Below are positions 1-64,000 of a DNA stretch of 64,000 nucleotides, piece by piece. Origin of the DNA: a virus. The DNA lies in IMG/VR virus record IMGVR_UViG_3300023184_000039, positions 64,001-128,000 of that record; one strand, given 5' to 3'. The position numbers and the translations under genes were made by a program. The notes below the pieces were generated by a model that worked only from the letters and a program-made list of their open reading frames with translations, did not search any database and had not been told where the DNA came from. Each line of letters starts with the position of its first letter. The first letter of the stretch is position 1.

Positions 1-3000
1 TCGTTGCCGGTATCGGGAACAAAGACAGCGTTGGCGACATTGTTATTAGTGGTGCTTTTGCAAAGAGTTTGACCCGAAGGAAGCCACGCGTTGTTTGGGG
101 ACACAGTTGGAACGACCCAATCGGCAAAGTTCTTGAGATGTACGAAGTTCCACCAAATGATTCTCGCCTACCAGCAAAAATGAAGGCGGCCGGAATTGGT
201 GGCTTGTATGCCCGTGTTCAATTTAACTTGCAGTCAGATAAGGGCAAAGAGGCATTTGCGAGCGTTGCCTTTTTCGGTACAGACCAAGAGTGGTCAATCG
301 GATACAAAACAATAGATGCAATTTTTGACCCTAATCTTCAGGCAAATGTTCTTAAAGAAGTTGAACTGTATGAAGTTTCTCCAGTCCTTCACGGTGCCAA
401 TCAATTAACTGGAACCATCTCGGTTAAGAACCACCCAGTCAGTTCGGCGATGCCAACGATGATGCCAATGACAATGGACCAAATGCCTCGGATAGTTATT
501 GTTAGTTCTGATTCGATTGGCGAACCACAAGAAGAGCGCGAAGAAGACGATGAGCAGGAGTTAAATCTTTTTGCCGAGGGATTAGCGCAACCATTGACCG
601 ATGAGCAAAAAGCAAAGATACAAAGCGAACTTTCGGAAAGAACTGGTTCAAAGGTAGAAATAACCCATGCAACCGAGGGTTCAATAGTATTCAAGAGGAC
701 GACAACAGACGGAAAAACTTCCATGTACCGAGTTGGGTATCACACCCCAGACGATTACAACACCTTCATGTTCGGTAAGCCAGAAATTTATGCTGATGGG
801 GAAAAGCCTCAAGCCGAAACAGAAATTCAGTCAAAGCCAAACCCAGACACACCAGTTGTACTTGCTGATGGCGGGGCTTCTTACCGTGACAACGAACAAC
901 AGATGTCATCATTCCTCGGTTCTGAAGAGAATGTAAACCCATGGGGCAAATCATTAGCAATGCATCTCATTCAATTGCCGGGATATTCAATGAAGGATGC
1001 ATCGCAAAAACTTTCTTCAATTTTTGAATACCACAAACTTGATGTTGTTGAAACAAATAACGGTCTACTTGTAACCAGTCAGTTGTCATCGGATGCAATG
1101 GATGCATTGCAAGTTGCCGTAAAGGGGATTGGTCAAGCACTTGGTCAATCTGCTGGAACATTGCGTTCAATGTCAGAGGGATTTAACCCACATGCAATTG
1201 ACGGTGACAATGATGGTTTTGCACAAGACAACACTGCATTCATGCGTCCCTATATTCCAATCGGAAGTCTTGATATAAACCTTCCAGACATTGGTGGAAA
1301 AAAACGTAACTCTTCTGATTTATTGGACATGCCATCGCTGGGGTCAAAGATTCCCGATGGTGACCCATCACTACTGTCTGGCACTGAGCGCGAAGCCGCA
1401 CTTGCTGCAGGAAAATTAACTCCTCGCACGCGCGAAGACATGATGTTCCTTGCTGACAGAAGACCAAATAATCCAGGTCTCGCCAAGTATTGGGACATGA
1501 ATGACAATGAACTCACACTTGCTGGACAGCGACTCAAGAGTCAGCGTGCTTCTGTTTCAAGTAACGAGCGCGGTCCAATTGATGCGGAACTATACAAAAT
1601 CTCACATGAGTTCACTCGTCGCCAATCGTACGAGCAACAGTTTGGCAAGAAATTCACTCCGTCAAAAGACGGTAAGAAGAAACCAGAAAAACTAAATGCC
1701 GCTGGTCGTACCGCCGAACAAGAAGCTCAACGGATGGAAAAATTTAGAGCCGATGCCGATACCGAGATTGTTGATGATGCAAGAGCACTCGGTTCGCGCT
1801 CTGGGGAGAAACCGAAGAAACCAAATACTGCTGGTCGTACTGCCGAACAAGAAGAATTGCGAACGGAAAAATTGCGCGACGGTGCAAACGACGACCTGAT
1901 TACAGATGCATATGACCGTGGCGAACTTGGTTCACGTTCAAATCCAGAACAGAGTGCGGCAGGACAGAAAATAATTGAAGACATGCTGGTTGCTCGTGGT
2001 TACGGCAGAGAAGAAGCCGGCAACATGCTTGACAACTGGAACGAAAACGACAACGGCACAGAAGAAATTCTTAAGTCAAATAAAAATGACCTTCTTGCTT
2101 CAATTGAAGAACATTGGTCAAATGCACTTGACAGAATGAATGACGATAAAGAGTCTCGCAGTCTTGGCTCACGCAGTGGCGAAAACCCAACACCAGACTA
2201 CCAAGACCAGTTTGATTCCGTTGTTGAAAAATGGTTTGACTCGCTACCAGACAGCAAGGAACGCGTTCAGGAATATCTTGACGAAGGTTTTGGTAAACAG
2301 AACGCTCGTGAAACAGCAATAGAAAAATGGATGGAATTAGAACAGAGTGAAAATCCAGAACTGTTCATGGACGAAATCCAGAACAGAATTGACGACTTAA
2401 ATGAAAACAGATGGGACGACTACCAGTCTCGTAATCTGGGTTCGCGTTCAAAGCCACTTGGTTCACGTGGTGACAAAGACGAATCAAACCGAGAAGAGAC
2501 ATTGGCTCAACGCCTAAAAGAAATTGATGGACTTTCTGCTGAGGAAGGATACATACCAAGACGCGGTCCACAACCTAGCGACCTTCAGCGTGACATGTAC
2601 GAGGAATTTGCAAGGTACGGTAACCAAAACGATGTTTGGGATTATCTGAACACTAGATACAGTGTTGAGAAATCTGATTACAGTGAGCCAGGATACTATA
2701 CAAATGAAAACAATTACAATCTCAGTGGCGCAATAAAAGACTCCATGTCCGAAGAGGACATGCGGAACTTTTTGAAAGCAGTAGCCGAATATGAGGCCAG
2801 CCCAGACTACGACGTATACAAAAAGGGAGGCCCCCTATACGACGAGTTGAACAAAAATCCGAAGCCACTCGGTTCACGTAGTTCTGACCCAATTGATGAG
2901 GCAATGAAGAAGCCTTCCAAGCCAGCAAAAATTCGTGAATACGGCGCCGAAGAGTATCAAGAATTTAATACCAGCAGGAACAACGACCCTCAGCAAGGTT

Positions 3001-6000
3001 TTGATGAACCAGTCTCTGATGATTTCAAATCTCACGAAGATGGCTCAAAATTTGTTGGACATACGGTTACCTTTTCCGATGGAAGAAGGGGCGTCATCGT
3101 CCAGGGTTATTGGCCAGAATATGAAATTATAGACAACGATGAATATCCCCCATCATTCATCTTTGACAGGGTTGGGAGTATTGATATTGCCGTCACACAC
3201 GACAAAGATGGCAATCGCCTAGATAAAATTCAATATGAAAAAGCAAAATTTGACCAAGAGTCAGACCTTGCGATTGCAAGCGAAGAATATCCATTTGAAT
3301 ATTACAATGACCCCGAACTCGCAGATGAGTTTAGTAGGTCATCCGTTCAGATTGACGACAACAAGGTAAGCCTTGAGGAGGTAGAAAAACTTAAACAACG
3401 CCCGAGCAAGCCACTCGGTTCACGTGGTGCACGCAAATCAACAGATGACTACAAAGATTTGGTTGATTGGTTGCCAGACCCAACCTCTGGCTCAACGAGG
3501 AAATACACAGATACCACCGATGGCGCCCTCAAGGTTGCCGAGGACAGGTATGCACTCATTCATGCTCGTCGTGAAATTGCCAAGGAAATGGCAGAAGCGA
3601 ACGGCGTAGAGTGGAAAAAGAACATCAGTATTTATGATGTATCAAAAGATGATGACGATATAGACATATTGGAAGACCTAACCAGCAGAATCAACAAACT
3701 CAATGATTATGTGACTGCACAAGACAAAGAATACAGACAAATTCGCAACCAAGAGAAAAAGGTCTACAAATCTGATTCGGAACTATCAGATATTAAGAAT
3801 TCAATAGACCTCGCTCTTGAAGGTTACGAAGGTACCGAGCGTGATATTGAGGAATATTCGGGCGACAATGCCGTGGACTGGTTCACTACAACACCAGAGG
3901 AAAATACAAAAGAACTAGCAGATAGTTTGAGGGATGACTTGGAAGAGTTGACCATTCACGAGGACGAGAATGGAAACGAGACACTCGCTAGAGAGTATTC
4001 CGAAGATATTGCCGAAGCAAAGACCCTGATAGATAAGGGCACACCAGAAGATTTGCAAAAAGCAATAGAGGTAATGCAAGGTGCTATTCGCAAGCAATCT
4101 GATGATTACGATACTGCTGCAAGAAATTACGAAGCTGAGGGTGACGAACTCCTTGGCCGTGGGTATAGACCAGTTGACTTGCTAGACGAAGATGTGGACT
4201 TTGCCGATGACACCTGGGAGTATGACGACGATTTAGACATAAAGGATGTTGGCGGCAAATACTCCATAATTCCCGACGAACTCTATGGCCCAGAACCAAC
4301 AGACAGTCCTTTCCATAGTGGCAAGGAGTCAGTTGACTATTACATGGGTCGGTCCAAGAATGCCCAGTACCTGAAACAGCAGGGCGTAGGACGATATGCT
4401 CTTGGCTCACGCTCGCAAGCGGATTCAGAGGGGCAAAAACCACCACGCAGAGCGGTTCTGATGTCGATGGACCCCAAGAATTCCAAACTTGCAAGACAGA
4501 TTGATTACGACCCACAAAATGGTGACCTCACTGTTTACCGCAAAGATGGCAAAAAAGAAACATTCAAAAATGTTTCTTATGACCGTGTTCGTGCGGCCGG
4601 AGTAAAAGACGACCCAGATACGCTCATTAATGCACTTCAGAAAGAGCAGAACAAGCCACGAAGTGGCTCGCTTGGTTCACGTCAAACATTGCAAAAGATT
4701 GATGTTGGCGACAGCCAGGCAATAGACGACATCCATTACGACGATATGCGCAAAGAACTGCATGTCGGTTTTACATCCCCAGATGGAGAGACTCGTCGGT
4801 ACACATATTTTGGTGTTTCGCAAGATGAGGCAGATGCCATTGATGCATCACCAAGCAAGGGTCGTGCAATCAACGACATCAAGAGAAACCACGATGTGGA
4901 GAAGATTGATTCGTCTGCCCTCAAGAGAGTGACTGGGACCAGCGACGAGCGCATGATTAGCCCCCTTACTGATTCTTCTGGAAAATATCCAGGTATCGGC
5001 GAACCAATTGATGTATCTGGAAGTTCTGCTTTAGAGGATGCTTTCTACGACCCTCGTAAGAGAGAGTTGGTTGTCAAATACAAAGATGGTGGCTCGTATG
5101 TCTACGAGCAAGTTCTTCCCGGAGAAGCAAGTACATTAAATTCTGCCCCAAGTAAAGGTCGTGCAATTAACGACATTAAAAAGAATCACTTTGTTCGCAA
5201 GTATGAAAAAGAAGCCGGCTCGTCAAAACTTGAATGGAGCGAGACAAGCGGAACCAGTTCGGAAACTTCTGGTCGCTCGGGTCTTGACTACACAATTGAA
5301 AAACAAGCAGATGGAACCTTTTCTGCTGAGGCTGGAAAATCCACATACTCCTACCAAGACGGTCCCGATTTTGAAACCGTTGACACAGCAGACGGATTTG
5401 AGACAGAAGATGCCGCAAAGACATGGGCAGCACAACACGATTTTGCTATTATTGAAAGAGAATCAGGATACGACAAAATTGACAGAGACAATGAGAGGGC
5501 TCGTAGGAACCAACCAGTAGATGTTGGTTACAGTTCAGCACTCGAATCTGCAAGTTGGGATGAAAGAAACAATGAATTAAGCATCACGTACAAGGGTGGA
5601 AAGAAATACATCTACTCAGACTTCACTCAAGACGACCTTGACAAATTTGAAGCCAACCCAAGTAAGGGCAGAGCAGCAAACGAAGTCAAAAAGAATCACC
5701 CAGTCCGCAAGGCAGACAGTGGCCCACTTGGTTCACGTTCCACCGGGAAGTCATCTCCATCAAGAGCGGTCATTCCAACAATGCCAGACATTGATGGAAT
5801 GGATGAACAAGATGCATCGGACGCATTAGAAAAATCCAATGAAGAGTTGCTTGATTTTATTGATGAAACAGAAAAACTGGCAAGAATGTCGCGTGGTGAC
5901 GATAACTACAACAAATATTTCGGTGGTGCAGTTCCATACATAGAAGAACTATCCAAGAACCATGACGGTTCAGTTGAAGAGCGTAGTATTGCTTTGGAAC

Positions 6001-9000
6001 AAGCAATTGACCAAGCAATGTTATATAGTCAGGATGTTGGTTCTTTGGGTGACGAGCGTGAGTCTCGCGAACTCGGTTCGCGTTCTGGTGCAGGTATCTA
6101 TCGCAGTCCTGGGCGCGGTGCTCCACGACCAATTCGCAGAGATGAAGGACTCCGTGAATTGACCCCATTTGACGAACTCCCGCCAAAGGTTCAAGAACGT
6201 GTCAACGAAAGTGTCATGGAATATCTCTATGACGAAAATCGCGGCATGTATTATGACGCCCAAGACGGCGGCGTTGACATGGATGAATTCCTTTCAGATA
6301 ATGCAGGATTCCATCCATATGGATATGTGGCTTTGACAGACAAGGAAAGAGCCCAAATTCGCGAACAAATGATGGATAGGTTTGCACCAAGAGAATACAT
6401 GGATGAGTATGGCGACGAAGTAGATGCAATGATTGCCAACTGGGACAAAGAAGTGGAAGTAAACCCAGACGAAATGGTTGATTTGCTGGACAAGAACAAG
6501 GATGACTATGTTGAGGCCATTCGCGATGCATGGGATATTGAGATGGATAGGCAACTCAATTCTCGTGAACTCGGTTCACGTAGTTCGGGCAACATTGACG
6601 ATGTTGATGTAAGTGGGTCAAGTGCTCTTGATTCTGCCTACTACCATGCGCCAACAGGTGAACTCGTAGTTGGTTATGCCAATGGAAGAAGTTATGTCTA
6701 CGAAGGAGTATCCAACGAAGAATTCCAAAACTTTAATGACAGCCCGAGCAAGGGCAGGGCTATCAACGAAATCAAGCGCACACATAGCTTCCGAGTTGCC
6801 AGTGATGAGGACAGAAATGACCGCATTGCAGGTGACAGAAGTGAAAGTGATGCAATGTCAAGAGGTGCTCTTGAGTCAAACTGGAAGAGAATCGGTTCAG
6901 CAGAACAACAACGATATCTTTCCCGTGAAACCAATAGTGCAATAAGTTCTGGTTCTGGTCAATCAACGGACGAACTTCTTAATGCAGCAAAAATGAGAGC
7001 CATGGATGACAGAAACATGGCCGACCTAGAAATGCAAGCAGAGTCGGTTGGTTCTGGTGGACGAAGCATTGATGTTTCTTCGAGTCAGGCACTCAACCGA
7101 GTGACATACGATAAAGAAAACGAATTACTCTCTGTTGAATATCGCGGCCGTGACGGTAAGGGTGCTGGAACGGTTTACGAATACCAAGGTGTCCCAGAAG
7201 ATGTTGTAGCAAGCCTAGAGTCGTCAGACAGCCGGGGTGCAGCACTTCGTCAAATCAGAGACGACTACGAATTCACTACTCGTGATGCACTGCCAGATTC
7301 TGCATATGACAAAACATCAAGCAAGCCACTCGGTTCAAGCAGCTCCAACAATACCCCTAATTTCAATCGTGAAGACATGGGTAAAATTCTTGACCGCGTT
7401 AGACAAACGCGAGAATTCCAAGACCTTGAAGAAGTCCAAAATACTCTTGACGGATACATGGAGCGTTCTCCAAGCAGAACCCGTGCAAGTTATCCAGAAC
7501 TTGATAAAGAAGAAGTAAGGGTAAGCAAACTGCTTGTTGAGAAGCGCAACGAGATAATTGCGGAGATGCTTGATGCTGGTGAAATAACAGACATTTCTGG
7601 TAAGCGTAAGCCACTCGGTTCGGGTGGGCGAATGGGGCCACGACCAGATGATTCTTCATATGCTCGTGACCTTGCAGACCAACGAAACAGAGATTATGCA
7701 GCAGGGGCCTACGCAACAAACCCAATAGGTAGATTTGCAGAAAACACAGATGGTGATAAGCCGTGGGTTTCGTATGAAGACCTAGACGCCGATGTTCGTG
7801 GCGAAATTGAGCAATCATATTATGAAAGCAATCCTGGGAGCCCACGTCCTGGAGCACGAGACTGGGACTCAGATTATGCACAAAACGACTTTGAAATGAA
7901 CCCAGGGAAGTATGGGTATGCGGACGAGGCAAGTTTTGAAGAAGATTTTTCTGCCGATATGGCAAGGTTTGAATCTAGGCGCAAGCGACTTGGTTCAAGT
8001 AGTGGCTCTTGGCCAACACCAAGTGGATATGAGCCAGACGAGTTCAACATGAACGAAGCAATGTCGCAGATTGGTCGTGGCAATATTGCTGCAATCTCTG
8101 GTGGCAGAGTTGTTAAGCGTGGCAATGAAATGGTTCTCCCAGTCAACAGGAATCAACAAGTAGTTGTTGGTTACAACGGCGGCTCGGATACCTATTACGT
8201 TCGAGCAGAACAAATAATCACAAGTGGCAAAGATAAAGGTAAACACAAAATCCTCGCACAATGGGGTGAGGTTTATGCAGAAAATGTTGGAGAAACGGCA
8301 TACAACGCATCTTTGAAACCATCAATGCACAGTGAAGAAAATGCAGATTTCTGGAAGACATCAGACCTTATTCCAAAGAACACGCTTGTTGACGGTGAAA
8401 CCGGAGAGAAGATATCAAACGCAGGACCACTCGGCTCACGTGGTTCACCCGGAAGCACTCGCCCAGGAATGGGTGTCTATACCGAAAACAGCGACGACAT
8501 GCTTTACGACGAAGCAAACGGACCAAGAAACTCAATTAGGCGTCGTGGCAACTATTCGCCACCAAACCAAAGACTGCTTGCAAGACAAGACAGAGCAGAA
8601 GCAATTGAAGAACTTGCTCAAAAAAATATTACACGGATGGATATTCTCAGAAAGACAAACCCTAAGAGATTTAGGGAAATGCTCAAGCGAGAAAATATAG
8701 ACCGTAGGGATTGGCGAGAACTTGCATACAGAGATGCAACAAATGCAATTGACCAACTTGCTAGGTATCAAGAACGCCGAGCCAGCGGTAACGGCATTAG
8801 AAGACCGCCTGGCGGCAACCTCCCAAAAGTTGACCCGTCACCACGGGGTGACGGACTCTCGCCGTTTGCAAACCTGAAAGACGGCGACATCGTCACTCTT
8901 GATAACGGAGCATTTAAGGTAAACGGAACTGAAGAATTGCGTGGAGCACTTGGTTCTCGCGCATTTAATTACGGACCAGAAACAGAAGTGAAGACAAAAG

Positions 9001-11879
9001 CAGAAGCAATGAAGATGCTTACCGACCAATTGATAAAATCAATTGAGTCAGCAGAAACTGGTGAATGGAAAATGCCATGGAGGGTTACAACCCTTCCGAC
9101 AAACCCAACAACTGGAAAAATGTATTCTGGTTCCAACTTTATGATGTTGTCCCTTATTGGTGAAGCGCGTGGATACACAAGTTCACAATGGGGTGGATAC
9201 GGACAATGGGCAGACAAGGGTGGACAGGTTCGCAAGGGAGCCAAAGGTGTTCCCGTATTTGTTCCGATGCCGTTCAAGGGGAAGTTGGACCCAATAACAA
9301 ATGAAGAAGACGGGGGCGGAATGTCATGGAAAGTCATTCGGGTATTTAACCGTGACGAAGTAGACGGACTGCCAGAAGATTTTGCAAACCCACCAGTTCT
9401 TCCAGAGGGAACAAGAATTGACAACCTGGAAAAAACAATTTTGGAAGTTGCGCCAAAAATAACCAATAGTGGAAGTAGGGCTTTCTACCGACCAAGCGAA
9501 GATTCAATTACCGTTCCAGAATTTAAAAATTTTAAAAGTGCACGCGATTACTACAGTACGGTTGCACACGAACTGATGCACTGGACTGGAAGTGAGTCGC
9601 GTCTCAACAGAAAAAAAATGAATGCTTTTGGTACACCAGAGTATGCATACGAAGAACTTGTCGCCGAAATTGCATCAGCAATGTTTATTGGGGCTCATGG
9701 ACTTGAGCCAAACATTCAAGAAAACCATGGACCATACCTGAAGAGTTGGCTCGCGGTGCTCAAAGATGACCCAACTGCATTACAACGAGCAATTAAGGAT
9801 GCCCAGGCCGCATTTGATTACGTCAATGGTGCTTCCCCAAACCTCAGGGGTTTGATGGGTTCCGAAGATAATGGCGGTCTAGAGGCTTCTGCAAAAACAG
9901 TTGAAAAATTGTCAACTCCATTGGGTTCCATGACATCGCGCCCCGGCATAGGGCTTACAGCCAATGATGTTAGGGATATGGATAGCGACCAACTTGATTC
10001 CATAATGAACCATTTCGGTCCACAAAATGTATACAACGCTCGTCCCGGTGAGATAACGCAGGAAGATTATGAAGATATTGCAAAATTCCTAAATAACCTT
10101 ACAGCCGAAGAGGTAATGGGATTCAGTAATCGTGATAGGGGCACATCTAGACCATTGGGTTCACGTTCCAGTTCTGGCGTGACAGACGGAAAACCCAAGA
10201 GTGCTAGAGCAAAACTTGAAGATGTCCCAGTACCCCCAATGCCACGCCAGTACGACGAAAACAGGACCAGTTCCGATGCATACGAAGATACTGAAATGGA
10301 AATTAGCAGTTACCTAGAGTCTCTTTCAAATGCCATGAAAGAGATTGTTGGCGATGATGAGTTTGAAAAGACATTCAAGCCAAGAGTGGACAGCATTATT
10401 GATGACATGCGAGACGAGCGTTCCCAATATGCAGAACCGCCAGACTGGGCTCTGAACAGGGCATGGAAACTTCACAAGGAAATGGTTTCTCGGTCACGCA
10501 TGCGTGAGCCGCTTGGTTCTAGTAGTGGCAATGGACCGCTTGGTTCTCGCATGAATCTTAGCCAAAGTGAGAAAAACGAAATAATCGCAATGGCACGACA
10601 AATGAGAAAGTCAAACTTTGCCAAAAGTGTTGTTGCACAATATGACACAAACGGCGGACAATTATCGGATGGTCAATGGGCGGCATTGAACCGAATGACC
10701 TTGCGAGGTGGTGGGAGAAATGCAATGGGTTCTCGTAGTGAACCAAAAAAGCCAAGAACACCCAAAGGTGGATGGTCGCCAGAAGATAGGCAGAGATTTG
10801 CCGACAGAGATATTCTCAAGTCACGAAAAGTTCCAGGTAAGCGTCTCCCGGGACCAAGTGCATCCGAGTATGGTGCACTGGGTTCAAGGTCGGCATTTGT
10901 TAATGGACGAACAGTTGACATGGAGCCCAGACAGGACACCAAACCACTACGAATTGGATTGAGCGACATTGTATTCGGAGATGACGGGAAGGGTAAATCC
11001 TGGGCTTTGGCCGACCTTGCTAGAAGTAGTTCTGAATTCAGAAATATAACCCCACAGGAATTAATGGGAAGATACGGAATTTCCGAACGTGCCGCTCTTG
11101 ACATGAAGAAACCAGGTGCAAAAATACGTGACCCATACCTAGCAGACGAACTGACTAATGCCTTTGGTTTTACCCCATCCGAAATTTGGGGACGAAACAA
11201 TCCAACTGCCTACCAAAATGCAGATGGAAGCCTAGTGGACCTATCGGACCTGTTTGAAAAGCCAGATAAAGACTTTGACCCAACACTTGATGGTTCGCTA
11301 CCCGTGGTGGAACTTCCAGATGCTGATGCAACATTGGAAGGAATTTCTTCTGCCGATGAAGCACGGAAGGTACGCAAGAGGGTGGGTGGTTCGCGCAGTG
11401 GAAAACTATCAACGGGTTATGATGCCCAGGTTCTTCTTGATGAGATTGGATACAACGGCTCCCGAAGTAGGCGCGCCCTTGAGCAGGCTTTCCCAGAAAT
11501 ATCAGAAAAGCGCTGGAGGTCAATTGCGGGCAAGGATTCAACGACTGGATTGACAGTAAACGAAGTCAATTCAATCCTAAAAAGATTAAAGTCAAACAAA
11601 AAGGGGACTGATATTTTTGGGGAATCATTTGAATCTGGAACCCAAACCCCCGTTGCCTCAATTTTCAGAAACCCACTCATTGTTGCAAACATTGAAAAAC
11701 GGGGTGGAATGAATGCAGTCGCCGAAGCCTACAAAAAGGCAACTGGTAGGAGTATCTCAAGAGCGCAGTCGTACAGATTGAGGGATAGCAAGGACTCCAT
11801 CACATCAACGGAACTACGAGTGATGCTGAATGAACTCGGTATTTCCGTGGAAGAGTTTGATGCACGAAATAAGGGGTAG
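1..11879 (+). CDS. Giant polyvalent protein (5'-truncated): N-terminal HK97-type prohead protease fused to ~24 LGS(R)-separated modules including 6 KTSC domains, ArdC-like ssDNA-binding + zincin, and C-terminal HTH-like units
   Basis: Frame is open from the window edge (VAGIGNKDSVGDIVISGAFAKSL-TRRKPRVVWGH...), so the true start is upstream of 69. Prohead protease motifs: D-x-V-x-x-GAF, WGH, GLYARVQF, EWSIGY, LKEVELYEVSPV. KTSC repeats S-x-A-[IL]...Y-D...L-x-V-x-[YF]...Y-x-Y-x-x-V...S-[KR]-G-R at ~4470-7280. ArdC-like block W-x-x-PW...Y-S-G-x-N...G-G-x-V-R-K-G...AHELMHWTG...YAYEELVAE at ~8990-9850. Confidence 0.9.
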   Translation, partial: VAGIGNKDSVGDIVISGAFAKSLTRRKPRVVWGHSWNDPIGKVLEMYEVPPNDSRLPAKMKAAGIGGLYARVQFNLQSDKGKEAFASVAFFGTDQEWSIGYKTIDAIFDPNLQANVLKEVELYEVSPVLHGANQLTGTISVKNHPVSSAMPTMMPMTMDQMPRIVIVSSDSIGEPQEEREEDDEQELNLFAEGLAQPLTDEQKAKIQSELSERTGSKVEITHATEGSIVFKRTTTDGKTSMYRVGYHTPDDYNTFMFGKPEIYADGEKPQAETEIQSKPNPDTPVVLADGGASYRDNEQQMSSFLGSEENVNPWGKSLAMHLIQLPGYSMKDASQKLSSIFEYHKLDVVETNNGLLVTSQLSSDAMDALQVAVKGIGQALGQSAGTLRSMSEGFNPHAIDGDNDGFAQDNTAFMRPYIPIGSLDINLPDIGGKKRNSSDLLDMPSLGSKIPDGDPSLLSGTEREAALAAGKLTPRTREDMMFLADRRPNNPGLAKYWDMNDNELTLAGQRLKSQRASVSSNERGPIDAELYKISHEFTRRQSYEQQFGKKFTPSKDGKKKPEKLNAAGRTAEQEAQRMEKFRADADTEIVDDARALGSRSGEKPKKPNTAGRTAEQEELRTEKLRDGANDDLITDAYDRGELGSRSNPEQSAAGQKIIEDMLVARGYGREEAGNMLDNWNENDNGTEEILKSNKNDLLASIEEHWSNALDRMNDDKESRSLGSRSGENPTPDYQDQFDSVVEKWFDSLPDSKERVQEYLDEGFGKQNARETAIEKWMELEQSENPELFMDEIQNRIDDLNENRWDDYQSRNLGSRSKPLGSRGDKDESNREETLAQRLKEIDGLSAEEGYIPRRGPQPSDLQRDMYEEFARYGNQNDVWDYLNTRYSVEKSDYSEPGYYTNENNYNLSGAIKDSMSEEDMRNFLKAVAEYEASPDYDVYKKGGPLYDELNKNPKPLGSRSSDPIDEAMKKPSKPAKIREYGAEEYQEFNTSRNNDPQQGFDEPVSDDFKSHEDGSKFVGHTVTFSDGRRGVIVQGYWPEYEIIDNDEYPPSFIFDRVGSIDIAVTHDKDGNRLDKIQYEKAKFDQESDLAIASEEYPFEYYNDPELADEFSRSSVQIDDNKVSLEEVEKLKQRPSKPLGSRGARKSTDDYKDLVDWLPDPTSGSTRKYTDTTDGALKVAEDRYALIHARREIAKEMAEANGVEWKKNISIYDVSKDDDDIDILEDLTSRINKLNDYVTAQDKEYRQIRNQEKKVYKSDSELSDIKNSIDLALEGYEGTERDIEEYSGDNAVDWFTTTPEENTKELADSLRDDLEELTIHEDENGNETLAREYSEDIAEAKTLIDKGTPEDLQKAIEVMQGAIRKQSDDYDTAARNYEAEGDELLGRGYRPVDLLDEDVDFADDTWEYDDDLDIKDVGGKYSIIPDELYGPEPTDSPFHSGKESVDYYMGRSKNAQYLKQQGVGRYALGSRSQADSEGQKPPRRAVLMSMDPKNSKLARQIDYDPQNGDLTVYRKDGKKETFKNVSYDRVRAAGVKDDPDTLINALQKEQNKPRSGSLGSRQTLQKIDVGDSQAIDDIHYDDMRKELHVGFTSPDGETRRYTYFGVSQDEADAIDASPSKGRAINDIKRNHDVEKIDSSALKRVTGTSDERMISPLTDSSGKYPGIGEPIDVSGSSALEDAFYDPRKRELVVKYKDGGSYVYEQVLPGEASTLNSAPSKGRAINDIKKNHFVRKYEKEAGSSKLEWSETSGTSSETSGRSGLDYTIEKQADGTFSAEAGKSTYSYQDGPDFETVDTADGFETEDAAKTWAAQHDFAIIERESGYDKIDRDNERARRNQPVDVGYSSALESASWDERNNELSITYKGGKKYIYSDFTQDDLDKFEANPSKGRAANEVKKNHPVRKADSGPLGSRSTGKSSPSRAVIPTMPDIDGMDEQDASDALEKSNEELLDFIDETEKLARMSRGDDNYNKYFGGAVPYIEELSKNHDGSVEERSIALEQAIDQAMLYSQDVGSLGDERESRELGSRSGAGIYRSPGRGAPRPIRRDEGLRELTPFDELPPKVQERVNESVMEYLYDENRGMYYDAQDGGVDMDEFLSDNAGFHPYGYVALTDKERAQIREQMMDRFAPREYMDEYGDEVDAMIANWDKEVEVNPDEMVDLLDKNKDDYVEAIRDAWDIEMDRQLNSRELGSRSSGNIDDVDVSGSSALDSAYYHAPTGELVVGYANGRSYVYEGVSNEEFQNFNDSPSKGRAINEIKRTHSFRVASDEDRNDRIAGDRSESDAMSRGALESNWKRIGSAEQQRYLSRETNSAISSGSGQSTDELLNAAKMRAMDDRNMADLEMQAESVGSGGRSIDVSSSQALNRVTYDKENELLSVEYRGRDGKGAGTVYEYQGVPEDVVASLESSDSRGAALRQIRDDYEFTTRDALPDSAYDKTSSKPLGSSSSNNTPNFNREDMGKILDRVRQTREFQDLEEVQNTLDGYMERSPSRTRASYPELDKEEVRVSKLLVEKRNEIIAEMLDAGEITDISGKRKPLGSGGRMGPRPDDSSYARDLADQRNRDYAAGAYATNPIGRFAENTDGDKPWVSYEDLDADVRGEIEQSYYESNPGSPRPGARDWDSDYAQNDFEMNPGKYGYADEASFEEDFSADMARFESRRKRLGSSSGSWPTPSGYEPDEFNMNEAMSQIGRGNIAAISGGRVVKRGNEMVLPVNRNQQVVVGYNGGSDTYYVRAEQIITSGKDKGKHKILAQWGEVYAENVGETAYNASLKPSMHSEENADFWKTSDLIPKNTLVDGETGEKISNAGPLGSRGSPGSTRPGMGVYTENSDDMLYDEANGPRNSIRRRGNYSPPNQRLLARQDRAEAIEELAQKNITRMDILRKTNPKRFREMLKRENIDRRDWRELAYRDATNAIDQLARYQERRASGNGIRRPPGGNLPKVDPSPRGDGLSPFANLKDGDIVTLDNGAFKVNGTEELRGALGSRAFNYGPETEVKTKAEAMKMLTDQLIKSIESAETGEWKMPWRVTTLPTNPTTGKMYSGSNFMMLSLIGEARGYTSSQWGGYGQWADKGGQVRKGAKGVPVFVPMPFKGKLDPITNEEDGGGMSWKVIRVFNRDEVDGLPEDFANPPVLPEGTRIDNLEKTILEVAPKITNSGSRAFYRPSEDSITVPEFKNFKSARDYYSTVAHELMHWTGSESRLNRKKMNAFGTPEYAYEELVAEIASAMFIGAHGLEPNIQENHGPYLKSWLAVLKDDPTALQRAIKDAQAAFDYVNGASPNLRGLMGSEDNGGLEASAKTVEKLSTPLGSMTSRPGIGLTANDVRDMDSDQLDSIMNHFGPQNVYNARPGEITQEDYEDIAKFLNNLTAEEVMGFSNRDRGTSRPLGSRSSSGVTDGKPKSARAKLEDVPVPPMPRQYDENRTSSDAYEDTEMEISSYLESLSNAMKEIVGDDEFEKTFKPRVDSIIDDMRDERSQYAEPPDWALNRAWKLHKEMVSRSRMREPLGSSSGNGPLGSRMNLSQSEKNEIIAMARQMRKSNFAKSVVAQYDTNGGQLSDGQWAALNRMTLRGGGRNAMGSRSEPKKPRTPKGGWSPEDRQRFADRDILKSRKVPGKRLPGPSASEYGALGSRSAFVNGRTVDMEPRQDTKPLRIGLSDIVFGDDGKGKSWALADLARSSSEFRNITPQELMGRYGISERAALDMKKPGAKIRDPYLADELTNAFGFTPSEIWGRNNPTAYQNADGSLVDLSDLFEKPDKDFDPTLDGSLPVVELPDADATLEGISSADEARKVRKRVGGSRSGKLSTGYDAQVLLDEIGYNGSRSRRALEQAFPEISEKRWRSIAGKDSTTGLTVNEVNSILKRLKSNKKGTDIFGESFESGTQTPVASIFRNPLIVANIEKRGGMNAVAEAYKKATGRSISRAQSYRLRDSKDSITSTELRVMLNELGISVEEFDARNKG

Positions 11880-11956
11880 ATACCCTTGCGAGCAAGTGAA
11901 GTATACTAGGCTTGTATAATTAGAAGTTAATAATTTTATTCTAAAGGATTGGTTTC

Positions 11957-13525
11957 ATGGACTCAAATAACCCTAACAATACTGTCTCTTTGAGCATTGA
12001 CTCAGAGGGAAGCGTCCTGAAGTGTACCAAGGGCCTAAATCCTGGTGAGTGTGGGTTCACACCAGGTTCAGCTGTCTGTGGTAAATGTGGAGCCATCCCA
12101 GTTGAGATGAAGGTTCTCTCTTCTGACATGTACAACGCTATTGAATCAGAACTCGAGCGATTGCGTTCACTGGTAAGTACCAAGCAAGAAGAAAAATCTG
12201 TAGGTCCTTGTTGGGAGGGTTACGAACAACTTGGAATGAAAAAGGGCAAGGGTGGGAAAATGGTTCCCAACTGCGTGCCGGTTAAAGGTAAGTCCGCCGA
12301 GGATGTTTCAATGGACGAAGAGGGCAACGGTGAAGAGTTGCCGAAAAAGAAGAAGCGTCAAATTCCCGTGGCAATGGAAGATGCCGGTACGGAAGATGAC
12401 TCCAGCATGGAATTGCCGTATGACATGAATGACGAGGGGGATGAATCAGACGAATCAAGTTTGAGTGCTGGAGATTTAGCCCAAGAAGAAAACAGCGAAG
12501 GCGAAATGGCCGACGAGGATACCGTTCCAACCTCAGTTCCTGCCAAGAAGAAACCAGCAGTTGCAACAGACGAAGAAGATGATTCTGGAGACGAAGATGT
12601 AGCAATGATGGACAAGTTTCGCAAGGCTCGCTTGGGTCAAATGGGCGTAAAGAGTCTGGAGATGCGAAATGATGGGTACAAGTGCGCCATTGATAGAAAA
12701 CTATACTCCTCAAAGGTCGATACATGCGCTGGTTGTGAGGGTGGCTGTCACGGAACCAAGGGTCAGGTAACACTTCTGCATGCAGAGGGATATGCACAAA
12801 CCCTTGTCAAGGGTAACATTATTGATTCTGGCTTTGTTCCTGAGGCAGATATGTTTGCGGTAACAATACGCCGCAAGGATGCAAAAGTATTTGATATTTT
12901 CATCAATGGTGCAACTGGACAAATTCAGGGTCATCGACTAAACGATGATTTCTCAATCAGTTCAAAGAATGACTTGCTTTTGGTGACATTTGACGAAGCC
13001 GGAGATATTGCTGTAAAGACAATACCTGGAACTGTTGTGAGTATTGAGCCAGATTCATTTGAAGGCGTTGACTCCTATGCTGTAGAAGTAGAAACAAAAG
13101 ATGGAAAATCATACGATGTATTTGTTTCACTTGATGGCAACATTCTTGGCTACGACAAGTACGAAGAAGAAGATATTGAGATGATTGAGGCCGAAGCCGC
13201 CGAGATAGCACTAAAGCGCGCCTTCAGCGAAGAAACTCGTCAGGAGATGGCCGAAAGCGGTGGGGCATTACCAGACGGTTCGTTTCCAATCAAAACCGAA
13301 TCCGACCTTAGAAATGCAGTATCTGCATATGGAAGAGCATCGGACAAGGCGGCCGCAAAAGCACACATTATCAAGCGAGCAAGAGAATTAGGCAAAGAAA
13401 ACCTCATACCAGCAAATTGGGTAATGGGAGAGAAGTCAGAATTCATTGATGCCCTTGATGATGATTTCAAAAAACAACTACTTGAATTCCAACTTCTTAG
13501 CGAAGAGACATCGTCCAATAGTTAA
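11957..13525 (+). CDS. Probable head-associated protein with Cys clusters, acidic linker, two PepSY-like domains and a C-terminal ALPDGSFPI domain
   Basis: PCWEGY...GKMVPNCVP motif; two PepSY-like repeats (e.g. TFDEAGDIAVKTIPGTVVSIE...YAVEVETKDGKSYDVFVSLDGNIL); GGALPDGSFPI...AYGRA domain common in phage head genes. Confidence 0.6.
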   Translation: MDSNNPNNTVSLSIDSEGSVLKCTKGLNPGECGFTPGSAVCGKCGAIPVEMKVLSSDMYNAIESELERLRSLVSTKQEEKSVGPCWEGYEQLGMKKGKGGKMVPNCVPVKGKSAEDVSMDEEGNGEELPKKKKRQIPVAMEDAGTEDDSSMELPYDMNDEGDESDESSLSAGDLAQEENSEGEMADEDTVPTSVPAKKKPAVATDEEDDSGDEDVAMMDKFRKARLGQMGVKSLEMRNDGYKCAIDRKLYSSKVDTCAGCEGGCHGTKGQVTLLHAEGYAQTLVKGNIIDSGFVPEADMFAVTIRRKDAKVFDIFINGATGQIQGHRLNDDFSISSKNDLLLVTFDEAGDIAVKTIPGTVVSIEPDSFEGVDSYAVEVETKDGKSYDVFVSLDGNILGYDKYEEEDIEMIEAEAAEIALKRAFSEETRQEMAESGGALPDGSFPIKTESDLRNAVSAYGRASDKAAAKAHIIKRARELGKENLIPANWVMGEKSEFIDALDDDFKKQLLEFQLLSEETSSNS

Positions 13526-13542
13526 CGATAAAGCGAGTTCCC

Positions 13543-16500
13543 ATGAAGGGTAAGAAAATAAAATCAACTCGTTTCATTCTTTCGTTCAAGGCTCTTGGAC
13601 ACTCACAGGAACGCATTGAGGAAATCACACATGACTTCCTTGATGGTGTTCGTCTATCAACCAAGGCTATTTCTAGGGGTGACGAAATACTGGTTAAGGG
13701 AATATCTGTTGGAAAAACCATAGGAGGGACTGGGGATGTTCCCAAAAAACAAGAGAACGAACTTCCTGGTGTAACAAATATCAACGGGTGGAAGTTTGAA
13801 AAGGCGGCAAAATATGCCCCTGGTAAAAAACTTCAGTTATTTCCAACACAGCAACAAAGAAACTCCCCTTCCAAAAAACCAAACTTTGGCTGGATTGACG
13901 ACGACACTCAAACATTCGGTTCCCCAGAAGAACTTGTCAACGATTTGCTCGCTAAGCCAAAAGTAGAAAAAAAAATATACAACGTTGATAAAGACGGTAA
14001 CCCAACATCTGTATTTTGGGAAGAAGATAAAAAGGAAATAGAAGAAAAATCACTTGGTCGTTCAATACGAGAAATGAACCCCCGTGGTGGTTTGGCTCAA
14101 CAGGCGGCGAGTCGCCTGAGAATAGTTGTTGATGACTTGGGAAAATTTAGGTGCCCACCTGGGACACCGCAGGCAAATCAATTTACCGACAAATTGGGAA
14201 CAACATGTTTTGCTGTCAGCGTAGACGAACTTGTTGGATTGGTCGAAGGGGCAATACAAAAGTTCCAAATGACTCCTAGTGGTCCAAAATTTGGAAATGT
14301 TTTAGAATCTCTTTCATCAAGGGGAACACAGGGAACTGGAAGAATGGGGGAGTCACGAAGACTTGCCGAAGGTGCAAGCAGGTGGTTTTCTGGTGCCGTA
14401 AAACGAGTGGCAACTAGGCACAACAAAATTGATGCCAATGTCAAACATCTTGAAGACACATTGGGAATTGGTTCAACGGATTTAGAGAGAGCAACCAATG
14501 CTGACCTAACCAAGATATTTCATACGCTCAAATCAAATGGACATTGGGATATTGAATATAGGGGTGGCATAAGCGATAAAAAACTTCAACCCCTTTTAGA
14601 CCAAATGGGTCTTAGTCTTCAAGATTATAGAAAAACAGAACGGGCTTTTTTGTCTCGACTATTGATGGAATATTCGGAAAACCCAGAATTGGCAAAAAGA
14701 GTTGCAAGAATTTATCATGTTGGAGTCGGAACTTACAGAAACAACAGTGGTCTAGAAGCAGCCACCGATTTACTCCTACCCCCCGTTGGGGCAAAAGATG
14801 TCAGGAGGGGAATGGAAGATGCAATAGATGCCAAATTTGAAATCATGCTTGATGTAGGGCAAATGACTGGAGAGGCAACTAGGTTCAAGGGTCCAGAAGT
14901 GGTTTCCAAAAAACATCGCTGGGGTTTAACCGTATCTGGTGGTGCAACAGAAGAAGAGCGACAGGCTGCATTGCTTGACTATGTAAACAAACAAAACGAT
15001 TTTTCAAATCGCGCATCGCATTTTGTTATGTTTGCCAGCAAAGACAAACATGTGGGAAAAGGTTCCAATACCGCATCGCACGAATTAAATCATGTTCGTC
15101 AAGCAATGGCTGTTTTGCATAAAGCGCAAGAAAGTGACAAATTAAAAGGAAAGAAGTTATCCGAAATGACTTCTGGAGATTTGTGGGATGTACTTGTGGA
15201 TTTAAATGACGATATTGATATGAGGGACTGGGAAAAAGTACGTAAAAATAAGGGATTGATTGATGTGCTTGGTGGTGACTACCCGCGTGAATATGATGAA
15301 AGGAGGAACGATGTTGGAACCCTTGAGTTATTGGCAGAAGTTGGTGCATTGCATGACTCTGGGGTAATTTCTGGTCAGGAAATTGAAGACTTTCTTGATG
15401 TGCACTCCGCTTGGCAGCGTCAAGACAGTTCCGTAAAAAGAGATGTTTCTAGAAAAAAAACAATGCAGGCAACACGAAAAAGGGTAAGTCAACCAAGTCG
15501 CAACAGTGAGGGTGTTCTTGATGTCCCCGTTTTTCCAGAATCCGATGGTGCAACACGGCGTCGCCCCCCAAGAAGGAGCGGAAAAACATTTTTTGATAGT
15601 GATGGAACAAAAAAATATGCAGAAGAGCATAGAAAATGGGTGCTTAGCAAACTTACCGAAAGCGAACAAAAAGCAATAGAGCGTCTTGGAAGACCAGAAT
15701 ACGAAGATAGGGATATTGTAAAAATTACAAGGCTTTCATCAGTTGAGGACAGTATTAAAAGAATGGAACGAAGGCACAGAGAACTTGTTGATGTCGGTCT
15801 TGAACCAGACGGTCTTAGTGTCCACGAAGCATCGGTTTCACAACAACTAGAACGAACACTCATACCCACCCTGACGGCACTTGACAAAAGTGACCTTCCA
15901 GACAGAATACAAATCGTTATTCCATCAGGCGAAAAATGGGACCAATATGGTCATGCTGGTGCAATGTTAATGCCAGAATCGGTATCGTCGCACAACATCC
16001 TTGATAACGAAATGGCGATTGAGCCCGGAATGGTCATTCTTGACACAAGCCCTGGAACGCGCGGTATATTCCATGCAGAAAAAAATGGCGGGTCTGTAAT
16101 TCTTCCACCTTCAAAAATTAGACTTACACACCTAGATGCCGACAATGTTTGGCATGCCGAAATTGTTGACCAAGAATCAAGCATGGATACCATCAATAGG
16201 CTTGAGGGATTACTCCCAACAAAAGCAAACGACAAAAGGAATGACAAACTCATTGCTCGGGAGGTTGATTCCATCCGACAGGTAATTGACACCCATCGTA
16301 GTAATGCCGCAACTAGTAATTCCGGGATTCTTGGAGATGGCTTAAGCCATCCAGTTTTGGCTAGTCGGATACGAAAGAATAATACCGATGTGGTCAATTC
16401 AATACTTGATTCTGGTGGGAAACCGTTTGACGGACCCGAACAAATAGGTTCGGATTTACCAGACTGGCTAAAAAAGCAACTGTTTGACAAAAGCAAATTT

Positions 16501-17673
16501 CAAGAATTAATAGATGGCTATTCAGATGACGATGTTTCCAGTGCCCTTGATAATGCCGCACTTGACCTCCACGAAGGATTTGACCGTCGCGTTCGTGTCA
16601 GAATGGGTGACGATGGCTTGAACTCACTGTTGTCTGGAAATACAGTTGCTGCCCCAAAACTAACAGGCTCTCGAGCGATGATGCAAAGGAGATTCTTGGC
16701 ATCAAACGGAATCACCGAAGATGCAAAACCAGACACACATCCAGTTCGTGGATATGTAGCGCATGACGTGCACGAGGATAAAGTTTCTGAGTTACTCAAG
16801 ATGCAAGGAATTGTCACTGGTGATGCTCCAATAGAGTTTGATTCATCCAACCACCCCTATGGCTCCGTTGGTGCCGATGGGGATATAGAGGTATTGTTGC
16901 GACCAGAAGTTTCTGGAAGAACTGCGTACTCGCTTGGCAGAGGTATTGATAATGACAAAAAACCAGTGTGGATGAATTCCGATGATATGTCAGCCATATC
17001 GGAAGCATTGCTTCCAGTAGCAGAAAACAGAAAAGACAACACTGCTGGTATTTCAAATGCACTAACAGCACATCTTGATAATGACCTAAGTGCAATGAAT
17101 AACATGAAGGTCGTAAAACCAAATGCCAAGAAACCTTCCTACCAGGAAGAGATGGCAGATGCCAATTTCTCTGGTGGACAACCATACGGGGCGCACATTT
17201 TGGGTGGTTTTAATAGGGATGATGTTGCAGAAATTAGACACCCTTGGAGCAAAATTGAGAAGTCGTCAACAGATGTTGATATTAGTGATGTTGCTCAAAA
17301 AGAACCAATTTCGGAAAAATTAACTCGTCTTGGTTACTCGGAAGAAGAGATTAATTACTTCTACTCACTCAATGGTCGGAATGGAACAAGTGGGATAAAT
17401 ACTTCTGCCATGAAGCAATTGCGAAATTATAGAAAAAGCCAGACCGTAAAAAGCGACTACGAAAAAATGGGTGTTCCGAGTGTTTCTTTCCCACAGAAGC
17501 ATGGGCTTGACATGCACTCCCCTAGTTCTTATTCCACCAACCCATCTGACCGAGGGAAAACAGTGGAGGCAGTACTGTCAAAACGCATTGAGCAAGAAAT
17601 GGATGCCGAACTTGATGCAACAATGAAAAAGATACAAAAAGCAAGAGCTGAAATGGTTGGGGTTGGTTCGTGA
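13543..17673 (+). CDS. Large probable virion-internal protein with an HExxH zincin motif and degenerate ADP-ribosyltransferase/DUF3626-like regions
   Basis: 1376-aa ORF in the head module; RCPPG...QFTD...C motif; SHELNH...ELLAE; C-terminal HPVRGY...GDIEVLLRPEVSGRTAYSLG...AHILGG resembles DUF3626-type domains. Confidence 0.5.
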   Translation: MKGKKIKSTRFILSFKALGHSQERIEEITHDFLDGVRLSTKAISRGDEILVKGISVGKTIGGTGDVPKKQENELPGVTNINGWKFEKAAKYAPGKKLQLFPTQQQRNSPSKKPNFGWIDDDTQTFGSPEELVNDLLAKPKVEKKIYNVDKDGNPTSVFWEEDKKEIEEKSLGRSIREMNPRGGLAQQAASRLRIVVDDLGKFRCPPGTPQANQFTDKLGTTCFAVSVDELVGLVEGAIQKFQMTPSGPKFGNVLESLSSRGTQGTGRMGESRRLAEGASRWFSGAVKRVATRHNKIDANVKHLEDTLGIGSTDLERATNADLTKIFHTLKSNGHWDIEYRGGISDKKLQPLLDQMGLSLQDYRKTERAFLSRLLMEYSENPELAKRVARIYHVGVGTYRNNSGLEAATDLLLPPVGAKDVRRGMEDAIDAKFEIMLDVGQMTGEATRFKGPEVVSKKHRWGLTVSGGATEEERQAALLDYVNKQNDFSNRASHFVMFASKDKHVGKGSNTASHELNHVRQAMAVLHKAQESDKLKGKKLSEMTSGDLWDVLVDLNDDIDMRDWEKVRKNKGLIDVLGGDYPREYDERRNDVGTLELLAEVGALHDSGVISGQEIEDFLDVHSAWQRQDSSVKRDVSRKKTMQATRKRVSQPSRNSEGVLDVPVFPESDGATRRRPPRRSGKTFFDSDGTKKYAEEHRKWVLSKLTESEQKAIERLGRPEYEDRDIVKITRLSSVEDSIKRMERRHRELVDVGLEPDGLSVHEASVSQQLERTLIPTLTALDKSDLPDRIQIVIPSGEKWDQYGHAGAMLMPESVSSHNILDNEMAIEPGMVILDTSPGTRGIFHAEKNGGSVILPPSKIRLTHLDADNVWHAEIVDQESSMDTINRLEGLLPTKANDKRNDKLIAREVDSIRQVIDTHRSNAATSNSGILGDGLSHPVLASRIRKNNTDVVNSILDSGGKPFDGPEQIGSDLPDWLKKQLFDKSKFQELIDGYSDDDVSSALDNAALDLHEGFDRRVRVRMGDDGLNSLLSGNTVAAPKLTGSRAMMQRRFLASNGITEDAKPDTHPVRGYVAHDVHEDKVSELLKMQGIVTGDAPIEFDSSNHPYGSVGADGDIEVLLRPEVSGRTAYSLGRGIDNDKKPVWMNSDDMSAISEALLPVAENRKDNTAGISNALTAHLDNDLSAMNNMKVVKPNAKKPSYQEEMADANFSGGQPYGAHILGGFNRDDVAEIRHPWSKIEKSSTDVDISDVAQKEPISEKLTRLGYSEEEINYFYSLNGRNGTSGINTSAMKQLRNYRKSQTVKSDYEKMGVPSVSFPQKHGLDMHSPSSYSTNPSDRGKTVEAVLSKRIEQEMDAELDATMKKIQKARAEMVGVGS

Positions 17674-18077
17674 ACGGTGTTCTTGTTGCCAAATCTGGGG
17701 GAAGTTCTGTCTACTTTATTGTTGACCAAAATATAGGTAGAGATGAGACTGGTGCTGTTATTGGGTCGGATGGGATTGTTTATTCTGTTCCATTCTGGGA
17801 CTGGGTTAATTCAAAACACGACCTTACCGAGTTGAAGGGGAGCGAATTCCTTCAATTGCTTTGGGGGGAACCGTCTGCCAAAGATGAGAAACTATGGCTT
17901 GATATTTTTGTCAATGGGGCAGTTCCAATAACACAAGACATACTCGGTGACACTGAAATCATGCCACTACAGGGAAAAAATGTGAAACAAAAACCCAAAG
18001 AAATCCTAAAGAAGCAGCGTGATACTATTAATATTCAAACGAAAATAGCCAAATTAATACTGAGCATAGGAGAATAG
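17670..18077 (+). CDS. Hypothetical protein
   Basis: GTGA overlap with the upstream stop; co-oriented in the head operon. Confidence 0.6.
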   Translation: MNGVLVAKSGGSSVYFIVDQNIGRDETGAVIGSDGIVYSVPFWDWVNSKHDLTELKGSEFLQLLWGEPSAKDEKLWLDIFVNGAVPITQDILGDTEIMPLQGKNVKQKPKEILKKQRDTINIQTKIAKLILSIGE

Positions 18078-18080
18078 ATT

Positions 18081-18722
18081 ATGTCTGAATACGAGGTAAA
18101 ACTTGACCCATTGGGCGGGTTGCTCCCACAGGAACTAATTAGCGGCGATGTATTGCACGGACATGGCCCACGTCGAGGAAACCTTGAGAGACTTCTTCGT
18201 TACTGGAGACCAATTATGAGAAAGGAGGGTGGTTTCCGTCGCTGTCGAGTCATCCTTGCTAATCACCCCGAACTTTATCCATTGGAAAGAATCTGTGCAT
18301 GGCTTCACCATGAAACAACTGGGCTATGGCCGAATGAGGGTTGTCATCATCCAGGCATGAAAAATTGCAGGGGCAAATTACGCAAGCACAACCTATCTGG
18401 TGCCGCACTTGCTAGAGCACTAACACCAGGAAACAAAAAGAAATCACTACTTGATTCTGATGTTTTTTTTGCTGAATGGTTGGGCGATAGCTACGAGGAT
18501 ACACCAATGGTTACTGTTTCTGACTTCATGCATGCAACAGATGTTCTTGCAGAATTTATGGAAATGGAATCCGAATTTATTAAGGAATTACGCAATTACG
18601 AAAATTGGGAGATGGACGGAGAAACGATTGATGGGGTAAAAGTTAAGTCGCTTCCCTACGAATCGCAATACGACCTTGATTGCTGTGGTGGATTAGATTT
18701 ACTTGGCGGGAGATATGAGTAA
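18081..18722 (+). CDS. Head-module protein with L-x-x-YW...GF-x-RC...C-A-x-L-H...G-x-WP domain
   Basis: SD (AGGAG) upstream; the motif resembles a small domain seen in actinophage head-maturation genes. Confidence 0.6.
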   Translation: MSEYEVKLDPLGGLLPQELISGDVLHGHGPRRGNLERLLRYWRPIMRKEGGFRRCRVILANHPELYPLERICAWLHHETTGLWPNEGCHHPGMKNCRGKLRKHNLSGAALARALTPGNKKKSLLDSDVFFAEWLGDSYEDTPMVTVSDFMHATDVLAEFMEMESEFIKELRNYENWEMDGETIDGVKVKSLPYESQYDLDCCGGLDLLGGRYE

Positions 18723-20703
18723 AGACAACAGAAAAGCACTAACTAGAACCAGAATCATTCTAGGGAAAGCAGACCACAATACCCCCAACAATATTCTTCG
18801 TTTATATGCTCCCAATAAAAAAGAAATTATGCAATTTAAAGCCATATCTTTAGTCACCGGGTACAGCAGAAAGAATAGAAATGAGTATCAGAAAAAAGTT
18901 CTAGGACAGACATTGCTGACTCGTGCAATACCAGGAGATTCGGATAGGTTTCGTTCCCCAATTCGTTCTGCTGCATGGCGTGCCGCGACTCCCGGAAAGC
19001 CTGGTGTTGGTGGCTCGCTACCAGGAGAGAATCGGGCCAGCAGATGCCCTGAGGGATATCAGTACGGGGGTCGTTTTACAAATTCCCAACTATCAACATG
19101 TGGTGCAAAATTGTTTGATATCCCAAGCGCTATTGGTCTAAGTATTTCTGCCCTTAAGAAAATAGGAAGAAGTTTAACGACAAAACCGCAGGTAGCAAAA
19201 CCATTAACACCAGGCGAGTATGGGGAAATACAACAGGGGAGACAGCCAGTTATTCTGATTCCCAAGGTTGCTGGTGTGAGTCGTGCTGTTCGTACTGCTA
19301 AAGCGGCATCGCTGGTTACCGAAATGGGAAATTCAAATGGCAGATTTACAAGAATGGTTCGCAGGGATGGATTTACTCTACAGCCAGTTGTCCCTGCTTC
19401 GGTACTAAGAACCATTCCCGACAACAGGGACATGGAAGGCGCTCACTATATTCAATCGGTAATGGGGCAATCAGAAATGGGTGGAGAAGAACTTGGTCTT
19501 TTGTCAAACACGGGAATACAAAAATTAACATATGTTTTGCCTGGTGGTTCAAATATCTCCCTTGAAAAAGTTAGAGAGTTGACAGTTGGTGAAAGAAGAA
19601 AGCTTGGAAGAACGGTTAATACGGCAAACTCAATTTCAATAGCAAATGACCCAGCAGCACGACTGAAGTATGTTGCCAATGAAACTGGTGACGGCATGGG
19701 TTATACGGAAAATTTTGTCAACATCAGAAATCCTCACCAAATTGTTGGGGATGGCGCAAAGACACGCGAGAAATGGGTTAATGAGGTTTTTGGTGTAAGG
19801 GGAAATCGCCGAATGAAGCCAATGAACTCATCAAATATGTCAACACGTGAAACGGCATCAAATGCTCAATCTGGACAAAAGATAACATCAATTGATGCCG
19901 CAATGAATCACCTAAATGAAGGTGGGACGCTATCCGACATAAGTCCAAAACTCCTTGCACAGATTCTTTCCGAGGGCGCATTTTCAAAAGAGAACAAAAT
20001 AAGCGCATCTTCGTCCATTGTTGAATTAGGAAACAGAAAATATATCTATAACAAGAAACCAGGAAAATTTGAGGCGATTTCAGAACGGTTCTCTGAAGAT
20101 ATGCAACAATTTCTTGGCTTGGAATCACCAGACATTTACCTTGTTGGGAACGGCGATAATCGCAAGTACCTGAGAGAGGATGTGGAGAGTGCACTGATTG
20201 GGGCACGAATACAGAGAGATGCAACATGGTCATCCTTTGCTCCAGGCGATATTGCCAAGTTGCTTGTGGCCGACCTTGTAACTGACCAGCGAGTAAGGAC
20301 TCCGGATTCTGTCGTTGCAATGAAGATTGGTGACAGAACAGTACCAATGGCATCAATGAATATCTCTGGGTCGCTCATGGATTTGGATAAAATAGAAATT
20401 TCCAAACGTCAAAAATTGGTCATAGATAAACTTCTTTCGTCAACCCTAATGACTGAATACTCTCGTTATTATCAGCAACTAAAAATTAACGATAGAGTGC
20501 TGATGAGAAAGCAAATCTCCACACTTCTTGCACGCGCCAAAAAATTCAATACAGAACAATACCGTCAACGCCTATTCGCCGATGGTCTTAGCGAAGGTGA
20601 AAAAATCCATGTAAATATGTTGGCAAAACTATTTGAAGCCAGAATAAACACGCTTGAAAGAAGCGGTCAACTTATTAAAAAGTATCTTGAGGGTGCACAA
20701 TAA
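18715..20703 (+). CDS. Probable virion-internal protein; C-terminal region resembles a degenerate HipA/PI3K-like kinase fold
   Basis: ATG at 18715 after GGGAG; RCPEG...GRFT...C motif; LLVADLVTDQRVRTPDSV resembles the D-x-L-x-x-N-x-D-R-x-x-x-N catalytic segment but is degenerate. Confidence 0.5.
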   Translation: MSKDNRKALTRTRIILGKADHNTPNNILRLYAPNKKEIMQFKAISLVTGYSRKNRNEYQKKVLGQTLLTRAIPGDSDRFRSPIRSAAWRAATPGKPGVGGSLPGENRASRCPEGYQYGGRFTNSQLSTCGAKLFDIPSAIGLSISALKKIGRSLTTKPQVAKPLTPGEYGEIQQGRQPVILIPKVAGVSRAVRTAKAASLVTEMGNSNGRFTRMVRRDGFTLQPVVPASVLRTIPDNRDMEGAHYIQSVMGQSEMGGEELGLLSNTGIQKLTYVLPGGSNISLEKVRELTVGERRKLGRTVNTANSISIANDPAARLKYVANETGDGMGYTENFVNIRNPHQIVGDGAKTREKWVNEVFGVRGNRRMKPMNSSNMSTRETASNAQSGQKITSIDAAMNHLNEGGTLSDISPKLLAQILSEGAFSKENKISASSSIVELGNRKYIYNKKPGKFEAISERFSEDMQQFLGLESPDIYLVGNGDNRKYLREDVESALIGARIQRDATWSSFAPGDIAKLLVADLVTDQRVRTPDSVVAMKIGDRTVPMASMNISGSLMDLDKIEISKRQKLVIDKLLSSTLMTEYSRYYQQLKINDRVLMRKQISTLLARAKKFNTEQYRQRLFADGLSEGEKIHVNMLAKLFEARINTLERSGQLIKKYLEGAQ

Positions 20704-21551
20704 TGAAGTATTCAGTTGTCTATGATGTTGTGAGAAACGAACCCTATGCCGTCATCATTGATGTCAAAGGCAAGAAAATTGCATACGGAATCAATGCCCA
20801 TTCAAAATCATGGGCGATGAACGTGAATGCCTATTCAAATAAAGATATACCCCTCCCAATTGGGATGAATTTCAGTAAATCAATATTACTAAATAGTGAA
20901 ATGCAAAAACAATTTACCGAAGCCTTTGGCGAGATGCCACAGCAGAGCAGACGACTCTCAAGACGTGTCAAAATGTTATTGCGAGAAGAATCAGAAATAC
21001 CACAACCCACCGAATTTATTTTTGGAGTTAGTCCAGACAATCTGAACAGAAAGTCTCGTGACAAGAAACAAAACCGTGGTAAGGCTACGGAAAGAAAGGT
21101 TTATCCGATTCTTGCAGCAAAACAAAAACAACTCTTTCACAATGCCTATCTAAAAAAAGCCATCGGATTTGATTCAATTCAAGAAGAAAAATCCGTTACT
21201 TCAATTGAGACCAAATCGGCCAAGCCAATCAGGAACCCAAAGGGTGGACTGACTGCTGCTGGTAGGGCACATTTCAAACGCACAGAGGGTGCGAACTTGA
21301 AACCAGGTGTTAAGGGTGCCGCTGATACACCAGAAAAGATGAGAAGAAAGGGTTCTTTCCTTACCCGTTTTTTCACCAATCCATCTGGACCAATGCAGGA
21401 CGAAAAAGGAAATCCAACACGACTTGCCCTAAGTGCAAATGCATGGGGTGAACCAGTTCCCAAGAATGCATCTGATGCTGCGCGCTTGGCAGAAAAGGGA
21501 CGCAATCTTCTAAAAAGATACGAAAATTCAAAAAAGAAATCAAAAGACTAG
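20703..21551 (+). CDS. Head-module protein with a C-terminal DUF6321-like domain
   Basis: NPKGGLTAAGR...NLKP...RKGSF-x-x-R...DEKG-x-PTRLALS-x-x-AW. Confidence 0.6.
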   Translation: MKYSVVYDVVRNEPYAVIIDVKGKKIAYGINAHSKSWAMNVNAYSNKDIPLPIGMNFSKSILLNSEMQKQFTEAFGEMPQQSRRLSRRVKMLLREESEIPQPTEFIFGVSPDNLNRKSRDKKQNRGKATERKVYPILAAKQKQLFHNAYLKKAIGFDSIQEEKSVTSIETKSAKPIRNPKGGLTAAGRAHFKRTEGANLKPGVKGAADTPEKMRRKGSFLTRFFTNPSGPMQDEKGNPTRLALSANAWGEPVPKNASDAARLAEKGRNLLKRYENSKKKSKD

Positions 21552-21558
21552 GTAAATT

Positions 21559-22197
21559 ATGAAAAAAGAAACAGAAGAACAGGCATATGCACTGAGAATG
21601 GCAATCCAACTTGGGTGTGCTGGTGCCCATAAGGGTCCAGATGGCAAATGGATGCCGTGTAAAGACATGTCCGAAATGGAGCGACTGTCAAATGCCGCCG
21701 AGGAATCGTCATGGACTAATGACAACTCAATTTCTTCCCTAAGACGCAGGGAGCAAAGTGCGAGACTTTACGGGAAATCGGCTCTCATGGAATCAATTGA
21801 AAAAGGGAAAAAGCGCAAACCAAAAAAGAAGGGATGGGAAAAACTTACCGAGAAACCACTTCCCGTTGGGGGCATTGGAACACTCCCCAGTGGGGGCTTG
21901 TATGGCATGACATCAAAGGGTTTGGCTGTACCCATCTCGGCGCCACGTGATGCCGACCCAGATGTTTTTTCTGACCCTGATTCGGCACGGATGCGAGCCA
22001 GACAACTTGACTGCATCGGCATAAGTCGAAGGGTTTCAAGGAGCGGGAAAACGATATGGACACCCTGCACCAATATGAGCGACTATGCAAGGTCTGCCGG
22101 AACAACGGCATTGGGCAAAAAAAACAAGAAAGAAAAAGAGCGCAGGGTGGTCAGAACAATCGTTAATGAGGAACTAAAAAAACGTACAAAACGGTAG
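21559..22197 (+). CDS. Head-module protein with two A-x-x-L-[GD]-C-x-G...W-x-P-C repeats
   Basis: AIQLGCAGAH...WMPC and ARQLDCIG...WTPC; directly upstream of the capsid gene. Confidence 0.6.
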   Translation: MKKETEEQAYALRMAIQLGCAGAHKGPDGKWMPCKDMSEMERLSNAAEESSWTNDNSISSLRRREQSARLYGKSALMESIEKGKKRKPKKKGWEKLTEKPLPVGGIGTLPSGGLYGMTSKGLAVPISAPRDADPDVFSDPDSARMRARQLDCIGISRRVSRSGKTIWTPCTNMSDYARSAGTTALGKKNKKEKERRVVRTIVNEELKKRTKR

Positions 22198-22227
22198 TTT
22201 GCATTAGTTCCCCTGCGAATGGCAAAT

Positions 22228-22240
22228 CATCTGCTATTTT
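22228..22240 (+). promoter_or_regulatory. Candidate extended -10 promoter (CATCTG-C-TATTTT) of the major capsid gene
   Basis: The same CATCTGnTAnnnT occurs at 33499 and 53101; followed by a leader hairpin and an AAGGA SD. Confidence 0.45.
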
Positions 22241-22313
22241 TGATATACATCGGTTGGGTGCTTACCTGAGCTGACTCTAATAACCAACATTCCAACAACT
22301 AAGGAAAAATATC

Positions 22314-23615
22314 ATGGCACAGGAAAATTTGAAGGAGCTCCAAGGAGCACTTCGTCAAAAAATGGCAGACAATAAGTCAATCGCCGACTCGTTCAAGGTC
22401 GAAGAGGGCACAGTTGTCATTAACCAAAAGCAGAAGTCAGCTTTTGATGCAAACATGAAAGACATCAAAGAACTCAAGGGTTTGATTGATGGCATGGAAG
22501 CAATGGAGCAAGTTCAGCAGTGGGGCGCACAAGCATCAGACACATCTGTTGCAGCAGCCGCAGCCGCTGGTTACTCAATCCCTAAGCAACAACTTGAATC
22601 AATCGGCGAGTCATTCTTGGCTTCAGCTGAATTCAAGGCTCTTGCTGGTGGTCGTAACGGCGCAAACATGCCAGCACCATTCCAGTACAACGGAAGATTT
22701 GATACCCCTGGTGGTTACAGCCAAAAGGACGCTTACACAGCAATGCCAAGCGGCTTTCCAACACAGTTCGGTTCAGTTCAACGTGACCCAATCGTTATCC
22801 CACCACGTCGCACAAAGCGAGTTCGTGACCTATTCCCAGTTCGTACGACCACATCGGCAATCATTGAGTATTTCCGCATGACTGGTTTCACCAACAACGC
22901 AGGCATGGTTCCAGAGCGCAACGGCGATACATTTGCCGCGAAGCCACAATCAAGCATGACGTTTGAAGGTGTTCAGACATCGACACGGACAATGGCACAC
23001 TGGGAAGCAGCACACAGAAATGTTCTTGCTGACGAACCACAGTTGCGTTCAATCATTGACAACGAGTTGATGTACGGTCTTCGTCTCCAAGAGGATTACC
23101 AAATCCTTAACGGTGACGGCAGTGGAGAAAACCTTCAGGGCATTTTGACCACTCCTGGCATTCAGACCTACAACTGGTCAATGGGTGCAACCTTGCCAGT
23201 CAAGGACACCAAGGCCGATGCAATCCGTCGTGCTGCAACCCTCTCCTTCTTGGCTTACTACGAGCCATCTGGTGTTGTCTTGCATCCAAACGATTGGGAA
23301 GACATCGAAATGACCAAGGACAGCAACGGTCAGTACCTGATTGCAGTTTCGGTTGCATTGGGTGGAGAACCAAAGGTATGGCGCTTGCCAATCGTTGAGA
23401 CTCCAGCAATGACTGAAGGAGTTGCTCTTATCGGTTCATTCGGTCAGGGTGCACAAATCTACGACCGTGAGCAGGCCAGCATTCGCATTAGCGAACAACA
23501 TGCTGACTTCTTCATTCGCAACGCAATCGTCATCTTGGCCGAGCAACGTCTCGCCCTTGCTGTCAAGCGTCCAGAGTCGTTTGTGAAACTAACCTTCAAT
23601 AACGCACCTGCTTGA
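22314..23615 (+). CDS. Major capsid protein, HK97 fold, with N-terminal coiled-coil delta domain
   Basis: VRDLFPV-x-T-T-S-x-x-I-E-Y, AKPQS, LAD-x-PQLRSIID-x-EL, ILNGDG-x-G-x-NL-x-GI, F-x-RN-x-I-x-ILAE-x-RLALAV-x-RPESF; strong SD; terminator follows. Confidence 0.95.
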   Translation: MAQENLKELQGALRQKMADNKSIADSFKVEEGTVVINQKQKSAFDANMKDIKELKGLIDGMEAMEQVQQWGAQASDTSVAAAAAAGYSIPKQQLESIGESFLASAEFKALAGGRNGANMPAPFQYNGRFDTPGGYSQKDAYTAMPSGFPTQFGSVQRDPIVIPPRRTKRVRDLFPVRTTTSAIIEYFRMTGFTNNAGMVPERNGDTFAAKPQSSMTFEGVQTSTRTMAHWEAAHRNVLADEPQLRSIIDNELMYGLRLQEDYQILNGDGSGENLQGILTTPGIQTYNWSMGATLPVKDTKADAIRRAATLSFLAYYEPSGVVLHPNDWEDIEMTKDSNGQYLIAVSVALGGEPKVWRLPIVETPAMTEGVALIGSFGQGAQIYDREQASIRISEQHADFFIRNAIVILAEQRLALAVKRPESFVKLTFNNAPA

Positions 23616-23632
23616 TAATTAGATAACAGGTT

Positions 23633-23678
23633 ACAAAACCCCCGTGTCACACGTTGTGGCATGGGGGTTTTGTTGTTT
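23633..23678 (+). terminator. Intrinsic terminator after the capsid gene
   Basis: ACAAAACCCCCGTGTCAC-loop-GTGGCATGGGGGTTTTGT followed by a T-rich tail. Confidence 0.85.
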
Positions 23679-23740
23679 ACCCACTTCCTCCATTCTCAAC
23701 TTAGATGTGGGAGACTGTAGTTACCTAAAAAGGAACAAAT

Positions 23741-24397
23741 ATGACCGACACAAACTTATTCAACGAACTCATGCAACTTCAATCACGGTTGGGCAATATC
23801 AACCAATCCGAAGGTGAATCGGAAAGCCAATATGACGATGACGAAGGGGGCGACGATGATGGCGATGTGCTTGAGGAACAACAAGACATTACCGATTTGG
23901 TCGGCGCACTGGGTGTATTCCTAGCAAATACCTATTCCGTGTACCACGAAGCCCATGGATTTCACTGGAATGTAAAAGGTCCAGATTTTGCTCAATACCA
24001 TGCTCTTTTTTCTGGAATATACGAAGACCTTATTGAATCAGTTGATGCCATTGCAGAAAATATTTTGAAACTTGGTTACGACTCCCCCTTTAGAATGTCA
24101 GACATGATGGCGATGACGACAATCCCAGAATCAGAAAATTATGATGATGACGAAGAAGAAGACACACCGCTTGATATGGCTGTTGACCTTCTTGCAAGTG
24201 TGTCCGCGCTAGAAGGCGAAGCAAAAGAATTGTTTGAACTTGCAAACGATGCGGACGAGCAGGGTGTTGCAAACTTTGTGGCCGAAAGAATTGATGCATT
24301 GCAAAAGACAATGTGGCAACTGAGAGCTTCTGCGAACATGCAAAAACCAGCAATGATTAAGAAGAAGATAGTCAGGATTTCCCTTGGCAACGAATGA
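23741..24397 (+). CDS. dps: Dps-family ferritin-like protein with acidic extensions
   Basis: HGFHWNVKGPDF-x-x-YH-x-LF-x-x-IYE...D-x-IAE signature. Confidence 0.88.
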   Translation: MTDTNLFNELMQLQSRLGNINQSEGESESQYDDDEGGDDDGDVLEEQQDITDLVGALGVFLANTYSVYHEAHGFHWNVKGPDFAQYHALFSGIYEDLIESVDAIAENILKLGYDSPFRMSDMMAMTTIPESENYDDDEEEDTPLDMAVDLLASVSALEGEAKELFELANDADEQGVANFVAERIDALQKTMWQLRASANMQKPAMIKKKIVRISLGNE

Positions 24398-24803
24398 AAG
24401 ATTCTGGTACGGAGCAACTCTCCTGAAGGTAATTGATGGTGACACCATTGAACTAATGATTGACTTGGGTTTCAACATCCACCACAAAATACGAGTTCGT
24501 CTGTATGGAGTAAACACTCCAGAATCAAGAACAAAAGACCTTGCAGAAAAAGAGATGGGTCTTAAGGCAAAGCATTACACCGAAGAATGGTTAACCAACC
24601 ACCAGTGGGTTTATGTAAACACAATCCCAGACAAGAACGATAAATACGGTCGCATCCTTGCCAGAATTTTTAGTTCAGACCAAACCGACGACCCAACCAC
24701 TGCATGTCTCAATAAGGACATAATTCAGGCTGGGTATGCACGGGAATACTTCGGCATTGGCGACAAGACATGGGCAGAGTTCAAACACGAGGATACAAAA
24801 TGA
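24384..24803 (+). CDS. Thermonuclease (SNase-like)
   Basis: VIDGDT, VRLYGVNTPE, DKYGRILA motifs. Confidence 0.88.
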   Translation: MATNERFWYGATLLKVIDGDTIELMIDLGFNIHHKIRVRLYGVNTPESRTKDLAEKEMGLKAKHYTEEWLTNHQWVYVNTIPDKNDKYGRILARIFSSDQTDDPTTACLNKDIIQAGYAREYFGIGDKTWAEFKHEDTK

Positions 24804-25252
24804 CGACATTGGGTAATTATCAGGGAAGAATAACCGGCATATACGTGCAAACAAAAGCCGATGAAGAAAACTGTCCTCCAGCGACTCAGGACATCGGACT
24901 AAACATTAAGAATCGACAGAAGGCAATTGACACAGCGGCTTACGGCCCACTAAACCCAAATGAACCAAATGATGATTTTTGGAAGAAAAAAGGTGACAGA
25001 TGGAATGTAAGTATTGATGAAGCAAAAAAGCAAAGATGTGGGAACTGTATTATGTTTGTTCGCTCACCAAGGATGATTGCATGTATCGAAGGTGCATTGG
25101 GTAATGAGACAGGGAATACCGCTATGGACATAGTTGATGCCGGTCAACTTGGGTATTGCGAAGCTTTTGATTTTAAGTGCGCAGCTAAAAGAACGTGTGA
25201 TGCTTGGGTCGTAGGTGGACCAACCACGACAGATGGCAAGGAAAAGTCTTAA
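24800..25252 (+). CDS. Cys-rich phage protein (CPPATQD...CGNC...GYC...FKC...TC-x-AW)
   Basis: ATGA overlap with the upstream gene; recognisable phage-type Cys motif of unknown function. Confidence 0.6.
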   Translation: MTTLGNYQGRITGIYVQTKADEENCPPATQDIGLNIKNRQKAIDTAAYGPLNPNEPNDDFWKKKGDRWNVSIDEAKKQRCGNCIMFVRSPRMIACIEGALGNETGNTAMDIVDAGQLGYCEAFDFKCAAKRTCDAWVVGGPTTTDGKEKS

Positions 25253-25258
25253 TAGGTA

Positions 25259-25504
25259 ATGAGAGTCTGGATTGACCAAGACCTATGCACTGGAGATGGT
25301 CTATGCGCAGAGATAGCCCCAGATGTTTTTCATATGATGCCAGACGGTCTTGCGTATGTAAAAGAAGGAGACAAGATTTATGCGGCCGCTGTGGGGAACC
25401 CAGAAGGCGCAGCTGGTTTAGCATCCTTTTCGGACGACAGGCTTGATGACGTAATTGAGTCAGCAGAAGAATGCCCTGGTGAATGTATCTTTATTGAGCC
25501 TTAG
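25259..25504 (+). CDS. Single-cluster ferredoxin, actinobacterial type
   Basis: DQDLCTGDGLCAEIAPDVF...AEECPGECI (C-x2-D-x2-C...CP). Confidence 0.92.
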   Translation: MRVWIDQDLCTGDGLCAEIAPDVFHMMPDGLAYVKEGDKIYAAAVGNPEGAAGLASFSDDRLDDVIESAEECPGECIFIEP

Positions 25505-25914
25505 GGTTGACGGTTTTTAAGATGGTCAACAACTGAATACCTAACAAGATGTGGTGTGGTTTGTGCAAATTCTGGATTAAGAATTTTCCTCCACCCATAC
25601 GGTGATTGCATTAAGACACCAGGCAATCCTGTTGCCTCGCACGTTGTGGCAGCAATCGCCTCATATTTCTTAACGACGGCATTCATCTTTGAGAGAGCCT
25701 CTCCATCGTAAACATCTGATTGCTCAAAGTAGTAACGCAATCCAGCAAACTTTTGTTTAATCTGAACGACAATGTAATTGGAGTCTATTTCGGTTAACTC
25801 TTTGTCGCAATCAATAACAATCCGATACCAACCCTCGTCAACATCTATGGATTTATAAAACGGTGGGGATATCTTTTCCTTTAACTTCTCAACGGCAACC
25901 TGCAACTCATTCAC
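25501..25914 (-). CDS. Conserved phage hypothetical protein
   Basis: GW...QIKQKFAGLRYY...CE-x-TG-x-PG motif. Confidence 0.6.
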   Translation of the reverse strand: MNELQVAVEKLKEKISPPFYKSIDVDEGWYRIVIDCDKELTEIDSNYIVVQIKQKFAGLRYYFEQSDVYDGEALSKMNAVVKKYEAIAATTCEATGLPGVLMQSPYGWRKILNPEFAQTTPHLVRYSVVDHLKNRQP

Positions 25915-26173
25915 TGATTGGTTCCATGTTCTTCTTTAATAGGTCCTCGTATGCCTCATTCGGGGTATTTCCGATACCAATAAGTTTTGACTCATCGGAA
26001 TCCATCCAGAAGTCAACAGCGCTGCCATCATCACCAAATACATAGTCCATATAGTTGTTGCTAATGTTTTCATCGTCCCAACTCCCAATTGCATGCCACT
26101 TACCACCCTCGTAGGTGCCTCCGTAGCGAGATTGACGAATCACAATTGGGTACAAATTTATTTTTTTGTCCAT
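25907..26173 (-). CDS. Hypothetical protein
   Basis: Fits the minus-strand operon packing. Confidence 0.55.
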   Translation of the reverse strand: MDKKINLYPIVIRQSRYGGTYEGGKWHAIGSWDDENISNNYMDYVFGDDGSAVDFWMDSDESKLIGIGNTPNEAYEDLLKKNMEPISE

Positions 26174-26181
26174 ACGATATG

Positions 26182-27009
26182 TTATCGCATTACAAGGAAC
26201 ATGTCGCCCTCTAATGCGTGTGCGAATATCCCATCAAATATTCGCTCTTCTGAGGAAAATCCCCCCGTGACAGCATGATATAGGCGTGATAGGTCAGCAA
26301 AAACAACATCGTATTGTTGCCACCGATGTTCAAATTGAACCGATGCGTCATACTTGATGGTGTTGGCAATTTTGCACATAATCGTTTCAAATCTTTGACG
26401 TTCTTTTTCGCCCCATTGGCGTCCCTGGTCGCAACAAAGTTTATCACCGTATGGAATATTCGTATTTGGTGGCATATATACCATTTCATTACCCGTAAGG
26501 TAATGTTTTTTTATCGGACAATAAATAGGGTGGTTGGAATCCACCGCACCATGTGCTTGCTCAACATAGAGGGACTTTTTCAAGAATTCAGCATCATCTT
26601 GTGAAAGATTTTGATACAACTGGATTCCATCAACAAAAAATGTTTTACCAGAATTAGGGGAGCAGGTAAATGTCCTCATGTTCCACGATGCACCAACGGC
26701 TGGATTTGGAAAGCCGATATGCTCCATATGCCAAACAACCAAAATATCATCCGTGCCAGTTGTAGCATTTTCCAAATTCCTCATATCAATGGTATGAGAG
26801 TGATTTTCCCTGTATGGAGTGTAATGCCCAGAGTCTCTCTGATTATTTGGGAACCATTTTGTAATATCCCCGAATGATTTCATAAGACTCAATTGCTCAT
26901 CGCGAGACATGTCATATCCACGCAAAACGAAACAACCAGATGCCATGTATTCTTCAAAGCACAAAGCAATATCAATTTCTTGAAATGATGATATTTCGTA
27001 AGTTTTCAT
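26182..27009 (-). CDS. TauD/TfdA-like Fe(II)/2-oxoglutarate dioxygenase
   Basis: WHMEH (H-x-E), G-x-T-x-F-x-D, H-x-W-x-x-x-D-VV-x-x-D...H...R; start moved to the ATG at 27009 because the upstream frame is a tRNA. Confidence 0.75.
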   Translation of the reverse strand: MKTYEISSFQEIDIALCFEEYMASGCFVLRGYDMSRDEQLSLMKSFGDITKWFPNNQRDSGHYTPYRENHSHTIDMRNLENATTGTDDILVVWHMEHIGFPNPAVGASWNMRTFTCSPNSGKTFFVDGIQLYQNLSQDDAEFLKKSLYVEQAHGAVDSNHPIYCPIKKHYLTGNEMVYMPPNTNIPYGDKLCCDQGRQWGEKERQRFETIMCKIANTIKYDASVQFEHRWQQYDVVFADLSRLYHAVTGGFSSEERIFDGIFAHALEGDMFLVMR

Positions 27010-27084
27010 GGCTGACGAGGTAGGGGTCGAACCTACGACAAGCGGATTAACAGTCCGCTGCTCTGCCAACTGAGCTACTCGTCA
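27009..27084 (-). tRNA. tRNA-Asn (GTT) with encoded CCA
   Basis: Reverse complement TGACGAG TA GCTC AGTTGGCA GAGC A GCGGA CT GTT AA TCCGC TTGTC GTAGG TTCGACC CCTAC CTCGTCA G CCA folds as a cloverleaf. Confidence 0.95.
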
Positions 27085-27113
27085 TTGATTTATTGAAGAC
27101 TAGTTCATCTTTG

Positions 27114-27185
27114 TATCCCATGGAGGAATCGAACTTCCATCGATTGCTTAGAAGGCAATTGCTTTATCCATTAAGCTAATGGGAT
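27114..27185 (-). tRNA. tRNA-Arg (TCT), no encoded CCA
   Basis: Reverse complement ATCCCAT TA GCTT AATGGATA AAGC A ATTGC CT TCT AA GCAAT CGAT GGAAG TTCGATT CCTCC ATGGGAT A; one A-C mismatch in the T stem. Confidence 0.85.
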
Positions 27186-27682
27186 TAGATTTTCTTCTCT
27201 TTCTTTTGCTTCCGCCTGCGCTCACTGCGCTCTTGATTCCACCTTTTGTGACACGTCTTGCAATCACGCATTTTGAAGCCGGTATGTTTGCTGATTTTCC
27301 AATAGGTATTTCCTTCGTCGTAAAGATGGCCGTGTTTGCAGTGGGTTTTCCGGCTCTCCTTGTGATTTCCATGCAAGACAGAGTAACGCTGGTTATGTGA
27401 ACGAGTTCCAACTTCTAGGTGGTCTGGGCGAACGCATGGCGGATGATTGCAGAGATGACAAACTTCCATCCCATCCGGAACAGGACCGTTTAGTTTTTCC
27501 CAAATATATTTATGCGTCTGAATGTTTCCGCTTATTCCATTTCGTTTGCACGAAAACATGCCATATGTTTTTACTGTGTTCGCAGTCCATTCCCAACAAT
27601 CTGGTTTATCTGGATTACGTCCAGATTTATCTACCTTCTCCCAAAAACGTTCTTCTTCTGGTATTGGTTTTCTTCCTGCCAT
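27185..27682 (-). CDS. Free-standing HNH homing endonuclease
   Basis: RFW-x-KV...CWEW...YG...H-x-C-x-x-P-x-CV-x-P-x-HL-x-x-GT-x-x-x-N plus C-terminal KTHC-x-x-GH...C-x-x-C. Confidence 0.88.
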   Translation of the reverse strand: MAGRKPIPEEERFWEKVDKSGRNPDKPDCWEWTANTVKTYGMFSCKRNGISGNIQTHKYIWEKLNGPVPDGMEVCHLCNHPPCVRPDHLEVGTRSHNQRYSVLHGNHKESRKTHCKHGHLYDEGNTYWKISKHTGFKMRDCKTCHKRWNQERSERRRKQKKEKKI

Positions 27683-27686
27683 GCCT

Positions 27687-29606
27687 CTACTTTATCGGAC
27701 ATGCCCCTGTGGCACAATCATCTAAGGTAATTTCAATATCATGCGAGCGTTGAACCAATGGGATTGAGTGGTTGATTTTGGCAACAGATTTTTCGTATTC
27801 TGCTTGGGTTATTTCCTCGTATGGGGGCAATTGGAAGTTGTGGTCAGCATGCAACAAGAAAGATACGGATTTGACATTCTTGTCATAGTTCTTTGATAGC
27901 CACAATTTGATTTCTTCCAATTCTTCCTTGCGATAATACACTGTTACCGAAACAGCATTATCTGCCCACATGGTTTGCATTTTTTTGACCCATTCAAGTT
28001 GCTCAAGTGCGGTCATGTTCTTTGCAAGCATTGAACCTTCTGGTGACATGCATGGAAACTCAACAACAAAACGGGTGTGGTCTTCTCTGCCGTCAATGCC
28101 AACATCGTATTGAACCTTGTATCCGCGCTTCCTGCATGAATCAACAAGTGGGTCAGAGGAGCCGAAGCGGACTCTACGGATGTAGTAGGGAGCGAATGCT
28201 GGATGGATTCCGGGGGTAACACCCGGAAGCAGGGACAGGGTTCCCGATGGTTGCACGGTTGTGAGTCGAACCGATACTGGGAGATTATTCGCTTCGGAAT
28301 ACTCCTTATCAAATTTCTCAAGTTCCTTATACGCAGCATCAAGCCATGAAACCTGTTCATCCGAACATTGCAAAACACCAGTAACAGATTGACCCAAACG
28401 TGCATTCTTCCTCACGATTGTCGTTGTTTTCTCGTAAGGGTAGGACATTTGGGTGATTTGCTTCTGCACCTTATAGAGCAATCGGGAAACCTCAAGTAAT
28501 TGTTCAAGAGATTCAATGTTTGGTAAGAAGATTGTTGCTAGGTTGCACGATTCTCCATTACCCAAGGCAATCTCTGCACACGGATTAAAGCCCTCCACAG
28601 AGGAGTCAGGCTTTGATTCTCCCAATCTCCCGTACTTCCTTGCAAGTTTCCTATTCAAGAGGCCGTAGGGCTCTCCAGAGCCGTCGTAGCCCCTCCAGAG
28701 TTCTGGTTGTATCTCCTCATAAGAGTCTGCATAGATACTGTTGTTTGAATTGGCGCGCCAACCCGGAACAGAACCAGATGACCAGTTTTTTGCACGCAGG
28801 AACAGAACATCGTCTGGGTCACCCATTGCTATTTGTGCTGAACGACGAGACGAACCAGAAACAACAATGCGACCGATGATGTTGCAGATGTCTAGGACAT
28901 CAATTGAGCGAAGCTTCTTGCCGACACGGTTGTCCATCACTAGGCAAATGTCTTTTATCCCATCAATCAATGCACCAGGTCCAGATGCCGTACCACCAAA
29001 TGTCTTGAGTTCTGCGCCATATTCACGAATGAGGACAGTGGAGTACGAAAATGATTTTCCTGTGTAGAAATATGACTTAAGAACGGCATGAAGCAATCTC
29101 TTCCATCCATGACGAGAATCTGGAACGATGATGTCTGCATCATTGCTTCTTTCCTGAGTAACCACAACACCACCAAGAACTTTAGGCAAATCGTGAATTT
29201 TGGAACGCTCTACCGAAAAGCCAACACCACCACCGAGCATTAGGTATTCAAAAATCATTTCAAAGTCTTCAATTTTTTCAATGTTTGTAAAATAGCAATT
29301 ATTTAAAGATGCAGCATTTAGTTTTTTTACTAATGGTGTTCCCAACTGCCATAGTGAACGACCCGAAAAAGTACATCGTAAATTAAACATGTGGTCAAAG
29401 AGTGTTTGCGCCTCTTCTGTTGAATAAGGGACACCAACCTCAATTGCTCCGTTGATTGTTCTTTGAATTGTCTCTGACCATGTCTCAAGTTCGCCATTGC
29501 TTTTCTTGCGCGAGTATGTGCGAAGGTAAACAATTTCACCGAGTCCATTAAATCCCCATGGTGGTGTTTTTGTTTCATACGTCGCAACAAAACTATCGTC
29601 AATCAT
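27687..29606 (-). CDS. nrdJ: Class II (adenosylcobalamin-dependent) ribonucleotide reductase, monomeric RTPR type
   Basis: RTYSR, LNNC, GGGVG, NPCAEI, TTVQPSGTLSLL, C-terminal CATGACPIK. Confidence 0.93.
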   Translation of the reverse strand: MIDDSFVATYETKTPPWGFNGLGEIVYLRTYSRKKSNGELETWSETIQRTINGAIEVGVPYSTEEAQTLFDHMFNLRCTFSGRSLWQLGTPLVKKLNAASLNNCYFTNIEKIEDFEMIFEYLMLGGGVGFSVERSKIHDLPKVLGGVVVTQERSNDADIIVPDSRHGWKRLLHAVLKSYFYTGKSFSYSTVLIREYGAELKTFGGTASGPGALIDGIKDICLVMDNRVGKKLRSIDVLDICNIIGRIVVSGSSRRSAQIAMGDPDDVLFLRAKNWSSGSVPGWRANSNNSIYADSYEEIQPELWRGYDGSGEPYGLLNRKLARKYGRLGESKPDSSVEGFNPCAEIALGNGESCNLATIFLPNIESLEQLLEVSRLLYKVQKQITQMSYPYEKTTTIVRKNARLGQSVTGVLQCSDEQVSWLDAAYKELEKFDKEYSEANNLPVSVRLTTVQPSGTLSLLPGVTPGIHPAFAPYYIRRVRFGSSDPLVDSCRKRGYKVQYDVGIDGREDHTRFVVEFPCMSPEGSMLAKNMTALEQLEWVKKMQTMWADNAVSVTVYYRKEELEEIKLWLSKNYDKNVKSVSFLLHADHNFQLPPYEEITQAEYEKSVAKINHSIPLVQRSHDIEITLDDCATGACPIK

Positions 29607-29677
29607 TTGATGTGCCCCTCAATGTGGTCGTTTGGTTCCTGAAAGATACCAGTTTACATCACCAAAAAATAGTGAAA

Positions 29678-30013
29678 TTAAGAAATTAGACCTAATTCTT
29701 TTGCCTTCACAAGTGGGATGTAGTCACCCTTCCTGTGGATAAGTACGCGTATTGTTGCGAACTGAGTTAATTGACGATTTTCGTAGATATCTTCTTCAAC
29801 AAGAACTGTTTGTGTTTCTTTGAGCAATTCAATCTGATTGAATCCAGCAATGTGTTTTGGTGGAACCTGACTACCAGCACAATCTCCGGTTGGGTGACCA
29901 CAAACTGGGCACGGTCTTCTGTCGGCAGGAAATACTTCTGCTCCAGCAATTGAATATTTGCCGTTGAATCCGAGTCCGCCACCTGCCCTGAATGGTTCTG
30001 GGTAACTTTCCAT
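29678..30013 (-). CDS. Hypothetical protein (CPVCGHPTGDC)
   Basis: ORF with a Cys/His cluster. Confidence 0.55.
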   Translation of the reverse strand: MESYPEPFRAGGGLGFNGKYSIAGAEVFPADRRPCPVCGHPTGDCAGSQVPPKHIAGFNQIELLKETQTVLVEEDIYENRQLTQFATIRVLIHRKGDYIPLVKAKELGLIS

Positions 30014-30025
30014 ATATAAAGTTTA

Positions 30026-30673
30026 TCAGTAATCTAATTCGCTAAATTCAAAAACCTCAAAGCCATCTCTATACATTTGCTTGACAATGGCATGTCGACT
30101 TGCTTCATCTGCATTCATGTCAATTTTTTCGCCGAGAATGGATACCATCATTGAGGGAAACATGCTCTCCCTGAGGATTTTGGTTGCATCGTCTGGAGCG
30201 GCCAACATTTTCTTCCACTTAACGGAACGGTTTGTCCCATATGAATACGGTATGGCAACAAGGCTCACAACGGGCTTTTCTGATTCTTTGGAAACACATG
30301 CATGCGTAATCGTAAGGCATTCCTTGATTTTCTCCGTGTTGGCAAACATTTGTTTTAAGTCTTTGCCGCGACTGGCGAGTGGGTCTAGTGAAACAAACCC
30401 CTCTGCGACCATGGTGATGTCTGTGACATGCCAGTACTTCCTCATTGCAAGACAAACATTGAACGATTGCTGAAATCTATTTGCTGGAATTTGCTTCATG
30501 CTCTCTTTGCCCATCTGGCAGATTATCCGAAGCCTGGGGCCGTCCCAGCCAAAAAAGTTAAAACTGAGGTCTTCCCCAATTCCGTCTCTCTTAACCCCAT
30601 CCTCTTTCGCCAACTGTGACGATGTGGAAATTAGAGCCATTTTGTTTATGTCGTCAGAGTAGTCATCAATCAT
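30026..30673 (-). CDS. Hypothetical protein
   Basis: 215-aa ORF with GGGAG SD. Confidence 0.6.
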   Translation of the reverse strand: MIDDYSDDINKMALISTSSQLAKEDGVKRDGIGEDLSFNFFGWDGPRLRIICQMGKESMKQIPANRFQQSFNVCLAMRKYWHVTDITMVAEGFVSLDPLASRGKDLKQMFANTEKIKECLTITHACVSKESEKPVVSLVAIPYSYGTNRSVKWKKMLAAPDDATKILRESMFPSMMVSILGEKIDMNADEASRHAIVKQMYRDGFEVFEFSELDY

Positions 30674-30762
30674 CTCCCAACCCTAATACAAAACCCCTAG
30701 AAATCAGGGTATGGGTGGAGTTCCACTACGGACGGCAATCGTGTGACTAGAATCTACATTCT

Positions 30763-30987
30763 ATGACAAACTCAAAAACCCCAAAAAAGAAGACCCCAGC
30801 AAAAAAGGCTCCAGCAAAAAAAGTTGCAGCGAAAACTGCCACCCCAGTTGCAAAAACGGAATCCTCTTCGGCTACGACCGGAACAGCAACTCCAACTTCT
30901 GCCTCATCGGCACAAATGGTAAAGATTGCCGTTCAAGTCGCGCCAAAAAAGAAATCGTTTTTACGTCGCCTTTTCGGCGCAAAGTAA
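30763..30987 (+). CDS. Small Lys/Ala/Pro-rich histone-like protein
   Basis: KKKTPAKKAPAKKVAAK repeats; TAGAAT just upstream. Confidence 0.55.
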   Translation: MTNSKTPKKKTPAKKAPAKKVAAKTATPVAKTESSSATTGTATPTSASSAQMVKIAVQVAPKKKSFLRRLFGAK

Positions 30988-31203
30988 TTACTTTTTGCGT
31001 TGGTCTCGCTTCATCTGGCGAAACTCTTCTTCAACCTGCGCGTCAAATTCTGCTTGGTGCTTACGGCTAATGACAATCATTGCTCGTCGGCGTGATTCTG
31101 CGCGCATTGCTACTACTTCTTTGCGTTGCATGCGCTCGTCTTCTGCCAAACGTGGACGACCACGCTTCATACCACTTGATTTGAGTTTTGTGTATTCGCT
31201 CAT
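30988..31203 (-). CDS. Small basic protein with an AT-hook-like KRGRPR
   Basis: AGGAG SD; KRGRPR motif. Confidence 0.55.
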   Translation of the reverse strand: MSEYTKLKSSGMKRGRPRLAEDERMQRKEVVAMRAESRRRAMIVISRKHQAEFDAQVEEEFRQMKRDQRKK

Positions 31204-31258
31204 TTTTGCTCCTTGGTTTAATATGGCTTTTTATTAGAGTAATAAAGGTAATCAAACT

Positions 31259-31462
31259 ATGACAAAACAACAACCCCAAATAGAAGTTTTTTTGCCGAAT
31301 TTTAGAAATGCAATATCCGATTATTTGTCAGAGCTGGTAAAGGTTTCCTCGGATTTTGTAGAAAAATCAGAAGTCATTGACAAACTTCTTGACATACTTG
31401 GCAACGACGAGGGATACCCCATTGACGGGGACGAGATGGCTAGATATTGGTCTAGGCGTTAG
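31259..31462 (+). CDS. Hypothetical protein
   Basis: ORF fills the gap between neighbours. Confidence 0.45.
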   Translation: MTKQQPQIEVFLPNFRNAISDYLSELVKVSSDFVEKSEVIDKLLDILGNDEGYPIDGDEMARYWSRR

Positions 31463-31928
31463 GTAAATCGTAGTCTTTCTTGCTTAACATATTTATTGTT
31501 TCTGATTTTTGAACAACATATGCCAGTGCAGGATTTTCTGAATTTGGAGCCATCACACGCTTTGTATTTTCGTTGTAGAGATTCGGCAATGACCTGAGGT
31601 ATCTCTTAATTCTGTCAACTTTAAACATGACAAAAGATTCATCAACTGCAAATATGTAAACCCACCAAACGGCTTTCGTTACATTTAATCCAGATGGAAC
31701 CCATATTTGATTCCCCTCTGCATCTTTCCTGTTTCCTGGGCTTTGGTGTGTTTCAATGACCATATTGCCATTTTTGTATCTATCTGTTTTTACCTCAACC
31801 GCGCCAGAACCGATAAGTTTTGCAAATTCAACTATGGACACTTCACCGGATTGACCAAACTCTAAATCTTTCTTGAAATCAATCTGATTGCCAAGTGCGC
31901 TGATGTCATAATCGGATAGTCGAGACAT
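31452..31928 (-). CDS. PD-(D/E)xK-like phage protein
   Basis: F-x-x-DL-x-x-G-x-x-GE...VEVKTD...GN-x-x-IE...PSGL-x-x-TKA-x-WW; start at ATG 31928. Confidence 0.6.
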   Translation of the reverse strand: MSRLSDYDISALGNQIDFKKDLEFGQSGEVSIVEFAKLIGSGAVEVKTDRYKNGNMVIETHQSPGNRKDAEGNQIWVPSGLNVTKAVWWVYIFAVDESFVMFKVDRIKRYLRSLPNLYNENTKRVMAPNSENPALAYVVQKSETINMLSKKDYDLPNA

Positions 31929-31946
31929 ATGGACTATCCTATAGGT

Positions 31947-32969
31947 ATGGCACACGAGATTGAAACGACCAACGGACAAGCGAGAATGGCTTACTCTGGG
32001 CCTTCCGTGCCATGGCACAAACTTGGAACATCAGTACGAGACTTGCAGACCATACCCGAAATGCTTCGTGCGGCTAATGCTGATTTTGATGTTGTAACCG
32101 CAGATGTGGCTGCCGTTGATGCTCACGGAAGATTCATTTTAAATGCTAATGGAACTCCGGTTATTGTCCCTAAAACCCGTGCCACAATTCGTGTAAACGA
32201 TGATGGCTCATTTGATGGACTCGGAACAGTTGGTACCAGATACGTCGTACAGCAAAATAGGGAAGTTCTAGAACTTGCACTTGCTGTGTGTGGCGTATCA
32301 AAGGGGCAGGCGGTTCTTGATACATGCGGCGTACTCAACGGGGGGCAAGAATTCTTTGCCACGATTGACCTGGGACAAGTAGTAATTGACCCAAACGGTC
32401 TCAAGGACGTGGTTAAGCAATATATTGTTGTACACAATGGGCATGATGGAAAAACACCAATTTCATTTGCGAACACACCAATACGTGCAGTCTGTAAGAA
32501 CACAGTTTTCGCAGCAATGCAGTCGTCGGCAAAGGTGAGTGCTCGACACACAAAGAATGCCGACCTCATTGTCACGAACGCGCGCGAAGTTTTACAATTA
32601 TCAAGCCAGTCCTCTGATTCAATTCTTAGTTCGGCGACCAAATTGTCAAAAATAGAAATCCCTAACAGGTCAAATGCCTTCATGAATGCCGTGAACAATG
32701 TTTTTATCCAAAATAAAAACGAAACAAAACTTCAGCAGAAAAACAGAGAAAACATCATTGACGAAATCATCACCCTTTATTCGGCACCCAATAATGCTGG
32801 CGGTTATGGGTATACGGGGTGGTCGCTTTACAATACGATTGCCGAATACCTTGACCACCACAGGAATGCCACCGCTCAAGAAAAAGCAATGGCATCAATG
32901 GACGCCTATTCGTGGGTAAACAAGAAGAAATCACTTGCCCACGAAGCAATCCTTTCCCTAGCAAACTAG
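31947..32969 (+). CDS. DUF932-family phage/plasmid protein
   Basis: MAHEIE...PWH-x-LG...Y-x-x-x-QN...N-x-HDG...TP-x-R-x-VC-x-NT...RHT...T-x-W-x-x-YN-x-x-x-EY-x-DH. Confidence 0.85.
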   Translation: MAHEIETTNGQARMAYSGPSVPWHKLGTSVRDLQTIPEMLRAANADFDVVTADVAAVDAHGRFILNANGTPVIVPKTRATIRVNDDGSFDGLGTVGTRYVVQQNREVLELALAVCGVSKGQAVLDTCGVLNGGQEFFATIDLGQVVIDPNGLKDVVKQYIVVHNGHDGKTPISFANTPIRAVCKNTVFAAMQSSAKVSARHTKNADLIVTNAREVLQLSSQSSDSILSSATKLSKIEIPNRSNAFMNAVNNVFIQNKNETKLQQKNRENIIDEIITLYSAPNNAGGYGYTGWSLYNTIAEYLDHHRNATAQEKAMASMDAYSWVNKKKSLAHEAILSLAN

Positions 32970-33032
32970 GAAACATGGGAACATTGGAGAGAACATCATC
33001 TAAGGGGAAACCCAGAATACGGTGGGCAGCAA

Positions 33033-33473
33033 ATGAGTGATTTCCAACAAGGTGACGATGAGTGGATTGAGTATGAACCACTCATCCCTATTGACAAGGA
33101 AGATGTCGTTAGTTTTCTGGCCGATTTTGTCTCTGGTGCCGTAACTTCGGAGAGCATGTACCGGGACAATTTTTGCGCCATCGCCGCGGGCAAGGCATAC
33201 CACGAATTTGGGCCAGAAGGGTTATGTCAGTTAATGCTGGCGATTGACGACAGGGCAAACTGGATAAGCGACATCATTATTGACGCTGCGGACATTGATG
33301 ATATTTTATACAAAAAGTACGGAGTATTTGGGGGCGATGTTGTGTTTAAGGCAAGGCAGACCAATGCCATGCAGGAAATGAACCAAAAGATGTGGGCATT
33401 AAGGCGAAAATATACAAAGAAAATCGCCGACGAGATATATCAGGTTGATGCAATTCCAACCGAAAGCGAATAG
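33033..33473 (+). CDS. Hypothetical protein
   Basis: 146-aa acidic ORF. Confidence 0.55.
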   Translation: MSDFQQGDDEWIEYEPLIPIDKEDVVSFLADFVSGAVTSESMYRDNFCAIAAGKAYHEFGPEGLCQLMLAIDDRANWISDIIIDAADIDDILYKKYGVFGGDVVFKARQTNAMQEMNQKMWALRRKYTKKIADEIYQVDAIPTESE

Positions 33474-33572
33474 TTGACCTTTCATTCCGTACGCCGTACA
33501 TCTGATAAAATTGTGAGTACTGAAGAACTCACAATCTAGAGGAGTTCTCGGACCTAACTAAGGAGTAATAAA

Positions 33573-34004
33573 ATGTCAGCTTACGTACAACAAACACTCG
33601 CAATGACCGTAAATGGTGTAGTTGCCACAACTAGCACGGTAGTCGTTCGGGTTCCATTTTATGCTCGCGTTCGCGGCATCACTGCGGCCGTGGGAACTGC
33701 TCCTGTAGGTGCGGCACTCAACGGAACTGTTCGCAAGGCATCCGCATCAGGAACTGTTGTTGGAACTTGGTCAATCGCAGCCGGAGCAACTTCAGCTGTA
33801 GCAACAATGTCAAGCGTGGATGGTGCAGACCAACTCGCAGCAGATGACTTGCTCGTTCTTGTTGTAGCCGCTGTTGGTTCAAGCACTGCAGGTTCAAACT
33901 TGACAGCACTTATTCAATGGGATGCTTCGGCAGACCAAGACGGAGTAAACGTCCACTCGAACACGGTTCACCGTGGTGGTCATGCTGGAAGCGTTGTTTC
34001 CTGA
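33573..34004 (+). CDS. Probable virion structural (decoration-like, beta-rich) protein
   Basis: Ala/Val/Thr/Gly-rich; own CATCTGATAAAAT promoter (33499), capsid-gene-like leader (ACTAAGGA) and own terminator. Confidence 0.5.
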   Translation: MSAYVQQTLAMTVNGVVATTSTVVVRVPFYARVRGITAAVGTAPVGAALNGTVRKASASGTVVGTWSIAAGATSAVATMSSVDGADQLAADDLLVLVVAAVGSSTAGSNLTALIQWDASADQDGVNVHSNTVHRGGHAGSVVS

Positions 34005-34040
34005 TAATTAAAAATTTCTAGTAGTAATTTAGGACATCCG

Positions 34041-34078
34041 AAAATACCAGTGGAGTTAAATCCACTGGTATTTTTGTT
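34041..34078 (+). terminator. Intrinsic (likely bidirectional) terminator
   Basis: AAAATACCAGTGGA-GTTAAA-TCCACTGGTATTTTT perfect stem. Confidence 0.85.
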
Positions 34079-34097
34079 TATATGGGATAATTATTAA

Positions 34098-34391
34098 ATG
34101 ACAATAAATAAAAACACAAAAACGGTTGTCAGATTCCTTGCCATTGGAATAATGCTGTCTGGGATGCTTTCCTGTGGGGACTCCTATCGGTATAAATGCC
34201 AAGACCCAGACAATTTTGGCAAGCCAGAATGCGTCCCACCAGGTTGCCTAGCAGATAACTCATGCACCTCAACCGTTCTTGGTTTTGACCCATTGCTTCC
34301 AGAACAAACGAATCAAACAGAATTGGTTCCAAACCAATCGCAGGACACTATTCCGTGCCCTTGCCCAACACAGGAGACTACAGCGCCATGA
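34098..34391 (+). CDS. Cys-rich lipoprotein
   Basis: Signal peptide ending MLSC; YRY-x-CQDP-x-N...EC-x-PP-x-C...C. Confidence 0.65.
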   Translation: MTINKNTKTVVRFLAIGIMLSGMLSCGDSYRYKCQDPDNFGKPECVPPGCLADNSCTSTVLGFDPLLPEQTNQTELVPNQSQDTIPCPCPTQETTAP

Positions 34392-34696
34392 GTAAACGAT
34401 TTACACCAGCAGAACTTGATGCACGCCTAAAGTTTATTATTGGATGCCTACTGGGGGCAGTGCTCCTTATGACGACTGGGGCAATACTCTATGCACTCGT
34501 ATTCGTGACTCAGCCAATTGGAGCGCAAGCCGAGAACGACAAGATGTTCTTTGGTGTTCTTTCAAGCGTTGCAACATTCATCACTGGCACACTTGCTGGA
34601 TTGATGATTTCTACTGGCAAAGGTACCGGCGATGATGATGGCAATGGAATCCCAGATGCAGAAGAAAAACAATTAGGGAAACCTAACAAGTCGTAA
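34388..34696 (+). CDS. Two-TM membrane protein (holin-like size and topology)
   Basis: Two hydrophobic helices; ATGA coupling to the lipoprotein gene. Confidence 0.6.
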   Translation: MSKRFTPAELDARLKFIIGCLLGAVLLMTTGAILYALVFVTQPIGAQAENDKMFFGVLSSVATFITGTLAGLMISTGKGTGDDDGNGIPDAEEKQLGKPNKS

Positions 34697-35070
34697 TTAA
34701 TGGCAGCGATAGTAAGTCCTAGACTCAAAACTTACAATTAGGACCTGTGAATATATAGTCTGCTATCGGTTAAGCCCGTAAGCAACAATAAAATTTGCCT
34801 TACTGCTAATTCAGTCGTTCTCTTTCAAAGTGCACAAAGTTGCGCTTCTCTTCGGTTCCATACGTGTGTTGGTCTACGACACGCATAAGTCCGGCATGTG
34901 CGGAGATGACCAATGTGGCTGATATTAAGCAGAAAATAAGCATCCCAGTATTATGGCATTGCATTCTATATAGTGATGAAACTAACCCCAGTATCACTGA
35001 ATAAGATACCCCTCATCTCCCATTTTGCCATGTGTCCGCTTGCGAGTTCTTTATGGGCTAATGTGTCGCT

Positions 35071-37185
35071 ATGAACATTTTGAGTCTTTTCTCTGGCGTT
35101 GGTGGTTTTGACATGGGTCTTGAGGCCGCTGGATGGAAAACTATCTTTCAATGTGAAATAGATAAACATTGTCAAACTGTTCTTGCCAAACACTGGCCAG
35201 ATGTTCCAAAGTGGGGAGATGTTTCGACACTCACTGGTAAACATATTATTGAAATGGCTGGACCGCCAGATGTTGTTGCATGGGGAAGTCCGTGCCAAGA
35301 CCTCTCCGTCGCTGGAAAGCGCGCAGGATTGGAAGGAATGAAATCCGGCTTATTCCATGAAGGAATCAGAATCATCAAAGAAATAAGGGAGTTAACAAAC
35401 AATGAATATCCAAGAATCTCTATATGGGAAAATGTCCCAGGAGCCCTCTCTTCCAACAACGGAGCTGACTTCGGGGTCGTCCTCGACGAAATGGCTAAGG
35501 CAGGGGGCTTGGCGCTTGAATGGGCCGTGCTGGATGCACAGTACTTCGGAGTGCCCCAAAGACGACGCCGCATCTTCCTGTCTACTCTCTTCCATTCTGG
35601 AGATGCCAAACGAAGTGGAATCAAAATTTTTCCTGTCGCCGAAAGCTTGCCAGGGCATATTACGCCGCGCCCAAAGAAGGGGAAAAGAGTTGCCGCCAAT
35701 TCTTCGGAGAGCACTCAACAGAGTGGCGAGTCAAATGCCTTCAGAATGACCGCATTCGGCGAATATGCCGATGATGAAACAGCATCAGCAATGAAGGCGC
35801 GCGATTACAAAGATGCAACAGATTTGGTTGTAGAGCGAACGGAATATGCTCAAAGCGTATTTGCAAAATCACGACATGCGAAAGATAAAGACGATTTTGA
35901 AACATGGGTTGACGGCACTGTGTCGCCAACACTGAACACATTTGAAAACCATGTTGATACTCGTTCAACCGTTGCCATTGTTAATACAAACCCATTAATC
36001 ATTGATGGAACGCGCGTGGACGATGTTCGTGTTTATGACGATGGAACTACACCAACACTCACCCACCGAATGGGCACTGGTGGCAATAACACACCGATGG
36101 TTTTTGATGACAGAACACCAAGTACGCCAGCCACCCCGATTGTTCTAGATAGAGCTTCTTTTAATCAGGGTCCAAATGCACTATGGGAACCACTGATGGA
36201 GGAGGCACAATCAGTTCCGGCTCTTGTTGCGCGTGGTCCACACGCAGTTCTTGATACATCAACACAACCAATCGTATTTGAGCCTGGTGCGATGTCTCGC
36301 ATGAAGAGTGACTACTACTCAGACCATGTTGCACCAACCTTGCGCGCGCAGATGGGCGACAATCAGCCAGCAGTAGTACAACCCGACAATGGAACAATCG
36401 TATTTAACGATGACCGTAGAATTGGGCCGACCATACACGGTGATACCGTGTCCACGCTTCAAGCATTCATGGGAACGGGTGGAAACAACACTCCAATGGT
36501 TGCACAAATCCCAACTATCCCGATTCAAGATGGTCGTGACATTGAGAAAAACCAAAACGGCTTTGGTGTAGGGGAAAATGGCGACCCTTCGTACACCATT
36601 GACACAACCGGAGCACAAGCAGTCGTACAGACAGTTGTAGATGGACCAATGCTTTCATTTGACACTCAGTTTGGGTCAAATGCCAATGTCACCGAGAATG
36701 TCGCGCCCACCCTTAAGGCTAGTCAGCAATCCCCAAGTGTTGCATACTCAATTCGTGAGGATGCCAAGGCAAACAACTTCTCAGCAACCGAAATCAATGT
36801 TGCAAATTCACTATCAGCACTACAGCCAGCAATAACGTCTCATCACGCACAAACGATTATCACCGATGAGATATTGCAGTACGACGGATACAACCAAAAA
36901 CTTGAAGGCGACGGTTCATACAGGTCGTTGCGAGTTGGGCGAGATGCAAGCGACTTCGTATCACAAGGAGAAATGGTGGTCAGGCGTTTGACGCCCCTAG
37001 AGTGCGAAAGACTGATGGGATGGGGCGATTTTCACACTAAATTTCGTGCTGACGGTTCAATCGTTCCAGATACTCAACGTTACAAAATGTGCGGCAATGG
37101 AGTTGCCAGTCCATGCGCTGAATGGGTAGCGAAACAACTTATCGCCTACCTGCAGGACAGCACGGACGCTGGGCAATCGGTGTGA
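35071..37185 (+). CDS. DNA (cytosine-5) methyltransferase with a greatly expanded, repetitive variable region
   Basis: Motifs I LSLFSGVGG, IV GSPCQD, VI ENV, VIII Q-R-R-R-R-IF, IX RRLTPLECERLMG, X RYKMCGNGV. Confidence 0.93.
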   Translation: MNILSLFSGVGGFDMGLEAAGWKTIFQCEIDKHCQTVLAKHWPDVPKWGDVSTLTGKHIIEMAGPPDVVAWGSPCQDLSVAGKRAGLEGMKSGLFHEGIRIIKEIRELTNNEYPRISIWENVPGALSSNNGADFGVVLDEMAKAGGLALEWAVLDAQYFGVPQRRRRIFLSTLFHSGDAKRSGIKIFPVAESLPGHITPRPKKGKRVAANSSESTQQSGESNAFRMTAFGEYADDETASAMKARDYKDATDLVVERTEYAQSVFAKSRHAKDKDDFETWVDGTVSPTLNTFENHVDTRSTVAIVNTNPLIIDGTRVDDVRVYDDGTTPTLTHRMGTGGNNTPMVFDDRTPSTPATPIVLDRASFNQGPNALWEPLMEEAQSVPALVARGPHAVLDTSTQPIVFEPGAMSRMKSDYYSDHVAPTLRAQMGDNQPAVVQPDNGTIVFNDDRRIGPTIHGDTVSTLQAFMGTGGNNTPMVAQIPTIPIQDGRDIEKNQNGFGVGENGDPSYTIDTTGAQAVVQTVVDGPMLSFDTQFGSNANVTENVAPTLKASQQSPSVAYSIREDAKANNFSATEINVANSLSALQPAITSHHAQTIITDEILQYDGYNQKLEGDGSYRSLRVGRDASDFVSQGEMVVRRLTPLECERLMGWGDFHTKFRADGSIVPDTQRYKMCGNGVASPCAEWVAKQLIAYLQDSTDAGQSV
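35402..35749 (+). CDS. Nested out-of-frame ORF inside the methyltransferase (EcoHK31I beta-like accessory subunit candidate)
   Basis: 115-aa +1-frame ORF with GGGAG upstream; LSSILE...KFFLSPKACQGILRRAQRRGKELP protein-like motif. Confidence 0.55.
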   Translation: MNIQESLYGKMSQEPSLPTTELTSGSSSTKWLRQGAWRLNGPCWMHSTSECPKDDAASSCLLSSILEMPNEVESKFFLSPKACQGILRRAQRRGKELPPILRRALNRVASQMPSE

Positions 37186-37342
37186 TGAATCTTGGGCCTG
37201 GCTCTGCTGGTTCTTCCACAGGCAAAACCGGCGCTTCCTCTTCGTTTTCTTCCATCTAAACATCATATAACAAAAAAATATTTTTTATGAACATCAAAAA
37301 ACAGATAAATCTAACCAGAGATGAAGTCTGTATATTATTTAT

Positions 37343-38113
37343 ATGGTGGCACCAGTGAGCATCTGCGTAATTCCCAATATTGACATCAACGAGATGCCCC
37401 CAACCCCGTCATCTGGAAATGAAATCAAATTACCAGAAGTAGAAAAAGTGCTGCGCGCGTATGCGAATCATTATGGTCATCCGTTTGGATACGTGCAAGA
37501 ACAGGGCTACGAGGTATTCCAACAGATAGTTCCTATCAAGAGACTGGCATCTGTACAGATATCTTCTTCATCAACCACCGAACTTGACTTACATACAGAA
37601 ACGGCCTTCCATCCATATAGGCCAGATTTCGTATTATTGTTGTGTCTTCGAGGCGACGCGGCGGCATTCACTACATATGCCAACCTGGAAACAATTCTCA
37701 GAAACCTAGGGGAGACAACACAAAGAGTATTACATCAACCTTGGTACACAACCCGGATAGATGAATCGTTTTTGCTCAATGGTCAAGAAGATAAGACGTT
37801 TACTCTGCCCGTGCTCCAGGGAGAGGGAAAAGATACCAGCATCGTCTATGACCGTGCATTTATGAAAGGCACTACAACGGCATCTCGTAATGCCCTAATT
37901 GAACTTGAAGAAGCAATCAAGAAAAGCACACGCAAGGTTGCCTTAAAAACCGGTGAATTGATGGTGATTGACAATAAGACAACCGTTCATGGTCGATTAC
38001 CGTTCACCCCTAGGTACGACGGCACCGACAGATGGATAATGCGCTCGCTTGTGACGAAGACTCTCCCACCAAGCGACCAGATGCACAAGGAAACCATCAT
38101 CACGGTTCTGTGA
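37343..38113 (+). CDS. Clavaminate synthase-like Fe(II)/2OG oxygenase (AsnO/VioC/CAS type)
   Basis: LHTETAFHP-x-RPD-x-x-x-LLCLR...IDN-x-x-x-VHGR-x-x-F-x-PRYDG-x-DRW-x-x-R. Confidence 0.88.
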   Translation: MVAPVSICVIPNIDINEMPPTPSSGNEIKLPEVEKVLRAYANHYGHPFGYVQEQGYEVFQQIVPIKRLASVQISSSSTTELDLHTETAFHPYRPDFVLLLCLRGDAAAFTTYANLETILRNLGETTQRVLHQPWYTTRIDESFLLNGQEDKTFTLPVLQGEGKDTSIVYDRAFMKGTTTASRNALIELEEAIKKSTRKVALKTGELMVIDNKTTVHGRLPFTPRYDGTDRWIMRSLVTKTLPPSDQMHKETIITVL

Positions 38114-38524
38114 GCTGGATAAATCTAATCAGGTTTGGTGAACTCAAAATAGTTTCACATGTGCCCCCACCACCACAGAGGGGTTGGCGAAAGTCCCGAT
38201 ACGTGCCCCGTAGAAGGGGGTGTAAGGCATACCTAACAGCACTTCTTTTGATGTTACTTTCTGGTAACTTATCATTACCCTGTGGTAACTTGATGATATA
38301 CCACCCACATATCAGATACACACATCATATGTAGGTATTTGACACACAACGATATTTGTATTAGTATTCTATCCAGGATATTCGTTCACTATACAAATCA
38401 TTGTTCACTATAACGACCATTGTGTCTTATCTCAGATGATTGTTCCTTCTCATACACATCAGATACACCACACATACACATCGTTCCCTTGTGATGTCTC
38501 GTTCTAACTTACAATAGACAGATA
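38114..38524. other. Largest non-coding gap, with short direct repeats; candidate genome terminus/packaging or origin region
   Basis: GTGCCCC x2, G-runs, TGGTAACTT x2, GTTCACTATA x2, ATCAGATACAC x2; coincides with a composition switch. Confidence 0.4.
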
Positions 38525-41500
38525 ATGAATAACCTTGAGATACTGCTTGATGTCAAAGAACTAGGTCGTTACCAACGTAAGGTAATGACCCCATTAGATG
38601 AAGCATTTGACCCTGATGCTATTGATGGTGATGGTGATGGATTAGTTCAAGATAGAACTCCATTTGAGAGACCTGCCATTATCACTGCGATAACAGAGAC
38701 AGCACAAAGGATAAGTCAAGGTATCCGTGATGCTGGTCGTCTCAATCAGAAGCGCTCACACAATGTACATCGTGAGAGGCTAAGGGGTAAGAGCCATAGT
38801 GAGATAGCAGAGACACTAGTACCTAATGACTATGCCTCACTAGCATCATCCCTTACAGAGATGGCTATACAAGACCTAGGTGTTGATGCCTCACCTGCTG
38901 CCATACAAACTTGGATACAGGGGAAAGTATTTGACCTCACGGGTGATGCTACGGGTGATGTATTTGACTTCACACCTAAGCACATACGTAAGTTGCGTAA
39001 GACAGTAGAGAAGCACCTTGATGAACTACCTATGTTCAGACGACTAGTAGATGACTATGGTATGCCCCCCTTCTTCATACTAAAGAAAGGTGACTTCTCT
39101 GGTATCACATCACACGGCTTTGGTATAGGTGTGACTACTGGTGGTATGGGGTGGACAGATGGTAAGGGCAATCGCATACCCATACTTCGTTCCATATCAC
39201 TCAAACTTGGCTACTTTGATAAGTCTGGTGGTAGCAATAAGACAAAGAGATGGCTTACTGATACTGGTGTTAGGGGTACTGTGCTACACGAGTATGGTCA
39301 CTACCTAGCAGGTGTGCTGTATGACGACATTGTGAGTAACAAGTACGGTAAGTGGGAGGGTAGTCCTGATGTAGTGGACTTTGCTAGGTACATCAATATG
39401 GACTCCTTCAGTATCTCTACTCAGAACAGATTTCCCAATGTAGATGGCAAGGTAGGTAAGTCAATACCCGATGTGTTCTCTGCTATGTTCCATAAGCCTG
39501 AGTGGGATGAGGCTTGGAGTAAAGGCGACCTTCCTGATGAACTACCTCACGTACTTTCTTTCTATTCAGAAACAAACCCTTCAGAACAGTTTGCTGAAGG
39601 AATGGCGGCCCTTCTTTCTACCGACCCCAAACAACACAAACTTGTGTCACCCGGATTTGAGGATATGGTTAAACAACTTGTTGGATTAGAGACTGATGTA
39701 CCCTTTCAGTCTCAAGGTAGTAAATACAATGTAGACACCCTTGACTTACCACAAGTGACACAAGCACTTGGTTCTAGAGGTAGAGACTTCACAACACCTT
39801 CAGGAAACAAAGAGTTATGGCATCCAATCACCAAAGATATGGATGCTACAGAACTAGCAGAACGAATACATCCATCTAGTGCTGAAGAACTCATCTCAAT
39901 AATGGCTGAAGAAAACCACAGAATAACACCCACCTCATCCATCGAAGACCACAAGGCTTTGGTAGGACAAGTTCTTATGGAACTGTTTGAGGTCAAGTCA
40001 GTAAAAGAACTTGACTCAATGATGGATTTGTCAAAGAGGGGAGACAGGGTTGGGGCAATGGAACAACTCCTTCTAGACAACCCATCTTTGATGCTCCTAC
40101 ACAATCAGTATGGAGCGCCACCCCTCATACACCTCACACCAGAAGCATATGATGATGCTGCCAGAAGCCTAGAAGGAGAGTTTGCTGGAATACACGTCAT
40201 AGACCCACGACTCAATATTGGAACAATACTCCTATCACCCAACACCACCGACCTATTAGATAATTACAACACACCACTCCCACTAACTGGTGAAACTTTT
40301 CAGGAACTGCTTGACAACCGGCCATTGGGACAACGACTTGTTCTCTCTTATGCTAAGTGGAGAGGAAAGTATCCCAAGTCAGTGACATATATGTCTATTG
40401 GTAATAATGTTGAGCAACTCTACGCACACGAATATGCTCACTACCTACACGAACAAATGACGGCATCTCTCCCAATGGAGGGAAACCGTGAAAGACGAGC
40501 ATTACTCAGGGCATACTTGAGCGCAACTTGGGAGGAATTCTTTGCTGCTGTTGACAGACCAGATTGGGCTGAAGCATACACAAACAGAAGGAAAAAGGAT
40601 TTACCAGACGACTATCCGTTTGTTGACAGCGCATATGCCTTCTCAAACCCGTTAGAAATGTTCGCTGAGTCTTTCGCTGCTGCTACGGCTAGTGACCCAG
40701 CAATAAGGGGCGCAGTCAGTCCAGAAATGAACAGACAGATGGCGATGATGCTTGGACTTGACCCAGAACAAGCACTATATGAGCAATTAGTAGCCAATGA
40801 TGATGTAGTTAGCGCCTCACTTGACATATCAAGACCACTCGGCTCTAGGAGTAAGAAAAAGGACCGAGAGTTCTGGGAAAAAATGTATCCAGACAGAACC
40901 GCAGCAGAGTGGAAAGCGATTGAGGAAAAAATACAGCAAGAAAGAGATAATACCTATCTAGGTAGACCACTCGGGTCTGCCCCAAGTTTGACTGCTTCAG
41001 AGGCTATTCGTTCGCTTGATGAGGTAGCAAAGATAGAAGAACGTGACCTCATCACTACTGATGACCCAACACTACGACCCGGAGTACGAAAACTTGACAC
41101 AAAGGCTTGGGATGGCAAGGACATCTATCAAACAGCAGATGCTGGTGATGCGCTTGCCCTCATAGCAAACGGTCATTACGTTGAGATGACACACGAAGAA
41201 GGATTGTGGCTCGCCCTCGCAGACATAGGCAAGAGATGGAAAGAAATACAGAAGAGCAGCGGCAAGGAAATAAAAACACTCAATGCTTGTTTGTTTATGA
41301 CCGTTGATGCCAATGGTAAGTCAAACAACCTGTTCTGTCGAGGACACCACGATATTGCTCGATTGTCAATGCCACAAGTTGGTGGATATATGACAAAAGA
41401 AAATCAGGTCTTGCTACAAGCCTGGAGGTCAGGACTTACCGAGAACAGAGGTGGTGCTCACGATGCCTTCATTGGCGGCAATAAAGCCGTAGAAGCAATG

Positions 41501-44500
41501 AAGGAACTTGGAAAAGGAATTGTTGAGGCAACCATCACCGAAGATGAGTGGAAGGTACTTGATAAAAAGTGGAGAAAGAAAATAGAAACACCAGAAGAAC
41601 GAGCATTGTACTTTGCTAATACATATATGCCATTGGTGGAGGCTGACTCAACACCAGAATTCATACGCTTTCTAAAACAAAAAGGAATAGGCACGGGTGA
41701 TGTAGAGCTTGTAGATGTATTTGATGATGTCAACTCCACACAAAACGAATTAGTTCTTGACAAGATTTCTGGTATTGGTGGGGCAATGTTGTCCAAGTAT
41801 AGGGAGTTTCAAACCAGACGCGAACAGATACTTAGTGATATATCCCTATCTCAAACAGAAAAAGATACTGCTATTGCTGCGGCTCTCAAAGATTTCCAGA
41901 CCATCCCGCAGATGTTGCCAATTATCATATCCAAAGACGGATACATATTTGACGGTCACCACAGAGCATTTGGTAGACGTATATTTGAGTCTCAACTAAA
42001 CGAAGAGGAACTCAAAGAAGTAAAAGCAATGGGGTTCCAGGTCAGAAGAAGCGAAGCAAACATCTCCGAACTGTTGGGTATTGGAAAAGCATATCAAGAC
42101 CATATGGGTGTCGCAGCGGCACCGGGTGGCCCAAAGAAGGTTGACCTATATGTTGACCACACAGAAGACATTGGTGACATATCAAACGAAGAGTGGGTAC
42201 AACATCAGAAAGAAATCTTTGATGGTCTTGATGACATCGTTGCTGGTTACCATCCAGCAGACTATTGGAAACCAGCAGGTGTTGAGGAACTTGATGTCGA
42301 AGGAAATGTAATAAAAAGAACTGCTGACTCGCCAGCAATTCAAACTGGAACTCAATCAAACGAACCAATAAGAAAAATGTATAGAGGAGAAGCAAGAAAT
42401 ATATTTGAGGAAGGCGATAGACAAGGGGCAATGGCACTTGGCTCTCAATCAGAGCAACCAAGTGAACCATCATCGTGGATGATGTCAATTATGGGTTCTG
42501 GACCCAACGGCCCATTGGTTGATGTAAAACCACCAAAGCCAGATACGAGAACAAGTGGGTTCAATAAGAAATTACCAAGATGGGTAAGTACATTACTTTC
42601 CCTACATCCGTTTATTGACCCAGAGGTGCTTCAGTCGGTTCGTGACCGCACACCAAAACCAGTCATACCTTCGTCATATCCACAGGTAATGAAGATGACA
42701 GGCAAAGAAAGACGACTACATAACACCAATCTCAAAAAGATACTTGACACAATAGAACTATCGGATGATGTAGTGAAGAACTTGTCTTTAATGGGCAGGA
42801 ACAACACAAATGCACGTGACAATGCTGCCAATGTTTATCTACACTCACTTGGTGTTGACCTCAATGACTCAAAAGCAGTTGAGAAAGCCCTCAATGGTGG
42901 TTTTGCTGATTGGATGTCCACTAAACCCTATAGCGAAATAGAAACATTGAGTGAAATAACCCCGAGAGAGTGGAATAAGTATATAGATGGAACGCCAAGT
43001 CGTGGTGGCGAATCAGATATGAAAGAATTGGTTGCCACATTGTCTCCAATGGAAGCCAGAGAGATAGCCACATCACTCCGTGACTACACAAGGGGCTTGG
43101 AACGACCACTTACTGATGATGAATCAAAGAAACTCAATCAAATAATTGAGACACCTGTATTTAGAGCGGCACTCGGTGTCAATGATGGTGAAGATTCAGC
43201 ATCTGTTGTTAGAAGTTTCCTCTGGGATGATGCCGACAAAGCAGAACGAGGGCCGCTTGGTTCTATGTCTGAAGCCAAGCCCGTTGTTGATTACAATGAA
43301 GCACGCAAGGCCGGTAGAAGCAAGATATTCAGAAAGAAGTACAAGTCCCGTGCCGAGATGTATGACGGCGCATCAACCGAACAACAAGTACGACTGTCTG
43401 TTCCAAGAACGGCTGAAGAACATCACACAATGATGATGGATGCCACAGTTGACCGGCTCAACTTGCAACTCAAACTCAAAAATGCTGGAATAAGTGAAGA
43501 ACCAGTTGATGTACGACGGTTCATAGATATGTCCGACCCACTCAATCCACGGGCAAAGATTGCCGCAGTGCAGCCGCTTGTTGACCACGTCATCAAGACA
43601 GCAAAAGAGTATGAACCAGACTTCTCCCCAGAAGCAATCAAGCAAGCAGAAGCAATGGTCACCCAGACACTCAACTCATCTCCCGCCTTGCGCCACTTCG
43701 CTAGTGAGTACGGGTTACCCCCAGTGGTTATTGGCTCACAAAATGCCCTTGACAGACAGATGGTTGTGTATGCATTAAAGATATCCAAGCCAAATCAAGA
43801 AATGAACACCATCTTAGATAAATATCAAGGCATCAGGCAGATGATGGATGAAACACGTATTCAGGAAATACTTGATGACCCAGTCGCAATGGAGAAGATA
43901 CGCAAAGCATATGACAACGGGACTAACCCAATCGCAGGCGCATACATCAACGCCGCAAATATGTTGGTTATCTATCCCGGCTCAAGCAGCCATAAGGCGT
44001 TCCTTGACGGCAAGCCAATTGACCCGGCTTACGTCCCAAAACCAGGCGACCACACCGTACTTGACAACAGTATTGAGGCTACATTGTTACACGAATACGG
44101 GCATTACTTTGACCAACGTGTAGGTATGTTGTTGAGTGAGGGCGGCCTTGACCCAGAGAGTGATATGGCAAAAGCATATACTCGACTTCATCACAGCAAC
44201 ACTCTTGATGCGCTGACATCCAAGCGCGGCAACCCATTGTTCACATCAAAGGACAATCCAGTTATTGAAACAACGTACGGGCAAACAAATACGCAAGAAA
44301 TGGCCGCAGAAGCAATGAGCGCCGTCTTCTCAAACAACCCGCACGCTATGGAAATGCTCAACAAGCCGCTACTTGACGATGTATATACGCTACTTGGTAT
44401 CAAGTCAAGCGAACGTAATGGCATTACCGAACGGGACTTGCCGTGGCTCAAGGATGCAAAAGATAAGCGCAGCGAACTTGTTGGGGATGGCGCGCCATCA

Positions 44501-46606
44501 ACGTGGATGCAATCAGTTATGGGTTCCGGGCCGCTTGGCTCTCGACCAGCCCGGGATGCGCGGCCGCCTCGACCAACGCTAAAAAAACTCAAAAAAGACA
44601 AGCGTTACAAGAAGCTCCCGGATGAAACGGTGAAGCTGTCTGGCAAGGATTACACATTTCATCACGAATCGATTGCGTCTGATACATTTGTCGTCAAACA
44701 CAACGGGACAACAGTGGGAATACTCAACGTCGGAGAAGGTTTAGCCGGAGAGCCGCGAATAAGCAGCCTCACCGTACACGGCAATCACAAGACAAGCGGC
44801 CTCGAACAAGGACTTGTCGAGTTCGCACACGGGTATTATCCATCACTTCGTAGCGGTAAGCGTACGTCTGAAGCATTTGCGGCGCGTCAGTTCCCAGATG
44901 CCTTTGAGGATTTGCCAGATGGTCATTCAATAATCGAACTTCCTGATGGAGTTCCCGGTTCACCAGAGTACGTTACATCTCTTTCTGAACAGCTGAAGCG
45001 CGCTAAACGGGACAAAACCGTTGCTGTGTTTGAGTACAACAATGAAATACGGCGCGTTACTGTTGATGATGTGTACGAACAGAACGGCCAGACGTATATG
45101 AAGGGCTTTGACTCCACTCGAAACGACGGCCGCACATTCCGAGTCGACCGCATCTTTCGACCAAAAACAACAAATGTTGTTACAGAGGACGGCACAAAGA
45201 CAGCCGTCGCAAAGAAGCCAAAAGCCCCACGTAAGCCCGTTGCTCCATACACGGGTAAAGCAGAGGAGTTATTCAAGGGTGCTACAAGTTACCGTGAGGT
45301 ACACGACCGACTCACTACGGGTGAACTGTACTTCTATGACTTTGAGACAACCGGGATAGTCAACCATCCAAACGGTGAAATGAAATCACCCGGTGCGCCA
45401 GTGCAAATTGGGGTAATCAGGGTTGTTGATGGAAAGGTGACCGACCGCCACGATGTCTATATGAACCCAGGAGTCCCGTTAAGTCAGTGGTCTAAAGACA
45501 ACCTCAAGCGAACCGACCCAGACGGAACACAACACCCGCTTACAGATGAGTGGCTTGCAAAGCAGCCCTCAATAGCCGACCAAATCAAGGGAGCTCTTGA
45601 CTTTGTGGGCGGCGAAGGCAAAACATTTGGCGGTCAATACCAGATATTTGACCAAGATGTAATGAGGGAAAATCTTTCACCAGAAGAATTTGCTCGATGG
45701 CAACGTGTTGCAACCGGGTTTATTGATAGCAAGGGTGTTGTTGACCATCTATTCCCTCGATTTGATAAAGATGCGCCGCAAGACAATCGACTTGGAACAA
45801 TGACTAAACACTTCGGAGTCCCGTTGAGCAACTGGCACGACGCATCAGCTGATGCTGAAGCATCTTGGGCTGTAATCGAAGCGGCCGTACGTCGAGCCGC
45901 AGAACGTGAAGAACGCGGGGAGCCGCTACAACAAGGGCTGCGTGACATCGCGGCGACTCGAGCAGCGCACTCTGATTTGATGAAAAAGTACGATAATCAA
46001 CTTAGTGAGTTCCATCAATCTGTCGAACAGATAAAGAAAGAAACAGAGCAAGCATCAAAGGCTCTTGGTTCTCGCTCATCTGATGAAAAGATAACAACCG
46101 GAACACCAAAACTCAAGTACGTTGGCAAGAACACCGGCTCAAATGACTTCGTCAATGAGAACAGCCGCATCGTACAGTTCGGGACTGGCAAGAACACACG
46201 CAACTACTTGCTCTATAACGACCGGGACTCGATATATGTTATTGATTATGATAAATCTGGGCCGCTTGATGGGTTTGAGCCCAGAAAGATGCCAAAAGCT
46301 TGGATTGTTGGAGTTATGACTACCTGGGACAATCCGAGCGATGAAAAGAAACACGAAATATCCAACATTGAGGTAAAGAAATCCCATCAACGCCGCGGAT
46401 TAGCTACAGCAATGATGACTTTCTATCAAGAAGCATTCCCGGAGCGTAACTTGCAGCACTCAGACGTCCTTTCAGAGGACGGTAAGGCATTTAGGGCTGC
46501 AACAGAGGCCGCTGATATTGAAGATGCAGCCATATCCGGTAGAAAATCTGTAGCAAAAGCCGGCAAGGAAGCAGCCCAATCCCTAGCGTCTGCGGGTGCT
46601 AGATAA
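38525..46606 (+). CDS. Second giant polyvalent protein: 3 zincin metallopeptidase domains, ParB-like, WYL-like, DEDDh exonuclease and GNAT domains separated by LGS motifs
   Basis: HEYGH/HEYAH/HEYGH each followed by Y-x-x-x-N-x-x-E-x-x-AE; PIIISKDGYIFDGHHR; F-x-Y...R-x-V...Y-x-x-G...RTFRVDRI; YDFETTG...FD...ID...WHDASAD; ISNIEV-x-x-x-HQRRGLAT-x-M. Confidence 0.88.
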   Translation: MNNLEILLDVKELGRYQRKVMTPLDEAFDPDAIDGDGDGLVQDRTPFERPAIITAITETAQRISQGIRDAGRLNQKRSHNVHRERLRGKSHSEIAETLVPNDYASLASSLTEMAIQDLGVDASPAAIQTWIQGKVFDLTGDATGDVFDFTPKHIRKLRKTVEKHLDELPMFRRLVDDYGMPPFFILKKGDFSGITSHGFGIGVTTGGMGWTDGKGNRIPILRSISLKLGYFDKSGGSNKTKRWLTDTGVRGTVLHEYGHYLAGVLYDDIVSNKYGKWEGSPDVVDFARYINMDSFSISTQNRFPNVDGKVGKSIPDVFSAMFHKPEWDEAWSKGDLPDELPHVLSFYSETNPSEQFAEGMAALLSTDPKQHKLVSPGFEDMVKQLVGLETDVPFQSQGSKYNVDTLDLPQVTQALGSRGRDFTTPSGNKELWHPITKDMDATELAERIHPSSAEELISIMAEENHRITPTSSIEDHKALVGQVLMELFEVKSVKELDSMMDLSKRGDRVGAMEQLLLDNPSLMLLHNQYGAPPLIHLTPEAYDDAARSLEGEFAGIHVIDPRLNIGTILLSPNTTDLLDNYNTPLPLTGETFQELLDNRPLGQRLVLSYAKWRGKYPKSVTYMSIGNNVEQLYAHEYAHYLHEQMTASLPMEGNRERRALLRAYLSATWEEFFAAVDRPDWAEAYTNRRKKDLPDDYPFVDSAYAFSNPLEMFAESFAAATASDPAIRGAVSPEMNRQMAMMLGLDPEQALYEQLVANDDVVSASLDISRPLGSRSKKKDREFWEKMYPDRTAAEWKAIEEKIQQERDNTYLGRPLGSAPSLTASEAIRSLDEVAKIEERDLITTDDPTLRPGVRKLDTKAWDGKDIYQTADAGDALALIANGHYVEMTHEEGLWLALADIGKRWKEIQKSSGKEIKTLNACLFMTVDANGKSNNLFCRGHHDIARLSMPQVGGYMTKENQVLLQAWRSGLTENRGGAHDAFIGGNKAVEAMKELGKGIVEATITEDEWKVLDKKWRKKIETPEERALYFANTYMPLVEADSTPEFIRFLKQKGIGTGDVELVDVFDDVNSTQNELVLDKISGIGGAMLSKYREFQTRREQILSDISLSQTEKDTAIAAALKDFQTIPQMLPIIISKDGYIFDGHHRAFGRRIFESQLNEEELKEVKAMGFQVRRSEANISELLGIGKAYQDHMGVAAAPGGPKKVDLYVDHTEDIGDISNEEWVQHQKEIFDGLDDIVAGYHPADYWKPAGVEELDVEGNVIKRTADSPAIQTGTQSNEPIRKMYRGEARNIFEEGDRQGAMALGSQSEQPSEPSSWMMSIMGSGPNGPLVDVKPPKPDTRTSGFNKKLPRWVSTLLSLHPFIDPEVLQSVRDRTPKPVIPSSYPQVMKMTGKERRLHNTNLKKILDTIELSDDVVKNLSLMGRNNTNARDNAANVYLHSLGVDLNDSKAVEKALNGGFADWMSTKPYSEIETLSEITPREWNKYIDGTPSRGGESDMKELVATLSPMEAREIATSLRDYTRGLERPLTDDESKKLNQIIETPVFRAALGVNDGEDSASVVRSFLWDDADKAERGPLGSMSEAKPVVDYNEARKAGRSKIFRKKYKSRAEMYDGASTEQQVRLSVPRTAEEHHTMMMDATVDRLNLQLKLKNAGISEEPVDVRRFIDMSDPLNPRAKIAAVQPLVDHVIKTAKEYEPDFSPEAIKQAEAMVTQTLNSSPALRHFASEYGLPPVVIGSQNALDRQMVVYALKISKPNQEMNTILDKYQGIRQMMDETRIQEILDDPVAMEKIRKAYDNGTNPIAGAYINAANMLVIYPGSSSHKAFLDGKPIDPAYVPKPGDHTVLDNSIEATLLHEYGHYFDQRVGMLLSEGGLDPESDMAKAYTRLHHSNTLDALTSKRGNPLFTSKDNPVIETTYGQTNTQEMAAEAMSAVFSNNPHAMEMLNKPLLDDVYTLLGIKSSERNGITERDLPWLKDAKDKRSELVGDGAPSTWMQSVMGSGPLGSRPARDARPPRPTLKKLKKDKRYKKLPDETVKLSGKDYTFHHESIASDTFVVKHNGTTVGILNVGEGLAGEPRISSLTVHGNHKTSGLEQGLVEFAHGYYPSLRSGKRTSEAFAARQFPDAFEDLPDGHSIIELPDGVPGSPEYVTSLSEQLKRAKRDKTVAVFEYNNEIRRVTVDDVYEQNGQTYMKGFDSTRNDGRTFRVDRIFRPKTTNVVTEDGTKTAVAKKPKAPRKPVAPYTGKAEELFKGATSYREVHDRLTTGELYFYDFETTGIVNHPNGEMKSPGAPVQIGVIRVVDGKVTDRHDVYMNPGVPLSQWSKDNLKRTDPDGTQHPLTDEWLAKQPSIADQIKGALDFVGGEGKTFGGQYQIFDQDVMRENLSPEEFARWQRVATGFIDSKGVVDHLFPRFDKDAPQDNRLGTMTKHFGVPLSNWHDASADAEASWAVIEAAVRRAAEREERGEPLQQGLRDIAATRAAHSDLMKKYDNQLSEFHQSVEQIKKETEQASKALGSRSSDEKITTGTPKLKYVGKNTGSNDFVNENSRIVQFGTGKNTRNYLLYNDRDSIYVIDYDKSGPLDGFEPRKMPKAWIVGVMTTWDNPSDEKKHEISNIEVKKSHQRRGLATAMMTFYQEAFPERNLQHSDVLSEDGKAFRAATEAADIEDAAISGRKSVAKAGKEAAQSLASAGAR

Positions 46607-46785
46607 TGCCTTCCTACCAGCGTGATGATGATGATATATCATTATGGGGAGAGTATCAAGCGTATTGTCGTTCCCATCTGGGCGTACCAGACGAGTATGA
46701 TGACTGGGTGGCCGATAACCACCTCGAAAAACGTAAGAAACGACGCAGAAAGAACGTAACGTACGATGAGACCAGCGAGTTTTGA
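46606..46785 (+). CDS. Small hypothetical protein (59 aa, below the ORF track cutoff)
   Basis: TAATG overlap with the stop of the giant ORF; MPSYQRDDDDISLWGEY...DETSEF. Confidence 0.45.
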   Translation: MPSYQRDDDDISLWGEYQAYCRSHLGVPDEYDDWVADNHLEKRKKRRRKNVTYDETSEF

Positions 46786-46913
46786 TGACCCAGAAGCTGT
46801 CATAAGGATGGCCAATGCATACGCAAAACGTTTCACACAATCAGTAACAGGCAAAACCCCAGTAGTCCCGAATAGTAAGCCAAACGAGCAAGAACAACCA
46901 AAGGAATCTGACA

Positions 46914-47642
46914 ATGAGAACCAATAGCAACGACCCACAGGACCAAGACGCAACTGCAGCGTGGTATCAGTCAGAGAGTGAAAAGCAACTTGACGAACTT
47001 CTTGCCCTACAAGGAAAGATGGCGCGCGCCTTGCGCAAAGAAGGTGTTCCAGCCGGCGATGATGAGGAAGAAGAAGACGCGGCCATTCAGGGTTCTGGAG
47101 CAAAGAAACGAAAGCCAGCAATTGAGGGCGATGAGGAAGAAGGCGAACAATCATCAGATGACTACAACGAAGCTGATGAAGAGGAAAAAGGAATGATGGG
47201 TATTATTACCAAACCAATCAAAAAGATGATGGGCAAGGCTGCAATGAATCCAGCAGATGAAGAGATGGATGGCGAAATGTCGTCAGATGACTACAACGAA
47301 GACGAAGAAGCAATCGAGCCGACAGATGAAGAACTTGCCGCATCAGCACGCAATCGTGCTCGCAAGGGTGGTTCACAACAAGGTATGGGACGTCCGGGCG
47401 AAAAAGGTATGCCAATGGCACGCAACAAGCGCAACATCATTGAAGGCGGCCGGAGTGGCGATATGGGTGGCGACAATGGGAAACACCCAGATGAGCCAAT
47501 GTCCCGTGATGAGTTGATGAAGCGAATGTTTGGCGGTCGTACAAAGCCTATGAAGGGTCAAGTATCACGAGGCAACAACGGCAACAACGGTCGTGGCGGT
47601 ATGAAGCCGGATGTAAAGCGTCCAAAACCAATGGGTTACTAA
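46914..47642 (+). CDS. Low-complexity acidic/Gly-Met-rich protein
   Basis: AAGGA SD; internal repeat SSDDYNE x2; looks disordered. Confidence 0.6.
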   Translation: MRTNSNDPQDQDATAAWYQSESEKQLDELLALQGKMARALRKEGVPAGDDEEEEDAAIQGSGAKKRKPAIEGDEEEGEQSSDDYNEADEEEKGMMGIITKPIKKMMGKAAMNPADEEMDGEMSSDDYNEDEEAIEPTDEELAASARNRARKGGSQQGMGRPGEKGMPMARNKRNIIEGGRSGDMGGDNGKHPDEPMSRDELMKRMFGGRTKPMKGQVSRGNNGNNGRGGMKPDVKRPKPMGY

Positions 47643-47646
47643 ACCC

Positions 47647-47676
47647 TGTCTCATTAGCGTCCCACCCCACTAAGAT
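47647..47676 (+). promoter_or_regulatory. Tandem-heptamer promoter copy 1
   Basis: TGTCTCATTAGCGTCCCA-N6-TAAGAT. Confidence 0.8.
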
Positions 47677-47721
47677 TGCGTTGCCGCAAGGCACACGACA
47701 TCTACGAAGGGGGTGAACAAA

Positions 47722-47934
47722 ATGGAAACTTGGGAAAAGGAAGGTTTTGCTTCAGAAGAGGCGTACTTGGAAGAGGCATATGCGAGTATAGAAGCCGAGC
47801 AAGAAGCGGAGTTCTGCATGAGCTTCGTCAACGGTGGGGGTCATTCCTCGGATTGGCGAGAGGCTTATCGCCAGTCGCAGATGACCGAGGAGGAGTTCTT
47901 CTTGTACCTCCACGCTCAATTCGGCGAAGTGTGA
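47722..47934 (+). CDS. Small acidic hypothetical protein
   Basis: Downstream of promoter copy 1; GGGGGTG SD. Confidence 0.6.
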   Translation: METWEKEGFASEEAYLEEAYASIEAEQEAEFCMSFVNGGGHSSDWREAYRQSQMTEEEFFLYLHAQFGEV

Positions 47935-47973
47935 CATAACGGGATGCTGGCAGATGGTTGCTAGTATCTCGTT

Positions 47974-48219
47974 ATGAACATATCCACCGAAGAACCAACC
48001 GTCGCCGACCTTCTTGTCGAGCATTATTACACCCTTTCGACTACCGGGGCCAATGCAATCGCTGCAATCTGGGGTGATTTAGCTGATGGCAACTTCAGTG
48101 ACAACCTTGTCGAGTGGGGTATGACTGAGTATCAGTTCATTGCCGCTGTAAATGATTTAGCACTCAACATTGCACATTCTGGGATGCTGTTCCGGGAACG
48201 AGCGGACAAACGTATCTAG
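47974..48219 (+). CDS. Hypothetical protein (leaderless)
   Basis: TG-C-TAGTAT-N6-ATG. Confidence 0.55.
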   Translation: MNISTEEPTVADLLVEHYYTLSTTGANAIAAIWGDLADGNFSDNLVEWGMTEYQFIAAVNDLALNIAHSGMLFRERADKRI

Positions 48220-48536
48220 CCGCGTATTCGGCTGTTACATTCGAGACAAAACTCGGCCCACGGGTAAAATCTACGCATATTCGCTGGATGCTGACAATAC
48301 AGAAGCTCACGCGCGCGAGCGTTCAGGATGTCCCGTATAAACGAAGACACGGTGATATTGAGCTTCTCTGCGGCCTTGCGCCACTCCTCTTTTTCTTCTG
48401 ACGTTACGCGTATCATCACCTGGTTGTCAGCCGGGACATTCCCGGTGTTTGTTTCAGCTACGGGCTTTACGGCCATATCTGCTGTTTTCATACTTTTTGC
48501 CACGTCACTCATTGCTTGCTTTAGTGATTTGTCCAT
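48216..48536 (-). CDS. Ribbon-helix-helix-like DNA-binding protein
   Basis: QVMIRVTSEEKEEWRKAAEKLNITVSSFIRDIL; C-terminal Cys/His. Confidence 0.6.
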   Translation of the reverse strand: MDKSLKQAMSDVAKSMKTADMAVKPVAETNTGNVPADNQVMIRVTSEEKEEWRKAAEKLNITVSSFIRDILNARARELLYCQHPANMRRFYPWAEFCLECNSRIRG

Positions 48537-49140
48537 CTTCGACCATTTCTGCGTCAATTATTTCCTTATCCGATGAACCAGATAGTAGTTCCTTGAACAT
48601 ACCGTGAGGTAGAACTCCAGATGATGTCATCAACTCAATAAGTTTGCGGGCATCTTCTTCGGGACTAAAGCTGTTTACCGGGGCCGACATACCATCCTGG
48701 CCAGCCAATGTAGCTTTGATTACGTTCCCCGCGCCGCTTGATACATCCATCGAAACATTTACGTTCACATTATCCATACCCAGGAGCTTCGTACGTCTGT
48801 CCATTATCGAAAGAACTGCGGTAACCGCCTTTAGGTCTGGCTCTAATTGAAGTTCAGTCCCGTCAGCATCGGTCTGCTTTCGATTTTGCGTCATAGCCCA
48901 GATAGCGGACTGCAGCGCATCAAGCCGCTCAAGCTCAAGCCGCAGCACGTTTGAGTAATCGAGTTGCATTTCCTGGTTCATTTTCGTAAGTTGCCGCTGC
49001 ACGGCCTTGTTGACCGCAATGGTTGTCATATCAAAACGTTTGGCTATTTCTCGAACGCCAAGTCCGGCCTTCTTCATAGCGAATATGCGATAATCACGTT
49101 CGGCAAGGAACTCTCGATTAGTGGCCGGCTTGTTGCTCAT
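48505..49140 (-). CDS. HTH protein, terminase small subunit-like
   Basis: N-terminal HTH (G-x-x-x-REIA-x-x-F); LELERLD-x-L-x-x-x-x-W...D-x-x-AV...I-x-x-RR-x-KLLG-x-D typical of actinophage TerS-like proteins. Confidence 0.6.
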   Translation of the reverse strand: MSNKPATNREFLAERDYRIFAMKKAGLGVREIAKRFDMTTIAVNKAVQRQLTKMNQEMQLDYSNVLRLELERLDALQSAIWAMTQNRKQTDADGTELQLEPDLKAVTAVLSIMDRRTKLLGMDNVNVNVSMDVSSGAGNVIKATLAGQDGMSAPVNSFSPEEDARKLIELMTSSGVLPHGMFKELLSGSSDKEIIDAEMVEDGQITKASNE

Positions 49141-49279
49141 TTTCTGTCAGACCTAATCATCAACACGGCCCAAATCAGCGTGAGAAATAATACGAAATAG
49201 AACATCTTGCTCACGCTCTCGCCTCCGAGTGGTTATGAATCAATACATAAATCATAACACCATTGAGATAGCGAGATAA

Positions 49280-49465
49280 CTAGACGATTTCTTCCCAATC
49301 GTCAATGACCCAATCAAGATAGGTCTGGCCTTGGGCAATCTGCTCTTGTAAAGCGTTCATTACATCTAAGTCAGAGACCTGGTCCGCCATATCAACCTCG
49401 TCTTTGGCCTGAACACGAACGGTCACGGACGTAGTCATTGTGAGAAATACCTCGTAAGTTTTCAT
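49280..49465 (-). CDS. Small hypothetical protein
   Basis: MKTYEVFLT...; GAGG SD within the upstream gene. Confidence 0.5.
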   Translation of the reverse strand: MKTYEVFLTMTTSVTVRVQAKDEVDMADQVSDLDVMNALQEQIAQGQTYLDWVIDDWEEIV

Positions 49466-49466
49466 A

Positions 49467-49610
49467 CTAGATTTCCTCTGCGATTTCGGATACAATTCCC
49501 ATACGCTTTTTGTAAGCCTCATCGGCCAACTCTTGTGCGTGGTAGTAAGCCTCTGCGGCTTCCCAGCCAATGAGATTGTCGCTAAATACTGGTTCTGTGT
49601 GGTTGTTCAT
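49467..49610 (-). CDS. Small leaderless hypothetical protein
   Basis: ATG exactly 6 nt after the -10 of promoter copy 2. Confidence 0.55.
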   Translation of the reverse strand: MNNHTEPVFSDNLIGWEAAEAYYHAQELADEAYKKRMGIVSEIAEEI

Positions 49611-49616
49611 ACTCAA

Positions 49617-49646
49617 ATCATACTCACTTGGGACGCTAGTGAGACA
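49617..49646 (-). promoter_or_regulatory. Tandem-heptamer promoter copy 2
   Basis: TGTCTCACTAGCGTCCCA-N6-TATGAT-N6-ATG. Confidence 0.85.
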
Positions 49647-49647
49647 G

Positions 49648-51429
49648 TTAGTCGTACTCCAGATACTCCAGCACCGTGAAAGCGAAACGTTCAGACTTAT
49701 CGGCCCGACGCAGTAAGGTCGGCCACTTGCGCTGGTCTCTAGCTCCCCTGAAATGTCGAACTTCATAGGTAAATGGAGCTCCTGTTGGGACCGGAGACAT
49801 CGAGATGCCAAACTCCGGCCAACGTGACCACACGCTGCTTCCAAATGGCCGTAAATCGCGTGTTGCCATCGTAGTCCCGAGTGGTGCGTGATGCTCAAAC
49901 CACATTGCGCACTTATACGTGACACGCAGCGAGTCTAAATATCGAGCTATCTCGACAGCAATGGCATCAGACGTGCGGCCGCCTGGGTCTATGTATGCCT
50001 TGTACAGCGGCCCCATACATATAAGTTCAGGCTGCACAATTTCTATCTGTTTTTCGAGCAGCGCGCGGTCAGCGGCTTTGAGTAAATCAAGGCCGCCTGG
50101 CTTTGCATACAAACGTGCAAGATTATGCGGCTGCTTTCCGGTCCGCGCCCCATCAGAAATCATCTTTTTTGACATACGTCGAATGATTGTCTCTGGGTTC
50201 TCCAAGTCAACCGTAAGCGTTACAACGGGACGAATGGGTTGATACGTGAACGGGTGTATTCCAGCTCCGGCCGTGATGGCTATTTGCCGCATAAGCATAG
50301 TTTTACCAACGCCTTCGGCCGCCACAACAATCACACGTTCTCCGCGCTCAAGAAGACCGGGTATAACCCAGTCGTAATCATCATTTTCTGCTTCTTTTAC
50401 AAAATCTTCCCAAACAACTAAGCGGCCCGCATCGAGCGGCTCTTCAGCTGTAGCTGAGTTCGTAATCATCGACATTTTTGCTATTTTTTGCTGCGACGTC
50501 AGGTCCTCTCGACTAAATACTTCTCCAAGTCGAGTGAGTGCGCGGGTGAACGCATCTTCTGTTTCCACAACCACTTGTTCCATCGGGACTTCATCAGTAT
50601 CTACGTGCAGCGTAAAATCGAGCGCAAGCGGCACAAGCTCTTCCATCTTCCCGCCCGCCGCTAAGTGGTCAGAAATATCCTTATTTTTGGGACAAATCCA
50701 AACAGCTACGTCGCAGCCCGCTTCTGTTAGCTGCGTGAATACGTTAAGTGCGTGTTGCTTTCCAGCATCATCATTATCAGCAATGATGTCAATCGTTCCA
50801 CCACCAGTAAGCGTCTCTGTATGAATATCAAGCCATTTTCCGGGACCAGCGCCGCCCGGCATCGTCGTAGCCACAATCCCCATAGATATTAATGTTTCTG
50901 CGTCTTTTTCTCCTTCGACAACAAAGATGCTTGACCCGGCGGCAACAGCGGCCGCGACTGCGGGTAAGTTATACAACACTTTTGGCGTATCTCCGAGTGA
51001 ATACTCCCAACCGCCACTTCCATCGGGACGGCGTTGACGAAACGTCTTGCGGCCATCCTGGTCAACGTATCGAATCTTCTCAAACAGCAACTCTCCGAGC
51101 GCATCCTGGTACTCGTACGTAGCAACTTTTGTCAGTTTCTGTTCTTTTTTCACCGGCACCGCGGGCGTGTTTACGGGCTGCATACTCACCTGACGTGATA
51201 AATCATCCGGGAACAAATCATTCATCTTTATTCCTAATGTTTCACATATTTTGTCCGCACTGCAGCCGCCTGTGCCGCGAAAACAATGGAAAACGATGTG
51301 TTCGTCCCGTATCCCAACAGCCAATGATGGACTGTTGTCATCAAGGCGGCACGGGCAACGCGCTTGCCATTGGCCGTTACTTCCAGTTACGCCGTCAAGC
51401 CGCGCAAGTACGTCGTCAATGTGAATCAA
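49648..51429 (-). CDS. Primase-helicase (Zn finger + TOPRIM + RecA-like AAA_25)
   Basis: CPC...D-x-x-PSL...HCF; VVEGEKDA; ADNDDAG; Walker A AAEGVGKT; FGSS-x-W. Confidence 0.88.
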   Translation of the reverse strand: MIHIDDVLARLDGVTGSNGQWQARCPCRLDDNSPSLAVGIRDEHIVFHCFRGTGGCSADKICETLGIKMNDLFPDDLSRQVSMQPVNTPAVPVKKEQKLTKVATYEYQDALGELLFEKIRYVDQDGRKTFRQRRPDGSGGWEYSLGDTPKVLYNLPAVAAAVAAGSSIFVVEGEKDAETLISMGIVATTMPGGAGPGKWLDIHTETLTGGGTIDIIADNDDAGKQHALNVFTQLTEAGCDVAVWICPKNKDISDHLAAGGKMEELVPLALDFTLHVDTDEVPMEQVVVETEDAFTRALTRLGEVFSREDLTSQQKIAKMSMITNSATAEEPLDAGRLVVWEDFVKEAENDDYDWVIPGLLERGERVIVVAAEGVGKTMLMRQIAITAGAGIHPFTYQPIRPVVTLTVDLENPETIIRRMSKKMISDGARTGKQPHNLARLYAKPGGLDLLKAADRALLEKQIEIVQPELICMGPLYKAYIDPGGRTSDAIAVEIARYLDSLRVTYKCAMWFEHHAPLGTTMATRDLRPFGSSVWSRWPEFGISMSPVPTGAPFTYEVRHFRGARDQRKWPTLLRRADKSERFAFTVLEYLEYD

Positions 51430-51764
51430 CGGGACTCTGGCTTTCCACTCATATCACGACGATAACTCGTACGCACACCAGGAAGCAAATCACGCTCAAA
51501 TGTTTGTATTTTGATGCCGCGTTCTCTCCGGGTATAAAAACGCTCACGTTCATCTTGCCCGCCCCAAACTCCAAGCGGCTCGTGTACGAGTGAATATTCT
51601 AAACAATTACTTACAACAGAACATCCAGAACAAATCAATTTAGCGGCAGTAACTTTTTGTCGGTCTTCTCGTATTTTCACATTTTGTGGAAAGAACAACG
51701 TTGTGTCTTGTCCTTTACAGGCCGCCTGGTTCATAAACGAAACATTAACTTCAGTAATAATCAT
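51426..51764 (-). CDS. whiB: WhiB-family transcription factor
   Basis: AAC...FFP...AK-x-IC-x-x-C-x-V-x-x-x-CL...GVWGG...ER. Confidence 0.9.
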   Translation of the reverse strand: MIITEVNVSFMNQAACKGQDTTLFFPQNVKIREDRQKVTAAKLICSGCSVVSNCLEYSLVHEPLGVWGGQDERERFYTRRERGIKIQTFERDLLPGVRTSYRRDMSGKPESR

Positions 51765-51778
51765 TTCCCCCTCTTTCG

Positions 51779-52183
51779 TTACTGTCCCGTCATTTTACTC
51801 ACATCCCCACGAGAAAGAAAAATCGTTACTACTCTCTGCCCAGTTGGTTCATTGATTGTTACATCAATTGCATCCAAAGGCAACCCCAATCGTTTAGATA
51901 TTTCAGCTTTTACTTTTGCTTGAGCTTCCAGCGACGCAATGATGTCTTCGTCAATATTTTCTAAATCATTTGCGGGTGCCGGGTTGAGGGCTAACAAATC
52001 TCGACGTTTATCGACAACTCGCAAACACCACGCGCACGCAAGCTTGGGCGCTGTGGACTTTCTCTCTCGAATCTCAACGTGCCCGCACTCGAGCGTGTGT
52101 TGATACTTTACTGCCCCCCACGTACCAACGCGGCTAATCATCGTGATTTTGCGGCGCGGGGCTTTCCTGTGTTCTGTGGTCAT
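51779..52183 (-). CDS. Hypothetical protein (LECGH...CAWC)
   Basis: Leaderless TAATGT-N6-ATG; Zn-ribbon-like residues. Confidence 0.55.
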   Translation of the reverse strand: MTTEHRKAPRRKITMISRVGTWGAVKYQHTLECGHVEIRERKSTAPKLACAWCLRVVDKRRDLLALNPAPANDLENIDEDIIASLEAQAKVKAEISKRLGLPLDAIDVTINEPTGQRVVTIFLSRGDVSKMTGQ

Positions 52184-52195
52184 ACTTAGACATTA

Positions 52196-52233
52196 GTCCC
52201 GTTGGTGGAGGTGAAAATCCACACCAACGGGAC
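52196..52233 (-). terminator. Hairpin downstream of ssb
   Basis: GTCCCGTTGGTG...CACCAACGGGAC 12-bp stem; no clear U-tract. Confidence 0.5.
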
Positions 52234-52262
52234 CTTTGTCTTCTAGTTCTTACGCTAGATGG

Positions 52263-52718
52263 TTAGAAAGGTTCTGATTCAGTCTCAACTCCGACGCCAG
52301 CCATTGCTCGTTGACGTTGTGGTTGTGCTGCTTGTTTTGGTGCCGCTGCACCATCGGTATTTGATGCTTTACGTCGCTCGATGGACTCGATGCTACGGGT
52401 CAAGATGGCAATATCTTCGGCTACAAGCTCAGTCACGCTGCGCTTGTTTCCTTCTTTGTCATCGTATGAACGTTGTTCCAAACGTCCGTAAACCATTACG
52501 CCAATGCCCTTTTCGGCAACGCGCGCAAAGTTTTCTGCTACCCAACGCCAGGCTACAACGTTAATGAACGAAACTTTTTCTTGTTTCGCATTTTTGTCGT
52601 CGTACCAGACGTAGTTGACCGCAACCGAAAAGGTTGCTTTTGGTGTCCCGCTTGGTAAGAATACCAATTCCGGGTCGGCTGTAATATTGCCGATGATTAC
52701 TGTCGGTGACAGATTCAT
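52263..52718 (-). CDS. ssb: Single-stranded DNA-binding protein
   Basis: GN-x-T-x-DPEL-x-F-x-PSG...F-x-VAVN...W...AEN...KG...GRL-x-QR; acidic EPF tail; AAGGAG SD. Confidence 0.93.
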   Translation of the reverse strand: MNLSPTVIIGNITADPELVFLPSGTPKATFSVAVNYVWYDDKNAKQEKVSFINVVAWRWVAENFARVAEKGIGVMVYGRLEQRSYDDKEGNKRSVTELVAEDIAILTRSIESIERRKASNTDGAAAPKQAAQPQRQRAMAGVGVETESEPF

Positions 52719-52790
52719 TTATTTCTCCTTGTCTCGTGTGTTTCTTGCTAGGCTATTACCATACCACCACCTAGTGACAAAGGACAACAC

Positions 52791-53066
52791 GTGACACCAA
52801 TCGAACAAGCAGAAGCAAAATTGGTTATTCTGGAACATCTTGAGGAACTCCTGGCTGACCTCACAATGGGTGACGATGAGGAAGATATGTCTGACAAGGA
52901 GATGGGTGAATATCTTGACGCAATGATGAAACTCGGTGCGGCCATACTTGAATCTCTTTCATTTGAGATTATTTCAGTAAATGACGGGACTTACACAGTA
53001 AGCATCAAACCCCTTGATATCCCTACGTTTGTTGATGAATACACATCTCGGCCTATCGTTAAATAA
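52791..53066 (+). CDS. Acidic hypothetical protein
   Basis: AAGGA SD, GTG start. Confidence 0.55.
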   Translation: MTPIEQAEAKLVILEHLEELLADLTMGDDEEDMSDKEMGEYLDAMMKLGAAILESLSFEIISVNDGTYTVSIKPLDIPTFVDEYTSRPIVK

Positions 53067-53193
53067 TCGCACAGTTAATTAAAAGTGTGGTTCGGGTGAA
53101 CATCTGCTAACATTGTTGTAGCGATTACTGAACTTACATAGGCAGGAATTATTAGAACCTGTTGCCCTATTCACCTACTTCAGGAGTATCACA

Positions 53194-53757
53194 TTGAAAA
53201 CAATCACAGGCTGGGTTATATCTATTCTTATATTGAGCATCGGGTTGGCAATTCCGGTCCAAGCTCAGAAGGTTGATGCGCCCTCTGTGTCAGTCGTTCC
53301 ACTAGTTGTTCCGGAACGGGTTGTTGAGACCGTTCCTAAAGCCATTGTGTTCAGTCACGGCGATATCTCTTGGTTGCCTGAATTAGCAATACAAGCGGGT
53401 TGGAAGCCAAAACAGATTGCTCGGCTTGGTCAAATCATCTTACGTGAGTCGGGCGGTTGCCCTAATCGTAAGGGCGGCGACATTGTGGACAAGAACTGTA
53501 ATGTCACGGGTATATCTGACCTTTCCCATCGCTCTGACTCAGGTCTACTCCAAATCAACGGGGTAAATTACGATGTTTCTCGCAATAAGTGGGCAACAGT
53601 TTGTAGAGCAGGCATCGCCTGTTCACAAGAACCACTTCTTGATGCCCTCACAAACCTTCGTGCCGGATACGAGATGTTCAAAGTGTCCGGTTGGGGGCCT
53701 TGGGACCCGTGCCAATGGGGTCCAGAGTATGCCGCTCGTTGTAAGGCTGGCAACTAA
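53194..53757 (+). CDS. Secreted lytic transglycosylase (SLT/lysozyme-like)
   Basis: Signal peptide; ILRESG (catalytic E), DSGLLQIN, L-x-D-x-x-x-N, GW-x-PW; AGGAG SD. Confidence 0.8.
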   Translation: MKTITGWVISILILSIGLAIPVQAQKVDAPSVSVVPLVVPERVVETVPKAIVFSHGDISWLPELAIQAGWKPKQIARLGQIILRESGGCPNRKGGDIVDKNCNVTGISDLSHRSDSGLLQINGVNYDVSRNKWATVCRAGIACSQEPLLDALTNLRAGYEMFKVSGWGPWDPCQWGPEYAARCKAGN

Positions 53758-54248
53758 CTCTTGTCTAGTGACCTGTCTGAGGCAGGGTCACGTACTTCCC
53801 ACAAACCCTTCTTGACCTTCCTGAAGTAAGGACTGTCCTGAACGAACTTCAGGGTTGTTTGGTAAGAGAACCCACCAATCTCCACTAGTTCTTCCGTTGT
53901 CTTTTGGACAAAGATATTCTGTTTTGCCCAAGACACAAGTTTGTCGTACTTGTCTACTCGTTTCTCTTTGGGGGCGATAACTACTTCGTCAATGTCCTCG
54001 CCGCAATACTCCTGGACGAGTGAAATGATTGTCCTCTCGCTAACTGAATAACTCCCAAGAAGTCGGGCCGCAGAACCCTTGCCGTCCCAACCTTTGAGGA
54101 TATAAAGTCCACGTGTACGGTCACTAATTGACTGAGCGACATCACCTGGAACGGCAAACTTGTCTCCGTATTCTTGTGCAGCGTCGCGCCAAAGTGCCTG
54201 GTGTTCTGCCTCTATTTCATTGTCTGTGATTGTTCTGGTAAGTGCCAT
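53754..54248 (-). CDS. Hypothetical protein (leaderless), possible C-terminal winged helix
   Basis: ATG 6 nt after the -10 of promoter copy 3. Confidence 0.6.
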   Translation of the reverse strand: MALTRTITDNEIEAEHQALWRDAAQEYGDKFAVPGDVAQSISDRTRGLYILKGWDGKGSAARLLGSYSVSERTIISLVQEYCGEDIDEVVIAPKEKRVDKYDKLVSWAKQNIFVQKTTEELVEIGGFSYQTTLKFVQDSPYFRKVKKGLWEVRDPASDRSLDKS

Positions 54249-54250
54249 AA

Positions 54251-54715
54251 CTACATCATATCCAGATGGGACGCTAGTGAGACGCCTCTTGTTTCAGCGA
54301 GAAGTATCAGGTCTTTTGCGTTCTCAATGGCCGCATCAAGGTCATCACAAATATAGTCAATGTGTTCACCGTCATTGGACAAGTCATACAAATCAAACCA
54401 AGAGTTATTGACCCACTCTGTTCGAGGGCCGGCATCAAAGACTTGTTTATCTGTAATGAAGTGTTCTTCTAAATCATCGCAGTACCGGACAACACTAAAG
54501 TTGCTATCTTTGTGTTTTGCTGCCGCATCTTCCCAGATATGGACGCGCATTTCACCATCGGCATAAATACCAATGAGATATTCACCCTTTCCTACAGAGC
54601 CAACGAGCTGATGACATTGATTATCCCAAGTCCACCACATCGAATCTAATCGGTCCGGATTGCGAGGTTCCTCTAAATCAATAGTAAAACCATCGGCGTC
54701 AATGTACGGGTTCAT
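54251..54715 (-). CDS. Hypothetical protein
   Basis: TAATG-coupled acidic ORF. Confidence 0.6.
   Translation of the reverse strand: MNPYIDADGFTIDLEEPRNPDRLDSMWWTWDNQCHQLVGSVGKGEYLIGIYADGEMRVHIWEDAAAKHKDSNFSVVRYCDDLEEHFITDKQVFDAGPRTEWVNNSWFDLYDLSNDGEHIDYICDDLDAAIENAKDLILLAETRGVSLASHLDMM
54255..54284 (-). promoter_or_regulatory. Tandem-heptamer promoter copy 3
   Basis: CGTCTCACTAGCGTCCCA-N6-TATGAT-N6-ATG, inside the 3' end of the upstream CDS. Confidence 0.85.
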
Positions 54716-54939
54716 TACTTCTCGTCGCCAAATCTGCTCATAAAATCGTAATTGACAGATAGCCGTTCGTGAATAGAACAGACATCTCTCGTATTGAATC
54801 GACTAAGAACAGTCGTGCAGGCTTCGTGCGAACAACGTCTCTCGCCCTCTACTGGCCGAGTATGAATACGCTGCCGCCTCTCCCTTATTTTCTGATTACG
54901 ACTGTCTCGTTGCTGTCTTGTCATTTCTCTGTATGGCAC
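54715..54939 (-). CDS. Small Zn-ribbon-like protein
   Basis: RRC-x4-C-x-T-x-LS-x-FN-x4-C-x2-H. Confidence 0.55.
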   Translation of the reverse strand: MPYREMTRQQRDSRNQKIRERRQRIHTRPVEGERRCSHEACTTVLSRFNTRDVCSIHERLSVNYDFMSRFGDEK

Positions 54940-55166
54940 TAAAGTTCCTCTCCGTCCTCGTCTGTGTAGATAAGACGGTGAAGACTACCAAAAATCTCTT
55001 GTGCTTCGGCATCAACCACTTCCATAATGTCATCAAGTGACGGGTCATTGTTCCCACCCTTGACTGCAAGTGTCTCGCAGATATCGGCCACATCAAACAT
55101 AAAGAGTTTGCTGACATTTATGTATTTAGGAAGTGTTCCGTCCGATAGGTGTTCCGTTGTCGTCAT
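54939..55166 (-). CDS. Small acidic hypothetical protein
   Basis: Coupled in the operon. Confidence 0.55.
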   Translation of the reverse strand: MTTTEHLSDGTLPKYINVSKLFMFDVADICETLAVKGGNNDPSLDDIMEVVDAEAQEIFGSLHRLIYTDEDGEEL

Positions 55167-55441
55167 TAGCCAACCAACTCATCGGAATAGAACTCTGACA
55201 ATGGGTTCTCGGCAACATGCTTGCTTGCCGAGAGTGGCGAATTGTTTGCAAAATAATTGGCAGCAAATCCGTCATTGTAGTAAACGTGTTGAACTGGCTT
55301 CATTGACATATCAACGATTAGTAGTTGCCCACCAACCTGTATGTATGCCTGTCCACCGTTGAAGTGGTACAGCCTGTTCTCACGGGCTGCTTGGTCTATT
55401 TCTTTTGCCCACTCGCTGTGGGTTACTGGTGCTGTTTTCAT
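55166..55441 (-). CDS. Hypothetical protein
   Basis: AAGGAG SD downstream of promoter copy 4; start at ATG 55441. Confidence 0.55.
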   Translation of the reverse strand: MKTAPVTHSEWAKEIDQAARENRLYHFNGGQAYIQVGGQLLIVDMSMKPVQHVYYNDGFAANYFANNSPLSASKHVAENPLSEFYSDELVG

Positions 55442-55469
55442 AACTTCTCCTTGTGTAGTAGGTGTATTC

Positions 55470-55499
55470 ATCTTACTTACTTGGGACGCTGATGAGACA
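55470..55499 (-). promoter_or_regulatory. Tandem-heptamer promoter copy 4
   Basis: TGTCTCATCAGCGTCCCA-N6-TAAGAT. Confidence 0.85.
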
Positions 55500-55500
55500 G

Positions 55501-55737
55501 TCATAATGCGAAGGTCACCCCATCTGTGTCAATTCCGAATAGAACACCACCACCGTTGCCCTCGTAATCCTGTGAAGGATAAAGTCGGACACCGTTACTC
55601 AACACCATTACAAGTGGTGTTCCGTTTCCGTATCTGACTTCCCAACCCTCTGCCTCAATTTCGGCAGGTGTCATTGGGCGAAGCTCGGTAATGGTCATAC
55701 CCTCAATCGCTACTAAGTTTTCTGTTGTGTTTGTCAT
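55501..55737 (-). CDS. Small leaderless hypothetical protein
   Basis: ATG 6 nt after the -10 of copy 5; PSQDYEGNGGG motif. Confidence 0.6.
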   Translation of the reverse strand: MTNTTENLVAIEGMTITELRPMTPAEIEAEGWEVRYGNGTPLVMVLSNGVRLYPSQDYEGNGGGVLFGIDTDGVTFAL

Positions 55738-55743
55738 AAATAC

Positions 55744-55773
55744 ATAGTACCTAGTTGGGACGCTTGTGAGACA
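55744..55773 (-). promoter_or_regulatory. Tandem-heptamer promoter copy 5
   Basis: TGTCTCACAAGCGTCCCA-N6-TACTAT-N6-ATG. Confidence 0.85.
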
Positions 55774-55802
55774 ATTCGACCTCGCAAGCTCTCCGGCCCA
55801 GT

Positions 55803-55832
55803 TGTCTCATCTGCGTCCCAAGTTGTTATAGT
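55803..55832 (+). promoter_or_regulatory. Tandem-heptamer promoter copy 6 (divergent from copy 5)
   Basis: TGTCTCATCTGCGTCCCA-N6-TATAGT. Confidence 0.85.
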
Positions 55833-55862
55833 TGTATCACCTACTAGACAAAGGAGCCCACT

Positions 55863-56321
55863 ATGGGTTTAGACCAATACCTTTACGCAAAGCAATACAC
55901 ATCTGAAAGCGATTACGCACGACCTGACAAGTTTGCTGTTCTCAAAGATGTAGTTGGCAGCGACATCAAGTTTCTTGTCAAAGAAAGTCCAAGCATCTCT
56001 GTTGAGATGAAAGTCGGTCAATGGCGCAAAGCCAACGCAATTCACGCATACTTCGTGGACAACTGCCAAAACGGCGAGGACGATTGCCGTGAGAGTTATG
56101 TGGACAGAGAGAAACTTGTAGAACTGCTTGACTTGTGTAAGCAAGTTATTGCTGACCACTCAAAGGCAGATGAATTGTTGTCCACTCAATCAGGTTTCTT
56201 TTTTGGCTCAACGGAATACGGCGAGTGGTACTTCCAAGACTTAGAGGACACCGTGAGTATCTTGGAGAATTGCCTCACAATGGAAGACACTTGGGAGTTC
56301 TACTACCAATCATCTTGGTAG
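55863..56321 (+). CDS. Conserved phage hypothetical protein
   Basis: MGLD-x-YL...WRKAN-x-IH-x-x-FV...GFFFGS...YY-x-SSW; AAGGAG SD. Confidence 0.75.
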   Translation: MGLDQYLYAKQYTSESDYARPDKFAVLKDVVGSDIKFLVKESPSISVEMKVGQWRKANAIHAYFVDNCQNGEDDCRESYVDREKLVELLDLCKQVIADHSKADELLSTQSGFFFGSTEYGEWYFQDLEDTVSILENCLTMEDTWEFYYQSSW

Positions 56322-56332
56322 AGAGCCAACCA

Positions 56333-56527
56333 ATGACCAAACCAATGACCAAACAGGAACGTGTTCTCCACGATATTCTCCACGACATTCGACTATGGGC
56401 ATATTATGGAAAACAAGCTGATGCTGGTGCTGTTGAGCGTAGAAAAATCCTGCGGCATATAGAGAAGTTAGCCAAGTCTGCCCTAGATGTCTCACCTGCG
56501 TCCCAGCGAGGTAAAGTGAAAGTATGA
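56333..56527 (+). CDS. Small hypothetical protein
   Basis: MTKPMTKQERV...; reads through promoter copy 7. Confidence 0.45.
   Translation: MTKPMTKQERVLHDILHDIRLWAYYGKQADAGAVERRKILRHIEKLAKSALDVSPASQRGKVKV
56488..56517 (+). promoter_or_regulatory. Tandem-heptamer promoter copy 7
   Basis: TGTCTCACCTGCGTCCCA-N6-TAAAGT-N6-ATG. Confidence 0.85.
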
Positions 56528-57147
56528 ACCCGACAGAATTACACCCCGACTTACAGGCGCACTCATACGAACACCCGGAATTGGGTTTCGCTATCGCGCA
56601 CCCACTCTTACACACGATTGCTTGGGCCGATGCCGCGACTATCAACAAGAATTATCTACAAAAAGTTGATGCTGTTGCGAGTGCGCTAGAGGAACAACGT
56701 TGGAGTTCGTACATCTATCTCCACGAAAAGCCATATCGGGTTGACGCCTTCATTGAGGTCGCTGATGAGTTGGGCAACAAGGATTATTGGGAACTACTCG
56801 CAAGTGTTTGGACTGGCTCTGAAAACATTTGGCAAAACATTGACAGTTGGGTATCTCTTTGGAACTCGACCCGGCCTAACCGTGAACTGGCGATGACAGA
56901 GAACGACAGAGATGAACTGGCCGCATACCCGGACACGTTCACCGTTTATCGTGGCGCACTATTTGACGAGAACGAGCAAGGTATGTCTTGGACTAGCGAC
57001 TACGACAAGGCTAAATGGTTCTCCACACGCTTCGCAGGAGAGGGGGATGTACCTGTAGTCGTGGAACGTGTCATCAACAAGAGCGAAGTCCTTGCCTACC
57101 TAAGTGGGAGAGGCGAGAGCGAAGTCGTATTGGACTTGTCTCTCTAG
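56524..57147 (+). CDS. Putative R-S-E type ADP-ribosyltransferase-fold protein
   Basis: TVYRG...MSWT-x-D-x-x-x-A-x-x-F...GESEVV. Confidence 0.6.
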   Translation: MNPTELHPDLQAHSYEHPELGFAIAHPLLHTIAWADAATINKNYLQKVDAVASALEEQRWSSYIYLHEKPYRVDAFIEVADELGNKDYWELLASVWTGSENIWQNIDSWVSLWNSTRPNRELAMTENDRDELAAYPDTFTVYRGALFDENEQGMSWTSDYDKAKWFSTRFAGEGDVPVVVERVINKSEVLAYLSGRGESEVVLDLSL

Positions 57148-57166
57148 CGTCCCACTCGGATACGAT
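57137..57166 (+). promoter_or_regulatory. Tandem-heptamer promoter copy 8
   Basis: TGTCTCTCTAGCGTCCCA-N6-TACGAT. Confidence 0.8.
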
Positions 57167-57193
57167 GTAATCACTCAACAAGGGAGAAAACCG

Positions 57194-57433
57194 ATGCCAA
57201 TTTACAATGTCACCAATGTAGAAACCAGAGAAACCAAATCAAATCGCTACATCACCTACAACCTGACGAAAGAACTGCCGCTGGAGTGGGACAAGTGGAG
57301 TTTTGATGACCAGAGTGCTTGGCTAAACAATAATGCCGAGTTCATACGCGATGAGTTTGAGGAAACCGATGAAGAAGTGACCGATGAGGTCGGTGTTGCT
57401 GTTGAATTAGACGAACTGAACAAGGACATCTAA
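57194..57433 (+). CDS. Small acidic hypothetical protein
   Basis: AGGGAG SD; start at ATG 57194. Confidence 0.55.
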   Translation: MPIYNVTNVETRETKSNRYITYNLTKELPLEWDKWSFDDQSAWLNNNAEFIRDEFEETDEEVTDEVGVAVELDELNKDI

Positions 57434-57434
57434 T

Positions 57435-57755
57435 ATGGAATACGTCAAGGACGAATTAGAACTCTGGGAAGATAAATACAAGCCCGTACAAAACCACATC
57501 AACGGAGATGCGTCGTGGGACGGAGTAATGTATGAAACATACGGCGCAGAATACGATTATGTGACGAAAGTAGCGAGTTTGCAGCCACATAAAGTATGGA
57601 CTTGGGTCGATGGTGACAATGGAACGTACATCATCAACGGTTGGCATATGGTCAATCGCATTGGATACTTTATTACGCAAGTTCCGTGTGAGTTTGATGA
57701 CCAAATTGAGGTTCGCGTGGACACCTATGATGATTCGGGTATCTATTTAGTCTGA
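57435..57755 (+). CDS. Conserved phage hypothetical protein
   Basis: YETYG-x-E...VWT-x-x-D...G-x-H-x-VNRIGY-x-IT. Confidence 0.65.
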   Translation: MEYVKDELELWEDKYKPVQNHINGDASWDGVMYETYGAEYDYVTKVASLQPHKVWTWVDGDNGTYIINGWHMVNRIGYFITQVPCEFDDQIEVRVDTYDDSGIYLV

Positions 57756-58003
57756 TTCCTACGTCTCTGACGTTGTCTGAGAGTAGTCGCGCCCCATATG
57801 CCGTGAAGCTTCGGGTATGAATTAGCGAACTCGCCGCACTCAATGAGAACCGGACAAGTTTTGCATATTTCGACGGCCTTGCGGGTGCCGGTATTAGCTT
57901 CGCCACGTTCCGGGAACCACCAGCTCGTTGGGAGCCCTCTACAATCGCCATCAAATCGAGGAACCGGTATTTCATCTTCGAGTATCTCGATATCGTGAAA
58001 CAT
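57743..58003 (-). CDS. whiB: WhiB-family transcription factor (second copy)
   Basis: C...WFP...IC-x-x-CPV-x-x-EC...GIWG-x-T-x-x-x-QR. Confidence 0.85.
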   Translation of the reverse strand: MFHDIEILEDEIPVPRFDGDCRGLPTSWWFPERGEANTGTRKAVEICKTCPVLIECGEFANSYPKLHGIWGATTLRQRQRRRNQTK

Positions 58004-58031
58004 CTGGTCACCATATCGGGACTTGGGCGGT

Positions 58032-59888
58032 TTACAACCCTATTCTTTTCATAAACGCAGCCGCTACATCTTGCCCGGAAGCTCCTTCGATAGCTTCTGT
58101 TACAATCGAGAGCTTACGCTGCAGTAAATTGTAAATATCTTCATCAATCGAGTTCTCCATCAGCGCGTACGTGGCCGTAACTGACCCGGTTTGCCCAATT
58201 CGATGCAATCGACTAAATGTTTGCTGCACGTCGGCGGGCGTCCAGGGCAGTTCGACAAACAAAATGTCTTGCGCCGCTGTCAATGTGTGCCCGGTCTTCG
58301 CCGCTTGTATTGAAAGAACGATTACCGGAGCTTCTTCGACGCTTGATTCCTGGAATATCTTCTTATTTTCTTCGATTTGCTCGACAGTCATACCGCCTTG
58401 TATCTTCAGGCCGCCGAACCGCTGCGCTAAAGCATCAACAATGTCCCGATGGTGAGCCGCAACCACAACTTTCTTCCCGGCGTCTACACGTTCCTCAATC
58501 CACTCGATTACAGCCGGCATTTTGGCATATGCGGCCAGTCGACGCAGCACGCTTATCTTCGCAAGCTGAGTTGGCACGTCTAGGCCGCTGTTATCCCGCA
58601 AAAACGTAGAAACATCGTCTTCTGCGGCTTGATATTCCTTCTTTCCGGCTGTCGAGCCCTCAAATGTAACAATCGAGTGCATCACCGGGGGCAATTCTGT
58701 TAAAACTTGCGCCTTTGTACGCCGGATATAACACGTCGAGCGCAATAAATCGTTCAATTCATCAAGATTTGAGTTACCTTCGAGGTGCCATTGGCCCCAT
58801 TTGTCCTGGAACGCAGCGCAATAGCGGCGATAAAAGCCCCAGCGGCCGCCAAACTTGTTTAATTGGCCAAGAAGTTCAAGCTGCGGCGCATATTCTGCGG
58901 GTTTTGACGTTACCGGAGTGCCAGTTAGGCACAATATCGGGACTTCCGCACCAGAAGCGCGGGTCATTTTGAGTGCACTCTTTGTACGTTGAGCCGGAAA
59001 GCTCTTCAGATAGTGAGATTCATCAAAAATGTATGCATTTAGCCCGGTCAGCTGCCGCTCCCAGGCCGTAATGTTGGAATAACCGACAATAACTACGTCA
59101 AAGCTGCCGCGTTCCGGGAAGTTTTTTCGATTTTTTACAACTTTTACGCGTCTACTGGGAGCCCACTTTGCATATTCAGCGGCCCAGTTGATGGTTAAGT
59201 TGGCGGGGCACGTCACAACCGCTGGAAAACATTCGATTTTTTGAGAAATTACCTCGAGCGCAACGATGGCCTGGATGGTTTTACCCAATCCCATCTCATC
59301 AGCTATGAATGTTCTTCGCGCGCGAGCCGCATAATTGACTCCGGCCCGCTGATATGGCATCAGTCCCGTGAATCCTTCGATTATTTGCTCTGTTCCGGTA
59401 GCTCGACTTGCGTCTCGAAGCTCATTTAGTCGATTATCGACGTTTTTTGCAAGCTCCCGGAGCTCAACTGGGACGTGAATTTGGAATGTTTCGGCCCATT
59501 TTATGCACTGCTGCAGCGAAGTTACTGGGCTGCGCCAAGCTTTTGACTTGGAATGCCACGTTATTCCCGGTATTTGTTTAACGCTGCGCACTTTCACCGG
59601 GTCATACCCGAAAGAAAGGTAAATAAACTCGCCAGACTGCGTCAGTCCCGACATATTGGACATCGGCCGCTCGGGTAACGTCAGAATTAGGACATCCGAC
59701 TCGATTACGAAGCTATTTTTTTGGGCGAATACTCGAGCTTGTTCAAGACTTGATACTGGAACACTCCATAAATGGGCTACTTTATCCCACTTGCTACCCG
59801 GTATCGCTTTTATCTCGGCTACTTGCTTGACATCATACGGGAAGTCAAACACCAATACATTGTTCATCAGTATTAGGCGAGAAGTCAC
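58032..59888 (-). CDS. SNF2-family helicase with two N-terminal HARP-like domains (SMARCAL1-like)
   Basis: ADEMGLGKT, DESH, LTGTP, RRTK, Q-x-x-x-R-x-HRIGQ; duplicated F-x-YD...K-x-IPG-x-x-W...W-x-x-P. Confidence 0.88.
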   Translation of the reverse strand: MTSRLILMNNVLVFDFPYDVKQVAEIKAIPGSKWDKVAHLWSVPVSSLEQARVFAQKNSFVIESDVLILTLPERPMSNMSGLTQSGEFIYLSFGYDPVKVRSVKQIPGITWHSKSKAWRSPVTSLQQCIKWAETFQIHVPVELRELAKNVDNRLNELRDASRATGTEQIIEGFTGLMPYQRAGVNYAARARRTFIADEMGLGKTIQAIVALEVISQKIECFPAVVTCPANLTINWAAEYAKWAPSRRVKVVKNRKNFPERGSFDVVIVGYSNITAWERQLTGLNAYIFDESHYLKSFPAQRTKSALKMTRASGAEVPILCLTGTPVTSKPAEYAPQLELLGQLNKFGGRWGFYRRYCAAFQDKWGQWHLEGNSNLDELNDLLRSTCYIRRTKAQVLTELPPVMHSIVTFEGSTAGKKEYQAAEDDVSTFLRDNSGLDVPTQLAKISVLRRLAAYAKMPAVIEWIEERVDAGKKVVVAAHHRDIVDALAQRFGGLKIQGGMTVEQIEENKKIFQESSVEEAPVIVLSIQAAKTGHTLTAAQDILFVELPWTPADVQQTFSRLHRIGQTGSVTATYALMENSIDEDIYNLLQRKLSIVTEAIEGASGQDVAAAFMKRIGL

Positions 59889-59910
59889 CTACATAATGTA
59901 GCATTGTCCA

Positions 59911-60144
59911 ATGGAACAAGAAGACTTTGATGAACTATCCGCGCCGATTATCCAGGATGCGAACGTACTCAAGACCAAAATATCCCAACTTGAGACGAAG
60001 GTAAGCGAATTACAGAAACAACTTTCAGAAGTGCTGCGCTCTGCATCAGACGTTGGCCGACTTGACAAGAGTTGGATGTCCGACAATAGTTCTCTCGGAG
60101 CTAAGGCCGGCACTATCGCTGACAGGATGAACAAGAAGAAGTAA
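59911..60144 (+). CDS. Small coiled-coil protein
   Basis: Heptad pattern; TAGCAT-N6-ATG. Confidence 0.5.
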   Translation: MEQEDFDELSAPIIQDANVLKTKISQLETKVSELQKQLSEVLRSASDVGRLDKSWMSDNSSLGAKAGTIADRMNKKK

Positions 60145-60165
60145 TAAAGTGCTAGTATTGTTCTC

Positions 60166-60221
60166 GCACTCGTCTACCTGCTCCTTATCGTCGGGATTTG
60201 TGGTTAGCGCTAGGCGAGTGC
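60166..60221 (+). ncRNA. Candidate small structured RNA (or bidirectional terminator)
   Basis: TG-C-TAGTAT ends 7 nt upstream; 11-bp closing stem GCACTCGTCTA/TAGGCGAGTGC. Confidence 0.3.
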
Positions 60222-60222
60222 A

Positions 60223-60528
60223 CTATTCGTAATAACCGTCATTGTATCTATCATCGTTGATTGCATCAAGAAAGTCATTCTGCTTTGGTGGAAGTGGAAC
60301 AACCTCTTGTAAATAGAGAAATGCAAAATACAACAATGCGGCAAGAAACAATAGGAACATTCGAGTTAGTCCGATGTATCCAAGCAACATAAATATCGGC
60401 CTGAACATAAATCGTGGAACGATTGCAAATATCACAACCGACGAGATGACCGGGTGCTCTTTCATTCGCACAAGTGTGTTGGCCGCATAATCCCAACTCT
60501 TATTTTTGATGATATTCAGTTTGCTCAC
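60223..60528 (-). CDS. Membrane protein
   Basis: Long hydrophobic stretch. Confidence 0.5.
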   Translation of the reverse strand: MSKLNIIKNKSWDYAANTLVRMKEHPVISSVVIFAIVPRFMFRPIFMLLGYIGLTRMFLLFLAALLYFAFLYLQEVVPLPPKQNDFLDAINDDRYNDGYYE

Positions 60529-60532
60529 ACCT

Positions 60533-60802
60533 TTACTCTACAGACTCTAGGAAGTCATAGAGGTGAAGTGTGTCCAATACTTGCTCAATGAGTGCATAGT
60601 TCACACCGTGAAATGTAATTCCCTCTGGGAGTTGCATCTCATAACCCTCATCACCAAACTCGGCGTAGTGGTCAAGTGCCATCTCGGCAACTTTAACAAG
60701 TGAGATTGGCAGCGATGGATAATGATTGTAAATGAGATGGTCTACGAGGAGTTGGTGGCGATATTCCACCAACCCCTCGCTTGACAAGATTGAGTCAGTC
60801 AT
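60533..60802 (-). CDS. Hypothetical protein
   Basis: TAATG-coupled to the KTSC gene; HL-x-x-NHYP motif. Confidence 0.55.
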   Translation of the reverse strand: MTDSILSSEGLVEYRHQLLVDHLIYNHYPSLPISLVKVAEMALDHYAEFGDEGYEMQLPEGITFHGVNYALIEQVLDTLHLYDFLESVE

Positions 60803-61032
60803 TACTTGGACAACCTTGTGTATTCGTACGACTGGCTGATGACATTCGAGTGAAGTGCTGAACCGATTGACTCGGCTCCGATGACTGCCTTGACCGTTGC
60901 GAGCGAGACACCTGAATAGCAATAGGTGACACCACTTGTGAACGTTACGAACAACAATTCGTTCGCATACTGAAGGTCACGAACAGACGATGACTCGCCT
61001 GCGAGTGAGAAGGTGATTACTGGAGTTGCCAC
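60802..61032 (-). CDS. Stand-alone KTSC-domain protein
   Basis: SSSVRDLQY...L-x-V-x-F-x-SG-x-x-Y-x-Y-x-GV...AESIG; GTG start after GAGG (alternative leaderless GTG at 61065). Confidence 0.8.
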   Translation of the reverse strand: MATPVITFSLAGESSSVRDLQYANELLFVTFTSGVTYCYSGVSLATVKAVIGAESIGSALHSNVISQSYEYTRLSK

Positions 61033-61071
61033 AATGTCCTCTTTCCGTAGTTGGTTATTTGCCACAAAGAC

Positions 61072-61101
61072 ATCATAGCCAAGTGGGACGCTTATGAGAC
61101 A
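61072..61101 (-). promoter_or_regulatory. Tandem-heptamer promoter copy 9
   Basis: TGTCTCATAAGCGTCCCA-N6-TATGAT. Confidence 0.85.
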
Positions 61102-61120
61102 ATTCGACCCTATGGCCACT

Positions 61121-61150
61121 TGTCTCACGAGCGTCCCAAGTGGGTATTAT
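61121..61150 (+). promoter_or_regulatory. Tandem-heptamer promoter copy 10 (divergent from copy 9)
   Basis: TGTCTCACGAGCGTCCCA-N6-TATTAT-N6-ATG. Confidence 0.85.
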
Positions 61151-61156
61151 GTACCT

Positions 61157-61405
61157 ATGACAACACAAATAAACGACAACGAGGTAATCATCAACACTCG
61201 CTCCTGTATGCATTGTGGGCAGACTGGCGAACTTGTTGTTCGCTACGAGTCCGTAGAGATGCGACAGAGTGGTATGTCTGTCCAAGAAGCTTTTTGGTAT
61301 TTGGCAGCACCACAACGAGAGCAAATTATCTCGGGAACTCATCCTCATTGTTGGGAGCAGATGTTTGGGCAGGACTGCGATGACGATGACGATGACGATG
61401 AATAA
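61157..61405 (+). CDS. Small leaderless Zn-binding-like phage protein
   Basis: C-x-x-CG...QEAF-x-x-L...RE-x-IISG-x-H-x-x-CW. Confidence 0.65.
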   Translation: MTTQINDNEVIINTRSCMHCGQTGELVVRYESVEMRQSGMSVQEAFWYLAAPQREQIISGTHPHCWEQMFGQDCDDDDDDDE

Positions 61406-61406
61406 T

Positions 61407-61436
61407 TGTCTCACGAGCGTCCCAACTGGGTACACT
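61407..61436 (+). promoter_or_regulatory. Tandem-heptamer promoter copy 11
   Basis: TGTCTCACGAGCGTCCCA-N6-TACACT. Confidence 0.85.
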
Positions 61437-61465
61437 TACTTCACCTACTACGAAACGAGGAACTG

Positions 61466-61819
61466 ATGGCTACAACGACAATGCAAGATTGCTGGAGTGA
61501 TGTAGAATATGCACTCAATGATGCGAAACTCATCGCATTCGATGGCTGCCACAAGATTTATCTTGCGATGGATGACATTGAGGCGAAGTGGTTTGTGGAT
61601 AATTACAACGGTAAAGGTTGTGATGACCGAACCTTTCTCGGCTCGCCCGATGAGATGCTCGCAACTATTCGCACTTGGTGGGATGAGTCTTGTGGACTTC
61701 GCTTCATCAATGCCGTATCGCACAACGAGCAAGACCCCAATGCTGGCTTCGTCACTCTCATCCCACAAGGTGCAGAGGATGAAGTAGAGGTCGATGAGGA
61801 TGAGGATGACGATGAGTAA
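61466..61819 (+). CDS. Conserved phage hypothetical protein
   Basis: AFDGCHKIY...W-x-x-SC-x-LRFI; GAGG SD. Confidence 0.65.
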   Translation: MATTTMQDCWSDVEYALNDAKLIAFDGCHKIYLAMDDIEAKWFVDNYNGKGCDDRTFLGSPDEMLATIRTWWDESCGLRFINAVSHNEQDPNAGFVTLIPQGAEDEVEVDEDEDDDE

Positions 61820-61962
61820 TCCAATAGAAGTGGACCTAGATACAGGACTAACAACGTGTTGCCTCGCCTACACAACTTATATGGATGATGGCAACGATGG
61901 TTGGATTGAGTGTTGCAAGGCTTGCTATGCAGAGATATCTGGCTGGGCCGGAGTTGCCCACT

Positions 61963-61992
61963 AGTCTCACAAGCGTCCCATTGGGATACGAT
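61963..61992 (+). promoter_or_regulatory. Tandem-heptamer promoter copy 12
   Basis: AGTCTCACAAGCGTCCCA-N6-TACGAT. Confidence 0.8.
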
Positions 61993-62023
61993 TACTTCAC
62001 CTACTAAACAGAAACGAGCAATT

Positions 62024-62425
62024 ATGAAACTTACTGGAACTATCTCAACGAACTGCCAATGCGGCCACCTTGATGGCGATTGTGACGGGTATTGCTACGA
62101 GTGGAGTCTCGAAGACTTCGCCAATGTCACGGAGTCATTGTTTGACGGGGAGACATACAATAATTCCTACCCGTTCAAGGTTGAGGGAATCGGATTGTGG
62201 AATCGTACCGTTGGTGGAGTCGTGTTGGTCGATGACTCCAATGGATTGGTAAGAGCGATGTCCGTAAACGGAGACTTCACACTTCGTTGGGAGTTTGACG
62301 AGGACACAAAAACTCTTGGTGCTCTATTGAGTCACCACGATTGCCCGACAGGTAGTTGGGTAACAGTCACCACAATGAGCCGTGACGAGTATATGATTGA
62401 GACTGGAGATTACACCTATGCCTAA
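62024..62425 (+). CDS. Hypothetical protein
   Basis: Start at ATG 62024 after promoter copy 12; SHHD-x-PTG motif. Confidence 0.6.
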   Translation: MKLTGTISTNCQCGHLDGDCDGYCYEWSLEDFANVTESLFDGETYNNSYPFKVEGIGLWNRTVGGVVLVDDSNGLVRAMSVNGDFTLRWEFDEDTKTLGALLSHHDCPTGSWVTVTTMSRDEYMIETGDYTYA

Positions 62426-62639
62426 TGAATCACTCACTCGCCTACAAGAGAGTCTTATGCGCACCATAAATACTCTCTCGGCACTTGTATCAGACATTGA
62501 GCAAGGTCAATACACTCAAGACAAGGCGGCCTTTGATTACGACTGTATGATGAACAACGATGGCTTAGACTTTATGTCATCGTTAGAGTCGTATGCGTTT
62601 GATGCGACCGTACCCGACAAACCGGCTGGAGAGCAATAA
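62418..62639 (+). CDS. Hypothetical protein
   Basis: GGAG SD, overlap-coupled. Confidence 0.5.
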   Translation: MPNESLTRLQESLMRTINTLSALVSDIEQGQYTQDKAAFDYDCMMNNDGLDFMSSLESYAFDATVPDKPAGEQ

Positions 62640-62932
62640 TGCGCGAAACTGATAGAAAATTACTACCGGTCCAACTCACGTACGATGAGATTGAGACTAC
62701 ACTCATCGCTCTTATCCTTCGACAAGAGGAGATTATGAGTATTCCGTTTGATGAGCGAACAGATACGACGCTCTACGAGCTTGACCATATCTTTGAGGTG
62801 AGCGAACACCTAAATGACGTGCAGCACCGATACGAGGAACTTGGAATAAGCGAGATTGAGCAAGTGGTGTCGCAAATTGACAGAGCGCAGCGACCTAAGA
62901 AAAATTGGTTGTCTCGGCTACTCAAACAATGA
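62639..62932 (+). CDS. Hypothetical protein
   Basis: TAATG coupling. Confidence 0.5.
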   Translation: MRETDRKLLPVQLTYDEIETTLIALILRQEEIMSIPFDERTDTTLYELDHIFEVSEHLNDVQHRYEELGISEIEQVVSQIDRAQRPKKNWLSRLLKQ

Positions 62933-63126
62933 CATCGGCTTACACCTGCCGGGTATGTAATCATCAGCTTGACCCAGCATCATCCAATACAGTTCGCAAG
63001 GTAACAGCCTGGTTGCGAGGCTCGAGCAAGACGATATATCGCATTACCGATGAACACTACGAGTATGTCCACGACTTCTGCACAGACCATAACAAGGTGG
63101 CCCAAAACTCGCTATTTGATGACTAG
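62929..63126 (+). CDS. Small Zn-ribbon-like protein
   Basis: C-x-x-C...H-x-x-C; ATGA coupling. Confidence 0.45.
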   Translation: MTSAYTCRVCNHQLDPASSNTVRKVTAWLRGSSKTIYRITDEHYEYVHDFCTDHNKVAQNSLFDD

Positions 63127-63383
63127 TAAAGTGTTTTTGGCAACACTTTTACTAGATGCTTGAGTTCGCTCTCAAGACCTGCTCCCTCTACATTATTCAG
63201 TAGGTCAATGAGTTGGTCAAGGAATGATGCCGCGTAACTAGGTACGGGTGTTTTTGCGACATTGGCAAAAAAACCTGTAAGGACTTCGTCAATGTCTGAA
63301 ACAAGGCCGGCACCTTCACAATTCGTGATGATGTCTCGTATGTCCTCAAGGTATTTCTTGTAGTCAATTTTGGTTGTTGTCAT
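63123..63383 (-). CDS. Small leaderless protein with an internal duplication
   Basis: D-x-x-x-N-x-EGAGL-x-S x2; ATG 6 nt after the -10 of copy 13. Confidence 0.6.
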   Translation of the reverse strand: MTTTKIDYKKYLEDIRDIITNCEGAGLVSDIDEVLTGFFANVAKTPVPSYAASFLDQLIDLLNNVEGAGLESELKHLVKVLPKTLY

Positions 63384-63385
63384 AA

Positions 63386-63631
63386 CTACATCTTACCTAT
63401 TTGGGACGCTTGTGAGACAGGTCGCTTATGCTGCTGTCTCTTGGACAGGGCAACCTCTAAGTTGGCTCGTGTATGTGCCGTGTCGCACCTGTAGCACCTA
63501 ATATCGGCATTGTAGGCATTGAGTCGTGTATCGCAATCGTGGCAGACTCGAACTATCTTTGCTCGCTCAATCACAATTTTGTTCTTTTTTATCTGAACGT
63601 ACTCAGCTGATGTTCGCTGTGGAATACTCAT
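63386..63631 (-). CDS. Small Zn-ribbon-like protein (resembles 54715-54939)
   Basis: RVC-x2-C-x-T-x-L-x-x-YN-x4-C-x2-C. Confidence 0.5.
   Translation of the reverse strand: MSIPQRTSAEYVQIKKNKIVIERAKIVRVCHDCDTRLNAYNADIRCYRCDTAHTRANLEVALSKRQQHKRPVSQASQIGKM
63390..63419 (-). promoter_or_regulatory. Tandem-heptamer promoter copy 13
   Basis: TGTCTCACAAGCGTCCCA-N6-TAAGAT-N6-ATG. Confidence 0.85.
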
Positions 63632-63638
63632 TGGCTAC

Positions 63639-63944
63639 CTAACAATTTGTCCAACGCTCGCCGGGGACGGTCAATGTGAGTTGGCAATTTTGATTTGGGG
63701 CCAGGAATATGTGTTGTCCTATTTGTAGATTTGTTCCGTACACCTGAACGTGATAATCAAGTGCTTCTTGTTTGTTGCCGTGACAATTTGAGCGAACAAT
63801 ATCCCACAATGTATCTCCCGATACAACAATGACTTCCACATTGTCACAAGTGAACTCAAGACGATGTTTGTAATCACGAACAAGAAACGCACCGAACAAT
63901 AGTCCAGCCGTGACACAACTCAATGCGAATAATCTCCGTAGCAT
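63639..63944 (-). CDS. Membrane-anchored LysM-domain protein
   Basis: N-terminal TM; V-x-SGDTLW-x-I...L-x-IGQ-x-I-x-L. Confidence 0.7.
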   Translation of the reverse strand: MLRRLFALSCVTAGLLFGAFLVRDYKHRLEFTCDNVEVIVVSGDTLWDIVRSNCHGNKQEALDYHVQVYGTNLQIGQHIFLAPNQNCQLTLTVPGERWTNC

Positions 63945-64000
63945 TATTTACCTACCTTTATGAGTGGGCGAGTAAGTTGATTTCGTACATTGAGTGTATC

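What the first reader, a model, noticed from the sequence alone, without database searches (positions are those of the whole stretch)
1..11879. Prohead protease heads a ~4,000-aa polyprotein punctuated by ~24 L-G-S(-R) motifs: candidate self-processing virion cargo system
Seen: the HK97-type maturation protease, normally a small protein, continues in frame for >3,800 aa. About 24 LGS motifs follow, mostly [PAES]-L-G-S-R-[SG] (RALGSRS, GELGSRS, KPLGSRG, YALGSRS, GPLGSRS, RELGSRS, GALGSRA, TPLGSMT...). They fall between recognisable domains, never inside them: the ArdC block is bracketed by GALGSR and TPLGSM, and KTSC blocks start right after LGSR. Codons vary (ctcggttcgcgc, cttggctcacgc, ctgggttcgcgt, ttgggttcacgt), so selection acts on the peptide. 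Established: T4 gp21 and phiKZ gp175 cut head-internal proteins at short 3-residue consensus sites, and phage/plasmid polyvalent proteins carry ArdC and zincin domains. Inference: this is a viral polyprotein packaged via the protease/scaffold and cut at LGS into ~25 pre-made effectors ejected with the DNA.
Basis: partly seen in the sequence, partly recalled or inferred. Interest (0 to 1): 0.92.

Follow-up and report, generated by a model that had tools for sequence, protein, structure and literature searches.

The report
Protease-headed phage cargo polyprotein
An uncultured phage of actinobacteria makes its only capsid-maturation protease as the front end of a 3,984-residue chain of swappable protein modules joined by a short Leu-Gly-Ser(-Arg) signal. 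The signal is probably where the chain is cut into separate anti-host proteins inside the virus head, but no cut has been shown.

Summary
The ORF (window -76 to 11879, 3,984 aa) starts with an intact S78 prohead protease, the only one in this complete 140.6-kb genome. It carries 24 LGS against 1.9 expected; 22 are [PA]-L-G-S-[RSGM] and 2 N-terminal ones are chance-level.

New evidence:
- All 8 sites tested lie in low-confidence linkers of a structure model, and a whole ArdC fold fills one inter-site segment.
- At least 239 giant homologues exist, all from metagenomes. Of 127 examined, 112 have their own recurrent hydrophobic-x-Ser "dialect" (GFASR, GLAS, RGMASR, LSSG, GMRSR). LGS is private to this phage.
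- At least 9 of our sites align column for column with F[GAS]S or LAS in relatives.
- In four whole genomes, every protein carrying a conserved 23-residue DGDxDG tag uses that genome's dialect.
- Modules are reshuffled between relatives, with breakpoints near the sites.

Best reading (about 0.55): a tag-targeted capsid cargo system cut at hydrophobic-x-Ser by the fused protease. Cleavage, packaging and ejection are all inferred. The capsid protein lacks LGS, and no protease residue tracks the dialect.

This scan's first readers noted the same family (GFASR dialect) in other genomes, and follow-ups described analogous motif-punctuated polyproteins. I found no publication describing it.

The parts
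1..11879 (+). Giant ORF of 3,984 aa. The true ATG is 76 nt upstream of the window, directly after the portal gene.
1..440 (+). S78 (HK97-type) prohead protease domain. His60, Ser124 and His156 (full-length numbering) are invariant in the family.
   Evidence: Pfam PF04586; invariant columns in alignment A1; it is the only S78 in the genome
1158..1256 (+). Conserved tag F-[DN]-P-x-A-x-D-G-D-x-D-G-x-x-Q-[DE]-x-T-x-[FY]-x-R-P. It is a linear motif in a predicted disordered stretch, upstream of the site array.
   Evidence: BLASTP against giant 2, E 7e-6; alignment A4; model 2 has pLDDT<50 over aa 406-459
1788..10889 (+). Array of 22 [SR]-[GRK]-[PA]-L-G-S-[R]-[SG] sites plus one MGSRS. They separate about 23 segments of 7 to 352 aa.
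4680..7337 (+). Segments holding the KTSC domains: three KTSC in aa 1560-1911 and two in aa 2193-2445.
   Evidence: and the sequence
8958..9929 (+). A complete ArdC-like module (ArdC-N plus zincin MPTase) that exactly fills one inter-site segment (aa 2986-3309).
   Evidence: Pfam; Foldseek hit to 6I89, E 1.5e-16, TM 0.78, 35% identity
21559..22197 (+). 212-aa DUF3721 protein directly upstream of the capsid gene. In relatives its homologue continues into the tag and motif-punctuated cargo.
22314..23615 (+). HK97-fold major capsid protein with a coiled-coil-like N-terminus. The conserved F-L-A-S at aa 101-104 (nt 22614-22625) is a candidate maturation site. There is no LGS.
38525..46606 (+). Second polyvalent giant (2,693 aa) without a protease. 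It has the tag at aa 20-52 (nt 38582-38680), 7 LGS sites, and WYL, RNase_T and GNAT domains.

Best explanation
This is a capsid-cargo polyprotein system of a large clade of uncultured actinobacterial phages.

The phage's single HK97-type (S78, assemblin-fold) prohead protease is made as the N-terminal head of a 3,984-aa chain. After the protease come two small domains, a conserved 23-residue DGDxDG tag, and then about 22 cassettes. These include five KTSC domains, a complete ArdC anti-restriction module and many unknown modules. The cassettes are joined by an unstructured [SR]-[GRK]-[PA]-L-G-S-R-[SG] linker.

Proposed mechanism, all inferred:
1. The tag brings the chain, and the protease-less second giant that carries the same tag, into the assembling prohead.
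2. The protease becomes active there and cuts at hydrophobic-x-Ser. Either this follows the P3-hydrophobic pattern of T4 gp21 (L/I-x-E), or the cut falls before the Ser as in herpesvirus assemblin (hydrophobic-x-Ala|Ser).
3. The released modules leave with the DNA and act on the host early in infection.

Shown here:
- The motif is real, lies in linkers and is selected.
- It is positionally conserved while its spelling changes between lineages.
- In each genome the spelling is shared by all tag-bearing proteins.
- The cassettes are units of shuffling.
For: 1. Enrichment: 24 LGS against 1.9 expected, with a shuffle maximum of 8. Outside the two giants there are 16 LGS in about 38,000 aa and a single LGSR.
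2. Linker location: 8 of 8 sites lie in pLDDT<50 segments covering 36% of a 911-aa model, p about 3e-4. ArdC fills exactly one segment.
3. Family: at least 239 giant S78-headed homologues and at least 572 IMG/VR loci. 112 of 127 have an x-x-Ser tripeptide with 6 or more copies and at least 5 times the expected count: FAS 29, LSS 28, LAS 15, FSS 8, MRS 8, LGS 1.
4. Positional equivalence: at least 9 of our LGS sites align with F[GAS]S or LAS in the closest relatives, and the Ser is invariant.
5. Within-genome covariation across separate proteins. Counts are for the protease giant plus the other tagged proteins: G000 LGS 24+7; G001 GFASRG 13+5; G002 GLAS 9+14, in three other tagged proteins; G004 RGMASR 9+3.
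6. The tag is invariant across the family. It occurs in 153 representative clusters, including many protease-less N-tagged giants with the same dialects.
7. The S78 domain is the only universal protease. Many members lack MPTase yet keep a motif (Pfam lists). There is one S78 and no ClpP in this complete genome.
8. The Ser codon family is frozen as TCN in four genomes: 29/29, 21/24, 19/19 and 10/11. This fits long purifying selection on that Ser.
9. Precedent: assemblin-fold prohead proteases cut head-internal proteins at 3-residue motifs (A-x-E in SPN3US; phiKZ, T4), and T4 uses a capsid-targeting sequence (PMC5694885; PMC10052503).
Against: - There is no direct evidence of cleavage, encapsidation or ejection.
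- The major capsid protein and the portal lack LGS. The capsid protein's conserved F-[LI]-x-S fits the general pattern but does not co-vary with the dialect.
- The dialect changed about 27 times on the N-terminal tree while the protease domain stayed about 85% identical. Protease columns that correlate with dialect (aa 131, 133, 88) did not follow it in 3 of 4 independent switches. A co-evolving S78 specificity is therefore not demonstrated.
- Codon families at the sites are more uniform than the gene background. Cassette breakpoints cluster at the sites. Part of the uniformity could therefore come from recombination rather than from a reader.
[quoted passage not shown] From my own knowledge it is about 3,500 aa and is packaged uncleaved. 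A giant does not have to be cut to be packaged.
- A 440-kDa cargo per protease copy is a heavy load if tens of copies enter each prohead.
Confidence: 0.55

Rival explanations
1. The giant is packaged and ejected intact, or nearly so, like N4 virion RNA polymerase. The hydrophobic-x-Ser linker would then be a hinge or threading element, or it would be cut only after injection, by the cargo's own zincin domains (MPTase) or a host protease, to release modules in the host.
For: Iyer et al. propose MPTase-driven processing of polyvalent proteins, possibly after injection (PMC5512222). That N4 vRNAP is packaged uncleaved is from my own knowledge. This giant carries an ArdC-type MPTase, and giant 2 has a weak zincin (ATLF) match. 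No protease residue tracks the dialect.
Against: Many family members keep a recurrent motif but have no MPTase in the giant. A mere hinge would not need an invariant Ser or a genome-wide shared spelling. A host protease would not explain spellings that differ between closely related phages.
Confidence: 0.17
2. This is a cytoplasmic polyprotein expression strategy. The chain is cut in the infected cell, by the S78 domain or another enzyme, to give equimolar soluble proteins. Only the N-terminal protease-plus-tag fragment enters proheads, and the cargo is never packaged.
For: The first true site (aa 596 in P0001 numbering) lies after the protease, the tag and a helical domain. Cutting there would leave a conventional-sized protease with a targeting region. 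The gene is a late-operon gene, and anti-restriction modules could also act on superinfecting or progeny DNA.
Against: Protease-less giants carry the same tag at their extreme N-terminus followed directly by cargo. That makes sense if the tag drags cargo somewhere. ArdC-type anti-restriction is useful at DNA entry (an inference from the known role of ArdC). HK97-type proteases are held inactive until they are concentrated in the prohead (established knowledge, not tested here).
Confidence: 0.13
3. The linker is mainly a DNA-level cassette junction. It would be a short conserved sequence that promotes module shuffling and is homogenised within a genome by recombination, with no dedicated peptide reader.
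For: Codon families at the sites are significantly more uniform than the gene background. BLAST homology blocks end within 15 aa of a site in 47.5% of cases against 19% at random, and module order is permuted between relatives. The dialect is labile, with about 27 changes.
Against: Third codon positions vary freely (GGT/GGC/GGG; TCA/TCG/TCT/TCC; CTC/CTT/CTG/TTG). The conserved core is only about 12-15 nt, which is short for homologous exchange. Sites flanked by conserved orthologous sequence changed FAS to LGS in parallel. The invariant element is an amino acid (Ser) across dialects whose nucleotides differ.
Confidence: 0.07

Closest known systems
Polyvalent proteins of phages and conjugative elements (Iyer, Burroughs, Anand, de Souza, Aravind 2017, PMC5512222)
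   Same: Multidomain conflict proteins encoded next to virion genes. They contain ArdC-N and MPTase, are proposed to be delivered with the DNA, and are proposed to be processed into units.
   Different: That paper reports the assemblin-like peptidase as rare and 'always at the C termini', and assigns processing to MPTase. Here the S78 protease is N-terminal and universal. The chains reach 2,200-5,700 aa. A strict, lineage-specific hydrophobic-x-Ser punctuation and a shared DGDxDG tag are present. Neither of these came up in my term searches of that paper.
T4 gp21 with internal proteins and Alt; phiKZ gp175 and SPN3US gp245 with ejection proteins
   Same: An assemblin-fold prohead protease cuts head-internal proteins at a 3-residue motif after a targeting sequence has brought them into the prohead. 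The cargo is ejected (PMC5694885, PMC10052503).
   Different: Those proteases are S77-type and cut after Glu (L/I-x-E, A/S/G-x-E), mostly removing N-terminal propeptides from separate proteins. Here the protease is S78, the motif ends in Ser, there are 22 internal sites in one chain, and the protease is fused to its presumed substrate.
Herpesvirus protease-scaffold precursor (pUL26 / pUL80a, assemblin, MEROPS S21)
   Same: An N-terminal Ser-His-His protease of the same fold is fused to a long C-terminal extension that targets it into the procapsid. It self-cleaves at hydrophobic-x-Ala|Ser release and maturation sites.
   Different: The herpesvirus precursor has two sites and a scaffold as its extension. 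Here there are about 22 sites and the extension is a string of unrelated effector-like cassettes.
HK97 gp4 prohead protease (Pfam PF04586)
   Same: Same family, and the same gene position after the portal. It is the sole maturation protease.
   Different: gp4 is about 225 aa with a short C-terminal capsid-targeting tail. Here the region after the domain is about 3,800 aa.
N4 virion RNA polymerase
   Same: A giant polyvalent protein that contains an MPTase domain and is carried in the virion (PMC5512222).
   Different: From my own knowledge it is about 3,500 aa and is packaged and ejected uncleaved. It has no prohead protease and no punctuating motif.

Membership tests
Peptidase S78 (HK97-type prohead protease) | Match to PF04586 above the curated cut-off | tested here: met
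   31 bits in the truncated window copy and 39 bits for the full domain, against a cut-off of 21.
Peptidase S78 (HK97-type prohead protease) | Conserved catalytic Ser and His residues | tested here: met
   His60 (VVWGH), Ser124 (EWSIG) and His156 (VLHGAN) are invariant in 17 diverse members.
Peptidase S78 (HK97-type prohead protease) | Head-module position, between the portal and the major capsid protein | tested here: met
   Portal immediately upstream and HK97-fold capsid protein 10.4 kb downstream.
Peptidase S78 (HK97-type prohead protease) | Proteolytic activity on head proteins | not testable with these tools
   Needs biochemistry or proteomics.
Polyvalent proteins (Iyer et al. 2017) | Several unrelated conflict-type domains in one phage-encoded polypeptide next to virion genes | tested here: met
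   KTSC x5, ArdC-N and MPTase-PolyVal. Relatives carry UvrD helicase, sigma-70 region 4, pentapeptide and WYL+RNase_T domains.
Polyvalent proteins (Iyer et al. 2017) | Assemblin-like peptidase, when present, lies at the C-terminus | tested here: not met
   The protease is at the N-terminus in all 127 members examined. The statement in the paper was read.
T4-type capsid-targeting / internal-protein system | Short N-terminal targeting peptide removed by an S77 protease at L/I-x-E | tested here: not met
   No S77 was found, although the control for that search was silent. The motif ends in Ser, not Glu. The tag is internal in giant 1 (aa 415-447 full length) and N-proximal in giant 2. This is a functional analogy only.
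T4-type capsid-targeting / internal-protein system | Physical binding of the tag to the capsid or scaffold | not tested
   No valid test could be completed with these tools (see Tried and rejected). It needs pull-down assays or cryo-EM.
ArdC anti-restriction proteins | ArdC-N ssDNA-binding domain plus a zincin metalloprotease domain with the ArdC fold | tested here: met
   Pfam PF08401 and PF18818. Foldseek hit to 6I89, E 1.5e-16, TM 0.78, 35% identity.

The most novel reading that the evidence does not exclude
A widespread, so far uncultured clade of actinobacterial phages has a general two-part code for loading and releasing capsid cargo. A 23-residue DGDxDG tag marks any protein for encapsidation. 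A hydrophobic-x-Ser linker, whose spelling drifts as a genome-wide dialect, tells the fused S78 prohead protease where to cut. Dozens of freely shuffled anti-host cassettes could then be delivered pre-made with the DNA. This would be a polyprotein strategy in tailed phages, with the maturation protease itself as the carrier.
Probability: 0.45. Interest if true: 0.85.

Novelty: new variant of a known kind. Interest (0 to 1): 0.75.

Why it matters
If the reading is right, it shows how a tailed phage can pack a large, rapidly evolving arsenal into its head with only two short peptide signals. The arsenal here includes anti-restriction modules and, in relatives, helicases, sigma-factor-like, DNA-binding and nuclease modules.

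It would extend prohead-protease processing from trimming a few propeptides to cutting up polyproteins of 2,000-5,700 residues. It would also give a natural, portable tag-plus-linker system for loading foreign proteins into HK97-type capsids.

The lineage-specific dialects offer a natural experiment on how protease sites and readers evolve together. The family contains hundreds of members with no cultured representative, so dozens of cassettes of unknown function become candidates for early-acting anti-host proteins of freshwater or marine actinobacteria.

Tried and rejected
- A megablast of the 12-kb region against 50,697 phage records found no match. A tblastn of the N-terminal 620 aa found only the protease domain (25-30% coverage) in isolates such as Gordonia phages DalanDe and GMA6. 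There is therefore no cultured relative to borrow proteomics from.
- Four literature searches found no description of N-terminal S78 giant polyproteins or of the motif.
- Complex prediction of the tag (A4) with the major capsid protein (A3) gave no verdict and is not used as evidence either way.
- Protease columns aa 131, 133 and 88 looked associated with the P2 dialect. The independent-pairs test found only 4 independent switches, and the columns changed in at most 1 of them. I rejected this as evidence.
- Covariation between the capsid protein's F-[LI]-x-S and the cargo dialect was looked for in five relatives and not found.
- Our protease differs from residues fixed in the GFAS group at only two positions: N78 (Gly in the GFAS group, but variable across the family) and D105, where all 126 other members have Glu. 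This is a single observation, noted as a lead and not used.
- The Peptidase_S77 search of the genome was uninformative because its control genomes were silent.
- I considered a lipobox or sortase-type signal and Gly-Ser autoproteolysis by N-to-O acyl shift. I rejected both because the sites lie in unstructured linkers between unrelated folds and their spelling varies by lineage.
Full report
**What is there**

The window is bases 64001-128000 of a 140,645-bp virus record with direct terminal repeats, rated complete. The finding's frame is open from window 3 to 11879. It begins at an ATG 76 nt upstream of the window, giving 3,984 aa.

The gene order is: large terminase (minus strand), portal, this giant, then proteins of 522, 1,376, 135, 213, 666, 282 (DUF6321) and 212 (DUF3721) aa, then an HK97-fold major capsid protein.

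Pfam finds Peptidase_S78 at the N-terminus, five KTSC domains, ArdC-N and the polyvalent-protein zincin MPTase. PHROGs agrees: head maturation protease and anti-restriction protein.

Three WhiB genes point to an actinobacterial host. The closest cultured capsid relatives are Gordonia myoviruses at about 46% identity.

**The motif is real**

LGS occurs 24 times against 1.9 expected, and the maximum in 2,000 shuffles was 8. Seventeen are LGSR.

Over 29 sites in the two giants, the extended consensus is [SR]-[GRK]-[PA]-L-G-S-R-[SG]-[SG].

The rest of the proteome (about 40,600 aa) has 23 LGS. Seven of them are in one other giant ORF (window 38525-46606, 2,693 aa; WYL, RNase_T and GNAT domains) with the same flavour. 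Only one LGSR lies outside the two giants.

The two N-terminal LGS (aa 305 and 446) lack the Arg, are not conserved in relatives, and equal the chance expectation.

**The sites are in linkers**

An AlphaFold2 model of aa 2790-3700 was built with 29 aligned homologues and has a mean pLDDT of 63.6. It shows confident blocks separated by low-confidence stretches.

All seven LGS and one MGSRS in that region fall in pLDDT<50 segments, which make up 36% of residues (p about 3e-4 to 8e-4).

The block between the sites at aa 2983 and 3307 superposes on plasmid R388 ArdC (6I89; E 1.5e-16, TM 0.78, 35% identity). One complete known protein therefore fills one inter-site segment.

Segments are not always single domains. 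Three KTSC domains share one segment and two share another.

**The family and its dialects**

The N-terminal 620 aa finds at least 239 proteins of 2,191-6,972 aa and at least 572 IMG/VR loci. All have the protease at the N-terminus.

The cargo varies widely: ArdC/MPTase/KTSC, UvrD-type helicases, sigma-70 region 4, pentapeptide repeats, WYL plus RNase_T, and many HTH domains.

None of these is from a cultured phage. Isolates match only the protease domain.

The key result is that 112 of 127 members have their own over-represented x-x-Ser tripeptide, with at least 6 copies and at least 5 times the expected count. FAS (as DGFASRG) occurs in 29 members, LSS (as [KR]LSSG[RK]) in 28, LAS (GLAS) in 15, FSS in 8, MRS (GMRSR) in 8, and MAS (RGMASR) in a few. 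LGS occurs only here.

In an alignment with the closest relatives, at least 9 of our LGS sites align column for column with F[GAS]S or LAS, within conserved flanks. One example is PLGSRMNLS against GFASRMNLS.

The invariant element is Ser. The first position is Leu, Phe or Met, and the second is Gly, Ala, Ser or Arg.

**A shared tag, and genome-wide dialects**

The two giants share one 33-residue stretch (52% identity, E 7e-6). Its core is F-[DN]-P-x-A-x-D-G-D-x-D-G-x-x-Q-[DE]-x-T-x-[FY]-x-R-P, and it is invariant across the family.

In a model of the N-terminal 600 aa, the layout is: protease (1-154), linker, a small alpha/beta domain (222-292), linker, a second small domain (345-405), then the tag in a disordered stretch (406-459), then a helical domain (480-580). 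The first true site follows that helical domain.

I fetched three whole relatives of 93, 132 and 86 kb. In every genome, each tag-bearing protein carries that genome's own spelling:

| Genome | Spelling | Copies in the protease giant | Copies in other tagged proteins |
|---|---|---|---|
| G000 (this phage) | LGS | 24 | 7 |
| G001 | GFASRG | 13 | 5 |
| G002 | GLAS | 9 | 14 (in three other tagged proteins) |
| G004 | RGMASR | 9 | 3 |

In G002 and G004, the protein next to the capsid gene is a homologue of our 212-aa DUF3721 protein that continues into the tag and punctuated cargo.

A search of 1.84 billion representative proteins with the tag found 153 clusters. Many are protease-less, N-terminally tagged giants of 2,000-3,750 aa with FAS, LAS, LSS, LRS or FSS punctuation.

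**Cassettes shuffle**

BLAST homology blocks between our protein and nine relatives end within 15 aa of a site in 47.5% of cases, against 19% for random positions. The median distance is 17 aa against 51.

Module order is permuted between relatives:
- Our aa 1138-1451 corresponds to aa 4184-4494 in P0017.
- Our ArdC module at aa 2991-3309 corresponds to aa 878-1198 in P0015.
- Our aa 2018-2195 corresponds to aa 4430-4608 in P0022, at 81% identity.

**Which reader?**

The S78 domain is the only protease common to all members. Many members lack MPTase. This complete genome has one S78 and no ClpP. His60, Ser124 and His156 are invariant.

A hydrophobic-x-Ser pattern resembles the short motifs read by other assemblin-fold proteases:
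- A-x-E in SPN3US, with analogous motifs after Glu in phiKZ and T4 (PMC5694885).
- Hydrophobic-x-Ala|Ser in herpesviruses (from established knowledge).

The capsid protein has a coiled-coil-like N-terminus. It ends near a conserved F-[LI]-x-S at aa 101-104, spelled FLAS, FLDS or FINS in six phages. This fits the general pattern.

That site does not follow the cargo dialect, and neither the capsid protein nor the portal has LGS.

The dialect changed about 27 times on a tree of the N-terminal region while the protease stayed about 85% identical. Protease columns that looked associated with dialect failed the independent-pairs test.

A changing S78 specificity is therefore not shown. A permissive protease with sites that drift and are homogenised is equally possible.

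**Codons**

Codon families, however, are restricted compared with the gene background:

| Residue | Codons at the sites | Gene background |
|---|---|---|
| Leu | CTY 25/29 | CTT+CTC 0.50 |
| Gly | GGT 22/29, no GGA | GGT 0.38, GGA 0.27 |
| Ser | TCN 29/29 | 0.67 |
| Arg | CGY 17/21 | 0.39 |

The invariant Ser is also TCN in the relatives: 21/24, 19/19 and 10/11. Phe TTY, Leu CTY and Met ATG are single-step neighbours.

This fits old sites under strong purifying selection on Ser. It is also compatible with some spread of linkers by recombination.

**Comparison with what is known**

Iyer et al. 2017 defined polyvalent proteins and proposed that they are delivered with the DNA and processed, mainly by MPTase. 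[quoted passage not shown] In term searches of that paper I found no mention of a punctuating motif or a shared tag.

T4, phiKZ and SPN3US show that prohead proteases cut internal proteins at short motifs after targeting. There the cuts mostly remove N-terminal propeptides from separate proteins.

The herpesvirus protease-scaffold precursor has the same N-terminal protease topology.

I found no paper on this family.

Within this scan, first readers noted the same family with the GFASR dialect in other genomes. Follow-ups described analogous motif-punctuated phage polyproteins with other motifs.

**Verdict**

The motif behaves as a functional, genome-wide, linker-located peptide signal tied to a conserved tag and to the phage's only prohead protease. 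Cleavage, packaging and ejection remain inferences.

I class it as a new variant of a known kind: polyvalent proteins combined with prohead-protease processing.

Noticed in passing
window 23741-24397 (+): A 218-aa ferritin-like protein (PF00210, E 7e-15) is encoded directly downstream of the HK97-fold capsid gene. Ferritin-like proteins are classic cargo of encapsulins, which share that fold (from my own knowledge). This protein has no tag and no LGS.
   Followed up: no
window 21559-22197 (+); G002 49004-51421 and G004 77409-79778: Our 212-aa DUF3721 protein next to the capsid gene is, in two relatives, the N-terminal third of a roughly 800-aa protein that continues into the DGDxDG tag and dialect-punctuated cargo. 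Our copy stops before the tag.
   Followed up: partly
window 289-291 (giant aa 105, full-length numbering): Our protease has Asp where all 126 other family members examined have Glu (FNLQS-D-KGKEAF). Our phage is also the only one with the LGS dialect. This is a single coincidence, so a lead only.
   Followed up: partly
proteins P0150, P0165, P0175, P0177, P0186, P0208, P0241: Small proteins of 134-211 aa in metagenomes carry two tandem copies of the DGDxDG tag about 25-30 residues apart and little else.
   Followed up: no
window 13543-17673 (+): A 1,376-aa protein between the giant and the capsid gene is conserved in relatives (37% identity over its full length in G001). It has no Pfam or PHROG match, no tag and no LGS site.
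   Followed up: partly
genome 2501-2692, 115540-115731 and 121767-121952 (the last two are window 51540-51731 and 57767-57952, minus strand): There are three WhiB-family genes in one phage genome of 45% G+C. This suggests a low-G+C actinobacterial host.
   Followed up: partly
window 26182-27069 (-), 37343-38113 (+), 35071-37185 (+), 27009-27185 (-): The window also holds two TauD-family Fe(II)/2-oxoglutarate dioxygenases, a 704-aa C5 cytosine DNA methylase, and tRNA-Asn(GTT) plus tRNA-Arg(TCT).
   Followed up: no

What the first reader, a model, noticed from the sequence alone, without database searches (positions are those of the whole stretch)
1182..1250. Shared N-proximal tag F-[ND]-P-x-AIDGD-x-DG-x-x-QD-x-T-x-F-x-RP in both polyproteins
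Seen: FNPHAIDGDNDGFAQDNTAFMRP (1182-1250) and FDPDAIDGDGDGLVQDRTPFERP (38606-38674) match closely. Each lies just before its LGS-module array and occurs in no other ORF of the window. Established: DxDxDG is a Ca2+-binding loop, and T4 internal proteins use a short N-terminal capsid-targeting sequence. Inference: a capsid-targeting or docking signal that, with the LGS sites, forms an address-plus-cut code for cargo loading.
Basis: partly seen in the sequence, partly recalled or inferred. Interest (0 to 1): 0.78.

Follow-up and report, generated by a model that had tools for sequence, protein, structure and literature searches.

The report
Conserved calcium-loop tag on phage cargo
Two giant multi-enzyme proteins of an uncultured lake phage share one short, highly conserved calcium-loop motif. 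Hundreds of related phage proteins carry it too, so it is probably a handle linking this cargo to head assembly, though no experiment shows that yet.

Summary
The two 23-residue stretches lie at the stated coordinates and share 15 of 23 residues, against 9-11 in shuffles. They are the only significant similarity between the two giant ORFs and the only copies in the 140.6-kb genome. LGS[RSGMQ] punctuation is confined to the same two ORFs.

The motif is a real, autonomous module of about 30 residues: a DxDxDG loop followed by G-T-x-F-E-R-P. A profile of it finds 702 cluster representatives among 1.84 billion proteins. Most listed hits exceed 1,000 residues; they include S78 prohead-protease fusions and chains with Zeta-toxin, ART, NUDIX, topoisomerase IB and GNAT domains. 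Cellular genomes almost lack it. No Pfam family, solved structure or paper describing it was found.

In ORF2 orthologues the tag is 76-88% identical while the enzyme after it is 30-41% identical. AlphaFold places it in a disordered linker. Most internal copies lie about 15-35 residues after a K-x-L-G element resembling the HK97 capsid cut site.

The "address" reading is partly supported. Each chain carries its own tag when cargo is split or fused. However, a portal-MuF fusion carries five tags, and a frameshift-terminated protease product carries none. It is therefore not a T4-type targeting sequence.

The scan noted this tag before on other phage genomes.

The parts
1..11879 (+). ORF1, the giant protease-led cargo polyprotein. 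It starts at an ATG 75 nt upstream of the window and is 3,984 aa long.
   Evidence: ORF list and upstream reading. Pfam finds Peptidase_S78, five KTSC, ArdcN and MPTase-PolyVal. It has 24 LGS against 1.9 expected.
27..419 (+). HK97-type (S78) prohead protease domain of ORF1.
   Evidence: Pfam PF04586, E 3.4e-7. tblastn matches capsid maturation proteases of Gordonia and Brevibacterium phages at E down to 1e-25.
960..1163 (+). Small alpha/beta middle domain that precedes the tag. Its last helix runs into the K-G-I-G element.
   Evidence: AlphaFold2 on alignment A4 gives pLDDT about 76-85 for model residues 17-84. It is conserved only in protease fusions.
1122..1133 (+). K-G-I-G, the window's version of the conserved K-[AG]-[LI]-G element. 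It is a predicted HK97-type cut site 26 residues before the first Asp of the loop.
   Evidence: K71 and G74 are invariant in A4. K[AG][LIA]G is present upstream of 50% of the 234 tags with enough upstream sequence, against 2% background. HK97 gp5 is cut K103|S-L-G-S. Coordinates checked.
1182..1259 (+). Tag copy 1: F-N-P-x-A-I-D-G-D-N-D-G-F-A-Q-D-N-T-A-F-M-R-P-Y-I-P.
   Evidence: It is conserved in more than 50 IMG/VR relatives. AlphaFold gives pLDDT 40-50 and no secondary structure.
1788..1799 (+). First consensus L-G-S-R punctuation site of ORF1. It is the first of the 22 LGS[RSGMQ] sites.
38525..46606 (+). ORF2, the second, unlinked cargo polyprotein of 2,693 aa.
   Evidence: Pfam finds RNase_T and GNAT over threshold, and WYL just below it (20.4 against 21.8 bits); its translation holds HExxH zincin-type motifs. 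It has 7 LGS against 1.1 expected.
38555..38566 (+). K-E-L-G, the leader element of ORF2. It lies 23 residues before the first Asp of the loop and 10 residues after the start Met.
   Evidence: Orthologues have ...K-x-(x)-L-G or L-N at the same place.
38606..38680 (+). Tag copy 2: F-D-P-D-A-I-D-G-D-G-D-G-L-V-Q-D-R-T-P-F-E-R-P-A-I.
   Evidence: It is 76-88% identical in nine orthologous loci whose following module is only 30-41% identical.
39767..39778 (+). First L-G-S-R punctuation site of ORF2. It marks the end of the tag-bearing first module.

Best explanation
The motif is a portable short linear module of about 30 residues. With its K-x-L-G leader and Gly/Arg-rich spacer the unit is about 60 residues. 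It marks polypeptides destined for the inside of the phage head.

Its first half is a DxDxDG loop, which probably binds Ca2+. Its second half, G-T-x-[FW]-E-R-P-x-[IP], is the family-specific part. It sits in a disordered linker. In internal copies it usually lies about 15-35 residues downstream of a predicted HK97-type protease cut site ([K]|x-L-G).

The most likely mechanism is as follows. The tag docks the cargo chain onto a conserved component of the assembling procapsid interior: the capsid-protein scaffolding (delta) domain, the portal, or the protease-linked middle domain. This loads or retains the chain. The prohead protease then cuts the chain at the lineage-specific punctuation sites (LGSR in this phage), and the enzymes are ejected with the DNA.

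Shown here: the existence, conservation, distribution and context of the motif. Inferred: Ca2+ binding, docking, cleavage and ejection.
For: 1. It is the only segment shared by the two polyproteins and the only two copies in the genome. The LGS punctuation is confined to the same two ORFs.

2. One tag per chain persists across fusion and fission. G000 and G001 have two giant tagged ORFs. G005 has five separate tagged ORFs. A more distant 130-kb contig has five tagged ORFs between portal-MuF and the capsid gene, including the protease protein itself.

3. It is the most conserved part: 76-88% identity against 30-41% for the adjacent enzyme. It persists while the punctuation changes from LGSR to GFAS, GMRS or GRKP.

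4. There are 702 profile hits. Of the 234 listed or retrieved hits that carry the tag, 153 exceed 1,000 aa, and the first tag lies in the first quarter of the chain in 170. Partner domains are polyvalent or effector types and S78 proteases.

5. It is virus-restricted. Only 4 hits were found in 185,579 species genomes, all on MAG contigs.

6. AlphaFold places it in a low-confidence, structure-free linker between folded parts, as expected of a docking peptide or metal-dependent loop.

7. Precedents for short packaging signals exist: P1 DarB residues 1-30 and the T4 IPIII capsid targeting sequence (PMC9024508).
Against: A portal-MuF fusion (P0021, 3,015 aa), already anchored in the head, carries five tags.

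In 15 related loci a conserved -1 slippery site ends a protease-only product before the tag. The protease therefore presumably enters the head without it.

ORF1 is covalently fused to the protease and would not need its own address.

Some small proteins carry the tag at the C-terminus or in tandem.

None of these proteins has been shown to be in a virion.
Confidence: 0.45

Rival explanations
1. Processing element rather than address. The leader plus tag acts as an exosite that recruits or positions the S78 prohead protease on its substrates. It may start processing at the adjacent K|x-L-G site, or keep the released fragment near the protease.
For: 79% of 234 tags have K[AGS][ALIVM] within the 40 residues upstream, against 18% background. 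HK97 gp5 is cut at K|S-L-G-S. The tag co-occurs with protease-type punctuation in the same ORFs only. Multiple tags between modules of a portal-anchored polyprotein fit a processing role better than an address. S78 protease is the commonest partner domain.
Against: This phage has 24 + 7 punctuation sites but only one tag per chain. The tag stays nearly constant while the punctuation, and presumably the protease specificity, changes between lineages. In contig L097 the small tandem-tag protein is the only tagged ORF and no polyprotein is evident next to it.
Confidence: 0.2
2. A calcium-dependent switch that acts at or after ejection. The loop is empty or differently ligated in one compartment and binds Ca2+ in another. 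This would drive refolding, release, or anchoring of the leading cargo fragment in the cell envelope.
For: The Ca-ligand positions are the most invariant. They survive (D-x-N-x-N-G...E) even where the second half has decayed, as in G002. Small tandem-tag proteins carry a C-terminal domain whose best, though weak, structural matches are peptidoglycan-binding domains. One family member has a precomputed PG_binding_1 hit.
Against: This does not explain one tag per chain regardless of cargo. The peptidoglycan-binding similarity is weak (Foldseek E about 1). Most partner domains are cytoplasmic-target enzymes. Ca2+ binding is untested.
Confidence: 0.15
3. Tag-to-tag pairing, or piggy-back loading. 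Single EF-hand-like loops pair, so unlinked cargo such as ORF2 rides into the head by pairing its tag with the tag on the protease-fused polyprotein ORF1.
For: The protease-linked chain always carries a tag. Tags within one genome resemble each other beyond the core: in G005, I-P-G-[IV]-N-T-N-L-P-G recurs in three paralogues.
Against: AlphaFold does not pair the two tags of natural tandem-tag proteins; pLDDT is 43-53 with no structure. No helices flank the loop. In contig L097 only one small protein is tagged and the protease is not.
Confidence: 0.1
4. Conserved linker with no specific function, or a chance resemblance.
For: It lies in a predicted disordered region. No function has been demonstrated.
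Against: The pairwise match has E 1e-5. There are 702 profile hits with E down to 7e-24. Six columns are invariant, and conservation far exceeds that of the adjacent enzymes.
Confidence: 0.03

Closest known systems
Capsid targeting sequences of packaged phage proteins (T4 IPIII/Alt CTS; P1 DarB N-terminal 30 residues; PMC9024508)
   Same: A short peptide shared by otherwise unrelated proteins that are, or are predicted to be, carried in the head. It is associated with prohead-protease processing and with anti-restriction or host-modifying cargo.
   Different: There is no sequence similarity. The tag here is often internal. The predicted cut lies before it, so it would stay on the mature fragment rather than be removed. 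It contains a Ca-loop. The protease is HK97-type S78, not T4 gp21. Sufficiency for targeting is untested.
Polyvalent proteins of phages and conjugative elements (Iyer, Burroughs, Anand, de Souza, Aravind 2017; PMC5512222)
   Same: The carriers are giant chains of shuffled effector domains (MPTase-PolyVal, ArdC-N, ART, GNAT, Zeta toxin, NUDIX) in phage late regions and are predicted to be injected.
   Different: Term searches of that paper found no 'calcium', 'EF-hand' or 'DxDxDG', and 'prohead protease' only in a reference title; it credits embedded MPTase domains with processing. So it does not appear to describe this motif, a prohead-protease-headed polyprotein or lineage-specific punctuation. 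Most carriers here lack a MuF domain.
DxDxDG calcium-binding loops (EF-hand, Excalibur PF05901, dockerin)
   Same: D-x-[DN]-x-[DN]-G, hydrophobic residues at positions 7-8, and an acidic residue at position 10, as in the Excalibur DxDxDGxxCE. The first half aligns with the EF-hand loop of Rab11-FIP3.
   Different: Scores are below the Excalibur gathering threshold (15.1 and 18.5 against 22 bits). The Excalibur cysteine is absent. No flanking helices are predicted. The second half, G-T-x-F-E-R-P, has no counterpart in those families.
HK97 gp4 protease encapsidation signal and gp5 delta-domain cleavage (Duda, Oh, Hendrix 2013, as listed in PMC9024508; content from my own knowledge)
   Same: The same protease family (S78). 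In the fusions the tag lies directly behind the protease module, where HK97 carries its capsid-targeting tail. The K|x-L-G leader resembles the HK97 gp5 cut K103|S-L-G-S.
   Different: The HK97 signal is the protease's own C-terminal tail and is not known to have a Ca-loop. Here the frameshift-terminated protease product lacks the tag.
Encapsulin cargo-loading peptides
   Same: Short disordered peptides that load enzymes into an HK97-fold shell by binding its inner surface (own knowledge).
   Different: The sequence class differs. Those peptides are usually C-terminal. There is no protease processing and no DNA-filled capsid. Not tested here.

Membership tests
DxDxDG / EF-hand-like Ca2+-binding loop | Asp/Asn ligands at loop positions 1, 3 and 5, and Gly at position 6 | tested here: met
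   D11, D13, D15 and G16 are invariant in 23 diverse copies. The degenerate G002 copy keeps D-x-N-x-N-G.
DxDxDG / EF-hand-like Ca2+-binding loop | Hydrophobic residue after the Gly and a downstream acidic ligand | tested here: met
   Positions 7-8 are F/L/I/V plus A/V, and position 10 is D or E in every row of A1.
DxDxDG / EF-hand-like Ca2+-binding loop | Helix-loop-helix context and pairing of two loops (true EF-hand or dockerin) | tested here: not met
   AlphaFold2 predicts no helices around the loop and does not pair tandem tags. pLDDT is 40-53.
DxDxDG / EF-hand-like Ca2+-binding loop | Measured Ca2+ binding | not testable with these tools
   Needs ITC, 45Ca overlay or a structure with ion.
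Excalibur domain (PF05901) | Score at or above the Pfam gathering threshold of 22 bits | tested here: not met
   15.1 bits (E 0.031) for the ORF1 segment, none for ORF2, and 18.5 bits for a tandem-tag protein.
Excalibur domain (PF05901) | Conserved Cys in DxDxDGxxCE | tested here: not met
   Position 9 is Q or F in all copies. The true Excalibur-like hits (..DGVVCE..) match only profile positions 5-22 or 5-23.
T4-type capsid targeting sequence | Located at the extreme N-terminus of the precursor | tested here: not met
   The ORF1 tag is at residues 420-442. Among 234 carriers the first tag is within 60 residues of the start in only 70.
T4-type capsid targeting sequence | Ends in a prohead-protease site and is removed on maturation | tested here: not met
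   The conserved cut-like element K-x-L-G lies 23-26 residues upstream in the two window copies. The LGS 30 residues downstream in ORF1 is not conserved in relatives. Actual cleavage is untested.
T4-type capsid targeting sequence | Sufficient to direct a foreign protein into the capsid | not testable with these tools
   Needs a tag-reporter encapsidation assay.
Polyvalent proteins (Iyer et al. 2017), for the carrier proteins | Several effector-type domains in one chain, including hallmark domains | tested here: met
   ORF1 has ArdcN, MPTase-PolyVal and five KTSC. ORF2 has RNase_T and GNAT over threshold and WYL just below it. Other carriers have ART-PolyVal, Zeta_toxin, NUDIX and topoisomerase IB.
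Polyvalent proteins (Iyer et al. 2017), for the carrier proteins | Encoded among late or virion genes and packaged in the head | tested here: inconclusive
   ORF1 lies between the portal and the major head protein. ORF2 follows a DNA methyltransferase about 15 kb after the capsid gene. Packaging is untested.
HK97-type prohead-protease cleavage site | Basic P1 followed by x-L-G(-S), as in HK97 gp5 K103|S104-L-G-S | tested here: inconclusive
   The HK97 mature N-terminus S-L-G-S is confirmed. By my reading of the listed contexts, about half of the 31 LGS sites have K or R two residues before the Leu. K-G-I-G and K-E-L-G precede the two tags. There are no proteomic data.
phrog_7924 (unknown function) | Match to the whole 112-position profile | tested here: not met
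   Only profile positions 81-108 match, that is the motif itself, at E 2.9e-5 and 2.5e-3.

The most novel reading that the evidence does not exclude
The leader plus tag would be a general, portable, Ca2+-dependent loading signal for HK97-fold phage capsids. In this reading it is used by a large uncultured clade of actinobacterial phages together with a lineage-specific cut-here code. In some lineages a gag-pol-like -1 frameshift would set the ratio of protease to protease-cargo fusion. That would amount to a programmable system for packaging and injecting arbitrary enzymes.
Probability: 0.3. Interest if true: 0.8.

Novelty: new variant of a known kind. Interest (0 to 1): 0.6.

Why it matters
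How phages choose which proteins to load into the head is understood for only a few model systems: T4, P1, and HK97's own protease. This is a sequence-defined candidate signal shared by hundreds of uncultured phage proteins that carry anti-restriction, toxin-like and nucleotide-modifying enzymes.

If it is a loading handle, three things follow:
- It would allow virion cargo to be predicted from sequence alone in metagenomes.
- It would explain how giant polyproteins are organised.
- It could provide a short tag for packaging foreign proteins into HK97-type capsids.

The counter-examples found here, the portal fusion and the untagged protease product, sharpen which experiment is needed.

Tried and rejected
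- tblastn against cultured phages. The ORF2 N-terminus gave one chance hit, RcKemmy gp53, which lacks the motif. A tandem-tag protein gave no match. Cargo-domain homologues in Rhodococcus phage E3 gp205 and Mycobacterium phage Rizal gp102 carry no tag.
- The PDB sequence profile search found nothing significant. Foldseek searches of both models found nothing with E <= 0.001.
- The idea that two tags form an EF-hand or dockerin-like pair is not supported by AlphaFold on natural tandem-tag proteins.
- I first read some relatives as having a polyprotein that begins with the tag. I revised this. The frame is open upstream, encodes the conserved leader, and is joined to the protease frame at a conserved slippery site.
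- The 250-residue stretch between protease and tag is not a general partner of the tag. It is conserved only in protease fusions.
- The first locus search with ORF2 alone failed. It succeeded with a two-sequence alignment.
- A 36-residue profile was too short for one tool.
- Literature searches for DxDxDG or calcium with phage cargo targeting found no description. Duda et al. 2013 is not held.
Full report
**The observation**

The two peptides translate exactly as quoted. A six-frame scan of the window and then of the whole genome finds the full motif only at these two places. The genome is a 140,645-bp IMG/VR virus record with direct terminal repeats.

BLASTP of the two giant ORFs against each other gives this segment as the only significant similarity: 17/29 identical, E 1e-5. 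The best 23-residue window has 15 identities, against 9-11 in twenty shuffles.

ORF1 begins at an ATG 75 nt before the window. Its tag is therefore at residues 420-442 of 3,984. The ORF2 tag is at residues 28-50 of 2,693.

LGS is strongly over-represented in both ORFs: 24 against 1.9 expected, and 7 against 1.1 expected. LGS[RSGMQ] occurs 22 and 6 times there and at most once in any other ORF of 150 aa or more.

**Setting**

- ORF1 opens with an HK97-type S78 prohead protease. It lies between the portal gene and the major head protein gene.
- Further along, ORF1 carries five KTSC domains and an ArdC-N plus MPTase-PolyVal pair.
- ORF2 lies about 15 kb beyond the capsid gene, after a DNA methyltransferase. 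Pfam finds an RNase_T exonuclease and a GNAT over threshold and WYL just below it. Its translation also holds HExxH zincin-type motifs.
- Both ORFs have the architecture of the polyvalent proteins of Iyer et al. 2017 (PMC5512222).
- Three WhiB genes in the genome point to an actinobacterial host.

**The motif is a real, conserved, autonomous module**

More than 50 IMG/VR relatives found with the ORF1 N-terminus carry it at the same position. In an alignment of 23 diverse copies, D-x-D-x-D-G and the later R-P are invariant and I-P nearly so. The consensus is F-[DN]-P-x-A-x-D-[GA]-D-x-D-G-phi-[VA]-Q-[DE]-G-[TS]-x-[FW]-x-R-P-x-I-P.

A 36-position profile searched against 1.84 billion cluster representatives finds 702 proteins at E <= 1e-3 and 115 at E <= 1e-10. 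Among the 234 listed or retrieved carriers:

| Property | Count |
|---|---|
| Longer than 1,000 aa | 153 |
| Longer than 2,000 aa | 42 |
| One tag per chain | 168 |
| Two tags per chain | 59 |
| Three to five tags per chain | 7 |
| First tag in the first quarter of the chain | 170 |

S78 protease is the commonest partner domain in the second search. Zeta toxin with DUF3721 and KTSC comes next, then HTH and NUDIX. In a sample of 39 more distant carriers, Pfam also finds ADP-ribosyltransferases, topoisomerase IB, kinases, GNAT, one portal and one MuF.

A scan of one genome for each of 185,579 prokaryotic species returns only four relatives, all on short or MAG contigs. No Pfam family covers the motif. 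Excalibur scores stay below threshold. phrog_7924 (unknown function) matches only through the motif. No solved structure contains it. I found no paper describing it.

**Evidence that bears on function**

1. **One tag per independently translated chain.**
   - G001 (151 kb, complete) has two tagged giants of 4,905 and 3,154 aa.
   - G005 has five separate tagged ORFs of 1,771, 1,577, 1,139, 916 and 135 aa.
   - A more distant 130-kb contig has five tagged ORFs between portal-MuF and the capsid gene, one of them the protease protein itself.

2. **The tag is the most conserved part.** In nine loci orthologous to ORF2 it is 76-88% identical to the window copy. The zincin module behind it is 30-41% identical.

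3. **The tag outlives the punctuation.** The window uses LGSR, G001 uses GFAS(R), G005 uses GMRS, and G002 uses L-[AS]-[RQ]-G-R-K-P. G000, G001 and G005 keep the canonical tag; G002 has only a degenerate copy, whose loop ligands are retained as D-x-N-x-N-G.

4. **AlphaFold2 places the tag in a linker with no predicted structure.** With family alignments, pLDDT is 40-50 there. The linker lies between a confident small alpha/beta domain and a helical region in ORF1. The picture is the same in natural small proteins that start with two tandem tags.

5. **The tag belongs to a larger unit.**
   - Of the 234 tags with enough upstream sequence, 79% have K[AGS][ALIVM] within the 40 residues upstream, against 18% background.
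   - 50% have K[AG][LIA]G, against 2% background. The nearest K-type element starts 15-34 residues before the first Asp in 167 of the 186 tags that have one, with a Gly/Arg-rich spacer.
   - The window has K-G-I-G before tag 1 and K-E-L-G before tag 2.
   - HK97 gp5 is cut at K103|S104-L-G-S: mature chains in the PDB start S-L-G-S-D. Both the leader element and the LGS punctuation therefore look like sites for an HK97-type protease. That would leave the tag near the N-terminus of the first mature cargo fragment. This step is inferred. There are no proteomic data.

**Evidence against a simple address**

- P0021, from a 70% G+C phage contig, is a portal-MuF fusion of 3,015 aa. It has five tags of the short form (R-D-G-D-G-D-G-F-I-Y-D-G-T-P-x-x-R-P) between its modules. 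A chain already built into the portal needs no address.
- Fifteen relatives have protease and polyprotein in different frames. There the protease frame stops 1-3 codons after an exactly conserved GGTTCAAAAAAAT. The -1 frame is open from there and encodes the K-x-L-G leader before the apparent start Met. One relative has the same junction fused in frame.
- This looks like a programmed -1 frameshift of the gag-pol or G/GT type. The protease-only product would then lack the tag and must enter the head by other means.
- ORF1 in the window is fused to the protease in frame and would ride in with it.
- Some small proteins carry the tag at their C-terminus (135 aa in G005) or in tandem at the N-terminus, directly downstream of a capsid gene.

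**Reading**

The best-supported explanation, at about 45%, is a portable docking handle. It would be probably calcium-dependent. It would tie cargo chains to a conserved component of the procapsid interior for loading or retention. The lineage-specific punctuation would supply the cutting.

Rivals:
- A protease-recruiting or processing-initiation element (about 20%).
- A calcium switch acting at or after ejection (about 15%).
- Tag-to-tag piggy-backing on the protease fusion (about 10%).

The likeness to the T4 capsid targeting sequence is functional at most. The tag is not N-terminal in general, it is not predicted to be removed, and it works with a different protease family.

**Relation to earlier notes of this scan**

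The same tag, with other punctuation motifs, was noted on other phage genomes. The two polyproteins of this genome were followed up separately. I used those notes as leads. Here I tested the changing punctuation, the Lys-x-Leu-Gly leader and the multi-tag genomes.

**Limits**

No multimer modelling, no expression data and no virion proteomics were available. The carriers analysed are related to one another, so enrichment figures are not independent counts. The absence from cultured phages rests on tblastn, which is weak for a 30-residue, partly low-complexity motif.

Noticed in passing
L033 4345-4357 (also L040, L042-L051, L054, L056, L057): An exactly conserved GGTTCAAAAAAAT (slippery A AAA AAA) lies 1-3 codons before the stop of the prohead-protease frame. 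The -1 frame is open from there and encodes the K-x-L-G leader and the tag. This is probably a programmed -1 frameshift joining protease to cargo polyprotein. L035 has the same junction fused in frame.
   Followed up: partly
L092, L093 (G001); L090, L091 (G005); L073 (G002): Relatives keep the tag but use other punctuation in their polyproteins. GFAS(R) occurs 13 and 6 times in the two G001 giants. GMRS occurs 7 times in each of two G005 proteins. G002 uses L-[AS]-[RQ]-G-R-K-P.
   Followed up: partly
L094 9388-18435 and 18745-28435: In a 70% G+C phage contig, a portal-MuF fusion of 3,015 aa carries five short-form tags. The next giant ORF (over 3,200 aa, with Zeta toxin and helicase) has no tag. 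It opens with an H-P-R-D-x-x-G-R-F motif that may be a different shared element.
   Followed up: no
L097 8001-8507: A family of 165-190-aa proteins starts with two tandem tags. One is encoded immediately after the major capsid gene. Some members end in a confident small domain whose best, though weak, structural matches are peptidoglycan-binding domains.
   Followed up: partly
window 20703-21551 and 21559-22197: Two ORFs just upstream of the major head protein carry DUF6321 (E 7e-30) and DUF3721 (E 1e-9). DUF6321 is fused to the S78 protease in another tagged phage (L095). DUF3721 accompanies Zeta toxin in many tagged proteins.
   Followed up: no
window 22314-22620: The major head protein has a helical-looking, charged N-terminal stretch of about 100 residues. 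It is reminiscent of an HK97 delta (scaffolding) domain and is a candidate receptor for the tag.
   Followed up: no
window 51540-51731 (-) and 57767-57952 (-); also genome 2501-2692 (-): Three WhiB-family genes in one phage genome point to an actinobacterial host.
   Followed up: no
window 11957-13525: The 522-aa ORF directly after ORF1 has a PepSY (peptidase propeptide/inhibitor) domain, E 1.5e-6. This is an odd neighbour for a protease-led polyprotein.
   Followed up: no

Follow-up and report, generated by a model that had tools for sequence, protein, structure and literature searches.

A giant open reading frame punctuated by LGS motifs

The DNA analysed here, referred to as the window, is a stretch of 64,000 nucleotides (positions 64,001 to 128,000 of the IMG/VR record IMGVR_UViG_3300023184_000039) from the 140,645-bp genome of an uncultured phage. 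Its plus strand carries, at 38525..46606, an open reading frame for a tagged polyvalent protein of 2,693 residues, P0001, which is punctuated by LGS motifs and organized in eight modules. The seven motifs listed in an earlier note on this DNA were recovered in exactly the same contexts, at residues 415, 772, 816, 1305, 1578, 2004 and 2514. The composition of the protein predicts 1.09 such tripeptides (Poisson P 1.4e-4), and the longer forms PLGS and LGSR occur four times each, with 0.06 expected for each (P about 5e-7). In this phage the motif takes the form [S/R]-[G/R/K]-[P/A]-L-G-S-R-[S/G]. The sites are written in synonymous codons (CTT, CTC, CTG or TTG; GGT, GGC or GGG; TCT, TCA, TCG or TCC), and therefore selection acts on the peptide; a DNA-level repeat as the source of the sites is ruled out, as the codons differ from site to site. 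The flanks of the motifs (12 residues on each side) have a hydrophobicity of 0.19 against an average of 0.29 (resampling P = 2e-4). Four sites are internal to two AlphaFold models, and all of them lie in segments modelled with pLDDT below 50, for which the probability by chance is about 0.01 at low-pLDDT fractions of 0.43 and 0.24.

The gene is located among DNA-metabolism genes and not in the head module, and lies 26.6 kb from the end of the first giant gene of the window, P0002, in agreement with the separation described before. The absence of an HK97-type protease from P0001 also stands, since Pfam gives no Peptidase_S78 match in it. Searches with P0001 against 50,697 phage records (megablast, tblastn) returned no match, and neither did a pattern scan of IMG/VR.

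Module architecture of P0001

All modules and sites are encoded on the plus strand. Module 1 (38525..39772) comprises the N-proximal tag and zincin-1, with an HEYGH motif at residues 255-259 (nt 39287-39301) and a glutamate helix, SEQFAE, at residue 354. It represents the conserved core of the P0001-type family, and no Pfam family reaches the cut-off in it. LGS site 1 (QA-LGS-RG; 39767..39775) closes the module and aligns with GFASRG or GFGSRG in the homologues P0005, P0006 and P0007.

Module 2 (39773..40843) is zincin-2, with HEYAH at residues 635-639 (nt 40427-40441) and the glutamate helix LEMFAE at residue 711. Its AlphaFold model has pLDDT values of 74-92 over most of the module and resembles the catalytic fold of lethal-factor-type zincins (VIA Z 9.2, rmsd 4.2, 173 aligned) and that of Pro-Pro endopeptidases (VIA Z 6.5-6.6). 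The Pfam families Peptidase_Mx (PF15887) and ATLF (PF07737) both score under the cut-off. A Foldseek search with the first of the two models, of 890 residues, gave nothing at E <= 0.001. The module is followed by site 2 (RP-LGS-RS; 40838..40846), located in a segment of pLDDT below 50 (model residues 331-365).

The short spacer between sites 2 and 3 is a helical mini-module of 44 residues (module 3; 40844..40975), predicted as one helix with moderate pLDDT. It is 58% identical to residues 2862-2897 of P0008, just past a GFAS site in that protein. Site 3 (RP-LGS-AP; 40970..40978) lies in another segment of pLDDT below 50 (model residues 389-430) and leads into the ParB/Srx-like module 4 (40976..42442), which has a DGHHR motif at residues 1143-1147 (nt 41951-41965) and a core with pLDDT 83-90. 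The assignment is tentative: VIA aligns about 80 residues weakly with sulfiredoxin, PadC and KorB (Z 3.8-3.9), and phrog_2859 is matched at 6e-6; Pfam gave no match, and a PDB sequence search yielded chance matches only. Site 4 (MA-LGS-QS; 42437..42445), which aligns with GFASR of P0005, is found at the end of a low-pLDDT tail. The all-helical module 5 (42443..43261), modelled with pLDDT up to about 80, gave no family in Pfam and no usable match in an ESM Atlas feature search. It ends at site 5 (GP-LGS-MS; 43256..43264; pLDDT below 50, model residues 254-269).

Zincin-3 occupies module 6 (43262..44539), with HEYGH at residues 1856-1860 (nt 44090-44104), the glutamate helix QEMAAE at residue 1925 and pLDDT values of 60-89; BLAST identifies it as a paralogue of zincin-2. 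In all three zincins an HEYxH motif is followed, 70-100 residues downstream, by an N-x-x-E-x-x-A-E helix. With HExxH and a downstream glutamate ligand in each, and the zincin fold matched for zincin-2, they are gluzincins without a named Pfam family. The hub domain of polyvalent proteins, MPTase-PolyVal (PF18818), is absent from P0001 according to Pfam; the zincins of P0001 belong to a different zincin group. Site 6 (GP-LGS-RP; 44534..44542; pLDDT below 50, model residues 657-700) corresponds to GFASRG in P0005, P0006 and P0007.

Module 7 (44540..46069) combines a GNAT-like unit (residues about 2019-2104), a probable WYL domain (2155-2211) and a DEDDh DnaQ-like 3'-5' exonuclease (2270-2450). 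The GNAT-like unit is modelled as five strands plus helices and has an HKTSGLE motif, with no Pfam match. The WYL domain (PF13280) scores 22.7 bits on the isolated segment and 20.4 on the whole protein around a cut-off of 21.8, and homologues of P0001 carry precomputed PF13280 matches. The exonuclease belongs to the DEDDh (DnaQ/RNase T) class by its RNase_T match (30.2 bits, cut-off 24), its Exo I (DFETTG) and Exo III (H-x4-D; HDASAD) motifs, and a fold that Foldseek matches to the Pol III epsilon subunit (E 2.5e-5, TM 0.76). Site 7 (KA-LGS-RS; 46064..46072) directly follows the long terminal helix of this module, and P0006 and P0007 have PGFASR within 2 residues of it. Module 8 (46070..46603) is a GNAT acetyltransferase (PF00583, 28.6 bits, cut-off 20.7) with motif A, Q-R-R-G-L-A, at residue 2622.

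The module map drawn in the earlier note is therefore correct in outline. A comparison of domain boundaries with motif positions places LGS between modules but not between all domains: the three domains of module 7 are joined by low-pLDDT linkers that lack it. This 2,693-residue phage protein unites three HExxH zincins with a ParB-like module, WYL, a DEDDh exonuclease and a GNAT, and thus has the composition of polyvalent proteins, in which 2 to 15 distinct DNA-binding, enzyme or effector domains share one chain of phage or plasmid origin.

A tag common to both giant proteins

The tag of P0001 (38597..38686, plus strand) spans residues about 25-54 and reads F-D-P-x-A-I-D-G-D-G-D-G-x-x-Q-D-x-T-P-F-E-R-P-A-I. 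A copy (FNPHAIDGDNDGFAQDNTAFMRPYI) is found in P0002 at 1182..1250 (plus strand), and throughout the genome the tag occurs in these two proteins only. Most P0001-type homologues conserve it near residues 31-63, and giants led by an S78 protease near residues 420-600. Ten other tag-bearing proteins gave only DUF3626 and DUF3721 in Pfam. The tag is a candidate capsid-targeting or docking signal, and its presence in both giants suggests that P0001 may be packaged into the virion. The first LGS motif is located 380 residues downstream of it, so that the tag is not removed by site 1; the arrangement (tag at residues 25-54, LGS at 415) differs from that of the T4 capsid-targeting sequence, a short N-terminal sequence removed by a cut at its end.

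The S78-led giant and its neighbours

P0002 (3..11879, plus strand) comprises an S78 prohead protease, the tag, five KTSC domains, ArdC-N and MPTase-PolyVal, the domains being assigned by Pfam. The full open reading frame has 3,987 residues and starts 84 nt before the window. The S78 domain scores 31 bits (cut-off 21) with conserved WGH and WSIGY motifs, and PF18818 scores 131.8 bits; a PDB sequence search with the protease region yielded chance matches only. The protein has 24 LGS tripeptides against 1.9 expected, and 17 LGSR against 0.13. Two of them, at residues 305 and 446 in window numbering, are probably chance occurrences, with atypical flanks and no motif in homologues; about 22 of the 24 carry the code. 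No other open reading frame of at least 100 residues in the 140,645-bp genome has more than three LGS tripeptides, and the canonical contexts are confined genome-wide to the two giants and to two sites of a tape-measure candidate outside the window.

The major capsid protein (22314..23615, plus strand; phrog_10, 1e-69) has no LGS sites, and is 45-47% identical to those of the Gordonia phages GMA6 and ChisanaKitsune. The latter, a cultured relative whose S78 domain is 40% identical, has neither the DGDxDG tag nor the code. A WhiB-like regulator (51426..51764, minus strand; PF02467, 61 bits) indicates an actinobacterial host.

The motif is replaced in concert between lineages

P0001 was compared with its homologues P0003-P0008 and with the ParB-module relatives P0009 and P0010, and P0002 with 96 homologues. 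Homologues of both giants have FAS, FGS, LAS or FSS at the orthologous LGS positions, with at least 14 replaced sites in P0002 and 4-5 in P0001. Among the 97 S78-led giants, 80 have one over-represented tripeptide each of the type hydrophobic-small-Ser (Phi-small-Ser; P < 1e-4): LSS in 35, FAS in 31, FSS in 11, LAS in two and LGS in one, the LGS form being present only in this phage. Some of the remaining giants have GMRS or GLRS, the constant elements being only the hydrophobic residue and the serine.

Module gains and losses respect the same positions. P0004 lacks exactly the segment from site 2 to site 5, which form the left and right junctions of the deletion. Residues 819-1761 of P0008 match residues 1579-2530 of P0001 in a block bounded by GFAS and LGS, which begins at site 5 in P0001 and with GFAS in P0008. 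The ParB modules of P0009 and P0010 (51-52% identical to module 4) end 2 residues before GLAS.

The same lineage-specific motif is present on unlinked proteins within four genomes. FAS occurs 18 times in the S78 giant and five times in the P0001 homologue of KRAE22 scaffold_28, the code is found on three giants of k141_1141456, and GROS21 scaffold_276 has LSSG in both giant and tape measure. In the phage studied here the seven Phi-x-Ser sites of P0001 have counterparts in about 22 sites of P0002 and two of the tape measure, so that P0001 has the recurrent P3-x-P1 motif common to several proteins that characterizes prohead-protease substrates.

Replacement at orthologous sites by lineage, together with the occurrence of one motif on unlinked proteins, supports a single trans-acting reader. 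The earlier proposal of a trans-acting signal rather than tandem duplication is borne out by these replacements, by the blocks that end at the motif and by the unlinked proteins of the four genomes.

Code sites in the tape measure

The tape-measure candidate has code sites at residues 43 (ALASRS) and 644 (ALGSGS), which co-vary with lineage, GFAS, LSSG or FSSG occurring at the same places. A further LGS at residue 1522 is not a code site, as it is the same in every lineage irrespective of the code used there; a peptidase-like motif, S-x-H-x-x-G-x-A-x-D, follows it immediately. The tape measure is a tail and not a head protein, and the tails of myoviruses are assembled separately from their heads. 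A protease confined to the prohead should consequently not reach the sites of a tape measure that carries the code.

Proposed processing and alternative readings

Judged by its sequence, P0001 appears to be a cargo polyprotein of the polyvalent-protein kind, with modules joined by coded linkers. One phage-encoded reader and a predicted cleavage code probably account for the motif. In the pathway that we propose, the DGDxDG tag, common only to P0001 and P0002, would bring P0001 to the assembling prohead, where the S78 protease of assemblin fold that heads P0002 would cleave the two giants in trans at Phi-x-Ser. Cleavage would probably take place on the C-terminal side of the serine, with the hydrophobic residue at P3 and Ser at P1; T4 gp21 similarly cleaves after L/I-x-E, and SPN3US gp245 after A-x-E. 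The zincins, the ParB-like module, the exonuclease unit and the acetyltransferase would be released as separate proteins and ejected into the host, where they may serve host takeover, as the earlier note proposed; P0001, P0002 and the tape measure should all exit the virion together with the DNA. The S78 protease is a tentative choice of reader, with a probability somewhat below one half, and we put forward the complete sequence of tag loading, trans cutting after serine, release and ejection with the same reserve.

A rather unlikely alternative is that the code is read by a zincin, either one of the three HExxH modules of P0001 or the MPTase of P0002. Such an enzyme would cut on the N-terminal side of the hydrophobic residue (P1' = L, F or M), and could do so in the cytoplasm or once the proteins have been ejected. 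The hydrophobic P1' preference usual among thermolysin-like zincins is compatible with such a cut. The HExxH motif and the downstream glutamate helix are kept in all three zincins, and zincin-2 has the fold of the lethal-factor/Pro-Pro-endopeptidase group (VIA Z 9.2 and 6.5), which are sequence-specific endopeptidases. Processing of polyvalent proteins by MPTase was predicted by Iyer et al. 2017, with P1 DdrB as precedent (PMC5512222). A co-evolving reader should diverge, and zincin-1 is 26-40% identical between lineages, whereas the S78 domain is 63-82% identical to that of this phage across lineages with different motifs; only six S78 columns separate FAS-type from LSS-type proteins, none separates LGS from FAS, and the six, which include a Ser/Asn next to the His of WGH, are confounded by phylogeny. 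A cytoplasmic or post-ejection cut would also explain the tape-measure sites. These sites and the conservation of S78 across motifs weigh against the simple view of a prohead protease at work within the head, and leave room for processing by a zincin; the lack of a site in the capsid protein, the location of P0001 outside the head module and the distance between the tag and site 1 likewise count against the S78 mechanism. However, 21 of the 97 S78 giants lack HExxH and most of these are still punctuated, so that a zincin is not needed in cis, although one acting in trans is conceivable. Three paralogous zincins in one protein resemble cargo effectors more than a maturation enzyme, and the constant serine two residues past the hydrophobic one agrees no less well with the P3-x-P1 pattern of assemblin-fold proteases.

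The remaining explanations are further removed from the S78 reading. An uncut motif that serves as a conserved joint, hinge or seam for recombination and module swapping would agree with the coincidence of deletion and exchange junctions with the motif and with its flexible, hydrophilic flanks. We consider it improbable, as a hinge requires no fixed tripeptide, the synonymous codons offer little DNA microhomology for recombination, and a concerted change of the tripeptide in three unlinked genes, including a tape measure that swaps no modules, needs a common reader. A similarly small probability is given to recognition by something other than a protease, such as phosphorylation or glycosylation of the serine, or a chaperone or tail-translocation signal. 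The serine is invariant, the motif is confined to the two giants and the tape measure, all of which should be ejected, and its presence in head cargo and tape measure alike would be accounted for; but no kinase or glycosyltransferase is linked to the motif here, the strict position at module boundaries would be superfluous, and a protease that is essential yet fused to about 4,000 residues points to their later separation. Cutting by a host protease, with the lineage motifs reflecting different hosts, is very unlikely. Cleavage of head proteins by the host has a precedent in S. aureus, where Prp processes capsid and scaffold proteins in phage 80-alpha (PMC5744158), and a host enzyme would also have the tape measure within reach, yet close relatives with proteases 62-78% identical and syntenic genomes differ in their motifs, and in every case the motif goes together with phage proteins that have proteases of their own.

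Comparison with known systems

Polyvalent proteins have been predicted to be delivered together with the DNA and to release their domains by proteolysis (Iyer, Burroughs, Anand, de Souza and Aravind 2017; PMC5512222). P0001 resembles them in packing many unrelated effector-type domains into one phage giant, in the ArdC-N and MPTase-PolyVal domains of its partner P0002 and in the shuffling of modules between relatives. By contrast, the published description gives no recurrent cleavage motif and places assemblin-like peptidases only at the C-terminus (PMC5512222), whereas P0002 has S78 at its N-terminus and P0001 lacks the domain; a Phi-x-Ser code across several proteins, tape measure included, lies outside that description.

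Ejection proteins are among the substrates that prohead proteases process at P3-x-P1 motifs; examples of such enzymes are T4 gp21, with the capsid-targeting sequence of IP and Alt proteins, and phiKZ gp175 and SPN3US gp245, which recognise A-x-E (PMC10052503). As in these systems, a short motif of P3-x-P1 type is common to unlinked proteins, would be read by a head protease of assemblin fold and would have ejected proteins among its substrates. Processing in T4, phiKZ and SPN3US mostly removes N-terminal propeptides, while 7 to about 22 internal sites would here dissect polyproteins. The P1 residue would be Ser instead of the Glu of T4 and SPN3US, and the motif changes between close lineages; moreover, the tape measure is coded and no code site adjoins the end of the tag. 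The Dar proteins of phage P1 (DdrB/DarB) are likewise large, defence-countering proteins with a ParB-like domain and MPTase that are packaged in the head and processed, but each of them comes from its own gene and is processed once, whereas P0001 is a punctuated array. No sequence similarity between P0001 and the Dar proteins was found in phage databases.

The maturation and release sites of herpesvirus assemblin, a protease of the same fold as S78, are (V/L/I)-x-A↓S, and this hydrophobic-any-small pattern resembles the code. RNA viruses derive many proteins from one chain by means of one viral protease. The substrates of both have no sequence relationship to P0001.

Implications

The broadest reading that we consider is about as likely to be right as wrong. 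In it, a family of uncultured actinobacterial myoviruses would use a polyprotein strategy with an evolvable hydrophobic-x-Ser cleavage code read by one phage protease, and this code would have been rewritten in concert at a minimum of 30 sites. These sites would be spread over three or more unlinked proteins delivered by the virion, among them the protease-led giant, the tagged and zincin-led P0001 and the tape measure. The LGS dialect would be unique and of recent derivation from a GF(A/G)S code, and the DGDxDG tag would be the loading signal by which any protein that bears it becomes a substrate. Literature searches found no description of a Phi-x-Ser code. The conversion of polyvalent proteins to working enzymes has been open since 2017, with processing predicted and no site known. 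The code differs between sister phages and is uniform across the unlinked genes of one phage, which makes it testable at the bench, and it offers a natural set of orthogonal pairs of protease and site. It also lets cargo and module boundaries be predicted from sequence in metagenomic phages. If true, tailed dsDNA phages use a polyprotein logic that is otherwise typical of RNA viruses.

Recurrent LGS sites in two giant proteins

The giant protein P0001 is encoded on the plus strand at 38525-46606 by an ORF that is open over 2,693 amino acids. The seven LGS motifs that an earlier note had reported for this protein are all present in the contexts it gave, at residues 415, 772, 816, 1305, 1578, 2004 and 2514, where composition predicts 1.09; PLGS and LGSR occur four times each (0.06 expected for each). 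In P0002 (3-11879, plus strand), a giant of 3,987 amino acids in full that begins with an S78 (HK97-type prohead protease) domain, there are 24 LGS versus 1.9 expected and 17 LGSR versus 0.13 expected. No comparable LGS array was found among the other ORFs of the genome. The 31 pooled sites give the consensus [S/R]-[G/R/K]-[P/A]-L-G-S-R-[S/G], and their flanks contain fewer hydrophobic residues than the remainder of the protein (P = 2e-4 for P0001). The Leu, Gly, Ser and Arg codons at the sites vary synonymously, so the constraint acts on the peptide.

Modular organization of P0001

Cutting P0001 at the seven sites yields eight pieces of 416, 357, 44, 489, 273, 426, 510 and 178 amino acids. 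Pieces 1, 2 and 6 display HEY(G/A)H and, 70-100 residues downstream, an N-x-x-E-x-x-A-E helix, the gluzincin signature. The predicted fold of piece 2 (pLDDT up to 92) is most similar to the catalytic domain of lethal-factor-type zincins (VIA Z 9.2 over 173 aligned residues, rmsd 4.2) and also matches Pro-Pro endopeptidases (VIA Z 6.5); its Pfam matches all fall under the cut-off. Piece 4 contains DGHHR, and its confidently modelled core weakly resembles ParB/Srx structures (Z 3.8-3.9); piece 5 is helical, with no relatives found in a search for them. Piece 7 comprises a GNAT-like unit, a borderline WYL domain and a DEDDh exonuclease of the DnaQ type (30.2 bits in Pfam; TM 0.76 to the epsilon subunit in Foldseek), and piece 8 is a GNAT domain (28.6 bits). 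The module map drawn in the earlier note stands in outline, with the caveat that its "ParB-like" and "degenerate GNAT" labels are based on motifs and weak structural matches. LGS delimits modules but not every domain: within piece 7, disordered linkers that lack it connect the three domains. The segments that contain sites 2, 3, 5 and 6 have pLDDT below 50, and sites 4 and 7 lie at the ends of modelled modules.

The 44-residue "spacer" between two LGS sites (40844-40975) is a conserved helical mini-module, more than a linker. A duplicated element, S-x-W-M-x-S-x-M-G-S-G-P-x-G...P-P-x-P (42476-42559 and 44504-44590), adjoins sites 4 and 6 and is confined to P0001 and its closest relatives (P0003 and P0119).

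Replacement of the motif among relatives

A search of 5.8 billion proteins revealed nine homologues of P0001. The two close ones (88-91% identical) retain LGS; in the distant ones LGS is almost absent, and its place is taken by 4-10 copies of GFAS(R), or by GLAS. Site 1 (QALGSRGRD) aligns with QGFASRGTD and EGFGSRGFD, and the corresponding position of the homologue P0008 reads DGFASRGAT. Sites 4 and 6 align with GFASR, which also lies at most two residues from sites 5 and 7. Module borders coincide with the sites: residues 777-1576, absent from the homologue P0004, run exactly from site 2 to site 5, and the block common to P0001 and P0008 spans sites 5 to 7, with GFAS at its borders in P0008. 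The ParB module recurs in P0009, where it ends two residues before GLAS, and the 44-residue piece has a 58% identical copy in P0008 directly after GFAS.

Among 1.84 billion representatives, a profile-free search for sequences related to residues 1-773 of P0001 yielded only 82. Those that are giants have a DGDxDG-containing tag near residue 50, followed by zincin-1, and are punctuated by GFAS, GLSS, GLAS, GLRS or GMRS. At 10001-16564 of locus L011 (MUNK22 scaffold_153), the syntenic slot of P0001, flanked by the RNR gene on one side and the primase, WhiB and SSB genes on the other, is filled by a giant that bears the tag and a NUDIX domain and is punctuated by GMRS; the position is conserved and the cargo is different.

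Concordance across unlinked proteins

P0002 has 96 homologues of 2,200-5,700 amino acids, nearly all headed by S78, with a variable cargo that includes ArdC-N, MPTase, KTSC, UvrD helicases, sigma region 4 and pentapeptide repeats. One hydrophobic-small-Ser tripeptide is enriched at P < 1e-4 in 80 of the 97 giants (LSS in 35, FAS in 31, FSS in 11, LAS in 2, and LGS in that of this phage); others use GMRS, GLRS or further words. For at least 14 of the LGS sites of P0002, the aligned position in relatives reads FAS, FGS, LAS or FSS. LGS looks like a derived dialect, since GF(A/G)S is the form used by the closest relatives. The word is shared within genomes. KRAE22 scaffold_28 has 18 FAS in its S78 giant (P0016), five in its P0001 homologue (P0007) and essentially none in other ORFs; k141_1141456 has G-[LVM]-[ASG]-S-[SR]-T in three giants, the S78-led one included; and GROS21 scaffold_276 has LSSG in its S78 giant and twice in its tape measure.

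In this phage, the tape-measure candidate (1,637 amino acids; genome positions 43551-48464, minus strand, downstream of the sheath gene) lies outside the window, about 15.5-20.4 kb upstream of its start. It contains ALASRS at residue 43 and ALGSGS at residue 644, both in a hydrophilic context. At the same two places, homologues from phages of the GFAS type have LAS and GFAS, and those from phages of the LSSG or FSSG type have LSSG or FSSG. These sites follow the lineage code, which therefore spans three unlinked proteins. An LGS at residue 1522 was ruled out as a code site, as it is present in all lineages directly upstream of a peptidase-like motif. The C-terminal part of the candidate displays an S-x-H-x-x-G-x-A-x-D ... 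H-x-H pattern like that of LAS-type cell-wall peptidases.

The tag, F-(D/N)-P-x-A-(I/L/W)-D-G-D-x-D-G-x-x-Q-(D/E)-x-T-x-F-(E/Q)-R-P-(A/Y)-I, encompasses 25-30 residues and occurs only twice in the genome: at residues 25-54 of P0001 (38597-38686), and in P0002 after the protease and an acidic region (1182-1250). It is conserved in both families and found, N-terminally or internally, in about 55 other metagenomic proteins, mostly unannotated, some with DUF3626 or DUF3721. We infer that it is a loading or docking signal. DUF3721 and DUF6321 proteins are encoded just upstream of the capsid gene (21559-22197 and 20703-21551), and both domains recur in tag-bearing proteins and S78-led giants of relatives.

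Candidate readers of the code

Endoproteolysis is the simplest reading of the motif, and a probable one. A single sequence-specific reader, which each phage would encode or which would be particular to it, is suggested by the fixed tripeptide at module joints, the selection at the peptide level, the concerted replacement of the tripeptide across dozens of orthologous positions in genes that are not linked, and the association of the motif with proteins carrying proteases; alternatives to such a reader find these four features hard to explain.

S78 is tentatively ranked first. The two constant positions, a hydrophobic residue and Ser two residues on, correspond to the P3-x-P1 logic of assemblin-fold head proteases. 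T4 gp21 cleaves after L/I-x-E, and herpesvirus assemblin between Ala and Ser of (V/L)-x-A-S. The SPN3US protease gp245 cleaves after A-x-E (PMC10052503). S78 is also the shared head domain of these giants. HExxH is missing from 21 of the 97, most of which are still punctuated. However, code sites are present in the tape measure, and the domain is nearly invariant over code types (63-82% identity to that of this phage, 3-520). Six alignment columns split FAS-type from LSS-type domains, one of them the Ser/Asn that immediately follows the His of WGH, but none splits LGS from FAS. A zincin, ranked second as a somewhat less probable reader, is the type of enzyme predicted for this role by Iyer et al. 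2017 (PMC5512222). All three zincins in P0001 are intact, zincin-1 diverges between lineages much faster than S78, and a soluble or ejected enzyme could get to the tape measure, where the sites count against S78.

Genomic setting and host

The genome is a single contig of 140,645 bp, of which the window is bases 64001-128000. It encodes a terminase, a portal, a tail sheath and tail fibres, as well as a capsid protein of the HK97 fold that shares 45-47% identity with its counterparts in the Gordonia phages GMA6 and ChisanaKitsune. A WhiB gene (51426-51764; 61 bits) suggests that the host is actinobacterial. Lake and freshwater metagenomes are the source of the related contigs, and P0001 is recorded in metagenome assemblies only. 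Upstream of its gene lies a 411-bp AT-rich intergenic region (38114-38524) with the repeated words ACACATCA(G/T)AT and GTTCACTATA and one good sigma-70-like match (38339-38367), which may control the timing of expression. It is preceded by a TauD-family dioxygenase gene (37343-38113), a neighbour retained in two related contigs (L005 and L006).

Relation to polyvalent proteins

P0001 belongs to the polyvalent proteins of Iyer et al. 2017 (PMC5512222), whose description includes neither a recurrent site nor N-terminal S78 fusions, and literature searches found no description of the code. The present analysis adds the LGS dialect, the site-by-site orthology and the tape-measure sites in this lineage, together with a second class of putative substrates, the tagged family led by zincins. 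P0001, P0002 and the tape measure are all expected to leave the virion at infection.
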